A stretch of 64,000 bases of DNA from Sminthopsis crassicaudata. Lineage: Eukaryota. The notes under the pieces were generated by a model, which did no database searches, was not told where the DNA came from, and saw nothing but the letters and a program-made list of their open reading frames with translations. The translations under genes were made by a program, and so were the position numbers. Below, in pieces: positions 1-64,000 of the stretch. The DNA lies in contig NC_133622.1 of NCBI RefSeq assembly GCF_048593235.1, forward strand, positions 193,161,198 through 193,225,197. The letters run 5' to 3'. Each line of letters opens with the position of its first letter. Position 1 is the first letter of the stretch.

Positions 1-3000
1 GCTGTTGTCATTTTACTCACATCCAACTGTTTGTGACCCCATTTGGAGTTTGATTGGCAAGGATACTGGAGTGATTTGCATTTCCTTCTCAGTTCATTTT
101 ATAGATGAGAAAACTGAGGCAAGATTTGAACTTCAAGGTCTCCAAGCCCAGTATTTTGTGTATTAATCCACTTAGCTGCCCTATTTACATAATTAAGGTT
201 ATACAAAAGTTACTTTGAACCTGGAGGTATCTAGAGAGTACAAAGAGATAAAGGGCAGGAGAGAGCCAGAGAACATATTTATGAAGCTGATTTTTAGAAC
301 CCAAGTTTAAGAGTCATTTATTCCTGTTAAATTTCATCACTAGAATCAGCCCCATTGTTCTAGCTTGTTGATACTTTTTTGGGATCCTGATTCTGTCATT
401 CAGTATGTTGGTTATCCTTTCCAGCTTTGCATCATCTACATGTAACTCGGGCCTAGAGCTCTGAGTTCTCATGAATGTGATCTCATCTTAGGCGTCACCC
501 TAAAAAGTTCCTTTCTCTTCAGCTCATATTATTTGTGTCCAAAGTTTATTCTCAGAAATCTGCATATAAGGTTCATAGCTCGGTCACCACTGATGTGGGT
601 GATAGGGCCCTCAGTATCTCTATAAGCTTTCAGGACATTAAAAGCATTATCAGATTTTGGATAGACTTTGTTTCATCCCAAATAAAATGTACAAAATGCA
701 AAGGACTAACAGAAATCCATAAATAAATGTAGAAAACACATAAAGGATTTGCAAGAGCTCACAAGTAATAAAAACAGGTCCTCTTTCTGATGGGTCCCAC
801 CTTCCCATACAATTCCCCTCATCATCCTACTATCACTGGGTAGTTTGGACTCTTCCCAGAAAGGAAATATACTTTGGGGAAGCTAAGCAGGCAAAGCCAC
901 AATACTACAAATCTCTCTTACATTTCATAGACAGTCTTGAGGATATGTGTTCCTGAGGGATAGAAACCCCAATATCTCAGATCTTTTATTTCCCCCACCC
1001 ATGCTCTCCTTTTAACTCAGGCCAAATGGATAATCTTTTTTATTTTTCAAAGCAGCACAGTCCTTAGGAAGTTGCCCTTTCTGGAACAAAAGCCCAGGAC
1101 CTGAATTTTTGGTCTTCAGATGCTATTCAGAAGCCAGTAATCTCTATGGTTAATGATGCCTGAGAAATATTCATTCTCTCTCTTGTAGAGGGCTAGAACT
1201 TTGGAGAAATATACTTGAAACAAGGATACTTACAACAAGGTGTTAACTCAGTGGAATTGATGAGATGATGGTTCAACAGTACTTAGTATGGTGATGTAAT
1301 AGTTCTCTAGCTTACACATATTCAGTATGCTGCAATGATGTAATTGTAATAGGATATTTAAGGACTGAGAAGGACTGGAAAAGAGACATTCTATCTTTGA
1401 CCAGCCTCGTGGAGGCTGTCCTGCCTTCTTCACTAAGACCAAGAACTCGGACTTGTCCCAAAATCCTCCAGAAAGCTAGCCTGGACATTACACTCTCTCT
1501 TTCTTAAAAACTGAATTTCAGTAGCATACAACATAGGAAATCTCCCTGAGAGAAATCCTAGCAGGATAAATTCCTGGATTCCTGAATTTAGGTTCTTTTT
1601 GTAAGACAACCCTCAATCTGTATCTACCCATGAAATCACCCATCTCTAGCCGAATGAATGAATGTCTGCATTCTGCCTTCTCTAGCTAAAGGCCAGATTC
1701 TAATACTCACTAACTTAAAAGAGGTTTTTTGTAAATCATCCTCAGAATTAACATTATTGAAGAAATTCTCCTATCCCATGCAAAAGCACATGCCTCCTTC
1801 TGCCATGGCACAAAGTTGTCATTAACAACCTCTTGGGAACTCAACTATTAGGCTATCTCTCCAAAGATAACAGAAGGGAGAAAGGCAAAATGCAGTTTTA
1901 AGTGGTCTATCATCTCTCTCTTATAGGCCAGAGTAAAAGAGATGGCTCCAGAATAATTAATCAAATAAAAATGGGATCCTACTAAATTAATTTAGTGGCA
2001 GCTCTAAGGCTCCAAGGATGGTTCCAAACCAAACAGTTCATTTTGGGGTAACCTCATTCACTGAAACCCAAGCAAATCTCTTTTGTTCTCTAAATGAGAT
2101 CCCAGTAGATATGTCCAGTCTGTATAAAGAAATGAAATCAAAAATTTCAAAGGGTTACCTCCCTATAAACTCATAGAATTTATTGATCAATCCAGTTGTT
2201 TGCAAATCTAATTAGTATACAATCCAAGCTTTATGCAAGTCACTAATAAAAGCACTAGACCCAGTAGACATTCAATTAGAGACCTCCTTTCAAAACGACA
2301 TTAATGACTACATTTCAGTTTAGCCATTCAACCAGTTCTGAATCTTCCTAACTATGTCTAGTATTTCTTCCTCTCTGCCATATCCGTAAGAATAATATAA
2401 GAAGCTTTGGTCAAATGGATAATGGAAAGTTAGAGGATTGCATCTGAAATCCTTTGTCATTTACTGCCTGTATACTTAGTCAAAATCTGGGCAAACTGTA
2501 TCTATAACATTCACTAGACCCGCTGATGCATATTTCTGGATAGGCACAATACAAGAATTTGTTTTGCCTGACAATATGTATTATTAAAAGGGTTTTCTTT
2601 CCTCTTTCTGATTGAAAAAGTGTGAGAGGAAGAGAAAATAAATGCTGGTCAACTAGAAATTAAAATAAACTGAATTTTCAAAAAAAATTTATGTGAAACA
2701 TATTCTGGAATTTATAGGCTTATAGATTATCATCTCTGCCTACCATTATTAGTTTCTTTCTTTTTTTAATCAAGACAACCTTTGCCCTTTTCTAGATCCA
2801 CAACACCTTTCTCTTCCTCTATAATATTTCAAAGACCAAAGCTTACAATGTTTCAGCAATCATATCTACCATTCCTTTCAGTATCTTGGGATGTAGTTCA
2901 CTGGGGCTAGTGACTTGAATTAATCATATAGAAGTGAATCAGACAGAAAAAAAATATATGAAAAGAATTTTTGAAAAGCAGAATTGAATTTGAAAAGGAG

Positions 3001-3874
3001 AATTGAAGGAGCTCCCTTTCTTTTTTAGCTCAATGTTAAGCTACATGTTATTAAAAATAGGAGTGGAGGTAGAGTTAGTGCTTTTACCAAGACATACTAG
3101 ATTCTATATAATACTTATTTCCATCCCTTTCCTTTCTCCAAGAGGTTGAAGGTTTGAGGAAAGTAGAAAAGGCTTGGGAATGTCATTGTGGAGAATGACA
3201 TGGAGAACCAATGAGGCTGAATCAATATTTTAACAACATTTTTATCCATATAGTACCTAGCATAGTCCTTTCACGTAGTAGATATTCATTGAAAGAAATC
3301 AGTACTGTCTTATCCATGAAAAATCTCCTTACTGCTGCAGCCCTTGTCTTCTGCTGCTCTTCTTTTGTCCAGTCCTGTATTACTTGTAACACGTACTACA
3401 CAATTTAGCAAATAATTATAAACTGTCATATCTGATTCCCAACTAGAATATAAGACCTTAAGGACCCAGACATTGCCTTTTCTTCCTTTGCAGTTCCCCA
3501 CAATATCTAGTGCATATTAGTTTGATTTTTTTCCTGATAATTTTTCTTTATGACTATCAGAATTATTTTCCAATATACCCACCCAATGATTGGAAAAGTT
3601 TGAGCAAAACCCAACAAACCTTAAAGCAACTATATCTCAAGAAGTACTTACTGACTTAACTGCCAACACTTTTTTATGTGTACATTGCTGACTATATAGA
3701 ACATCTTAGCAAAAGATAGGTTGACTAATTGTTGAATATGGGAAGCTACACAAATAAAAAGTGGTCATTTGTCTCCTTAAATCACATACTGAGCAAGCAT
3801 TTGGATTATGTTTTCTGTTACCTTATATGAGAAACTTAGAAAATGAATTTTTAAATTATTTCTATCTTTTGCAG

Positions 3875-6800
3875 AGTGTTCCATTCTGGGAACTGAGATT
3901 GACCTTCAGATCATCGAAAATGATATTGTGAGCATAGAGAGTTTCTTCAAAGCTTGGCTACAAAACAGTGGGACAGACCAAGAGCATCTCCATCTTCTCC
4001 TTCCTTCACAATGTTTCAGCAACTTCTCCAGTGCCAGATCGGAACCAAGTACAGTATCCTCAGTATATACACAAGAAAAGGATAATATAGAATAATATAG
4101 TATATAACTATACTAGCTATATATAACTAGCTATATATAGTATATAACTATAGTTCTATACTGGTAAGAATAGTATAGAACTCATGGTGAAAGATAGAAG
4201 AAAATAGCTAGTAAATGACATAGTTGAGAATGGAAGATTCTAGTGCATCAAAAGTTCAGATTACTAGTAGTATATATTAGCATATATCACCTATATAGCT
4301 TACCAATTTAAAAAGATTTATAAAGAAAATAATCACTTTATAAATCATAAAGTGCTATATTAAAGAATTATTATACAGTGAAATATTTATTATTCTAATT
4401 TTATAAGCAATGCTGAGCATAATTTCATATTTTTTTGGTATTCTTAATATGGATCACAATCTTATAGGGCTTCAGAAGCATCATTTTAAATATCAGTCTG
4501 CCCCAAACTGGTGAAGCACAAGCAAAGCAATGAATAATGATTTCCAATTGTTAGAATTGCTGGAATCCAATTGATTCTAAATTCTCATTTCCAATGATAC
4601 AAACATAGTTTGTAGTTTTGTATCTAATGAAGGACTTCAGTGTATTGTAGCACATAGAGATGAAATTTGTGATGCTTCCTCCCCTATAAGCTTCAGCTGA
4701 AAGATTTCTTTTGCTAAAAGCAAAATATCTGAGGAAGTCTGAACTTGTCTTGCTGACCACTTCATGTTTCAGCAGAGAGAGGAAGCAACAAAGGGAACTA
4801 CTTCTCTGGACTTAATTCTGACTAACAAGGAAGTTGGTGATATGGAAATGACAGGAACTGTGCAGGGCTGACTCCCTAAAGGTTTCGGGGTTGGTACTGG
4901 CAGTAGCCAAGCATGAGAGCAGAGGAACTTACTTTGGGTCCTTTTGGCCTTTCCCATTGTGTTGGCTCTGCCTGGAACCCTGGCTAGAATCCCCTGGACT
5001 TTCCCCCGTGGTATCCTGGTCCCTGTTCCTCCTTGATTCCTCCAGCTAATTTCAAAAATAACCCTCCATCAAACTGGGCCACTTTCCATAATGGTCCCTG
5101 AAAAACCACACCACTTTTGGGGAGGAGGGCACAACCTTGTCATCTTAGAGTTAATAATTGCCTGAAAAGGGACTCCTGTATATTGCTAAATTTGTACCTT
5201 GAACTTTTGGAGAGCAGATTTTAAAGAGTTCAGAATAAAAGATATATGGCCAGAGATTCTCAAAGGAAATGCTGCTAGGAAAGATGAGGCTCTCAGAAAC
5301 AGAATTCTAATAATAAAATCACAAATTGTAGAGACAGAGGGGTGGAGTGGATAGAGGGCCTCTCTTTGAAATCAGGAGGACATTGGTTCAAGTCGAAAGT
5401 TGGCTTCTTATTGGTTGTCTAAGTCATTTAAACTCTCAGTATTCTGAGAAGCTGCCTCCCAGGATTCGTGAAAAGAGTTTATTCACTGGAAGTTCCCTGC
5501 ACCCGTGAGTCACAGGTTTAGTCCTATTCCATCCACAATCACAGATTAGGGGGGAAAGAGGGTTTGTCTAAAGATAAAGCTATGGATTCATAGACAGTCT
5601 TTTAATTGACTCATTTAAAAGTACATGTACTGTATAAGACTGCCTCCCATCTAGGGGAAGGGGTGGAGGGAAGGAAGGGAAAAATCAAAACAGAAGTGAG
5701 TGCAAGGGATAATGTTGTAAAAAATTACCCATGCATATGTACTGTCAAAAAAAAAGTTATAATTATAAAATTAAAAATAATAAATTAAAAAAGGAAAAAA
5801 GTACAGGTACAAAAATCAGAAGAATAAATAAAAGAAATGGGATGAACCTACAAAAAGATTGTCAAGAAAACTAAAATCTAAAATGAACCAATATTTCAAA
5901 AAAAGAGAGAAAATGCTGACAACACAAAGATATTGAGCTGTGTTCAGAAGAGGAAGTAAAGAACAAAGAAGAGTAGGACTGATCTTTTCTTTAATTTTAA
6001 CATGATATTTTATTTTTCCCAATTATATGTTAAAACCAATTTTTAATATTTGATTTTTCTTTAAATTTTGAATTCCAAATTTAGCCCTCCCTCATCCCTC
6101 CCCAAGATGCTAAGCAAATATAGGTTATACTTATACAATTCTGTAAAATATTTCCACATTAGTCATTTTCTATAAGAAGACTCAAATAAAAAAGAAAGAA
6201 AGAAAAAATGAAAAATAGCCTGCTTCAGTCTATATTCAGACAATATCAGTTCTTTCTCTGGAGGTGAATAGTATTCTTCATCATTAGTCCTTTGGAATTG
6301 TCTTGGATCATTGTATTGCTGAGAATAGTCAAGTCATTCACAATTCTTCATCATTCAGTATTGTTATTGTGTAAAACATTCTCCTGATTCTGTCACTTTA
6401 CTTTGTATAAGTTCCTGTAAATCTTTTCAGGCTTTTTAAAAATTATCCTGCTAATCATTTCTTAACATAATGATATTCCATCACAATCATATACCACAGC
6501 ATTCTTGACTCTGGTTGTCTTTTGTTGTTGTTTTGTTTTAGCTTTTTTCAAGAGGTCTTTTCTATAATAGTCAATGATCATCATACTGCAAAATATAAAA
6601 TAGACATAGTTATGAAATCCATTTCCCCTTCTACATCCTCCTATACTTGAACTCATTCTCCCTGCCTGTCCCTCTAGTCACTTTTTTTCACCATTCTCTG
6701 TTCTCTGGAGAGCAGATTTTTCTGTTATCTCCCTTTTCCAGAAATATTCATTCCATCTTCTGGCCAAAATGAAACTTCCGTTCCTTTTGATAACAAAAAT

Positions 6801-9800
6801 ATGTCAAGGAGACTACCAGTCTCTACAAGCCAAAGCAATAGAAAACTAGAGATCTCTCAGAAAAAATTAATAGAGGCCAACAACCTGAAGGACACATAAT
6901 AAGGAAACTGCCAAAAGTATTGAAAACAGAATTTAGAGGACAAATCTATTAAGATCTGTAGGCTGCCAACATAAAGAGTTTAACAGAAATATAGTTACCA
7001 GATTTCAGGGTTTTGCAATCAAGGAGAAAATCAATCTTGAAAGCAGCCAAGAGGAAGTGAGCTACAAATCAGCAAGCACCTGTTCAGATGGTGAAAAAAC
7101 AGGAAATGAAAGAAGAGACCAGAATGTGATATACTGAAAAGCCAGGGGAAACAGTCTGTTCTCTAAGATTGACAGTCCTGAAAAACTAAGACAATTCCAA
7201 CATGGAAAGGTGATTCTTTTATAATATCATAAACTTGATCATTTCCTGAAGACAGAACCAGAACTTGGCAGAACCTTTGATATAAAAATTGGTTAAACAG
7301 ATTAAATATAAACAAAGTAGTCAGAAACTGCATGCAGAGAAGGATTAAGTGTTAATATACTTAAGGAACTAATAAGTGTTTTTGTAACTTTTAAGTCAAA
7401 AGTGGCATAAAGGTCCCTGAAAAAAACAAAGGCTGAAAATTTGAGGAATCTCTTGAAAATAGGACAGAATCTGAACATCAACAGGGAAGGAGTTGGAAGA
7501 AATTCAGTAATTTTTCTTGACATTAAATGCCACTTTTTTCAACAGTGAGGTGATGATGCAGGCCGATTTCAATAGACTTGTGTTGGAGAGAGTTATCTGT
7601 ATTCAAAGAAAGGACTATAGGAACTGAATGTGGACCATAACATAGTATTTTCACTTTTTGTTGTTGTTTGCTTGTTTATATATATATATATGCACCTGGG
7701 GCAGCTAGGTGGCACAGTGGAATTCAGGAGGACCAGAGTTCAAATGTGATCTCAGACACTTAACACTTCCTAGTTGTGTGACCCTGGGCAAGTCACTTAA
7801 CCCCAGCCTCAGGAAAAAAGAAACGTTGAACAAGATCGTTTCAGAAAAATCTAGGAAGACTTATGTGAACATTTGAGAAGATTTATATGAACTGATGCAA
7901 AGTAAAGTAATTAGAACTTGGAGAAAAATTTATATAGTAACAGCAATGTTATAAAGATAATTTGAAAGACATATTGACCAACTAAAATTTCAGAGGACTC
8001 GATGAAATGTGCTGCATACCTCTAGATGGAGAAGCAATGGAATTAGAGTGCAAATTAGAACATGATTTCTCCTATTTCTTTTTCTTTATTTGTTTTTTGA
8101 ACATGACTAATAAAGAAATGTATCTTGTATGACTATATTTGTAATCAATTTTAGTTTTCTTGCCTTCTCCATGGGTAAAGAATGGGGAGAGAAGAGAGAC
8201 AGAATCCAGAATCAAAATTAAAATAAAGTTAAATTAAGAAATGAAAAGCATTAAATTACTTGAGGTAATTGTGACTGAAAGATGCAGGCCGAAGTTCTTG
8301 TCAGAAAAGAAAAAAAAGAAAAAAAAAAAGGTTGATACTCATTAATTAAGGAATAGTGAACCAATTATGTTTTGAATATACTTAAATATCACTGTGCTGT
8401 AAGAAACAATGAATAAGATGAATATGGAGAAGCATAGAAAGGCTTAAATGAACTGACACAAAAGGAACCTGAAAAGTAATACACATAATGACTACAAAGG
8501 AAAGAACAAAATCTAAGCTGAATATTCTGAAATCATCTAATCTCAGCCTCAAGCAGAATATGAGAACATACCTCCACAGTGTGGGACACTGAATAAAACA
8601 GACTTTTTACATGTTAGTTTTTCTGAACTTTCTTTTTCCTTTCTCTTCTTTTCTTTTGCTGAGGAAGGAAGGTGATGCAATAAATACAGGGCTAGACCTG
8701 GAATCAGGAGAGTCTGGCCTTAAATCTGACACTTTGTGTTCCTGGGCAACTCATAATTTCTATTTGCCTTAGTCTCCTCAGCTGTAAAATAGGAGAAATA
8801 ATAGTACCCACCTCTCAAAGTTGTTATGAGGATCAGAAATATTTAGAAAGTGCTTAGCAATAAGTGCTTCTTTTCTTTTTTTTTTTTTCTTATAATAGGG
8901 AAGGCTTTGTGAGAGATATGTAGGAAAACATGATAGAAAATGTAAAATGATATAAAATCCAAAGATATATATATATGTATTTAAATATTGAATTGTTAGA
9001 AAGCATTTTTATATTTGATCTGGGCCAAGGGAAATGGGATTTGTATTAGTGCTAGGGCTAATGGTCCCTACTTCTCTATTGCTTGAAAACAAAACAGTAG
9101 GAGAAAACAACAATAATAAGAGGATCAGATAGAATGTAAGTATAAACAAAAGTGAAAATAGCATGATTGATTTAGAAAATCCTACAGAATAAACCAAAAA
9201 AGAGAAACTCGGTGCCTTAGTAAAGTACCAGGATGCAAAATAAATACACAGAAAAACATTATCATTTCCATATATTACTAACAAAAACTATTAAAATGAA
9301 ATAAAAAGAAGAATATAATTTAAAGTAACATTAAAAAGCATGCTAAGTATTTTTGTTAATCTACGAAGACATATGTTATTTATATAAATGCAACTTAAAT
9401 ATTCAAACATTGGTGTGGATGTCCCTTCCAACAATACATACTGCAAATCAGCCATCTCTGATTCTTCTGTGCAATTCTTAATACATAATATGACTAAAAC
9501 CATTTTCCTAGAAACAAAGGAAGACTTCACAAAGTTCAGAGATACTTGATACCTTGCCTAGGCCACACTGATAGTGATAGAAAAGTTCAACCTGGCCAAG
9601 TTAATTGGTAGATTTGCTTCTTTGCCTTTCAAATTACCAAAAGGCTACTTTGTAGAAATAAAACAAAATAGTAGCACATCATATACAAGTATAAATGGAC
9701 AAAAAAAAATACCTATGAAAAAAAAAGTTGTATTAAGGTAGTAATTATCAAGATTGTGGCATTAAATATGAAAACTGAATACTTTGACAGTGGAATAGAT

Positions 9801-12800
9801 AAAATAAGCAAGACTTTGGAGGAAATGCCTAGTGCAGACTAATTTTTAATAAACTTAGAACTGTGAGATACTAAAGAAAGAGTTCAAAAATTGCAAGGAG
9901 AATTGTATAACAGTCATCAGCTAAGTGGCACAATGTATAGAGCACAGATCCTAGAGTCAGGAAGCCTCATTTTCCTAAGTTCGAATCTGGCCTCAGATAC
10001 TTACCATCTCTGTGACCCTGGATAAGTCACTTAACCCTCTTTGTCTTAGTTTCCTCATCTGTAAAACAAGCTGTAGAAAGAAATGGCAAACTACTCTGGT
10101 ATCTCTGCCAAAAAAATCCCAAATGTTGTCAGAAAGAGACAGATACAATTGAAAATGTTCATAATTAACTGTCATCCTTAATAAGATTTTATAAGTGAAT
10201 ATGTATATGTAAACACACATATACAATCTTAAACAGGAAGCCTTTGGCTTCCATCTCTCTCAACTTGACAAGGTTTGCTGACAAGGTTTCTTGTCAATTG
10301 ATTTGCATTGGTTAAATGTTGATATAAAATAAAATACATCTGTCATTTCTTCTCTCTATTATGTATCTTTCATTATCATTTATTTATATAAATAGTTCAA
10401 GATTAATTTGTTTCAAGTGTGTTCCATATTTTCTTCTCCTTCTTCTTTTGACTCTTTATTAATTAGGATCTTTGCTCTAATACATTGTCAGTCTGCCTAT
10501 ACCCAGACAGTCCATTTAAAGATAACTTCTACATCCATAACAAGTGCTGGTCTGTCTGTTAAAATATAATCAATTCTATTTTTTATTATGGGATTCACCT
10601 CCAATGTCTATCAATTATTTTCTCAAATAAATTATCTATAATGTAATGGTGTCTACCCATACCCAGTACCACACAGCAAGCATCCTGTCTATGTTTCTCC
10701 CATCCACCAGGAGTGATTAAAAGATGTGACTTTATGAACATTATAATCCTTCAAAGACCCAATGGCAGATCCTCCAACCAATTCAACTTCAACCTTCAGT
10801 TCCTAATTTTTTTCTGTGTAACTAGCAATTGGGTAAATTTTGATAGTGAAAAACCCAAATAGTTTAAAAATTATACCATCAATCTTTTTTGAGGTTGATG
10901 ATGATCATCATCATATAAAACAGTGCTTAGAATCATAAAAAAATCAGAGAATAAAAATTAAACCTGCTAAGGTAGTCCTTTAGCTTATCAAATTAGCAAA
11001 GAAATTAAAAGATAGAAAAATCAGGATTTGTAGAGTACTGGTACCCTGGGGGTGAAGAGGGAGGCATCCACTGCTAAACTAATTTACTGCTTGTAGAACA
11101 CTGAATTTATCCATCATTGTGGAAAACAATTTAGAATTTTACAAAAAAAAAAAGTTAGAAAATTGTTCTATTATCATAACCTTTGTGCAGGTGATGTCAA
11201 TATTGGGTTTTTACTTCTAAGAAGGTGATAAACAACAAGAAAAAAACCTATCAGCAAAAAGATATTTCTAGTAGTGCTGTTTACAAATGTAGTTTAATAA
11301 CTGGAAACAAACTATTGATCTAGTGAAAGGCTACATCATAAGGAATGACAAAAAGTGAAGAATCAAAAGAATCAAGGAAATATGGGAAGAATTATATAAA
11401 GCAATGTAGCACAATCAAGCAGAATCAAAGAAAAATAAACACATTTACCACAACTTTGTAAATGAAGGTCATTTTAAATAGCAACAGAATTTAGATTGAA
11501 AACATGGGACAATGTGGATATTTAAACAGTATATACCCATTATTTTAAAAGAAAAAAACTATTAACATGAAGTTGCATGTGCAAGCAGTCGAAATCACTT
11601 TTTTAATGTTTTGCTTTACTGATTGTGGGATATATAATCAGAGACAATGGAGTCAGGAAAACCAAAAATTACCAATCTTTTTTTAAAAATTATAATATTT
11701 TTATTGCTCTGTAAGAAATGACCAGCAGGAGGAATACAGAGAGGCTTGGAGAGACTTAAATCAACTGATGCTGAGTGAAATGAGCAGAACCAGAAGATCA
11801 CTGTACACTTCAACAACAATACTGTATGAGGATGTATTCTGATGGAAGTGGAAATCTTCAACATAAAGAAGATCCAACTCACTTCCAGTTGATCAATGAT
11901 GGACAGAAATAACTACACCCAGAGAAGGAACACTGGGAAGTAAATGTAAATTGTTAGCACTACTGTCTATCTACCCACGTTACTTATACCTTCAGAAGCT
12001 AATAATTAATGTGCAACAAGAAAGTGGTATTTACACACATATATTGTATCTAGGTTATATTGTAACACATGTAAAATGTATGGGATTACCTGTCATGGGG
12101 GGAGGGAGTGGAGGGAGGGAGGGGATAATTTGGAAAAATGAATAAAAAAAAATTTTTTTTTTAATTAAAAAAAAAAGAAAAGAAAAAAAATTATAATATT
12201 TTTAAATGGAGGGAAAAAGGAATTAGAATGGTAGAACACTGCCATCCATCACTCAGAAGAATACTGCAATACCTCCTTCATTTGGATTCTACCTCTGGGG
12301 CAATCCTAAAGACTTTTCATCTCTGGACATATGGGTAAACAATCCTCCTAACCAGGAACAATTTAAAAATAAAACGCTTCAGAGGCCTAGAAAAATTTAC
12401 ATGAACTGAAGCTGAGCGAAACAAGCAGAACCAGGAAATATACTGTACACAGTAACAGCAAGAATGTGCAATGATCAATTATGAAAGGTTTGGTTCTTCT
12501 CTGAGGTTCAGTTATCCAACACAATCCCAATAGACTTCGGATAGAAAACTCCATCAGCATCTCTCTCTAAGGAGACAATGTAAATCAACACATGCTATGT
12601 TCACTTCTTTTTTTCTGTTTTTTTTTTTCTCCTGTATTTTTTTCCTTTTGTTCTGATTTTTCCCTCCCAAAATGATTCATAAAGCAATGTGTATTAAAAA
12701 TAAACAAATTAAAAATTAAAAAAATAAAGCCTTCCAGGACTTCATTTTCCCTTCTTTGTGCTTTCCAGAACTCCCCATTTCTGCTGCCTTACAGCAACTC

Positions 12801-15800
12801 AGCCCCAGGCAGCTGCACGAGGAAACTTCTGAGGGTAACTGGCAAGGGCCCCACGGCAGGTTATGATGTTGGTTTTCCCTCGCTCAGAAGATGCACGTTC
12901 CCCACAGACAGATTAAAAAGCCAGATCACTCTCATAAGTGCCAAAGCAATACAGGGTTCCCATTGTGCCAGCTCATTACCCATCAAAGAAATCGCACTGT
13001 TAAAGCCCAGAGAGCAAGTACAGCCTAGCTGCAGGGGGGTCATCCAGACCCCCACTTCCTCCCACACGAGCCTGCCTTTGGGCAGTCCATATTTCTTCTC
13101 TCCCTTGCCAACCTGCTGCCAGGCCTTGGCAGTTGTGCTCTTTGAACTATGAAAGAGGAATGAGTGGCAGTTAATGTCTCCTAATTGCATGCCCTAAAGG
13201 AGGCTGTGACCCTAATCCTTTCCTCTGATGCTTGTTTTATTGCAGTATGTCTGAAATGCGATCTTCAAGAGCGGCTTCTTAACCCAGCCCTCCTCCCTGG
13301 CACAGCAGAGAGCCCCAGAGGACACTTCAGCTCTTTCTGCCAGATGGCCCCCCAATCAGCAGCATCATGTTACAGACTCCGGGTGATCAAGTAAGGTACC
13401 AGAGTGTCCCTACCCCCTCTCCTGCCCCCACACCATCCGCGCAGACTCATGATTTTCAGTGTCTATTTTTCAGTTCGGCCCTCAGAAGCTTTGTACTTCA
13501 GGGTTATCTCTGACTGCCAGCCCAAGGATGGGAATAGTGCTCTCAGTCCATGAATGGGTGTGTATCTGGTGCATGAAGGAGCGTGGTCAGACTACTGTGA
13601 GCCAAGACCAGGGAGCGCTGTGGAAAACATCAGATGGAGAATCCAGGCTCCTGGATTGGGGCCTGGAGAAGAAGGAATACTTAAAAAAGAACTTGCTTAA
13701 AATGAGTAGGAGCACTGGATTTGAACCAGAGGACCTGGGTTTGAGTCTTCACTTTGTGTGACCTTAACCAATTCTTCATCTGTAAATGAAGGGATTCTAC
13801 AAATTGACCTCGAAACTCTCTTCCAGTTCCCAATCCCATAATAATGCTGATGAAATGAAGGGAATTTCTACCCCCTTTAAGTTGTTTTTATTCCCTTTCA
13901 GGTTCCTCAGGAGTCAGTCCCTTAATAGTTCTAGAGATTTTCCAGAGAAGGTGTTTGGGTTGCTGGCTAGAATAGAAGCAACTCCTTGTATATTCACTGC
14001 CATGGCCTTTAAATACGAAGACTCTTACTCTTGGTTCTTAGTCACAAGAAGCATTTCGGCCTGTGACTGTTCTAAAAATATTAGTCCAGGCAGGAGATCA
14101 AGATCTGGATAAGATCAAGGTTAAATGGAAATAATGGAGAAGGACTAAGTGGGAGAGTCTCTACTTACTGCCTAGGTGACTTTAGGCTAGTTACTTCTCC
14201 CTAGTCTTTAAAACTATGGTGTTTAATGATCTCATAGGTGTCCTCCAGAACTAAATCCATGATTCTCTGAGCCTATAAGTTTTTTCAAGAAAGAAACCAC
14301 AATATAAAGAAACACAAATAACTGATTCAAAATGTGTTTTCAACACAGTGATCTGAGGAATCTGAAGCGAAAAATCGATTCCATATCAGGGTAGTCAAAG
14401 ATGAATTCATGAAAGAAGTAGCACCTGAGTTGGGCCTAGAAGAAAGTGGAATCAGATAGAAAGAGATCCCTGTAGGGGGGAATAAATCTGAGGGGCTGGG
14501 AGAGAGTTGGAGACAAGAGGAAAGTGAGGTGAGAAATGACCAATACTGTGGTATATGAAGGTAATGGAATATTATTGTTCTATTTTAAAATGATGGACAA
14601 GCTGATTATAGAAAGGCCTGGAAAGATTTACACAAACTGATGCTGAGCGAAACAAGCAAAACCATTGTACACAGTAACAGCAAGATTGTGTGATGATCAA
14701 CTATGAATGGCTTGGTTCTTCTCAGTAGTTCAGTGATCCAAGGTAATCCCAATGGACTTTGAACAGAAAATGCCATCCGCAATCAGAAAAAGAACTAAAG
14801 AGACTGAATGTAAATCAACACATGCTGTTTACTTCTTTTTTCTGTTTTTTTCCCTCTCCCATGGTTTTTCCCTTTTGCTCTGATTTTTCTCTCCCAACAT
14901 GATTCATAAAGCAATGTGTGTTAAAATAAACAAATGAATAAATAATTTTTTAAAAAAAGAACCCCCCCCAAAAAAAGGAATGATCAACACTGGGCATCAG
15001 ATGATACCACTAGCAGTGATAGAGATACTGGGAAGTGTTCCCCATCACTTCCCTTTGCATTTCTTCCTCATAAGTTTATTCAGAGAAACAAGCATTGATC
15101 ATTGGCTTGACTTTCAGATTTGGGAAATGCTAAAAGGAGTGGGGGAGAAGAGGAAGAAGGAGGAGGGGTGACTCTGCCTTACATCATCAGGCTGTGGTGT
15201 CTGCATATTCTCCCTGTGGGAGTATCTCCTTCCATATGTGTAGTTTTAGGATACCACCATCATGGTACATATGCTGCCTGTGTAATCTTCCTAACCACAG
15301 TGATCACTTAGCACCGCTCTACTCAGAAACCTCCAGGGAATTCGCAGATCAAGGTAGATGATGTACCCAAAGTGCTTTGTAAATCCTAAAACTCTAAATA
15401 TAAATGTCAGCTTTTATGATCAACTCATCTTTTCCATGTTGCTGTTATCATCCCATTGTCCATTAAACAAAGTATTAATTTCTGACTTGTCTTTCAAACC
15501 TTGCCAAAATCTGGCTCAAACCCACCTTTCCAGCCTCATTTCATTTTACCCTTCTTAATGTAGTCTTATGTTCCAATCAAATTAAATGACTCTTCTAGTC
15601 CAATACAGCCCTCTCCCACCTCCTCAGATTTGTTCCTGCAGCTATCAGGCCGTGCAGGCAGCTTTTTCCTATCCAATTCCACTTTTTTAGACCCAACTCA
15701 GGTGTTGCTTCTTCCATGAATCCATCTTTGACTACCCTGATAGTCTTTTTCTCCTCAGATTCCTCAGATCATTGTGCTGAAAATACATTTTGAATTAGTT

Positions 15801-18800
15801 ATTTGTATGCTTGTCCTTCCTGCCATCAGATCATAAGCTTATTCAGAATGGGACACTATACACTACATGGATGACACCATTTGGGGAGCTCTCCAGACCC
15901 CCTTTGTGTTTGCTTTGTCCAAGTAATGTTGTTTCCTTAATTTTGTGTGAATTGAACTGAGCAGATAAAGAAGCCCAGAAATCTTGCCTGAGTGATACTT
16001 GAGATAGAACCTTTTGTGATATGATAGAGAAAGATGGATGGAATCTTACTATAGAATGGCTGGCTTGTGTAAGCCATGGATATATTTAGAGTGATATGCT
16101 TTGGGATCTGGAAAGACCTATTCTACTTCCCCAAGGGAGACTTCAATTTCCACCATTGTGGAAAGGAGAAGGACCAGTAACCTATCAGAGAAGGGTATGC
16201 AGCCTTCAGAACAGCTATCACTTCATGCTTAGTCCTTCTCAGACCTATCCCCAAGGAGGATATTGGGTTAAAAGTATATTTATATGTAGCAGCTCAAATA
16301 GTAAGTCTAAAACCATAGAGCTCATTTAGTGGTCCAGAATAAAAGTCCCTTACCCTGATAACTCTGAGTGGGAAGTAGTCTCACTTTGACCAGGAGGTCA
16401 TAGCTTATTTTTGCCAGCTTCCCTTCTTCCCACAAATGCTAGTTCCAGAAAAGGCAATTACAAATAGCAAGAAATCATATTTATCAGAATATGAAATAAA
16501 AAACAATGAAGTTACAAAGGTAATAACAATAATAATAAGCACAACAGCTAGCATTTGTATAGCTCTTTAAGGTTTGCAAAACACTTATTTTTTTCTCACA
16601 ACAATCCTGATGCTATTATTATCCCCATTTTACAGATGAGACTGAGAAAGGTTAAGTGATTTGCCCAGACTTTTTCACTAATAATCTAGTAAGTCTGAGG
16701 CCAGATTTTAATTCAGATCTTCCTGACTCTACACTTAGTCCTGTCTGTACTGTGCTACTACCCCCACTATGTCCCTTCCATCCTAGCACATGAACTTCAG
16801 AGACCATTAAGAGCTGATTTCCCTGGTAACATTGTTCTCTTCTTGGCTGAGTTGGAAGTTTTATCTAATCTTCAACCTGGAAGTCAAATAAAAGGAGAAA
16901 GCCCTATTACCAGCAGCCTCTGGGGTTTCATGAGCTGGGAATCAAGAGACATCCCAGGATGGGGCCTGAAGCTCTGAGGAGGGAGCCTGTCCACATTCAC
17001 AAGTTTGTACCTTGCCTTTCTCTCATGTCCCTCAAACTCCCTTTTCTCCCTCCTTCCACATAGTCAGTATACGTTACTCTACTTTACTCAACCTTCCTTC
17101 TCACCAAACCCGCCTCCTTGAGGGTCCCTCACATAGCCCAGCTCCAAGTCTGGAACAACCCACTCCTCCCTATCTTCTCTTAGAGTCCCTGGTTTTCTTC
17201 AGCCCTCAACTCACGCCCACCTACTGCACGGGGCTCTTCCCAGTCCCCCTCCCCAGTGCGCCCACTGCCCAGAGTGGTCCCATGTTTCTTCCGTTCATAC
17301 TTCTGTGTATATGAGCTACCACCTTGTGTAGAATGGAAGCTATTTGAGGTTGTAGGCTTATTTTTGTTTTCTTGCTTTTGTCATATCCCTGGTGCTTAGC
17401 AGAGTGCTCAGGTAGGCCCTAAGCCTCTTGGTATCAATGAGCACTCTTATTTAAGCTTAGTGACTCTTCCAGCCTGTTGTTCTGCATTTAATAAGTGCAT
17501 TTGTTGCCAGTATAGGCTGCCAAGGGGCATGGGGCTTCCTTGGCAGGGCCGTGCAGGCTCTCAGGCAGGGCCTGAGCCCTCATGGCACCTACTTGGATTT
17601 GGGCCCATTTGGGATAGACTCGGATGCCCCAGAATGTTCCTTCTTCCCTGCTGTTCTCTTGTCTCAGGGCTCTAGAATCCAGCGGGGTCTGCGAGTCGGT
17701 GACATATGGACTCCCATTCATCATCAGGCCGACAAGCTGTTGGCAGCTAGACTGGGATGAGCTAGACACCAACCAGCAGCGTTTCCATGCCCTGTGTCAC
17801 AGCCTGCAGGTAAGTTCCTGTGTCACTGGGTGGCAAGAAGTGGAATACCAAAGTACCAGCCACAAGTAGGCATGAGCCCCAAATCCACACCAGCCCCCCC
17901 TGCTATAACTAACATGGGACAAAGGGGTCTCTGCCCCAGGGTGTTACTGAGGAGGAAGGGTGAGAAGAGATGCATTCCCTGGGGTGATTACAGCCCAAGA
18001 TCCTCTGTCATCCTGTTCTACTCTAATCTACCACACACTCACCCCCAAGCCATGACACTCTCCTCTCTTACAGAAACTATCAGTATGACTCCCTCCCCAG
18101 CTCCCAAGCGGACTCTACTGGTTTTGCTTTTTGTTTTGTGATGATATTCCTAGTTAGAGCTCTACAGCCCTCACTCCATCACCCCCTTGTGCACACACAC
18201 CCCGGTTCAGCCGAGTGTCCCCCTGGAGGTAAGGAGAAACTCTTCCATCTAGGGCAGTTCTAGGGTTCTCTGTGAGACTCAGAGTCCCCAGGAATCAGTG
18301 GCAGGCCACTTGGAAACCCCTAGTTAGTCAAACCAAGCTTTCGAGATCCAGGTAGCAACAGAGGCAGCAAACTGGGCAACAAAAGGCCAGAGGCAAGAAA
18401 AGATGGTCCATATCCCCCTGCAAGATTCTCTATGGAGTGGAAGTAAAGAAGGTATACAACAAAACTAAGGTACTAACACTGGGAAAGAAGCACTAAAAGA
18501 GTGCTAAACAGGTGAGTCCAGATCAGAGGGTGCAAGTGATGAGAAAAGGACTTTCAGAGGAGACAAGTATGNNNNNNNNNNNNNNNNNNNNNNNNNNNNN
18601 NNNNNNNNNNNNNNNNNNNNNNNNNNNNNNNNNNNNNNNNNNNNNNNNNNNNNNNNNNNNNNNNNNNNNNNNNNNNNNNNNNNNNNNNNNNNNNNNNNNN
18701 NNNNNNNNNNNNNNNNNNNNNNNAGGGTGGGGGAAGAGAGATAAAGAGAGGAAGGAAGGCACCTGAACTAACTGTTAGTGTTGGAAGAAGAACATTTTAT

Positions 18801-21800
18801 GGTGGAGGGATAGAAAGGCCTGGACAGAGAGTTTTAAGATGCCCACTGAAAGGCATCTTCCCCAGGGAAAGGAGATTGACCTTAGTCATAGAGGAAATAA
18901 TGTTCAACTCAGGACACCAGCTGGTAGCAGGTCTATTCTGTGTGTTTTTGTTGAGTTGTTTTAATCATGTCTGACTCTTTGTGATCTTAGGGTTTTCTTA
19001 GCAGAGATACTGGAGAGGTTTGTCATTTCCTTCTCCAGTTCATTATACAGTTGAAGCTCCTGAGGCAAACAGGGTTAGGTGACTTGCCCAGAGCCTCCCA
19101 GCTAGTGAGTGTCTGAAGCCAGGCTTGAACTTCAGGCTGGGCACTCTCTCCTGTGCCCGCTACCACTCTGCACCCCTGGTGGCCTCCCTTAGAATGTGAG
19201 CTGCTTTAGGAGAGAGACCATTTCTGCCTTTGCATCCCCTGCAATTACTGTGGCACATGGCATATAGCAAATGCTTAATAAACACTTATTGAAACGAAAG
19301 AAATACCAAGCAGAGAAACCTCAATTGCTGAGAGGCACCCTGTACCTGCGTCCAGAGCAAGGCAAGTTGCAACTATGGGCCAAAAAGCCACAACACAAGA
19401 GCTCCTAGTACCTGGCTGGCAGTGGTAGCCTCGTACAAGGATACAGAGAGCCAGGGGAAAAGTCTGCTGTACCTGGCCACAGGCAACTTCTCGGAGCCCT
19501 GTAGCTGACCACCTATTTCTGCATTCCCTCACACACTACTGTGAATCTGGTAAAAGACAGGCTGGTTTGACAGCACTAGTATACCAACACTAAGGACGGA
19601 AATTAGATAAGCTTTAGAGAATGGAATCCCTAAAGTTTAGCAGTAGCAAATGATCCCTGCTGTATTTCTTCTCCACCACTCCTGACCCCATTGTTCATAT
19701 TGAAGATCAGCAGGAGGCAAGAACAAGAAGATTGCCCCCTAGCTTAGTTGAAATGTAGAAAGAACAGGACTGGCCAAGGTATGGAGGAACCTTGAATGCC
19801 AGATTCAATAGTTTGGATTGATATGGTGTTCCCTTTTATCACCCTCCCCCTTCCCGTTTCCCATTCTCTTCCTACTTTCCTGCAGTGTAACAGATTTCTA
19901 GACCCATATTGAGTGTCTGTTATTTCTTCTTTGAGCCAGTTCTGATGAGAGTAAGGTTCACTCACTCACCATGTCCTCCCCTTTTCTCCTGCACTGTAAA
20001 AGCTTTTTCTTGCCCCTTTTTATGGCAGATAATTTATGCCATTCCACTTCAGGGAGGTCCAATTTTAAAAGGACTTAAGCAAAAACTAAAAACAGGGGCA
20101 TCCAACCCCAGAAGTCTCCAAGCACTGACCCACACCTATCACAAGAACAACAATGACTTATGTGGATTGACTACATTTCTTCTTGGGTTCAATTGGCCAC
20201 ATTTCTGTTATGGAGATCTGGAACCTCCTATAAAAGGGCTCTGTGGGCTGAACTTCCCCACAACAGTGGCCTCCCTGACAAGTGGCTTCCAGCCTCCACT
20301 TTAAGACCTCAAATATTGAGACTTCATGGCTACAAAACACTGAAAATATCAGTCCTGTTATATTTCTGTATTATTAGTCCCAGTTTGCAGCTGATTTAAA
20401 TAGGTCAGAAGAGTTTAAGTGACTTGTCCATGAGCACAAGCTAATGAAGGGTGAGAAGGTAGCTCCCACCTGGGCCTCTGGTCTCATATCCAGCTCTCTT
20501 TTTACAGAATCAGCTGCAAAAATACTCTCAGGCAAGCTGAAATCTCTAATAAGCTGAGGCTTGCAAATAATGCTAAGCCAACAAAAAGGAAGTGAGAGGC
20601 CTACCACTTGTGGAAGAGAATAATGTTAATAAACAACAAAGAAAATGAGAAGGGCCGAGATGGTTTTGTCTCCTCCGACAAGGACAGTGATGTGGCCCAC
20701 AAAGAAAGGCAAGAGCAAACACTGTGCTGGGAAATTGAAACCCAAGAAGAATGTCATAAGAAAGGCTCTAACAACTTTAAATGAACTGAGTCTTTGGGCT
20801 GAAAGAACTTGCTCTGTCATCTCTGTCAGGACTTTCTGAGAATCAGGAACAAGTGTCAGAGACAAGCAGATGTTCTCCTGGTATTCAGAGAGGGCAATGG
20901 GATGGACTTTGGGAATCGCTGCCCCATCACTGCTATCTCTCCTCCTACCATTCTAGAGAAGATTATCAGACAGTTTGTAGTCTCTGGTCTCTAGGACATC
21001 TCAAAATAACTCAGACCAAGCAAGTCTCATTTCTTTTTCAGTCAGGATTACTGGGTAGAGAGATCATAAGTCTAGGGTGATTTGATTTCATCAAGGTATT
21101 CAATAAAGTCTTTTCATGGAATCTTTGAATAAAAAATGTGGACTGAACACAGTTAAATAAATTCATTCCTAGCTGAACAACAGTTTAAAAAAAATGATCT
21201 GTGTCAGCCTGTGGAGATGGATGGGAAGGGGGGTGGAGACCAGCAAACTATTGAGGCTGGAAGTCTTCCCTGGAACCAACTGAAAGGTGATGGAGTATCC
21301 TACTGTAAGGGTCAAGAGAAGGTAAAAGTTTGCGTGGGCACAGTCTGAAAGGTCGCTTACATAGGAAGGGATCAGCTACCATTGATCAGACATTGTCTTG
21401 GGAAAAAGAATCAAGTCTGATACTGCCTTTCTTAGCTTTCTTGGATCTGTTTCCTCTTCAGTAAAATAAGAAGAGACTTAGAGGAACTTCAAGGTCCCTT
21501 CCACTTCGACATCCTACAAAGACTGGGTGAGAGGCGAGAGAATTTCCTTATACCCTTGGAAATCAGCAGAATCTAAGGAAGGAGGCAAGCCCAAGGCTAA
21601 GAGAGGGACGACAAAAGCAGAAAATCAAGCAAAAGTGATAGATGTAAAGAGAAGTCTTTCATAGTTTGTCAGATTCTGCTCATAACTCAGCCATCTTATG
21701 TATGGACTTCTAAACAAACATGGAAGTGACTGGGTAGCACAGCAGAGAGATCCTTGGACCTAGAGTCAAGAAGACCCAAATTCAACCCCAGCCTCAGACA

Positions 21801-24800
21801 ATAGCTGTATATCCTACGTGCCTCAATTTTCCCAACTGCAAAATGGGGATGATAATAACACCTATCTTCCAGAGTTGTTGTAAAGCACTTAGTGCAATGT
21901 CTGACATGTAATAAGTGCCACGTAAATGTTAGCTACTATTGTTATTGTTATTGTACTCTTCCAGAAGAGCCACAGCTATGGCAGTTCCTTCTCCACTTCT
22001 ATTGCCTGCTGAAGTGGAAATGGGCCTGAGTTTCTGTAGGTAATTATTTCATCTTTGGGCCTTCTCCATCGTTTCTTCCTCATCTAAACTCTTCTCCCTT
22101 CTCTGAACACTGTAACTTATCAGTGGATCCCAGAACTAAACACAGTCTTCAAAATGTGGTCAGACAAAATTCAGTATAATTTTGAATATATTTGCCATAT
22201 TGTAGATTCCTATAAAGTACAAGAACTAAAAGCCCTGGGACTTTTTCTCATAAACTTCAATAAAATTTCTCCCTATTCTATTCTTGGGCAAATGTTCATA
22301 TTTATCTCTCTACTCCCTCCATTGAAGGTTTTCTCTGGTACTTCATTATGGCAGAAAGGTCAGTCAAGCATTTAGTAAGTGTTTATTGAGCCAGATAGCC
22401 AAGCTATGTTCTGGGCATATAAAGAATGACCAAAACAGAATCCTCGCCTGAGTGGACATTCTCAAGAGCTCTGGCAGGTTTCATCAAGCTGGAAAAACTA
22501 TGAGTACAAGCTCAGAAGTGAATTGTGCCCCAGTCACCCAAGAGCAACCCAGCAAGGCAAAAAGCAGCTCATCAATAGGCTAAGCACCAAAGAATTTGGA
22601 GGGTAAAGGAAGGTGCCATTACAATGCACCAAAGGAGCTGAGGAAGCCATGCACCCCACTCAATTAAAACAAAGCTTTACCAAGTACCTACTATGTACAA
22701 GGCACTGTAGAGTAAGCCTCAAATCTGAAAGTTCCTGCCCTCCAGGAAGATGCACTCTTCTGGTGCTCAGAGTACTGAAAGAAGCTTTACATTTCTTTTT
22801 GCAGGATTCAGTCCCTAATTCCAAACTCTTGACATCATTTTATTTCATCCTATCATTCTTTATATTACTGTTCTCTGAGTGTCTGTCTGTGTCATTCTCT
22901 ATNNNNNNNNNNNNNNNNNNNNNNNNNNNNNNNNNNNNNNNNNNNNNNNNNNNNNNNNNNNNNNNNNNNNNNNNNNNNNNNNNNNNNNNNNNNNNNNNNN
23001 NNNNNNNNNNNNNNNNNNNNNNNNNNNNNNNNNNNNNNNNNNNNNNNNNNNNNNNNNNNNNNNNNNNNNNNNNNNNNNNNNNNNNNNNNNNNNNNNNNNN
23101 NNNNNNNNNNNNNNNNNNNNNNNNNNNNNNNNNNNNNNNNNNNNNNNNNNNNNNNNNNNNNNNNNNNNNNNNNNNNNNNNNNNNNNNNNNNNNNNNNNNN
23201 NNNNNNNNNNNNNNNNNNNNNNNNNNNNNNNNNNNNNNNNNNNNNNNNNNNNNNNNNNNNNNNNNNNNNNNNNNNNNNNNNNNNNNNNNNNNNNNNNNNN
23301 NNNNNNNNNNNNNNNNNNNNNNNNNNNNNNNNNNNNNNNNNNNNNNNNNNNNNNNNNNNNNNNNNNNNNNNNNNNNNNNNNNNNNNNNNNNNNNNNNNNN
23401 NNNNNNNNNNNNNNNNNNNNNNNNNNNNNNNNNNNNNNNNNNNNNNNNNNNNNNNNNNNNNNNNNNNNNNNNNNNNNNNNNNNNNNNNNNNNTTGCTTCA
23501 GGTGTATTGGTTATGCCTTTTGCCCCTTCAGAATTTTTTTTACTTCTTTCTAACTGTTTCCTTCATCCTCTCTAAGAAACCAGAGTGTGAAAAAGACTTT
23601 ACTTGAGATTTTTCTGGCATAAAAACCAGCTGCCTTTACAGCAGATATATTTGGTGATCATCTCTTAACCAAAATAAATAACTAAATAAATTGTTGAAAT
23701 CCTACAAGTTGTATGTGGCAGTTTTCTTGATGCCCTTTGCCATTTCTGTTTCCATTTTGGATTCCTGGAAGGGCCATTTTTAAGCCCTTCAGGCCTTCTC
23801 TTTGCTGCTTACTGCTAACCTCCAAAAGCATCATGGCCTCCTAGCTACAGCACACACACAACACTTAATAGAAGTCTCCATTCATCTCTCAGATTTCCCT
23901 TCCATGGAGTATAAGGCAATATATACCATATTCATAGAATTATGAAAGGTCAGAATCCTAGAATTTCAGAGCGGAAAGGGCCCTCAGAGAAAATTTAATT
24001 CAAGTAATACCTGAATAGGAAGACATCCCTTCTAATACCTCCCAAAAGTGGGCATCCAGCTCCCAAGGACCTGGAAGGAACATTGGAGGAATGGCTTCAT
24101 TTTTGCAGATGGAAAGAACCAGGCCAAGAAAAGAGAAGTCATTTGCTTAAGAATATGCCACGGGTTTGGGGCTGAGCTAGAAACCAAAATGACATTTCCT
24201 CTCAGTTGCTGGAGAATTTTTTTCTGTCACAGATTTACTTTTAACCCGCCTGGTTTTTGACGTTCCTATTTTGTTCTTCCTATTGTCTTGTCTTTTGGCT
24301 TGAGCCACTCTGTTGAATAAATCACAAACATCCAACATTTACCAAGAGCTTAAGCATGGGTGATACAAATGAAAAAGGGAGACAGCTTCTACCCTTTAAG
24401 AGCTTACTTTCTGATGGATAGACCACTCATGTGAGCAGAGAAGGATAGAATCATCCTTTTGAAAAGAGGAGCATTTTGGGATGTGAGTGGCTCTGATGTA
24501 TGCTACATGTGCGATATGGCACATCCTCATCACGCATCCCAACCAGGCTTTGATGAGGGGAAAAGAAATGACCTTGTCCAAGAGTGACAAAATTTCTCCT
24601 GCTCAATGCCAGGGTAAGAGTGGCCTTTGTCTCCCTGCTACTTTCAGCCGACCCTGTTTGTGGCCTATAGTATTAAGATTTCAGGGCAGCCAAGGACAAG
24701 GGTAAAGTTGAGCATGTTTTTGTATGTGTTCTTATTTTAGAAAAGAGAGTGGCTGCTGTTGGCCAAAGGAGAACCTGCAAGCCCAGGATCCAGCGAGAAT

Positions 24801-27800
24801 GGTCCTGCCAGCACCTTCTACATCATCTTCCCATCCAATTCTCTCACGATGCTTGTTAAGGCAGTGGCCACATGTGAGCTGCTGCTGCCCAGCTCCTTCC
24901 CTCTGCCCTCTGAGGACCCACCTGAGGACATCCTTAGGAGTGTGGAGGTAAAATAGGACCAGAAAATCCCATGGAAGAGGGGAAAGAAACAGCATGTGAG
25001 GAAAGGAAAAGGAGGGGAGAAAAAAGATGGAGAGAAAGCTGGGCAGGAAAGGAGATGAGGACAGAGGAATATGGGTTCAGGGATGGGAAGAATTCAGTAG
25101 TGGGAAGAATAGAATGGCTGATGGAGTAAAGAATAGAATGAAGGCGGCAGCAGATGAGAGGTTGAAGGTAAGTAAAGTTGCACCTTCCTCTAAAGGTGAA
25201 ATCTGAATATAGAACAGTCCTTGAAGGAAAGATGTTGCCACAGAGGGGTGCACTGTAGCCTTGGCATTGGGGAAGGGCAAAGGAAGAAGATGATTACTGA
25301 CCAAAAAAAAGTTTATGTAGACAAATTCCAAAATTCAACTTTATTGACACCAGATAGATGGAAGAGAGTGGCTCTTTGTGGGGCAAAATGAGGGAGAAAA
25401 AAGTGAAGAGTTAGAAAAGGAAGAGAATAAGAAAAGAGGACAGAAAAAAGATAAAAGTGGGGGAAAAGAGAAAAGGGAGAAGAGAGAACATCTATCTGTC
25501 TATCTATCTATCTAGATATAGATATAGATATAGATGCTGATTTGTATATGTCTTTGGGTAACTATGTCTGTGCCTGTGCCTGTTTGCATTTTCCAGGTGT
25601 CTGTGTACTCTTGTATTTATGTTAGGATCTGGACATCACTGATGTCTCTGATTCAGCAAACATATATTTAGCCCTAAACATGTGCAAGACACTGTGCAAA
25701 GCCCTAGAAATACAGAGTAATAATAATAATAATAATTGTTGTGCCCAAGAAGCTAACATTGTGCTGAGAAAACACAACATGTATGGAGTTAAGTATGATT
25801 TGAAGTAAAAAATAAGACATATAAGTGTTGTGATCCAGAAAAAAAAAATTGAAAAAGGAGATGGGGGAGAACGACATAAAGAAAGTGATGCTAAAAATAA
25901 AGGAAGAGGGAATGCACCAGCCTACACAAAATGAACACAAGCAGGAGAAAGAACGTAAAGTTTGTGATCCAACTATTCTGGAGAGCAATTTGGAACTATG
26001 CCCAAAGGACCATCAAACTGTCTATACCCTTTGATCCAGCAGTGTCTCTACTGGGTCTGTATCCCAAAGAGGGAAAGGGACCCAGGTGTTAAAAAATATA
26101 ATAACTCTCTTGGTGATAGCAAAGAATTGGATTTCAAGGGGATGTCCATCAATTGGGGAATGGTTGAACAAATTGTGTTATATGAATGTAATGAAATATT
26201 ATTGTTGTACAAGAAATGATAAACAGACCGATTTCAGAAAAACCTAAAAAGCTTACATGAACTGATGCTGAGTAAAGTGAGCAGAACCAGGAGAACATTG
26301 TATACAGTAACAGCAACATTGTACAGTGATTAATTTTGATAGACTTTACTCTTCTCAGCAATACAATAACTTAAGACAATTCCAAAGAAATCACAGTGGG
26401 GCAGCTAGGTGGTGAAGTGGATAGAGCACCAGCCCTGAAGTCAGGAGGACCTGAGTTCAAATGTGACCTCAGACACTTAACACTTCCTAGCTGTGTGACC
26501 CTGAGCAAGTCACTTAATCCTGATTGCCTAAGGGGGAAAAATCTTTAATAAACAAAAAAGAAAGAAAGAGAGATAGTTCAGGGCTTAAATTCTATTCAGA
26601 GGAGTATTTATCACAGAGACATTAGGAAGCCACTGAGTTTTTGACTGAGGAACCATCATGGCAGACTACTAGAAAGTTTGTGAAGAATATTCACAAAATT
26701 GAAGAGGGGAGAGACCCACATACAATAATAGTGTAGATGAGAAATGGAGTGGAAAGGGATGGGTTTACGAGATATCACACAATTACAATGACTAGGACAT
26801 GACAAGTGGTTGGATTTTTGAAATCAAGGAAGATGCTCCAAAGATGACTCCAGGCTTTCAGGGTGGTGCCATCAATGCTTAGGGAAGAGGTAGACTTTTT
26901 AAGGAAGGGAACTTTGGAATTTGAGATGTCAGCTGGACATCCAAGCAGAAATGGCCATTAAGCAGCATTAACGTTTGTGGAAGAGATTAGGGCTGACTTA
27001 CCTGAGAGTCATTTGGCTCTTTGTGTTTTGCTTGTAACTACATGGGTCACAATGGCAAGTAGGGACATGAATTCCTAAAGTTAAGTTCCAGCCAGGTGGA
27101 AAATTGAGATATGGCCCCAACTGCAGAAATGATTTCATGCTCTAAAAAGAGGCTTATGTTTGCTCTGATTTTTCTCTCCCAACATGATTCATAAAGTAAT
27201 GTGTATTAAAAATAAAATTAAAAACTAAAAAAAAAGAGGCTTATTACAGAAGAATGTAATGGAAGACAGAAGAGAATTGATAACAATGAAATTATCAAAG
27301 AAAGTCAACCAATTACATACTGTGATATATTCCTCCATTGTTTAAGTTCTGATCTGCCAAAAGGGGGGAGGGGGGGAATGGGCTTAACATCTCATTTCTG
27401 GTCATTTAGCATGAAACAAGACCAAAAACAAAATGAAAATGCCATGTTAACATAATCCGTAGAAAAATCAGTGTTAAATGATGAGTTCAGTTATGCCCAA
27501 TGGGATCACACTGGATTCTTTGACATCCTCATGGCCCAAGGGATCCCTTCCCTTGACTTCATTACCCAAGGCAGCACATTGCACACGTCTGGATCTTGGG
27601 ATATACATTTCTTGGTTTCTCTATGGGTAGACTTGCCTGAGTCTCTGGGTCTCTGTAGTTAGGGGGGAGAAGAGGAAGATTTTCTTAGTAAGCCCCCAGA
27701 ATTGCCTTCAAAAGGAGACCATACTGCAAAGGAGAAAGGCCATCCCACTCTGCCATTGCTTTCCTGATCCTGGAAGGTTTGGCCTCCTACTTCCCCACTT

Positions 27801-29850
27801 GCCTTCCCAGGGAGGAAGCCTCCAGCGGAACACTGACCCCATATTGTGCCCCCTCCAGAGCCCCACATCCTGAGCCTGCGATGAAACAAGACTGAGGATG
27901 GAGCCAGAGAGAGACAGGCAAACCATGAGGTGGCAGCATTGAGCCCACTAGACCTTGAAGAGGCCCAGCCAGGCCCTGAGGATGCAATCCTGAGGCTCTC
28001 CCAGCCTCCCTTGGAGGCTCCTGGCATAGGAGGCTGTGGCCGGGAAGCCTGACTGCCCAGGAACGTTCTCGTGTATTCCCAGCCCAGACTTCTCTCTTCT
28101 GGAAGGCCAGAAGACATGCTGCTCCTATCTTTGGGGCGCCCCTCTCCTGGTCTTAGTTCACACTGGCCACCTGGGTCTCGGGCAGAGTCTACGTTCCTGG
28201 GACAGCGCCCCTCTGGGCCGGGCCAAGCAGAATGACCAGTACCTCTGTGTTCCCAAGGATGCTCACTCTCCTCACACACATTCTGTGACTTCCCAGAGTA
28301 ACTGGCTCTGTCACCCAGGCTGGTTATTATTTTTAGGCCCCCTAACATTTCTCACACCTTGTGTAATTGTTCTCAGTTCCTATTAATCTTCCCCAGAAGG
28401 TTAAATGAAATAATATTTATAGAGCACCTAGCACAGTTCTTAGCATATAGTAGAGATTCAATAAATGCTTCTTCTTTTCCTTTCTCCTTTTCTCAGAACA
28501 CCTTGGATGGCCTAGAGGTAGCTTCCATCTACAATCCCCTGCAGACTAATGGCCATCTATATGAACACCTGAGAAGCATCTTGTCCAAGCCCCAGGGGCT
28601 ACTCACTCCAGGTCGGGAGGTCCGCCCCCCCAGACAGGTATGGCCCCCAGACTCACCAGAAACCAGGACTTAAAGGCCCAGAATCCCTTATGCCAGTCCA
28701 GGATTTAAAGGCCCAGAATCCCTTATGCCAGTCCAGGACTTAAAGGCCCAGAATCCCTTATGCCAGTCCAGGACTTAAAGGCCCAGAATCCCTTATGCCA
28801 GTCCCAGGGGCCCCCCACCAGCCCTCATTCCTGAATCTAGTGCCCAGGCAAAATGAAGCCCCTTCTTCAGTGCTTCCTGACCAAGGCTTTTTCTCCTTGA
28901 GACCCCTTTTCCCCAGATGAATTTTTACATGACCCATCTCCAATCCGAGCCAAGGTGTTTCCACCAGTGTTTCTGCATGGGCAGTGAAAAGTTCAGAACC
29001 AAGGCTGCGATTGAGTTGTGATGCAGCATGGACAAGTGCTGACAGAAACACCTCAGATCCAATGCTCTCCCACTGTACAAACTACTTCTTAGCCCAAGAA
29101 GAGAGAGGGATGAGGGCCTGAGTAAGAGGATTGACCGAGGCAATGGAAAGGAACAAATTTGAGAAATACCCTTTAGACTGGCCATCAGCAAGAGTTGGCA
29201 TTCCCTCAGCTTCTAAGGCCAGAAAGTTGGGAGCATGGTGGGACTTGAAGCAGGAAGGGGGAAGTTATGAGGGAGAGAAACAGGCTCACCTTACAGAGTA
29301 GGCAGGATAGGCAGGGGAAGTGTGATGTTTCTTTCTCTTATTTTGTTGGTTTAAAAAAACTTCCTAAACCTCAGCCTTATCTCAGCTGAAATCAAGGAAG
29401 CGGTTACCGAGGACTGAGAGGGCATGGGGCCTGTGCCCGGGTATCGAGGGTGTGGGGATCCAGCTTTGGGACTGGCAAGGTGGAGCTGGAAGGAAGGCTA
29501 AGAACCACGAGACTTGTTGGATAGCTTTGTCTGAAAGGCAGGGAAGCTCCAGACCGTATCCCTTCAGGCCAATGATCAGTATTTAGTGTGCTAGGTCAAG
29601 AGAAGGCAATGTTGGATGATATTCATCAGGGCTCCCAATCCCTGGGGAACCTGCCCCTTTGCCCCCAAGAAAGCCTTGCTTCCTCCCTCTACAGGTTGGA
29701 AGGCTGCATCCAAACCGAGCCCGAGCTATGGTGCCCCCTCTGCCCCTGGTGCCAGCGCTGGCTCCTTCAAGGGCCCAGAAGATGCCAGCAGCTAAAGGGG
29801 AATCCTCAGAGTCTGTGCTGTTGCTTTCAGATGATGAACAGTTTTTCTGA
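3875..29850 (+). CDS. M1AP: Meiosis 1 associated protein, 3' part (last six coding exons; earlier exons lie upstream of the window)
   Basis: Exons 3875-4048, 13246-13390, 17668-17809, 24741-24947, 28497-28637 and 29695-29850 (TGA), all AG/GT bounded, with phases 1,1,2,0,0,0 joining in one frame. Peptides SILGTEIDLQIIENDIVSIESFFKAWL, CLKCDLQERLL, YGLPFIIRPTSCWQLDWDELDTNQQRFHALCHSL, KREWLLLAKGEP and YNPLQTNGHLYEHL match human M1AP as recalled. Position next to DOK1 fits synteny. Confidence 0.95.
4650..5330 (+). mobile_element. Ancient CR1/L3 LINE ORF2 relic, interrupted by unrelated sequence at about 4880-5190
   Basis: Decayed TKGTTSLDLILTNKE and LNFWRADFK segments typical of the CR1 endonuclease-RT linker. 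Confidence 0.6.
5620..5800 (+). mobile_element. LINE-1 3' terminus (dasyurid-type)
   Basis: GGGGAAGGGGTGGAGGG...CAGAAGTGAGTGCAAGGGATAATGTTGTAAAAAATTACC and an A-rich tail. Family recognised from memory. Confidence 0.7.
5985..6500 (-). mobile_element. LINE-1 3' region relic, antisense
   Basis: T-rich head followed by the reverse complement of the L1 ORF2 end/3' UTR. Boundaries approximate. Confidence 0.7.
6800..8230 (+). mobile_element. Degenerate LINE-1 fragments (ORF1-like part and 3' UTR), interrupted by a SINE
   Basis: A-rich decayed ORF1-like segment (IVTRFQ...KEK...KAAK) followed by L1 3' UTR-like sequence. Boundaries approximate. Confidence 0.5.
7698..7823 (+). mobile_element. WSINE1-type marsupial SINE (internally deleted)
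   Basis: GGGGCAGCTAGGTGGCACAGTGG...TCAGGAGGACCAGAGTTCAAATGTGATCTCAGACACTTAACAC...GGCAAGTCACTTAACCCC and an A tail. Confidence 0.8.
8693..8870 (+). mobile_element. MIR-family SINE
   Basis: CTAGACCTGGAATCAGGAG...CTGTAAAATAGGAGAAATAATAGTACC...TTGTTATGAGGATCA...AAAGTGCTTAGCA. Further MIR-like copies at about 13690-13850, 16545-16760 (-), 21725-21950, 37855-38000, 40010-40310 and 49540-49740 (-). Confidence 0.7.
9918..10160 (+). mobile_element. Mar1-like CORE-SINE
   Basis: tRNA-like head, CORE (TGTGACCCTGGATAAGTCACTTAACC...TTTCCTCATCTGTAAAA) and an RTE-like tail (GAAATGGCAAACTACTCTGGTATCTCTGCC). Confidence 0.75.
11704..12185 (+). mobile_element. 5'-truncated marsupial LINE-1 3' end with target-site duplication
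   Basis: L1 3' UTR (GAAATGACCAGCAGGAGGAATACAGAGAGGCTTGG..., G-rich end, A tail) flanked by a 19-bp TSD AAAAATTATAATATTTTTA at 11685 and 12186. TTTT/AAAA endonuclease site. Confidence 0.88.
12380..12725 (+). mobile_element. LINE-1 3' fragment
   Basis: ACATGAACTGAAGCTGAGCGAAACAAGCAGAACCAGG...CATGATTCATAAAGCAATGTGTATTAAAAATAAA. Confidence 0.75.
14540..14960 (+). mobile_element. LINE-1 3' fragment (same subfamily as 12380-12725)
   Basis: Shared 3' UTR and terminus with an A-rich tail. Confidence 0.75.
18572..18723. other. Assembly gap (152 N)
   Basis: Run of N in an M1AP intron. Confidence 1.
18945..19145 (-). mobile_element. Mar1-like CORE-SINE, antisense
   Basis: Reverse complement of the Mar1 tail and core. 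Similar antisense copies at about 1-135, 40355-40545 and 43390-43640. Confidence 0.7.
20840..21190 (+). mobile_element. Ancient CR1/L3 RT-domain relic
   Basis: Decayed ADVLLVFREG..D.GNRCPI...ILEKIIRQ and DFIKVFNKV motifs of the CR1 RT. Confidence 0.6.
22903..23492. other. Assembly gap (590 N)
   Basis: Run of N in an M1AP intron. Confidence 1.
25491..25535. repeat. Compound (TCTA)n/(TAGATA)n microsatellite
   Basis: tctatctgtctatctatctatctagatatagatatagatataga. Confidence 0.8.
25825..26397 (+). mobile_element. LINE-1 ORF2 C-terminus/3' UTR relic
   Basis: ILESNLELCPK...PFDPAVSLLGLYPKE-like decayed coding sequence followed by the 3' UTR. Confidence 0.75.
26398..26545 (+). mobile_element. WSINE1-type marsupial SINE
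   Basis: GGGGCAGCTAGGTGGTGAAGTGGATAGAGCACCAGCCCTGAAGTCAGGAGGACCTGAGTTCAAATG... Confidence 0.85.
27158..27230 (+). mobile_element. 73-bp extreme 5'-truncated LINE-1 tail with TSD
   Basis: Same 3' terminus as the copies ending at about 12725 and 14950. 14-bp TSD AAAAAGAGGCTTAT at 27144 and 27231. Confidence 0.85.
28663..28802. repeat. 35-bp minisatellite, 4 copies
   Basis: Unit CCAGGACTTAAAGGCCCAGAATCCCTTATGCCAGT, with one C>T in copy 2. Confidence 0.96.
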
Positions 29851-30165
29851 GAGCCCGGTTGCCTCAGGCCCACTCATGGCAAAGCCCCCCAAAGTGCAGG
29901 GAAGTGTGCAGGTCTGGCCATCTTCCTCTTCCCCAAACACCTGGGTGCATCAGGCAGAACGCTCACGTGTAGAGAGCAGTGGGATCCATCTGTCCCAGAA
30001 TGTTAGCTCAGGTTGTTTCAGGAGCCAGAGGTGACGGGAAACCTTCCCTGACAGGATGCACTCAGGTACTGTCCCCTTCTGGCAGAGGGCCGGCCCAGAT
30101 ACCTGAAGGCCAGAGCCCAGTTTCACAATAACCTTGCTCCTATACCAAGCTTTGTTTTCCCACCG

Positions 30166-30171
30166 AATAAA
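30166..30171 (+). terminator. Probable M1AP polyadenylation signal
   Basis: AATAAA about 315 nt after the M1AP stop, followed by T/GT-rich sequence. Confidence 0.7.
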
Positions 30172-30664
30172 AAGCAGTTTTTCCTACTCATAGCCTTGAT
30201 GTGTGAATAGGTGCGCTGGGTTTGGGAAATTGTGCCTTGAACAACAGAAACTTGGTTTATGGAGCCCGGACCACCAAGGAGGCCAGCAGAGGGGCCCGCC
30301 AGATGTCAGAGTAACAGTGTGGCCGGGTATATTGCATGCTACAGTGGTGGCCCGAGGTCCCGGTCAGATGCTGCCAGGGGGGCTCAGACACGGGCGCTCC
30401 CTTCCCAAGTGTAGTCCAGCCCACACGTGGAGGGAAGGGCTCAATGACTGTGTGAGACCCTGGGGATCTAAGAGGAACCAGACGAGCCAATCCTCTCCTG
30501 CCCCGTCCCATACCTCCGGCCCCTGCCTCCCTCCCACCACCCCTCTCCTGCTCTCCGTACCTCCCACCACTTAACCCCAAAGCCAGCTGCAGTGTCCGGG
30601 CTGTGTCCTGTGTGCTGGTCACTCATGCAGACACGGCCTTTTCAGAGCTCTGGCCTCAAGTGAC

Positions 30665-30670
30665 TTTAAT
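30665..30670 (-). terminator. Probable DOK1 polyadenylation signal (ATTAAA)
   Basis: TTTAAT on + reads ATTAAA on -, about 390 nt past the DOK1 stop. I saw no nearer canonical hexamer. Confidence 0.5.
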
Positions 30671-31059
30671 GAGTTTGAGTATCAGTAAGCCATTAAGCAG
30701 GTCAGCATCGGGAGACTAGGTTCCTTCCAGGCCACCCCACCCCGACACACCCAACAACTAGTCAGGAGTCCCAGCAGGGGAACCCAGAGGCTCCCGTCCT
30801 GGCCAGGGCTCGGCCCCAACATCAGACTCCTCCTCCCGGGCTCTCGGCCGTTACAGGCCTGGTCACTAGACCCAAGACCTGCCTCATGGCCACAAGGTCT
30901 GGTCCTTGGAATCCTGCCCCACATGGCTTTTCCTAGGTCTGAACCTTGATTCCCTGATCCCACCTAGCTCCCCTCTCTCCTGAGGGGTCACCCTTCTCCC
31001 CAGTTCATATAGATGACCTCTTAGCACCCACTGAGGCCCTCCAAGCCCCAGCCAAGTCT

Positions 31060-33965
31060 TCACATTGGTCCTTCTGATCTCATCCCAGTCCTCATTTGAG
31101 ATCCGCTCTCAGGCCCCCCCTGGTCCAAGCCCTTGGCTGCAGCCCCCTTCAGGACCCGACTGTACAGTGGGAGTCCCTGGCTGCCGGGGCTGTTAGGCCC
31201 GGGGAGCAGCTGGGGTTTGGGGGGCGGGATGGGCTTGAGGTTCCTCAGAGGGGGTACTGCATAGTCGTCCATGCTGGGGTTATAGGGAAGCTCATAGCCC
31301 TCCTCCTGCGCCCGAGCTCGCTGGCACCAGGCATCCCGGGGCTCCTGGGGCTTGTCATAAAGCCCTGGAGACGGGGCTGGACTCTGGCCTTCAGGCTCAT
31401 CATAAATGGGCTCCTTCTTGGCTCCTCCCAGCTTTGTGTCTTTGAGCTGTTGCTGCACTTGGTCAAACAAGCCCCAGTAGAGGGGGGAGCTGCCACCAGC
31501 CCCAGGTCCTGTCCTCTGGCCCGAACTATCCACAGGATCTGAGTACAGGGGGTCTGAGGAGGGGTTGGGCAGTGCCCGCAGGGCATCCAAGGGTTCCGAG
31601 TACAAGGCGGGGCCGTCAGCAGCGTGGGGACCTTCGAGGCCGTAGGGTGCAGGAGGCACTGCTCCGGGTCCTGCCATCCCCGCCTCCAATGAGCCCAGGC
31701 ACTGCTGGTCCTGGCCTGGCCCAGGCCCAGCAATGCCAGCTTGAGCCTTTTGCCTTTGGATGGCAGCCTCCACCGCCTGAAAGATGTCGTTGCCCTGTGA
31801 GGTCTGGAAAGTGAAGGTCCCAGGGCCCGAGGGGCACCTCCGCCCGGCCTCAAAGGAGAACATGGCCTGGAGGCAGAGGGGAAGAAGGAGACCCTCAGCC
31901 ACAGAGCATGCAGAGATGGCCGGTTCATCATGCTGAGGAGAGAAGGTCTGAGCCACGTTCACACTAGTGGCTCTCCCTACTCTCCATGCTGGCACAATGG
32001 GGGCACAAAGGAGGAACTAGTCTCATGGCTGCAGCAAAGGGGCACTCACCAACCTCTCCTAGTCCTCCATATATCCTCTGCTTCCTGAGCCTGAGCCCAA
32101 GTTTTGGTGGCCCATCCCAAGCTCTTACCCGATCCCGGCCATAGCGACGGAGCAGAGTGTAGGGCCAGGAGAGCAGGGGTTCCTTCTTCTGCCCCTGTCC
32201 CCCCAGCATCAGGAGACTAAGGCCACTGGCCTCCACCCTGAGCACGTAGTGTCCCTGCAATCTGCAATGTTCAGACGCCTCTGTTTTCTGTATAGTGACC
32301 CAAAACTCACACCCTGGGAGAGAAAAAGGGACATTCCCAGATGGAGAGGACCTGCAGACTGGACTCTACCCACAGGAGCTTCTCTCCCCCTTCCCCCAGT
32401 CAGAATCCCTATTCCAACCCTTGGGATGCTAGCCCTCCCGTGTTCTCCTGGTCTTCTCTCTCCCCATCCCTTTCTCCTTTCACCCCTACCTTGCCCATGG
32501 GGGCTGTACAGGGAGTTCTCCTGCATCTCCATTGTAGAGGGCCCAGAGGAGCTTTCTCCTGGAGACTGGGACCAGCAGCCTTTCTGCAGGAGAAAAAGTA
32601 TCAATGATCCCATAATGTCCTCCAGCTGGGGTCTGAGCCCAATCAAGTTGAAAGGGAAATGGGGGGGGGAGCTTGGGGAACATTGACCTTGAACTTTTCC
32701 CCCTCACTAAATGGACTCCCCTGGCCAGCCCACTCTCTCTCCTCTCACCGGAAAGGCTGTCTGGCAGAGTATCTGCACCCAGGCCACACTGGCAGGGCCC
32801 TCGGCCGCCAGGAGGTGGGAGCGCTGAGCGGTGTCCAGTCGGAAGGCCGATGTGCCGGGCCCTGGGGGGCTGTCCAAGGCCACGGGGGCCACGCTCACAC
32901 AGTCCGACAAGCGAATCACCCGGCAGTCCAGTCTTCGGGAGCCTCCCCACCCGCCTCCAGAGCCTGACCCTTTGTGCTCAAAGAACTCAAGCCGGGCCAC
33001 GCCATTGGGGCTGGAGGGGTACAAGACTGCCCAGGTCTTTTTCCACTTCTGGGGCGGGGAGAAAATACTTTTAGAAGCTATTTGGGGAGGGGAGGACATA
33101 AGGAAGAAACTTGGGAAAGGGGATGCCCAGGACTTCCTCTGCCTCTACGGGTGGGTTGGAGCGAGCATAGAGGGAGATTCAAGGAAACCCACAAGAAAAA
33201 GGAAAACAAGTAGACACTGGGGGAAAGGGGCACGGAAGGATCCTGGCAGGGAGGGAGCGTACGGGAAAACACGGGGCACACCAAAGGAGCGGCTCTATTT
33301 GTAATATATCTTATCTTCCTACCCCGTCTGTTTTGGGGGATGGAGTGAAACCCCGGTGAGGAGCTCTGTGTAAGAAACGCAGGAAATGAGAGGATAAATG
33401 AAGGGGCAAGAGGGACTAAATATAACGGCCGGCCCTGATTCACGCCCCCTCACACTGAAGAGAGGTGGGCAGAGAGAGAGAGAAGGCAAAGGGACTCCGT
33501 GCAGAACAGGGCAGCGCCTCTGCCCGGGGGAAGCAGAGGAGGGGCTGAGAGGGAGCAGCTGGGGCGCTGGGAACGCGGCTGGGCCAGCCCAGGTCTCCAG
33601 CTTCCGAGGGAGGACGCTCAGGGAAGACCCCAGACCAGGGCCGAGGCTGCGGCCCTCCCCCACCCCGCTCCCCGGCAGAGGTGGGGTTTCCTAAAGGAGG
33701 CGGAGTTCTCTGGTGGGGGTGGGCGTATTTCCGTCCGGCCGAGGCTGGAGGAAGCGTGGAGGGGTTGGGACTTCCTCCGGAGTTTGGGGAGATCTGACCT
33801 CGGACCCCGCTCCTCCTCGCTCTCCCCCCAGCCCGGTCGCCCCGGGGGGTCCCCCAGCCAGTTGCCCCGCGCCCCCGCCCCTGCCGCCACCTTGGCCCCG
33901 AAGCGCTGGCTCTGCACGAAGAGCGGTCCCTCCATGGCAGCCCCGTCCATGGCGGCCCCGTCCAT
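31060..33965 (-). CDS. DOK1: Docking protein 1 (PH + PTB adaptor), 5 exons, 486 aa
   Basis: Exons (minus) 33965-33891, 33048-32749, 32583-32490, 32313-32129 and 31866-31060 total 1461 nt. Motifs MEGPLFVQSQRFG, KWKKTWAVLYP, WPYTLLRRYGRD, MFSFEAGRRCPSGPG and C-terminal tyrosine motifs YSEP, YSDP, YDEP, YELP, YAVP. Confidence 0.97.
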
Positions 33966-35060
33966 GGCCCCAGGCGGCTCCGGACGCTTCCTGGCGCTGA
34001 GGGGCGGGGGCGGGGCGGAGCCCGCGGGGCGGGACCGGGGTGGGAGGGATCACCGCCGGCCGCCCCCCCCCCGTCCCCTCCCCCGCCCCGAGGGCCGGCG
34101 CTCGGAGGCCGGAATTCCTGCGGGAACAAGGAGACGAAGACTGGACGGGAGCCGCCGGGACGGCCAACATTCCTGCGGCCGGCCCCGACGCCCGAAATGG
34201 AAAGAAGTGGCAGGGCTCAGGAAACGCACCCCGCCCCCCAGACGTCCACACTCACCCTACACACCCTCAGCCCCCTCCTCCCGGGGCTGCCCCGCAAACC
34301 CAGCACGCGAGCCTTGAGTGCCCATTGTGTGCGGGCCCGAGCGCCCTCCCTTCCGCACCCCGGGCGCCCCAGAGCCGATTTCCAGCTCTGCCAGGAACCT
34401 GCCCCGGCGCAAGGGTCCCTGGCAGGCCCTGGGATCTCGGACAGATGCGGTCCCGGCCCAAGTCCCCGGTCCCGGGCAGCCTCTGAGCGGTCCCGGCCCA
34501 AGTCCCGGTCCCGGGCAGCCTCTGAGCGGTACCAGCCCAAGTCCCGGTCCCGGGCAGCCTCTGAGCGGTCCCGGCCCAAGTCCCCGGTCCCGGGCAGCCT
34601 CTGAGCGGTCCCGGCCCAAGTCCCGGTCCCGAGTAGCTTCTGAGCGGTCCCGGCCCAAGTCCCCGGTCCCGGGCAGCCTCTGAGCGGTACCAGCCCCAAG
34701 TCCCGGTCCCGGGCAGCTTCTGAGCGGTCCCGGCCCAAGTCCCCGGTCCCGGGCAGCTTCTGAGCGGTCCCGGCCCAAGTCCCGGTCCCGGGCAGCCTCT
34801 GAGCGGTCCCGGCCCAAGTCCCCGGTCCCGGGCAGCTTCTGAGCGGTACCAGTCCCAAATCCCGGTCCCGGGCAGCCTCTGAGTGGTCCCGGCCCAAGTC
34901 CCCGGTCCCGGGCAGTCTCTGAGTGGTCCCAGCCCCAGAAGACAACTAAATCTCCCCTCCCCCCCAGCTTCCCCGAGATTCCAAGTTAGACCCAGACAAA
35001 TAGCTACATCAGTGGCTCAGACAGACGCGAGTGCTGGGAGGCTTAGCGCGCAGCACATAG
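33480..35060. promoter_or_regulatory. CpG island over DOK1 exon 1 and the divergent DOK1/LOXL3 promoter region
   Basis: Visibly very high GC and CpG density, with GC boxes (GGGGCGGGGGCGGGGCGG at about 34000). Boundaries approximate. Confidence 0.75.
34447..34936. repeat. CpG-rich minisatellite, 12 full units of 39-40 bp plus a partial unit
   Basis: Consensus GCGGTCCCGGCCCAAGTCCCCGGTCCCGGGCAGCCTCTGA. Units start at 34447, 34487, 34526, 34565, 34605, 34644, 34684, 34724, 34764, 34803, 34843, 34883 and 34923. Confidence 0.97.
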
Positions 35061-35087
35061 TAGGTGTTTATAATGCGTATTGACCTG

Positions 35088-35088
<1 letters not shown>

Positions 35089-35120
<32 letters not shown>
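35089..35120. repeat. (AC)16 microsatellite
   Basis: Read directly from the sequence. Confidence 0.95.
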
Positions 35121-35123
<3 letters not shown>

Positions 35124-37010
35124 TGCACTACTGTTCAGTGTCTGTGCGAGCTACATGCTTTCCCAAAACCGCAGGGGGTGCCTGATGGAAGAAGGCAGGG
35201 ATCTTGGGGGATGGGCGAAGGAAAGAAGTTCGAGAAGTGAAAAGAAGGCTTCTCCAAGTCCAAAGCCAGGGGCTTCGCCCCACACGGGCCCCCGCGTGTC
35301 CTCCAGCCCCAGCCAGCCAGGGAAGAAAGCTTCATTGAGCCCGAGCGGCCAGGGGAGGAGGGGGAGGCGAGGCTGGGGCCTGGCTGGCCAGGGAGGGGGA
35401 GGGACGGACTGAGTGGTACGGTGGGAGGGATTGAGGGAGGGGCGTCCACTCTCCCAGGGCCCGGCACTTTCTTGGAAGTCCAGGATTAAGCTCCGAGGCC
35501 AGGGCTGAAGTCCCCCCATCCCATTCCTTCGGAGGCAACTTCCAGCCCAGAGGTAGGAGCGCTTGGAGAGAGGGAAACAAAACAAACAAACAGGGAAAGG
35601 AAGAATGAGGGGGGCTGAGAGGGTGGACCATGATCACTGGGAAAGAAGTGGGAGCGCATGGAGCTTGGGGGGCAGCGGGGGATGGGATTTAGAAAGATGG
35701 GAGCCGGGGGAGGGGTGTAGGAAAGCGAGGGGTGTTCGGGAAAGTGAAGGGGGATATAGGAGAGTGCAGGAAATGGGGGACTCAGGTAATGAGGATGAAG
35801 AAACAAACAGGAGGGCGCTGGAGGCAGGAAAGGTGGGGTTCATGAACGTAGGATGGGGGACAGGAGGCACAGAGGGCTTAGGGGGATGAAGATAATGGAT
35901 ATCTGAAGATGTTCAGACCTTCTGTTATTGGTCCCTCTGACACATAGAGGAGTCTTTTGATGACCAGTGCAGGGGAAGTGGGGGAGAGGGAAAGGTCAAA
36001 GGGGACCAGCCTGGCCAGGAGCAAGGAATGTGGCAGCCCGGGGAGGGGATAAGGACAGCGTCTGAGGGTCGGGCAGGGTAGGAGGCCAGCAGGGTGGAAA
36101 GGGAAAAAGAGGACAGCAGTTTGTGCTGGGAGTCTGGCCCAGAAAAGTCAAAGTTTCCATAGAGGGCTGGAGGGGAGGGAGAGGAGAAGGCTAGAGCTGA
36201 GATGGGGGTTGGGGGAGAGGGCGTGAGGGCAGGGAGAGGGGATGTGACAGGGTCTGGTTTGCTCCCACCAAAGACTCCTCTACAGGAGAGGGAAATGCCC
36301 CAAAGTCAGCTGCTCCTATCCTATCCCATCCCCCGGGGACCGGGCCAGTCTCTCTGGCCTAGTCTCTGTTGCCTCAGTAACAGCTTGGACCTTAGCACTC
36401 CTTCTTTCTCCTTTCCTCCCTCCTTCCCAGTGGCTCCCACTGCCCCGCCCCATCCACTCAACCCTGGTCCCTCTGGGTCCCCATGCTCCCCTGGGACAGG
36501 TAGCCAAGGAGCCTGAGTGTCACTGGGTGACACCATCCATGTTTCCTGTGTCACTGTCAACATCCTCTTTACTGGTGTGGGTAGCAGCTGTGTGTGATCC
36601 ATGGACTAAAATTATGATGGATGCCTGTGTGTACATGTGTGTGTAAAAGGGCGTGAATTGTGTGCAGCAGGTATGTTTCTCCCACCCTCTCCTGCACATG
36701 GAGCTATAAAGACCTGCTTTCAGTCTCCCAAAATAGAAACCTGGCTCATTGATTTCTCACTATTCTTCTTCCATCATTTGCACACTCTCTAGGCTAGTTA
36801 ATGTCTGTCATTCCTCATCGGGTGAGTTCACAGGGCATCTCCTTCCCTCCCTCTCTCACCGGGTCTCTCCGAGTTACTCTGTGGCTCGTTTTCTGTCTCT
36901 CTGTGTTATTAAAGCTGTTATGTCTCTCATTCTCTTAGCCCAGGTCTCCACTCTCTATCTCGTCACCATCTCACTATAACTAAAGTCTGGGTTTCTATTT
37001 CTCTTAGACC

Positions 37011-40000
37011 ATGTCTGACACAAAGCTTGCTGGGGGCCAGCAGTGGGCCCTTTGGGGGATGCTTCTGTGTGTGCTATGTACCTGGTGCCTGGGAGCCCCC
37101 TCTCCATCCCCAAGCCCTGCAGCAAGCCCTGGCAGCAAGCTTCGTTTCCGCCTCGCTGGTTTCCCTCGGAAGCACTACGAGGGCCGTGTGGAAATACAGC
37201 GGGCTGGCGAGTGGGGTACCATCTGTGATGATGACTTCACCCTGCAAGCGGCTCATGTGCTATGCCGGGAGCTGGGCTTTACCGAAGCCACGGGATGGGC
37301 CCATAGTGCCAAGTATGGCCCGGGCACAGGTGAGAACAAGCACCAAGAAAGCTCACGGAACAGGGAAATGGCACCAAATCCAGCTGAGGCTTCAGGTTTA
37401 GGAAGACCTGGAAAAAGATGGTTGGAGAGATGTTGTTGGAGGTGGGGGAGAGGAGAGGTTGAGCAAATAAGTAATATATTGACAAAGTCCAAAAAAAAAG
37501 TGATTGGGCCAAATATAATGCAATAAATTGTAATCAATATCAATGTAAGATCAGACTTAGATTCAAAAAATCAACTGTAAATCAACCATACTTCCCTGAG
37601 AGAAATGAGCAGATAAACAATTCCTAAATTAATGATCTGCAAGTTCTATAGGTCAAATAAAAAAGGTAAAGTGATTGAAGGGCAACATCAATGGAATGAG
37701 GAAGGAGTTATTGGTACCCTTGTCCTCTGCTCACGTCAAACCTTCCCTGGCAGATTGTATCCACTTCTCTAAGGATAATGATAAGCACATCCAGAGGAAA
37801 AATAAACATACAAAATGAAGTGTAATTGGAAATTGAAGCAACATGGTACTCATCCTAGAGAGCATTAGTTCTGAAATCAGAGGACATGGGTTCAGATTCT
37901 ACTACTCATTTGAGCAAATCACAACTTCCTTGGACCTCAGTTTCTTTATTTGTAGAATGAGATGGCTTCTGAAGTTTCTTTCAATTCTAGATTTATGGTC
38001 CTAGGGAAGGAGAAAGCTTACTTATTGGAACATGGAAATACTTTAGATTCCTTGACAAATGGTCATGCTGCCTTTTTTTTTTTTTTTTTTTTTTTTTGAA
38101 AACTCCCATGGACAGGAAACTTACCATGGCATGAGTTCTGATTGTTGGAAATTTATTTTGTGAACCCCAATTTCAGACTATAACTTTGCTTCCAATTTCA
38201 GAGGCTGTTAGACATAAACACCTTCAACTGTCCTCCATTCCCCCAAAATAATACCTCTTTCTTTTTCCAATACTTAGGTCTCTTGTAATCTTAAAAAACA
38301 ATTTTCCCTTGCTCACACCACCCTCTCAAAATATGACCCCATATCTGTCTCCTTCCCTTAACTGTAAAACTTCTAGAAAGAGACTTTAACTCAACTTCTT
38401 GCTCAGCACACTTAAAATCTGGCTTCTCTCCTAAGACTACTTGGTGAGTCTCTTCAAGGCCACCACCAATGACCTTTTAATTGCCAATTCTAAAAGCCTT
38501 TCCTCAGTTTTCTTCCTCCTTGACCATTCTGCAATCTCTGAAAGGCAGGATTGAACTTAGAGTCAAGAAAACCCTTGCCTTCTCCAACATTTCCTCGATG
38601 TATGGCAAGTCATTTTAACCTCTGCTTTTCTTGATGTCTGTGAATATTTAGCATATGGAAGACAAATTAGATTCATGATCTCCAAAGGGCAGAACTCAAT
38701 ACAACAAGTAGAAGTTACAGGGAGAGAGATTGCAGCTCAAATAGCACTTTCCTAACAATCTGAACTGCTCAAAACCAACTAAATAAATCCTAATGGGCTT
38801 CTTCAGGAAGCAGTGAGCTTCCATATATTCAGAAGTCCTGAAGAGAAGTCCTCCCAGAAGGAGGAAGCTATAGAAAGGATTGCTATGCTGAGAGGGAGTT
38901 GAGACAGCCTATTTCATTTTGGAATTTGATTTAATTATTTCATATTTTCCCCAGTTATATTTAAAACAATGCTTTGTGGTTTTTTTTTTACGTTTGCTTT
39001 TAAAATTTTTTGAGTTCTGTTTCTTTCCTTTATCCCCACCCCCAATTAAAAACCACTTGTGAGGTTATGCAAAACATTTCCATAAAAGTCAAGACAGCAT
39101 ATTTCTAAGGTCTCTCCCAACTCTGAGATTTTTTAACTCTAGCTTGGAAAAAGAGCATGTCAAAATAGGGCCAGATGTTACATGAGTGGGGCTGAATGGG
39201 AAGGGAAATCAGACTTAGGGGGTGACCAGTGCCCAGGGATTTAGTGCTGCTTCTTAAAAAAAAACTTTGGACCAGATCAGATGCGAGTCCTCATTCTAGA
39301 TCTTCCCCTAAATCATCTTATGACTTTGAGAAAGTCACTTTGCCTCTCTGAACTTTAGTTTCCCCTTCTGGAAAAAACAAAATCGTTTGACTCGGTGGTT
39401 TCTAATTTTCCATCACATGAAATTGTATGATTCAGTGTGATTTCGGCTCATTCAAAATGAACCTGGTCCCACCAAGGCCCTTCTGCATTACCTGGGTAAT
39501 CACCATAGGTTTCCAATGTCTCCCATCCTCTTCCTTCCCTTCTGGCTCCCCACAACTAACAGTAGAACATTCATTTAATTAACTCAGAAGGTCATTAATG
39601 GCCCAGGATGCAGCTCCTTATCTGCCAAGGCCCTGAGCCTCTCCTTCCTTACCTGTAAATTAGCGGGGTGGGACTCTAAAACCCCAAGCTCTGCCATTCC
39701 CTGCCAACATCCCCATTGCCACCTTCACCACCATCTATCTCTGTGCTCCCTCTCACTCCCTCCTGTCCCGCTCCCCAAGGCCGAATCTGGCTGGACAACC
39801 TGAACTGCAGAGGAACAGAGCGAAGTGTGAGCGAGTGTAGTTCTCGGGGCTGGGGCAACAGCGACTGCACCCACGATGAGGACGCTGGCGTTGTGTGCAA
39901 GGATCAGCGCCTTCCCGGCTTCTCCGATTCCAACATCATTGAGGTTGGTGGGTACATGGGCAAAAACACAGCTTTTGCACAAACACTTATACATGTGGCA

Positions 40001-43000
40001 GCCAGGGAGCGAAAGCTCGACTTTGAGTCAGAGACATGAATTCAAATCCTGCTTCTGACACTTACTAGTCTTGGGATCCCAAGCGAATCACTACTAAGCC
40101 TCTGTCTTGCCTCATTTTTCTCATGTGTAAAATGGTGATAATTATAGTGTCTACTTCCCAAGATTTTTGTGAGGATAAGATAATATTTATTTGTTTTTTT
40201 AATTTAATTTTACTCTATTTTTACAAGGATCCAAAATGAGCTGATATTCAAAAAGTAAAATCTTTTGCAAGCTGTAAAGCGCCATATCAATGCTAGCTAT
40301 TATTATTATATACGGACATCTGAGAGCTGGAGAAGCTATGGGGATCGTGGAGCAGTTGTTCAGTCACCTCCAACTCTTTGTGACCCCACTTAGGGATTCC
40401 TAAGCCAAGATGCGGAGTCATTTGCCATTTCCTTCTCCAGCTCATTTTACAGATGAGGAAACTGAGGCAAAGTCATACAGCTGAGTTTGAACTCAGGTCA
40501 GTCTTCCTGACTCCAGGGCTGGCACTTGTCGCCACTGCGCCACCTACCTGGGACAAGTAGTGTGTAATATCCTAGGGAAGGCAGCCTGTTTTAGTGGAAA
40601 GAGTTGGGGAGTTTGACAGAGGATCTATAATCTGGGCTCTGCTGCTTCCTTTGTAGCCATTTAACCAATCTGAGTCTCAGGTCTCTTCCACCCCCAAGAT
40701 TTCTTCCAGTTCGGGATCCAATCATCTGTCACTGCTTCGCCTTTTTTATTTTCTTTCCATTTTTTTTTAATGATAGGATTAGATTTTCTATAGAAACTTT
40801 GACTTATTATTATGTGAAAAAAAGATTTTTGTGTCAAGTACCTCCAGGGGGATATAGGGGACTGGAGAGTTATATGATTTAAATAAATCCTAACATCATG
40901 TGAGACCTCAGTTTCCTCATCTGTAAAATGGAGAGAATGGAAGATGATCCCTAAGGTCCCTTCTAGTTCTCAATCTTAAGGTCTTTAGGTAAATGAGAGA
41001 ATGAGAATGAGGAGTTTCCCCGAGGCCTTCTGATTCTGTGATCCTTTGAGCCCCTGAGATGTGTTTGTGTGACCTGTGCCATCCTCTTCCCAGGTGGAGG
41101 AGCAGCATTTGCAGGTGGAAGAGGTTCGTCTGAAGTCAGCTGTGGGAGGGGGCCGTCGGCCACTGCCTGTCACGGAGGGGCTGGTTGAGGTCCGGCTTCC
41201 TGGGGGGTGGGCCCAGGTGTGTGACCAAGGATGGAGTGCCCATAACAGCCGAGTGATCTGCGGGATGCTGGGCTTCCCCAGCGAGCGGAGAGTGAATGCT
41301 GCCTTCTACAGGTAAGAGAGTCCGGGTGGGACAAGGGATGGGAGGAAGGGGATCCCAGTGTGAGGTAAGAAGGGGTCTGAGCTATGAAGTGTGAATGGGT
41401 GGCTGAGGTTTGAGATGTCGAGAACTGAATTTCAGGGCTTGATGGAGTGCGGGTAGGAGCAGATCTGGGGTTTGATGGCTGTGAAAAGCACCTTGGCATG
41501 AAATTCTAGGTGTGAGGGTCCAGGGTTTGAGGAATGGAGTATTCTGAGTTTTGAGGTACAGGGGGGCAGAGGCTAAGTTTGGGGAGTATGATGAGATGAC
41601 TGTACTGCCAGATGCCAGGAGCTCTGAAGGCTTGAGGTAACATAAGTCTGAAGAGCAAAAATATAAAAATTGTGGGTTCTGGGATACCGAGGTCTGAACT
41701 ATGAGGCAGAAATGGGGATGTGAGGGGAAAAGATGTTGCAAGCACCGGGATGGGGAGTGGGAACTCGGGGATGGCGAGGGGGTTGGAGAATGGAGCATAG
41801 GAAAAGAGTAGGGTGGGGGTGGGGCCTTTTTTGGTGGGTGGGGTTTGCTGTAATGGGGCGGGCCTTCCCCATGGGGTTGATCTGAGCCTTTCCATGTCTT
41901 AATGTAGGTGACATCATCTAGAGCTAGGCAGATTCTTTTGATTGCTCTGCCCCAGGCTACTTTTTCTGATGCTCTCAAACTAGGGCCAGAGAGGGCGAGA
42001 TCTGGAAAGGCTTCCAGAAGAATGGGTATTTGTTCTCTGTGGAATATAATGACTCTCCCGGATTTGTCAGTCCCCCGGAGCCGAGTAAGAACTGGAAGAA
42101 ACCTTAGTCATCTAATCTGACTCTATTTTATAAATAAAGAAACTGATAGTAAGTGACCAAGTTAGGGTTCCTTAGCCTGTTAATAAGCACTTATTAAATG
42201 CCTATTTACGTGCCCTACACTGTGCTAAGCACTGAAGTTACATGATAGGCAGTGACAAAGCCAGGATTCGAACCCATTTCCTCAGCCACCAGATCCAAGT
42301 CCTGTTAACAAGCACTTATTAAAGGCCTATTTACGTGCCCTACTAAGTGCTGAAGTTACAAAGAAAGGCTGAAGTTACAAAGAAAGGCTGAAGTTACAAA
42401 GAAAGGGAAGACAATATACCAAAAAGATCCAGACAAGCTGAATTGGCATGATCTCCTAGATAAAGCACTGAGGCTAAGGTAGTCAGAAAAGACTTCTGGC
42501 AGAGGACGGCATTTTGAGACTAGAAAGAAGCCAGGGCAGCAAGAGGAGGAGAGGAGGAAGAGGAAGGTTTCGGGCTTGGGAAACAGCCTGGAGTAGGAAC
42601 TAGATTTGTTTGGAATAGGACGGAGACTCACAGAGTCAGGACAGAAGAATAACCTGTAAGATTAGAAAGTTAGACAGGAACCAAATTGTGGTCCTAAGTA
42701 TTATGGCCCTAAGTGTTTTCTGTTTGATTCTGGAAGTGATTGGGAACCGCTGAGTTCATAAAATGGGTTGGTCATAGTGACATGGTCAGACCTGTGATTT
42801 AGGAAGGTCTGTTTGGCAGCTGAATAGAGGGTAAACTGTAATAGGACAAAATGAGGAAGGGAAATGAACCAGAAGATGATCGTAATCGGTCAAGCATTTG
42901 GTTGTGAGGACCTGTGCCAGAGCAGTGGCAGTGCCAGGAGAAAGAAGGAAATGCAGGAGAGATGTTCCAAGGGTAGGCAGGCAACTTGGCAACTATTTGT

Positions 43001-46000
43001 ATACGGGACCGAGAAAGAAGAGTTCAGGACGACCGCTAGACTCGGAGACTGTGTGACTGGGAGGAGGATGATACCCTTGAAAGACATTGAGAAATTACCA
43101 AGAAGGGAGCTTTTAGATGAAAGAGAATGAGTTCAGATTTGCACATATTGAGCACAAGATGTCAATGAGACATCTCATTCAAGAATTTTACTTGCTAGAG
43201 ATGCAAGACAGGAGAGGGGCTAGGACTAGATAAATAGATCTGAGCATCATGGACATAGAGAATTGAATCTATGGGAGCTGATGAGTTCACCTAGAGAAAT
43301 AGTATAGAGGGAGAGGAGAAGAGGGCACAGGATGGAGCCTAACTCTTGGTTAGATCCAGGTTGTTTCCATTGTACCGAATACATTATTTTGTTGTTCCAT
43401 CATTTCAGTTATGTCCAACTCTTCATGACCCTATTTCAGGTTTTCTTATGCTAGAATGGTTTGCCACTTCTTTCTCTGGTTCATTTTACAGATAAGGAAA
43501 CTGAGGCAAACAAGGATAAGGGAGTTACCTAGCATTGCAGGGATAGGAAGTTATCTGAGCCCATATTTGAACTCAAGAATACTCATTTTCCTGACGTCAG
43601 AGCCTGGGCATTCTATCCATTTTGCCACCTCACTGTTCCAATGCATTATTTAGGAGATCCTTAGATCCTTATTGAATTCAATTGGATTTGTAGGATTTCA
43701 GCAGGATTTTAGGATGAGTGAGGATGTGGAATGAGCAAAGGCTTGATAAAGATTTGGAGCAGATCAGAAGTTTGTCTGGGGTTTGTATTCATCTTTCTAT
43801 AGAGTCTCAGAGACTTGGATTCAACAAACGAATTCATATAACCTCCACACTGGGTTTACCAGAGAGCTTGGAATCTTTGTGTTCCAAAATCTTCCATAAG
43901 GCAATATGGCACAGTGTGAAAAGGGTGGGATTGGAAGGTTTGGATGACCAAAAAGTGGGCAAGTCCCTTCCTCAGTCTCCTCAACTGTAAAATACAAGGG
44001 AATTGAACTAGATATCTAAAAAGTCCTTTCCATCTCTAAATTTATGATTCTAAATGTAGTAAAGAAGATTAAAAACACACATGAAACAATGAGATAGTTA
44101 AGGATTGCAATGTAGAAGACCATGTGATCCAGCCTTTCATTCAACAGAGGGAAACCAAGGCTCAGAGAGACGGAAAGGCCTTTTCCAAAGTCACATTGAT
44201 AATTTAACAACAGAATCAAGACTGAAATCTACAAAGACCTAGATCACTATAAGACTACAAGAAATATTTAATAATAGAGATGAAGATATAATGCCGTAAA
44301 AACTAGAAATGAAGAGCAATGAAGAAATAGTTCTTTTGGGGGAGAAAGTATTCAGAATAGTTAGTGCTGAGCTTGTCTTATTTAACATATAATGATAAGT
44401 GCCTCAAAAGACAGATGTGAGCTCAATATAAACAAAAAACTTTATATTTATATTTATTATTATATCTTATTTAGAGACTCACTCCATATAAAATGGAGCT
44501 CAATATAAAGGAAAAGCTTTATATTTATATTATATTTTATTTATACACCCTGAAGTGTATAAAATGAACCATGCTAGGGGAGGGAGCAGAGTAAGAAGGG
44601 ACTGAACTTCCCTCTCGAGGAATGCTGTAGAGAGAGTGTGAGCTGGATAAGCTGGATTCCTCCAATTCTGAGATTCTCATAGGAATCACATATTTAGAGT
44701 TGGAAGGAACCTTAGAAATCTCTAATAGTCTGGCCTTCTCATTTTGTCGTTGAGAAAACCGAGACCTGAAAAGGAAAATAGGTCTTACAGAAAAGTATTC
44801 AAACTGAGGCACCCCAGCACCAAAGCCAGCACTCTTTCTAATGAGACCATATTGGAGGCCACAGCAATTTTTCAGGAAGGAATGAGGCAGGGAATTCTTC
44901 CCAACACCTCTTCTCAGACTGTGTATTCTAAGTCATTTGATGATAATGTATTCAAGGGGAAATGTTCCAAAGCATGTTTATGGGATGGGGAGCAAGGGGT
45001 CCCAGCTTTTTGCAGTATAGCTTAGGAAGAAGAACTAAGGATCACCACTAATGGTTCCCCTCAAATCCTGAGGCAATTGTGGCTACTGCTCTTTCCTATG
45101 GAGCAGAATGTCCAGGGAGGGAATAGCCACGAAAGGTGAATTGGCCAAAAGGTATGTTGACCATGAAAGAGCATGAAAATGGTTAATGAAGCTTCGTGGT
45201 TAATAATTGGAAGTAACTAAAGTTTAGGGCCTAAATCCCAGCCACTAGGAACTCCTTCAGGGTGAAGAAAGTAAATTCAACTTAAGTACTAACTATGGAC
45301 AGGGTCAAGATTAAAAATACAGTCCCTGCCTTGGAGTTTATAATCCAATACAGAAGGTTTTACAAATCATAACATACCAAAAGAACCAGAGTGACAAAAG
45401 AGATCACTTTTAGCAGGGAGATCACCGAAGACTTCATAGAGGAGGTGCCGACCCCAATACATTTTGAGAGAAGGAATGGACTTCAGTAGGCAGAAATTTG
45501 GTGCTGCATTCATTCTATGCATAGTAGGGGTGCAGGATGTGGGAAAACATTGTTACAGAAACAGAAAAAAATAGGACAGAAAATAGTCCAGTGTGGATGG
45601 GATTTAGAATTGTGAATTTGGTTCAAGGATCCAACAAATTATTAAGTACCAAGTGCTGGGGATATACACATAAAGACAGTTAATTCTTGCCCTTACAAAG
45701 CTTCCGTTCTACTAGGTGGGAAACATGTATACAAATAAGTAGATACAAAGTTTATATGATGTAATACTTAGTAATTTCAGGAGAGAAAGAGATTGCCTGT
45801 ACCAGCAGCCAGGAGGATCAGAATACATGTTCCATAGGAAGTGCTACCTTTCCAGGGAAGCTTGGGATGTCAAGTGGCAGAAGTGAAGGCATTCCAGGCG
45901 TAGGAGGAGACATCTTTGCCAAAGCAGAGTAGGAAGATAACTTTCCATGCACGGTGTAGAAAGTATATGAGAGTGACATGAGATAGAGCTAGAGAGGTAG

Positions 46001-49000
46001 GCAGGAGTTAGCTTGAAGAGGGCCTTGAATGCCAGCCCAAGGAGTTTCTATTGGCAATAAGAAACTACTGAAGGTTTTTTAGGCTGACATAAGTCAGATC
46101 TGTGCATTATCCAGGTGGTTTTGTTCCTGTGTGAAGGAGAAGCTAGTAGTAGAAAATAGTAGCCCAGGTAAGATAGGACAGACTAAGGATGTAATATGGA
46201 GGGACCAACGTGGCCATTGATTGGGGACTGAAATGAACCAAAGCGTCCGCCTAATCCCAAAGTGTAGGTGACTGGAAAGATAGCAGTGGTTATGGTGGAT
46301 GGACATTGGGAGGTGGGGCCCGCTGGGAATCAGGGGAAGATGAAGAGTTGGAGTTGACACATTGAGCTTGGGCCAGTAAAAAAGGAAGCAGACCCTTGAC
46401 CTCACTCCGTGGGAGCTGCTCCAAGCTGGGGCTAGGAAAGGGGTGAATGGAGTATTTAGGGCCTCCCTGCTACTGCTCCCATCCCCTCCAGTGTTCTGGC
46501 TTCGTCTGCCTCGGCCCCGAGACAGCTTTATGCTTTTGCATTCCCTTCTTGGCGATGAGCCCCGGGTCTGGCGGAGGGCCGAGAAGAGAGGTCAGCTGGA
46601 TTAGCCCACGCTTGGGCCTGACCAGCTCCAACAGCCTGGCTGTGGGCCAGATCACATGGTTCCCTCCGTGGCCAACTTCTGAATTCCTGGGCTTGACACC
46701 CCACCCCATTTCCGCCATGGTCATGGGCTGAGTAATTGAGATTCTTGGGACAGACACTATCAAAAATAGTGTGTCCATAGTGTGTCCATAAGCTGAATGG
46801 AGACTCTTGGCTCCCATCCTGCCTGCTAGTCTCTGTCGTCCTAAGGCAAAGATCCTGTCCCGAGTCTTTAAATGGACAGGGTCAAGATTAAAAATACAGT
46901 TCCTGCCTTGGAGTTTATAATCCAATACAGAGGGTTTTACAAATCATAACATACCAAAAGAACCAGAATGACTGAAGAGATCGCTCTTAGCAGAGAGATC
47001 ACGGAAGACTTCATAGAGGAGGTGCCGACCCCAATGCATTTTGGGATCTCCATCTCCTGCCTTTTCCACTTTTTCCAGGTGTTCATATCTAACTTTGAGC
47101 TATGAGGATCTGTCTCTGATGTCTTAGCTGGTTGGGGAGTTAGAAAGAAAAAGGATAGGGCAGGAGACAAGAGATCCCCTAAGCCCTTGGGGAAATTTTT
47201 CTCGTTCCTGACCTTGACTGGCCCTCTAGCCAGGTCCTGGGCTCCAGGCTTGTCCCTTACTCCAGTGTTCTCTTGTCCACACAGACGGTTAAGGAAACGG
47301 GCAGCCAAGGCCTCTGCCCAACGCCGTGGGTCTCGTAGCAGGTAACAGGGCAGGAGGGGGTTGACCTCTGGCTGAATCCAGGGGCCTCCTGATCCTCCCT
47401 GTGGCTCCAGGAACTGGAAGGAACCTGTCTGTCCTTTCCAGATCCCAGGGTAGTGAATCGGGGTGTGGCCAAAGAGGGTCAAACATGGGGACAGGTGGAA
47501 GAAATACTCCCTTCTGCTCCCCTTGGCAACCCTGGATTTGAACCCTCAGCTCCCAGCTCCACCAGCCTCGATTCATACTCGCTCCCCTTTACCCTCCCCT
47601 CTTTTCCAGCCTTTCCCTTCACTTCTTTCCCATGGCTCTGCCTAAATTCAGCCACCCTTTCCCTCTTCCCTGATATAATCAGGCATCTCCAGTGGGGTAG
47701 CATGGACCCCTGGAGCCCTGCTCAACATGGCCACAGAGGGGTCAGTGTGCCCCAGCTCCCTGACTGCTTTTCCAGACTGCCTGCCTTCCTCATCCCTTCT
47801 CTCCCGCTGTCCTCTCTTTCTGAGGAACAGAACAGAAAAGACAAGGGATCTGATGTCCCCTGACCCTTCCTGATCCCCTTCTGCTTCTCTTCCGCCTCCC
47901 TCCATGTCTATCTCCTTTTTCCAGGCCAGTCACCAAGTTTAAAGCCAAACACAAACCCCGTGCAGGCCAGGGGCCCAAAAAGAGGTAAATGAAGAACTGG
48001 ACGGTGAAAAGGACGCAGAGGCCCTGAGAGCCCACTGGTCGAGCAGGGGACCCAGGGACCTAGCTGCTTGGGAGCCAGGGGAAAGGGGGAGGGCTTCAGG
48101 GACCGGGGATCTCCAAAGTCCGGTCGTATCTGCTTCATTCTGCGCCCACCCCGGTGATGTTTGCCTAAGTGACCAGTGACCCCCATCCTTTATCATTTAT
48201 TTCTTCAGCATAGCTGCTGTGGAGAGGAAATTCAGGATTCTGTCTGAAACCTCATCAGAAAGCAGCAGTCACTTAGCTTCCTAGTACAGTAGCACGTAGA
48301 ACAGAAGGCTGTGTGACTTGGTCCTGTCTTTCCCCTTCGTTACGTTAGAACTCTGGGGGACTGCTGCCTATTTCTTAGGCCCAATAATAACAATTCCACT
48401 CTCATTTATACACCAAGCAGTCCTTGCATTATCTTGCTGGTTCTCACCACAGTTCTGAGGAAGAGAAGTAGCCGGCAGGACAAAGATGGTGACCCCCATT
48501 TTACAGCCCTCAGAGCAGGAAAGCAATTTGCCTAAGATCCTAAAGGTAGTGATAGACCGGATAGGTCTAAATGCCAGCCCAGAGTTCATCCCTCTGCACC
48601 ACCTGCCCTGTCTAACTCCAGAACAAACCCCTGCACCCCAGGGCTTCCAGAGACAACCTGGACATGGGAATCTCTCTGCTTGGTCAGTGAAGACCAAGGG
48701 GAACATTCATTACTCTATTCTTTTTCCATCTTGAGCCAGGGATCACAAAATAATCCTCCAAGCATCTTTCAGCAGCGTCTGGTTGGAAGAACTTGAGCTT
48801 GCCTCTTTAAGCTCTGCTTTTTTGGGATTCCTTTTTGATGTCTCCCTTGCCATGAACAGGTCCCAAAAGGACTTCTCTTTCTTCTCTGGGATAAGACCAT
48901 TTCCAAGACCCCCAACATTGCCTGCTCCTTTGGAGCCTTGACACTCTTTATTCTGGGCTTCTTGTATGAAATGTTCACACACACACACACACACACACAC

Positions 49001-52000
49001 ACATTTTGTTTTCTTCCCAGCCTCCTCTTATTCTCGTACCCATCTTCACAGGCAGTGTTTCTGCCAGTGCCCATCCTGTCCTAACTACTACTCAATAACT
49101 AGGAAGGTGGTTTTTCCTGCTTTCCCCCGGTGTGACCTGGACCACTTAGCAAGATCCTGCCAGGCTCCTTCCTTTGTGGTGCTGGGGCCTGCTGCTCCAT
49201 GAGCAGACACACTTCTCTTGTCCACAAATGCTTTGACTGGCCATTTTATGGAATCTTTCTCCGGTGGTGTTTTTGAGATGCATGGAGCGATCTCTCCTGA
49301 GACTCCATTGCATATCACCAATCCAGGTGCATAATTGTGTCCTAACTTCCCATCACCCTCCCTCTTTTCTGACCTTCTCACGGTCTGTTCCCCCGACACC
49401 CACCCCCCCCCCCCCCCGCTACTGCCTGGATATCTCTCCCATATTGGCTCCTCATGATCTTTCCCTCGATCTTTACTTGTCTGGACCCAGCTTCCCGTTC
49501 TGCCCTAGAGCAGCCTCTGTCCTTTCAAATATAATATTCACTGACACTTATGTAGTGCCTTAAGGTGTGCAAAGTGTTTTACCATCTCATTTGATCCTCT
49601 CCACAAGTAGGAGGTGAGTATCATAGGTATAATTATCAGCCTTTTAATGGATAAAGAGACAAGCCTAGAGAGGTTAAGTCCCTCGTTCCTACTCGAAAAC
49701 TGGCAGAATCTGAATCCAAGGCTCTCCTGGTGCCCAGCAGCTGGCATTAATGTTGTATTTTAAGGTTTAAATGTAGCGCACACTCATTATTTCAGTTGAT
49801 TCTGGGAGAAAAGAACTCCCAATAGCACTCTTCCTATTTTATAAAAGGAAACAGGATTGGGGAGTCATAGGTAACTTTTTCCTGGTCACACAACTATTAA
49901 GTTGCCGAGGGCCAGAATTCATTTTCAAGCCTGTGCTCTCCCTCCGGTCCCATCACTTTCCACATCTCTGTGGCTTATTTCCATGGCTGGTGTCCGCGTG
50001 GGCCAGCTGGGCCTCCTGTTTAAGCCGAGGGGTGCATAACCTCATGGGCCCGGCCCACGGCTCTTTCTGCTTATCGGCCTTCATCATATTCCAAGGCAGC
50101 TGGGGGAGGGGGGGGAGCATGGATTAGGGGTCAAGGTTGCAATGAGCTGTCTTCTCCTCCCTCTGTCTAGAGGCTCTCCCATCTTCTCACCCTAAAACCC
50201 GCCTTTTTTGGAAACATCATTGTCTCCTGCATCTCTTGCGACTCCCGCTCTGAGAAAGAGATGGGAGGTTAAGGAAGGGATGGCGAGGGGAAAATGACAG
50301 GAGCTGGGAAGGGGATGAGGATGGGACGCCAGACTCGGGGACCCATCCTGCTCCTTCCCCTGTCCCCAGGCTGCTGGCCCAGCGCCAACGTCACTCCTTT
50401 GGTCTGCATGGAGTGGTATGTGTGGGCACTGAGGCTCACCTCTCCCTCTGCCCCCTGGAATTCTATCGTGGCAATGACACTGCCCGGTGCCTGGGGGGGG
50501 CACCCGCTGTGGTGAGCTGTGTGCCAGGCTCTCTTTACGCCACAGCCAGCGGCCAGAAAAAGAAGCAGTCATCGACACAACCTCGGGGAGAGGTGTGTGT
50601 GACCCAAGAGGAGGGAAGTCCCCCACCCCCTTCCTGACCAACCCAGCACCCCCCCCCCCAGGGATTGTGAGACCCTGCAGATACCTTCCTCCCCGCCCGA
50701 CCCCTAAGGCAGAGACGGCAATCCCTTTGGGCTGCTCCCAATGCCTTCCCCCCACTTGTCCCAAATTAGGTGCCTGCCCCCTGTCCCTGTTAACGTTCTC
50801 TGCATGTCTCTGTCTCTTTTCAGCCCCGGCTTCGCTTGAAGGGCGGGGCTCGGCCGGGTGAGGGCCGGGTGGAGGTCCTGAAGGGGGGTGAGTGGGGCAC
50901 CGTCTGCGACCACAAGTGGGACCTGCAGTCGGCCAGCGTTCTGTGCCGTGAACTGGGCTTTGGGAGTGCCCGAGAGGCCCTGAGCGGCGCCCGAATGGGA
51001 CAGGGTGAGCCAAGGGCGGAATGGAGGGAGGATGTGCCTTAGGAAAAGAGCCGCTGTGGAGCTGGGAGCCGTGGTGAGCCCCCTGACCTCTGTCCCCTGA
51101 CCCAGGTATGGGCCCCATCCACCTGAGTGAGGTGCGCTGCTCAGGGCGGGAAGCCTCTCTCTGGAGCTGCCCGTACAAGAACATCACCGCCGAGGACTGC
51201 TCCCACGCCCAGGACGCCGCTGTCCGCTGCAATCTGCCCTACACTGGGGTTGAGACCACGGTCAGCCTGGTCCCCTGTGTCTCTCACTGATGCATCCTTC
51301 CCTCCCCACCTCCAACCCCTTTCCTTCATCTCTGTGCTCCCAAGAACTCACCACACCCCCATCAACCTCCCCTCTGTCCCGCAGATCCGGCTAAGTGGGG
51401 GTCGCAGCCGGTACGAGGGGCGAGTGGAGGTGCAGGTGGGGGGGCCCGGCTCCCCCCGCTGGGGCCTCATCTGTGGAGATGACTGGGGAACACTGGAGGC
51501 TATGGTGGCCTGCCGGCAACTCGGCCTGGGCTACGCCAACCACGGCCTGCAGGTAGGTTTGAGGGAAAGGGGGAAGGTTTTCTCACCACGCTTCCTGCTC
51601 TCTCACCGTCCCCACGTCCCGTTCCAGGAGACGTGGTACTGGGACTCGGGGAACGTCACTGAGCTGGTGCTGAGTGGAGTTCGCTGTACGGGCTCTGAGC
51701 TATCCCTGGGAGAGTGCGCCCACCATGGGACCCACATCACATGCAAGAGGACGGGCACACGCTTCGCTGCTGGTGTCATCTGTTCTGAGAGTGAGGGGGA
51801 ACAGACTGGGGGGGGCTGGCCCAGAACGAGCCCCCTTTCAGGCAGGGCATGGGGAACGTGCGACCCAGGGGGAAGTCTCCAGTGAAAAACCAATACTTAG
51901 CAGACTGGGAGGGGATGCTCCCCCTCCCCAAACTCACAGAAGTCACCTGCCCCTGTAACCTGTGACCTCCCTCCTCTTCCCCCCGACCTTCCCAGCTGCA

Positions 52001-53181
52001 TCAGACTTGATACTACACTCAGCCCTGGTGCAGGAGACTGCTTACATTGAGGATCGACCACTCCACATGCTGTACTGCGCAGCAGAAGAAAACTGTCTGT
52101 CTCGCTCCGCCCGGTCAGCAAACTGGCCCTATGGCCACCGGCGGTTACTCCGCTTCTCCTCCCAGATCCATAACCTTGGCCGAGCTGACTTCAGGCCCAA
52201 GGCCGGCCGACACTCCTGGGTGTGGCATGAGTGCCATGGGTGAGGGAAGGGGGCCTGGCTAAGGAGGGGGAGAGGCTGAGGGTCGGTGGGGGAGGAAAGG
52301 AGGGAGTGTGCTCCATGGGAGCAGGACCTCAAAAGCCTTCACAGTGGAGCAGGACCAGGCCTGCAGGCCCCTGTAAATGCACCCCACAGGCACTACCACA
52401 GCATGGACATCTTTACTCACTATGACATCCTGACGCCCAACGGCACCAAGGTGGCCGAGGGTCACAAGGCCAGTTTCTGTCTGGAGGACACCGAATGTCA
52501 AGAGGGTGAGTCAGTTGTCTGGAAGGGATTCCCCATCTCCCACCCAGAGGTTTGAGGGATTCCTGGTCTGGCTTTCCCTACCTTGGATCTGACTCCCTGC
52601 CTGTGCCTGGGACTTGTGGCAGCTGAGGCCTCCTGGAGCTGCTCCATCCACTCAACTCCCCATCCCCCTAGACGTCTCCAAGCGGTACGAGTGTGCCAAC
52701 TTTGGGGAACAGGGCATCACCGTGGGATGCTGGGATCTTTACCGGCATGACATTGACTGCCAGTGGATAGACATCACAGATGTGAAACCAGGAAACTACA
52801 TCCTGCAGGTGAGGGGAAGAACCCCTGGGCTGTCTAGGGCTGGGCGTGCCAGAAGGGAACTCTGATCCCCGATTCTTTACATCAGGTGGTTATTAACCCC
52901 AACTTTGAAGTGGCGGAGAGTGACTTCACCAACAACGCAATGAAATGTAACTGCAAATACGACGGACACCGCATCTGGGTGCACAACTGCCACATTGGTA
53001 TCAGGGCTGGGCTGAGCAGGGTGGCAAGCCCTTCCCACTTCCGCTCCAGTTCTCCTTTCCCTCTCACCTACCCTCCTGATCCAACCCCACTGCTATTTCC
53101 TTCCCAGGCGATGCTTTCAGTGAAGAGGCCAACAGGAGATTTGAACGCTACCCCGGCCAGGCCAACAACCAAATTGTCTGA
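37011..53181 (+). CDS. LOXL3: Lysyl oxidase-like 3 (signal peptide, 4 SRCR domains, copper amine oxidase domain), 757 aa without the optional cassette exons
   Basis: Coding exons 37011-37329, 39780-39943, 41094-41311, 50370-50592, 50824-51004, 51106-51260, 51385-51552, 51628-51790, 51996-52239, 52390-52505, 52672-52808, 52886-52997 and 53108-53181 total 2274 nt. Cu-binding WHECHGHYH, LTQ Lys (EGHKASF) and Tyr ([14 protein letters not shown]) are intact. Confidence 0.98.
42349..42405. repeat. 19-bp tandem repeat, 3 copies, within a duplicated L2-like tail
   Basis: GCTGAAGTTACAAAGAAAG x3. The preceding AAGCACTTATTAAA.GCCTATTTACGTGCCCTAC block also occurs at about 42185. Confidence 0.85.
45295..45466 (+). 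repeat. 172-bp dispersed direct duplication, copy 1 (L2-like sequence)
   Basis: Matches 46872-47043 with about 10 substitutions by eye and no indels. Confidence 0.9.
46872..47043 (+). repeat. 172-bp dispersed direct duplication, copy 2
   Basis: Matches 45295-45466. Confidence 0.9.
47285..47341 (+). CDS. LOXL3: Candidate LOXL3 cassette exon A (57 nt, phase 2-2), adds [19 protein letters not shown]
   Basis: Acceptor ttctcttgtccacacAG, donor CAG/GTAACA, length divisible by 3, no stop, and same phase as the flanking exon 4/5 junction. Confidence 0.7.
47925..47984 (+). CDS. LOXL3: Candidate LOXL3 cassette exon B (60 nt, phase 2-2), adds [20 protein letters not shown]
   Basis: Long pyrimidine tract ending ttccAG, donor GAG/GTAAAT, length divisible by 3, no stop, phase-compatible. 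Confidence 0.6.
48976..49003. repeat. (CA)14 microsatellite
   Basis: Read directly from the sequence. Confidence 0.95.
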
Positions 53182-53457
53182 GGCCCTGGGTCCACCTGCT
53201 TCCTGGCTCTTCCTGGCACCTCCCCACCCTCAGGGCACTACTGGAACCAGATCTTGGCTTTGGCCAAACTGTTTGGCGCATGGACTAGGAAGGAAGATTC
53301 CCTAACCTTCCACAACTGGATTGGAGCAGAAAAAGCAGCTCTCTACCATGCACACCGATGTCCTGGGGACACAGTCAATACCTCTGATCTTTTGGTTTGG
53401 GGGAGGAATCCATCCTACTCCCCTCACTCTTGGCTACAACATGTCACTAGTTAAAAT

Positions 53458-53479
53458 TTTATTTTATTTTAATTTTATT
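53458..53479 (-). terminator. Cluster of three AATAAA signals for HTRA2
   Basis: TTTATT on + at 53458, 53463 and 53474, about 225-245 nt past the HTRA2 stop. Confidence 0.75.
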
Positions 53480-53702
53480 TTATATAAAATGCTTCTCCTG
53501 TTTCTTTGGCGTGGGTAGGGGGAGGGCCTGCCCTCCCCTGGCTCATTCCCCACCTTGTTCCCCTCCCAAGCTATTCCAGCCTCAAAGAAAAGGAGGTATG
53601 GAGACAGGGCAGGGGCCACACCCTCCCTTCTCCTTCCTTTGGGGGGGGGGGGGAGATAAGCAAGATTACTGTAAAGTTTTTGGGCCCTTCTGTCCATACT
53701 GG

Positions 53703-56436
<2,734 letters not shown>

Positions 56437-56799
56437 GGCTTCCGGCCGGCCTCCTACCCTAGAGGCGGTGCCCAGAGAGCTGACCCGGCCAACGAGGACT
56501 GACCCGAGTTCAGATCGCGGCGCACCTCGGGAGCCGTAGTTCTCAAGCCGGAGGGGGCGGGGCCCTGCGATGCACGCCGGGATGTGTAGTCCTCAGTCAG
56601 CTTTCTACGTTCCGTGACCCACAGTCCTGTGCGGCGCGCCACGCGCAGGGCGTGTTGGGAGTTCTGGGCCCACCAGCCCGGAGGGCTGGCGCCCAAAGGC
56701 CCGGCCCTAGCCTTCCCAGGAGCCCGCGCGGTCGGCCAGGGATTAACATGGCGACGGGGTCTGGGCGGCCCTGAGACGACGGCGGCGGCGGCGGCGGCG
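56437..56799. promoter_or_regulatory. Bidirectional HTRA2/AUP1 promoter (363 bp between the start codons)
   Basis: Head-to-head ATGs. Two ACTAYRnnnCCCR (ZNF143/THAP11-type) motifs on - at 56522-56540 and 56571-56590, a GC box near 56552, and YY1-like AACATGGCG at 56745-56753. Confidence 0.8.
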
Positions 56800-59330
56800 A
56801 TGGAGCCTTCGCCGGCCCCGGGTCCGGAGCGGCTCTTTGATTCACACCGGTGAGAAGGCCGCCCCCGCCCCCTCCCCTGGCCGGCTTCTTCCCCGCCCCG
56901 AGCCCCCGCCCCGGCCCCTGTCCCCTCCAGGGCCCCGGCCCGGCTCAGGCCCGCGGGCCTCTGACGGCCCCTGCCTTCCCTCCTCCGTGCCCCGCGGGGT
57001 CCAGGCTCCCTAGTGATGGCTTCCTGCTGCTCGCCCTGCTCCTGTACGCGCCCGTCGGGCTCTGTCTCCTGGTGCTCCGCCTCTTCCTCGGGCTCCATGT
57101 GTTCCTCGTCAGCTGCGCGCTGCCCGACAGCGTTCTCCGAAGGTAGCGGCCCGGCCCGGCGGGGGGCGGGGGCGGGGGCGGCCCTCCAGCGGCGGGGTCA
57201 CCCAGTACCTCCTGTCTCCCAGGTTCGTGGTCCGGGCCATGTGTGCGGTGCTGGGGTTTGTGGTCAGACAGGAGGCTCCCCGGCTCCGCGATCCTAGCGC
57301 CAGGGTCTTTATTTCCAATCACGTGACACCCTTTGACCACAACATGGTCAGCCTCCTCACCAGCTGTAGCACTGTGAGTCTCGCTCCCGGGGGGAGGGAC
57401 CCGAACCCCAGGGGCCCGCCCCAGGGAGGCCCTCGGCCGCCCCCTCTCCTCCGCCGCGCCTTTCCCCGTCCCCCTCACGGCTAGTGCCGCCCCTTGTCTC
57501 CCTCCCAGCCTCTCATCAACAGCCCCCCTGGCTTTGTGTGCTGGTCCCGGGGCTTTGTGGAGCTGGACGGCAGCGGGGAACTGGTGGAGGCGCTGAAAAG
57601 GTTCTGTTCTTCCCGGGGAAATCCACCAGCTCCCTTGTTGCTGTTCCCCGAGGAGGCGGCCACCAACGGCAGGGAAGGGCTCTTGCGCTTTAGGTGAGTG
57701 CGGGGCCTGCGGGAAGGGCCGGCGGGAAGCTGCGGGGGCTCGTGCTGACCGCGGCCGTGCACCGCTCCCTCCCGCAGCTCCTGGCCGTTTTCCATTCAGG
57801 ACGTGGTTCAACCACTGGCCCTTCGGGTGCAGAGGCCCTTGGTCTCCGTGGTGAGTGGGGCCAGGGGAGGGGGGCACAGGAGCTCCCTCGCTGGCTCCGG
57901 CTTCTTCTCAAGCGTTTGTTTCTTCCCTTCAGACAGTGTCCGATGCCTCCTGGGTCTCGGAGCTGCTCTGGTCGCTTTTCGTTCCTTTCACACTGTATCA
58001 AGTAAGGTACTAACTCTTCCTAGTTTTGGGGGGAGGGGAAGGTCACCCCATAATTCCTACACAGTCTTCTTAGTCAGAATAAGGGGACGTAGCTGGTGGC
58101 AAAGGCAGGCGCTGTTAACTCCAGTTTCCATTCGTTTTGCAGATGGCTTCGTCCTGCCCATCGACAGCCAGGGGAAGGGAGCGAAGCATTTGCCCTCCGC
58201 GTGCAGCAGGTAATGGGCATTGGGGGAGTGAGGAGGGGGACCAGAACTTGGGAGCGTCCTCCGTCGGGTGCCCCTGGGCCTCACTTTCCAATTGTTCCCA
58301 GTTAGTGGCCGGGGAGCTGGGCCAGAGAGGGACTCGACTCACGCCTGCAGACAAGGCAGAACACATGAAGCGGCAGCGACACCCCAGACCGCTTCCCCAG
58401 TCAGGTAGGTGCTTTTCCTTTGGGTTGCTTCTGTCTACAGGTCACTCCTCACCACATCTCCGTTATTTTCTTGCAGCTCGGCCTTCTCCCCCTTCTACGC
58501 CTGGCCTCTCCCCTGACCGGCAGCTGGCGGTTCTTTCACAAAGAGTCAAAGAGGTTTTACCCCATGTCCCAATTGGCGTCATCCAGAGAGACCTGGGTAT
58601 GGGGAAGGGAACAGAGAATTCCAGAGAGACCTGAGTTATGGGATGGGGAAGAACTCCAGGGACTCTGGGTACACATTCAAGAAAGATCACCTAAAGATTG
58701 AGGAAATGTGGGTTGGGGAAGAAACCTGAGACTAGGAGAGAGGAGCAAACCTCTCTCCTCTCCTCTTTTCCAGCCCGCACTGGCTGTGTAGACACAACTA
58801 TCACTAATCTGCTGGAGGGAGCTGTAGCCTTTGTGCCTGAGGATATTGCTGAGGGGTCCCAAACTCTTCCACCTTCTGGGCCCTATCCCACAACTTCTGT
58901 CTCCAAGGTGAGACCTAGGAAGTGGGGAAGGCAGAATTGGGAGGCTGTCTTAGGTTGGGGGAGAGGGCAGGAGGTACTTCCCTAATGGATCTTTTGGTTC
59001 CACCCAGTATCTTGTGTAAGTTAGGTTTTCAATAAATAACTCATTAACATCTCGACCTGTGACACCCCAGTCCCCCAGCCCTGTGACCCCTCAGCCTGCA
59101 GCTCTATTTGCCAAGTCTTCCTGGGCCCGTCAGGAAAGCCTGCAGGAGAGGAAGCAGGCGCTGTACGAATACGCCCGAAGGTGAGGTTGGAAGAAGCCTG
59201 GGGAACATGGGGGGAGTAAGAGGAATGGAGGAAGATCACACATAGGCAGCACCTGCCCCACATTTCCCAACCTCCCTCCTCCCCATCCTGCAGGAGATAC
59301 ACAGAGAGACGGGCCCAGGAGACTGACTGA
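56800..59330 (+). CDS. AUP1: Lipid droplet-regulating VLDL assembly factor AUP1 (acyltransferase-like, CUE, G2BR), 12 exons, 413 aa
   Basis: Exons 56800-56849, 57005-57142, 57223-57373, 57509-57693, 57778-57850, 57933-58006, 58143-58209, 58302-58404, 58477-58596, 58774-58907, 59071-59180 and 59294-59330 total 1242 nt. Motifs ERLFDSHR, NHVTPFD, VKEVLPHVP (CUE) and RQESLQERKQALYEYARRR (G2BR). The exon 11 acceptor is inferred from frame. Confidence 0.96.
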
Positions 59331-59449
59331 GCCCAAAGGAGATGGAGCAAGCCAGGGCCGCAGGACGGAGGCCAGGGGGCAGGCCCCCCCACACCCAGGC
59401 CGGATGGGTGGGGCGTGTGAAGGGAGGGAATGGGGCTCCCCAACTTCCC

Positions 59450-59455
59450 ATTAAA
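59450..59455 (+). terminator. Probable AUP1 polyadenylation signal (ATTAAA)
   Basis: ATTAAA 120 nt after the stop, followed by T-rich sequence. Confidence 0.55.
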
Positions 59456-59739
59456 TTCAGGGTTTTCACTCAAGACAGCCTCGTTTCCTGTCTTGGCTTC
59501 TGCACTCCTTAGGGAAGAGTCATACCCCGTTCTTAGTTCTAGGGTGCTGGCTATGTTGGGGACCCGGTGGGGGAGGGAGAGGGGCAGGGGCCTTGGAATC
59601 TGAATCAAAGGAATGTTGAGTCAAGCCAAACTGCGGGTTACAGGCTGTACAAAAGCCCTCGATTGTAGGGGCCAAATTTAACCTTATCACCAAGAGGGAC
59701 CTGACGTCCCCGGCATCAACTACAAATCCCAGGATACAT

Positions 59740-60700
59740 TTCACCGATGGGGTCCGGCATGCAATGCGTTCCTTCTATCTGCGCAGGCTTCGCACATGCT
59801 CAATGCCGAGCGGCGGAGCCCTCGTTTCCATGGGTTCCCGGTCCCCGGCGGGGGCGGGAAGGCGGCCACGCCCCCCACACCGGGCTCTTGGGTGGAGCCG
59901 GAATTTACCTTTGTACTGAACGTGGAGGGTGGGTGGGGTTGGGACGAGCGGCGTCCGTCGGGTGGGGCAGAATCCGCGTCCGAGAATCTCCTGCTCCAGC
60001 TCCTCTCGAAGGTTTGACCCCACGAATCAGACGGCGCCGTGGTCCCGCGCGGCCCTCCGTCCCAAGGCCAACCTTCCCTCCCTGCTGCCAGCTGTCTGGC
60101 GGGAGCCCCGCCCCCAAGGCCCCGGGGTCGAAGAAGCCCGAGCTTAGTGGGCTCCGCCTTCTCCCCCGGGTTGGAGCCCATCACCTGACTGCCGGGTTTG
60201 GAGCCTTCCCGGTCCGATATTCGAGGCGATCTTCTGCGGGGTTGAGTCAGCCCGGAGGAGGGGGCGGGCTCCCCGGAGGTGGGGGGGGGGAGAGTCCAAA
60301 ACGCCCGCCTCCTCTGATCCCACCGACCTCTCACAGGTCGATCCCAGGCTGCCATGGCCTCGGACATTCCCGAATCAACCGAAGAATCGGGCCCTAGTCC
60401 CGATGGGTCCGATCTGGCCGTGAATCCCTACGACGGACTCCCCTTCTCTTCCCGATACTACACGCTGCTGGCCCAGCGTCGGGCCCTCCCCATCTGGGCT
60501 GCGCGCTTTAGCTTCCTCGAGCAGCTGGAGAGCAGCCCTAGCGGGGTAGTGCTTGTGTCGGGGGAGCCTGGCTCCGGCAAGAGCACCCAGGTGGGGAGTG
60601 CTGCCTGGTGTCTGGGGGGCGGGGGGGGGGGGGGGGGCCAAGAGCCCCGGAGGGCATGCGGGAGCCGGGCCCATGCGGCCCAGCATCTTCCAGCCTGACG
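59740..60700. promoter_or_regulatory. CpG island at the DQX1 5' end
   Basis: CpG-rich region upstream of and covering the first coding exon (acceptor at 60335-60336). The non-coding first exon could not be placed. Confidence 0.65.
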
Positions 60701-63700
60701 TTGGGCGGGTGTCTTGATTCACCGACTAGATCCCTCAGTGGTGTGCCGAGTTTGCTCTGGCCAGGGGGTTCCAGCATGGCCGAGTGACCGTCTCGCAGCC
60801 CCAGCCCCTGGCTGCCCTGAGCCTAGCTCTCCGAGTAGCTGATGAGATGGACCTAAGCTTGGGCCACGAAGTTGGCTACAGCATCCCCTTGGAGGACTGC
60901 ACCGGACCAGACACCCTGCTCAGGTGGGGTGCTCCGCATCCCCCACGGGTGGCCCGGGCCCTGCTCGTTCAGCTTTTCTGTCACATCCCCAAACTTCTCC
61001 TTGCTGATTTTCTTAGAAGTCAGCAGAACCTTAATTACTATAGGTCCCACTCCGTCCCCATCTGCTTCTCTGTACTACCTGAATTCTATTCTCTAGGAAG
61101 CTTTTGTTCCTTCACCCAGGAACCAAGACCTTCCAACTGTGTCATTTGCTTCCTATCTCTAACCCAGTAGGTCCAGAAAGAATATGGTCACAGGGTCACA
61201 ACTTCACTGTCTTTGTGAGCTTGGAGCCAGGAATGCCACTTCCTTGGACTAGTCTCTTAATCCGTGCCTTAGTTTCTCACCGACTCTTCCCATCTAGCTC
61301 TGCATCTATGACCAAGTCTTGACTCATAGAACACACAGCCCGAGTCCTGGGTGGAAGCCATCGCCACACCTCTAGCGCAAGCCGTGTTTCAACCTGACAC
61401 CTCACCACTCCTTTCCTCTCATTTTGTTGACAGGTTCTGCTGGGACAAACTGCTGTTACAGGAAGCAGCCTCAGCCCGAGGTGCGGGAGCTTGGGGTGTC
61501 CTGGTACTGGACGAGGCCCAGGAGCGCTCAGTGGCCTCAGATGTGCTGCAGGGATTATTGCGGGATGCAGGCTTAGGGAACAGCCTCGAGGGCCCACGCT
61601 TAGTTGTGGTCACCGATCCAGCCTTTGAACCCAAGCTCTGTGCCTTTTGGGGTAACCCTCCTGTGGTTCGAGTAGCCCAGGGGCCTGAAGAGGGCCCTAT
61701 TCCTGTGTACAGAGATCCTGCTCCCCCAGATCTGGTGGGTGCTGCCTGCCAGGCTGTGCTGGAATTACATCAGGGTGGGCTTCCAGGAGATGTGCTGGTC
61801 TACCTACCTAGTGAAGAGGTAAGTGGGATCACAGGGGACGTGGGAAGGAAGTCCTAGAATCAGTACCTTCTCTTACTCAACGAGAGCTTCTCACCTTTCC
61901 ACAGAACATCTTGCAGTGCTGTGAGTGTCTTCGAAGGGAGGCAGAGAGGTTGGATCCTGAGCTGACCCCATTTCAGGTGCTACCTCTACACGCTGGACTT
62001 GGCCGGGCTGTACAGGCCGTGTATGAGGATGTGGAAGGAGGCCCTCGGAAGGTGGTGGTCACCCATTGGTTGGCTGATTCATCTTTTTCCCTTCCTTCAA
62101 TCCGCCACATTATTGACTCGGGACTGGAGCTTAGAAATGTAAGAGGGTTTCTGCCTTTGAGGGTGGAAGTGGAAAGGCTGGCTGGGCTGGAAATAGTAGA
62201 TCCTGATCTGTCTGGGCCCTGGGGGGGATAGGTTTACAATCCTCAGATCCGGGCTGAATCCCAAGTGATGAGGCCCATCAGCAAAAGCCAAGCAGAAGCC
62301 AGGAGGCTGAGGACCAAAGGCCCCCCACTAGGTAAGAAGCTCATTTGTTCCAACTGATATCCAAGATGTCCATCCCAGATGAGCAGAAAAAAAATTGACA
62401 AAGATACTCTCCCTCAGAATCCTTCCTTTTCTCCCTTCAGGATCCTGCCTCCGCCTGTATCCTGAATCTTTTTTGGAGTTAAGAGCTCCCTCAGTTCCTT
62501 CGCCTCGGGTGTGTGAGGAGAATCTAAGCCGACTAGTGCTACTGTTAAAGAGGCGACACATCGCGGAGCCAGGAGAGTGTCACTTTCTAGACCGGCCGGG
62601 TGAGACACCTACCAACCCATGAGCAAGTGAGAGGCTGGACTGGGCCCGTTTCTGACATACTCTCTGTCCTCCCCAGCCCCAGAGGCCCTAATGCAGGCGC
62701 TAGAAGACCTGGACTATCTGGCTGCTTTGGATGATGATGGTGACCTGTCAGACCTAGGAGTCATTCTTTCTGAACTGCCCCTGCCCCCTGAGTTAGCCAA
62801 AGCCCTGCTGGCTGCCTGCGAATTTGACTGTGTGGATGAGATGCTGACCCTAGCAGCCATGCTCACCAGTAAGAACACACTCCAGTTCAGCCTAACTCAG
62901 ACATTCCATCTTTACAGCTTAGCTCCGAGGAACATGACGATTCTGCCTGCTCCACCTCACTAATGTTCTTCTGTTCTCTCCTCCCCCACCCCACTCCAGC
63001 TGCCCCTGGCTTTGAGGGCCCCCCGAAGTGTGCAGAGGAGGCTGCCCGACGACGAGCACTGGAACACCCAGATGGTGACCACAGCACCCTGATTCAGGTG
63101 TATGAAGCCTTTATACAGAGTGAGTGAGTGCCTTTCTCCCTCTTTTATACCTAGAAGTTCATGCAGGATTTTCCCAGAGTGTCCTGGAGATGGAAAATAG
63201 TATGGGTAGAGCTAGTGGAGCTGGGGACTGGTGACAATGCCTGGTAAGGGAACGGAGGTCTAGGGTGGGCTAGGGGGCATCTGCAATGGCTAATTCCCAT
63301 TTCTCATAGGTGGGGAGGATGAGAATTGGTGTCAGGCTCGGGGTCTGAGCTGGGCTGCACTACGCCAGGCCCAGGCATTTCGGGGAGAGCTCCTGGAACT
63401 GATGCGTCGAATTGAACTTCCCCTGTCTCCACCAGCATTTGGCTCTGAACAGAATCGAAAAAATCTTCAGAGAGCACTGGTGTCGGGGTACTTCCTCAAG
63501 GTGTGGTTGTGGGGGTGCTGAAGCTGAGAATGCTAGTGTTGGGAGGGCTGCCTCAGAGTAGGTCAGGAAGGGATTTCTGAGGGTCAGGAGGTGTGTACTG
63601 GGGGTCTCACCAGAGCTAAGGCAGGAAGGCCATACTGCAAGGAGCAATTAAACCCTTCAAATTAGCTCCATCTCCCAACTCCTTATTGCCGTCTCCGATT

Positions 63701-63931
63701 ATTCTCCTTCTCCTTATACCCTTTGGTCTCCTTCATTCAGGTGGCTCGAGACACAGATGGGGCTGGCAATTACCTGCTCCTGACACACAAGCACGTGGCT
63801 CACCTGTCCCCCTCCTGCTGCTACACAAATCGCCGACCCCCCGCCCAGCCGCCTCCATGGGTGCTTTACCACAACTTTTCCATCTCCCAAGACAACTGCC
63901 TCTCTATTGTGTCTGAGATCGAGCCTCACAT
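60354..63931 (+). CDS. DQX1: DEAQ-box RNA-dependent ATPase 1, 5' part (final exon lies beyond the window)
   Basis: Exons 60354-60590, 60730-60923, 61434-61818, 61905-62138, 62232-62331, 62441-62599, 62677-62868, 63000-63119, 63310-63500 and 63741-63931. Walker [10 protein letters not shown], motif [11 protein letters not shown], and [15 protein letters not shown] (HA2). Confidence 0.96.
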
Positions 63932-64000
63932 GTGAGTGCCCTCATGCCCTTTTTTCTCCCCTGGGAATTGAGAGCATCTTTTGGGAAGGAGTGAGTGCCT

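Follow-up and report, generated by a model that had tools for sequence, protein, structure and literature searches.

Short, optional exons that are rich in lysine and arginine and poor in acidic residues are known from growth factors. Exons 6 and 7 of VEGF-A and exon 6 of PDGF-A are cassettes of this kind, which mediate binding to heparan sulfate or matrix and at which furin-like cleavage is possible. The LOXL3 paralogue LOXL2 undergoes extracellular convertase-type cleavage at a basic site between its SRCR2 and SRCR3 domains, and this cleavage modulates its behaviour. Palate, spine, eye and muscle-tendon development depends on LOXL3, which is also a subject of fibrosis and cancer research, and work on it relies on the 753-amino-acid (aa) form. 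Reviews of LOXL3 give 753 aa as the longest form and name only two splice variants, sv1, which in human lacks exons 1-3 and 5, and sv2, which lacks exons 4 and 5 (PMC6678131, PMC12619944).

Here we describe two optional exons, A and B, in LOXL3 of the dunnart Sminthopsis crassicaudata, using a genomic stretch of 64,000 nt (henceforth the window). The exons belong to the same gene as sv1 and sv2 and to the SRCR2 region (exons 4 and 5) that these variants affect. Whereas sv1 and sv2 remove exons, A and B add sequence, and the reviews mention no basic insert. In the searchable literature, neither the A and B peptide strings nor Loxl3 with a cassette exon gave a match. We put at roughly 0.88 the probability that A and B are real, conserved, frame-preserving coding alternative cassette exons of LOXL3.

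The LOXL3 locus and the anatomy of intron 4

The features on which the analysis rests are given below in window coordinates, with the evidence for each in brackets.

37011..53178, forward strand: LOXL3 coding region, from the start codon to the last coding exon (tblastn of Sminthopsis LOXL3 X1, 96-100% identity exon by exon)
41094..41311, forward strand: constitutive exon 4, first half of SRCR2, ending ...AFY + AG (sequence, tblastn)
47285..47341, forward strand: cassette exon A, 57 nt, phase 2-2, with the R-x-K/R-R↓AA motif in its first part (identical peptide in RefSeq X1; orthologues; dN/dS)
47342..47422, forward strand: conserved intronic flank 3' of exon A, a candidate splicing-regulatory element whose role is inferred (blastn island, invariant alignment columns)
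47907..47924, forward strand: acceptor of exon B with its polypyrimidine tract, both conserved (47907 is the first position of the blastn islands with ferret and mouse; alignment)
47925..47984, forward strand: cassette exon B, 60 nt, phase 2-2 (present in RefSeq X1 and X2; orthologues with AG/GT)
50370..50592, forward strand: constitutive exon 5, second half of SRCR2, beginning G + LLAQRQRH (sequence, tblastn)

The intron between exons 4 and 5 is 9058 nt long and has phase 2. Exon 4 ends in GCC TTC TAC AG with the donor CAG/gtaaga, exon 5 begins with G CTG CTG GCC, and the split codon AG/G encodes Arg. Exon A has the pyrimidine-rich acceptor ttgtccacacag, ending at the exon boundary, and the donor CAG/gtaaca. 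The corresponding sites of exon B are the pyrimidine-rich acceptor ctcctttttccag and the donor GAG/gtaaat. In both exons the first base completes an AG+N codon, the last bases are AG and the reading frame is free of stops, and A is separated from B by 583 nt. The preliminary description of this window, made from the sequence, had placed two stop-free cassette exons of phase 2-2 at this spacing in intron 4, and its layout is accurate to the base. Thus, in the window, A and B each combine an AG acceptor, a GT donor, a length divisible by three and an open frame.

All four possible joins (skipping, A, B and A+B) are in frame and continue without a stop into LLAQRQRH. Depending on the choice of exons, the insert has 19, 20 or 39 residues and is strongly basic. 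The dunnart A+B insert contains 17 K/R and no D/E among its 39 residues, a composition that had been proposed earlier and that our count bears out, and its net charge is +17.

We assessed how often such exons arise by chance. AG...GT pairs 27-300 nt apart were scored with a rough matrix of our own, at thresholds of ≥8 bits for acceptors and ≥6 bits for donors. Nine pairs in intron 4 exceed the thresholds, three of them have a length divisible by three, and the two that are also stop-free in the LOXL3 frame are exactly A and B. With this rough matrix and a 9-kb intron, about 1-1.5 such open pairs are expected by chance, so that on sequence alone the A/B pair is not clearly above chance. It is cross-species conservation that lifts the exons above it. 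A separate idea, that A and B are duplicates of one another, was rejected, as there is no similarity between them or to the rest of the 64-kb window.

Gene models that contain the exons

The exons had been called hidden in the preliminary description, and this part of it is wrong. Two RefSeq proteins of the same assembly contain them: isoform X1 (XP_074130331.1, 796 aa) has the A+B peptide residue for residue and isoform X2 (XP_074130332.1, 777 aa) has B alone. The genomic locus of X1 (GCA_048593235.1, CM109186.1) corresponds to window positions 36511-53681 and is 100% identical over 17,171 nt. Segments A and B and the exons of X1 and X2 are the same exons with no difference, and X1 and X2 are computational models. 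Exons A and B are therefore already in public gene models of this genome and are not new sequence.

We searched for LOXL3 proteins using the exon 4/5 region of a primate LOXL3 isoform, found with the first coding exon, and retrieved LOXL3 from many vertebrates. Several of these proteins carry additional residues precisely between ...AFYR and LLAQR.... The protein clusters that were searched merge isoforms at 90% identity, and insert variants were read from the cluster members; a query with the insert region of Artibeus X1 returned few clusters, in keeping with this merging. Marsupial RefSeq LOXL3 models have 757, 776/777 and 796 aa. The protein models that carry inserts are as follows.

A+B modelled: Notamacropus, Mustela, Ovis, Elephas, Artibeus and the bird Neopsephotus
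A only modelled: Manis, Pteropus, Cricetulus and Canis X3 (exon A with a 12-residue 5' extension)
B only modelled: Sarcophilus, Phascolarctos, Monodelphis, Rhinolophus, Globicephala, Loxodonta and Anolis
A-like exon modelled: the horn shark Heterodontus, in a LOXL3B-like gene whose isoforms either include or lack RFRRRRASVKRARSSAPR at the same junction

The insert of the parrot Neopsephotus consists of RVKRAAVTRGRSLRPGRR followed by LASKSQPKQKRREDVGSKKR. In lizards, either one of the exons or both are present. The combinatorial scheme proposed earlier, with four isoforms, finds a counterpart in these models: skipping, A only, B only and A+B are each annotated somewhere among mammals, and the dunnart has A+B and B only. 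The eutherian insert beginning KLRKRAAK that the preliminary description mentions is also correct, and exon B, too, is widespread in eutherians. Cetacean LOXL3 models show a further variant, with an added piece 3' of B.

Inserts occur in more than one annotation source, namely XP_ records, KAM records and ab initio entries named hypothetical protein. We note that the predicted isoforms of many species are not fully independent of one another and may partly rest on protein homology.

Conservation of the exons and their splice sites

Independently of annotation, we compared the genomic LOXL3 loci of ferret (two species), Mus pahari, the sifaka Propithecus, echidna, parrot and anole; the dunnart is the only marsupial and the sifaka the only primate in this comparison. 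In Mus pahari and Propithecus, A and B are open with intact AG/GT, although only canonical LOXL3 is modelled in these two species. The Mustela and bird copies are likewise open with AG/GT. Beside its modelled B, the anole has an unannotated A-like exon of 90 nt, RFKRAAKAAPRSQSKNRRKRRPLPPKPSK. Echidna B is 66 nt long with AG/GT present, and echidna A has kept the frame while the orthologous AG acceptor has been replaced. Exon lengths across the copies are 57/57/57/57/54/90 nt for A and 60/60/60/60/66/60 nt for B, and all differences are multiples of three. No in-frame stop was found in A or B in the genomic copies (six species for each exon), and the peptides modelled for shark and lizard contain none either.

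The exons stand out from the surrounding intron. When the whole dunnart intron was compared with that of ferret by blastn, only two islands aligned, 47268-47422 at A and 47907-47994 at B. Against mouse there is a single island, at B, and against echidna there are A, B and one match of 27 nt at 43482-43508. We rejected this last match as a third conserved element, for it is the core of a MIR repeat and not orthologous. Exon B is 78-82% identical to eutherians at the nucleotide level within an intron that otherwise cannot be aligned. The divergence spanned by the islands is about 160-180 million years (our own dating, made without a tool).

The island at A reaches some 60-80 nt into the 3' intron, to 47399 in the comparison with echidna and to 47422 in that with ferret. 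In an alignment of five mammals, the invariant blocks of this flank are gtaa.ggggca.gag, which is the donor region, followed by cctcc and ggc.cc.gga. For B, the alignment shows conservation of the pyrimidine tract and the donor. Conserved intronic flanks are typical of regulated alternative exons.

Coding constraint was estimated as pairwise dN/dS (Nei-Gojobori) between the dunnart and ferret, mouse or echidna. An examination of orthologues for dN/dS and splice sites had been proposed with the exons themselves, and its outcome is favourable: the frame is kept, dN/dS is 0.24-0.36 for A+B, and AG/GT are retained except at the acceptor of echidna A. Taken singly, A has values of 0.12-0.24 and B of 0.26-0.55. 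The first 11 codons of A differ between dunnart and ferret by six synonymous changes and one conservative Arg/Lys change, and a core of 10 residues is invariant across mammals despite the six synonymous changes. Exon B is less constrained at the protein level, and one pair lacks an excess of third-position changes. A and B are thus more conserved than the intron around them and show a coding-type substitution pattern, which indicates that both are under purifying selection.

These comparisons bear on the simplest alternative, that A and B are chance pseudo-exons with neither conservation nor function. Two open pairs in 9 kb are only slightly more than the 1-1.5 expected, as this alternative would have it, but A and B are the sole orthologous islands of the intron that can be aligned, and they have retained both frame and AG/GT. 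The conservation, the kept frame and the kept splice sites refute it, and we assign it a negligible probability.

They also bear on the age of the exons. As judged by sequence comparison, exon A is at least as old as the jawed-vertebrate ancestor, because an A-like cassette occupies this junction in the shark as well, and exon B is at least as old as the amniote ancestor.

Transcript evidence

We examined Logan contigs of four runs that appear to be RNA (X2, X5, X6 and X8) over the region 45000-50650. Contigs covering A and B are unspliced with flat coverage in the four runs. No splice joint of A or B was found in them, at low depth and in contigs that drop minor isoforms. Exon skipping is seen in one X8 contig, in which exon 5 is immediately preceded by the final 26 nt of exon 4, whereas inclusion is documented by the gene models only. 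In three of the runs word depth ranged from 3 to 8, and in X2 it was about 22; the constitutive joint itself was recovered in just one run of the four. Because the depth is low, contigs lose minor forms and even the constitutive joint is so rarely recovered, the absence of A and B joints means little. Three sampled words of exon B occur in many runs, again apparently RNA, of three organisms, in which pre-mRNA and mRNA are indistinguishable. Among short database open reading frames (ORFs), no spliced fragment bearing the insert was found; a query spanning the exon 4/5 junction returned only unspliced read-through from exon 4 or exon 5.

Such results would be expected if A and B were conserved non-coding elements (enhancers, or splicing-regulatory or decoy sequences) that enter mRNA rarely or never, the exon models having spread between species by homology. 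Besides the missing inclusion joints and insert-bearing ORFs, this explanation can draw on the lemur and Mus pahari, whose models are canonical only despite intact exons, and on the conservation that continues into the intron 3' of A. It does not account well for the coding signature of the exons: length differences come only in multiples of three with no stops, AG/GT persist across marsupial, bird and lizard, and the substitutions in A favour synonymous change, with a dN/dS of 0.12-0.24. Nor are the models confined to one source, being found among XP_, KAM and ab initio entries. We regard a purely non-coding role as very improbable and the reading of A and B as coding cassette exons as the better one.

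Position of the insert within SRCR2

Residues before the insert match positions 7-49 of the 100 positions of the Pfam SRCR profile (PF00530), and the sequence C-terminal of the insert aligns with the second half of CD163 SRCR domains. The helix cysteine of ...VICGMLGF... precedes the insert, and the next cysteine pair follows it. It therefore sits in the middle of SRCR2, within the domain and not between domains. In SRCR domains, the disulfide pattern cross-links the two halves of the domain.

AlphaFold predictions of SRCR2 with the insert, run with 17 and 49 sequences, gave pLDDT values of 37 and 47 and hence unusable models. A weak helix over exon A in these models is unreliable at such pLDDT values. 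Solely from its composition and its position in the domain, we infer that the insert may be an exposed, disordered loop.

Basic motifs and possible functions

We searched the inserts of nine taxa for convertase sites with the usual rule for such sites (Arg at P1, a basic residue at two or more of P2, P4 and P6, and no V, L or I at P1'). A single site that follows this rule is common to all nine taxa; it lies at the start of A and is of the R-x-K/R-R↓AA type. The mammalian sequence is RKR↓AA, the bird has RVKR↓AA, lizards have RFKR↓AA and the shark has RRRR↓AS. Since P4 is Leu in mammals, the mammalian site is predicted to be a weaker one than R-x-K-R, which bird, lizards and shark have. In the remainder of A and B, charge is preserved over exact sequence, with net values from +9 to +20. 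The Cardin-Weintraub heparin-binding pattern XBBBXXBX is matched by L-RKR-AA-K-A in all mammals examined. The bird V-KR-AA-V falls outside the strict pattern, and its net charge is still +14.

Two functions are suggested by these motifs. The first is a putative proprotein-convertase site at the start of exon A, which we advance tentatively. In that case, splicing of A would determine if LOXL3 is open to nicking within SRCR2 during its passage through the secretory pathway. Such a cut would nick the domain and release no fragment, the halves of SRCR2 probably staying joined by their disulfides. The second is that the polybasic loop could act as a patch for heparan-sulfate, matrix or cell-surface retention, a possibility raised by analogy and held with the same reserve. 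We consider the two about equally likely and mutually compatible. A further suggestion of the preliminary description, that the Lys-rich loop might be a substrate for self cross-linking, gained no support from any of our analyses. The wider proposal that unites them, a splicing-controlled convertase and/or glycosaminoglycan-binding loop in SRCR2 that dates from the jawed-vertebrate ancestor and was overlooked in the LOX literature, is more speculative, and we would not be surprised to see it fail. If it is true, inclusion of the exons would toggle LOXL3 between free diffusion and a state in which it is nicked or tethered to the matrix, and the switch would relocate collagen and elastin cross-linking.

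A different reading accepts the exons as real and takes their main role to be a bipartite-like nuclear localisation signal for intracellular LOXL3. The peptide offers a pair of arginines, a spacer of 10-11 residues and a K.K.K cluster across the A-B junction, so that both exons would be needed; by eye, the dunnart peptide shows RR-x10-KAKHK and eutherian peptides show RR-x11-KVKPK. Nuclear functions of LOXL3 are described in reviews, in which the constitutive protein is already assigned a bipartite signal at human residues 293-311 (PMC6678131, PMC12619944). That constitutive signal weighs against a second one, as does the signal peptide of LOXL3, a secreted protein. Isoforms with one cassette are common, and the best-conserved part of the insert is the RKR↓AA core, not the spacing. 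We judge a nuclear signal improbable, and less likely than either the convertase site or the retention patch.

Significance and comparison with known systems

Optional exons that have been kept for hundreds of millions of years imply isoforms with different processing or localisation, and the A/B isoforms are not considered in LOXL3 experiments and antibodies. The value of the present analysis is a well-supported lead for bench work and the record that the exons are under purifying selection.

The cassettes of VEGF-A and PDGF-A resemble A and B of LOXL3 in being short, optional and basic, a likeness for which we claim no sequence homology. They differ in their setting: the growth-factor cassettes are at or near the C-terminus, whereas the LOXL3 insert interrupts a folded SRCR domain in an enzyme. 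LOXL3 would have in common with LOXL2 that its SRCR region contains a basic site that is cleaved. In LOXL2 this site is constitutive and located in an inter-domain linker, whereas the putative LOXL3 site would be optional, being subject to splicing, and would lie inside SRCR2.

Conserved sequence around exon A

Sequence conservation from monotremes to eutherians extends into the intron on the 3' side of exon A, the first of the two LOXL3 cassette exons.

47342-47422, + strand, conserved intronic flank downstream of exon A

In the cross-mammal alignment, this flank comprises a G-run adjoining the exon A donor (gtaa.ggggca.gag) together with further invariant blocks. We consider 47342-47422 a candidate intronic splicing enhancer of exon A.

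Both the reading frame and the donor of exon A are kept in the echidna Tachyglossus (~9480-9543 of its genomic LOXL3 locus, L003). The acceptor position, however, reads ...gttgt in echidna, whereas it reads ...cacag in other mammals. Two upstream AGs, which precede the orthologous start of the exon by 7 and 13 nt, would each preserve the frame. Echidna may use an alternative acceptor or may leave the exon unused.

Additional modelled variants

Further variants at the exon 4/exon 5 junction were found among modelled LOXL3 proteins from Canis (P0205, P0206), Phyllostomus (P0219), cetaceans (P0191, P0193) and Cervus (P0158, P0199). One variant type carries exon A with a 12-residue hydrophobic 5' extension, LILTLLLSYPRR, which is the in-frame translation of the pyrimidine tract starting at an upstream acceptor. 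The cetacean and deer models include additional pieces of 15-21 residues that follow B (the second cassette exon) or A. The 5'-extended form of A and the pieces following B or A look lineage-specific, and a functional role for them looks less likely.

Repeats and sequence gaps

The LOXL3 exon 4-5 intron contains the following repeats.

45295-45466 and 46872-47043, 172-nt direct repeat, copies ~1.6 kb apart
48966-49010, (CA)n/(TG)n-type microsatellite, appearing as MCVCVCVCV / HTHTHTHTH in translated ORFs

The copies of the direct repeat are 94% identical (10 mismatches, 0 gaps) and probably represent an interspersed repeat present twice. Repeats at 48968-49015 were skipped when contigs of RNA runs were placed on the intron. 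Separately, two N runs occur 5' of LOXL3, at 18572-18723 (152 bases) and 22903-23492 (590 bases).

Positions 43482-43508 match the echidna intron over 27 nt (CATTTTACAGATAAGGAAACTGAGGCA). Because we take this stretch to be a MIR SINE core, we rejected it as an orthologous conserved element and regard it as a repeat match.
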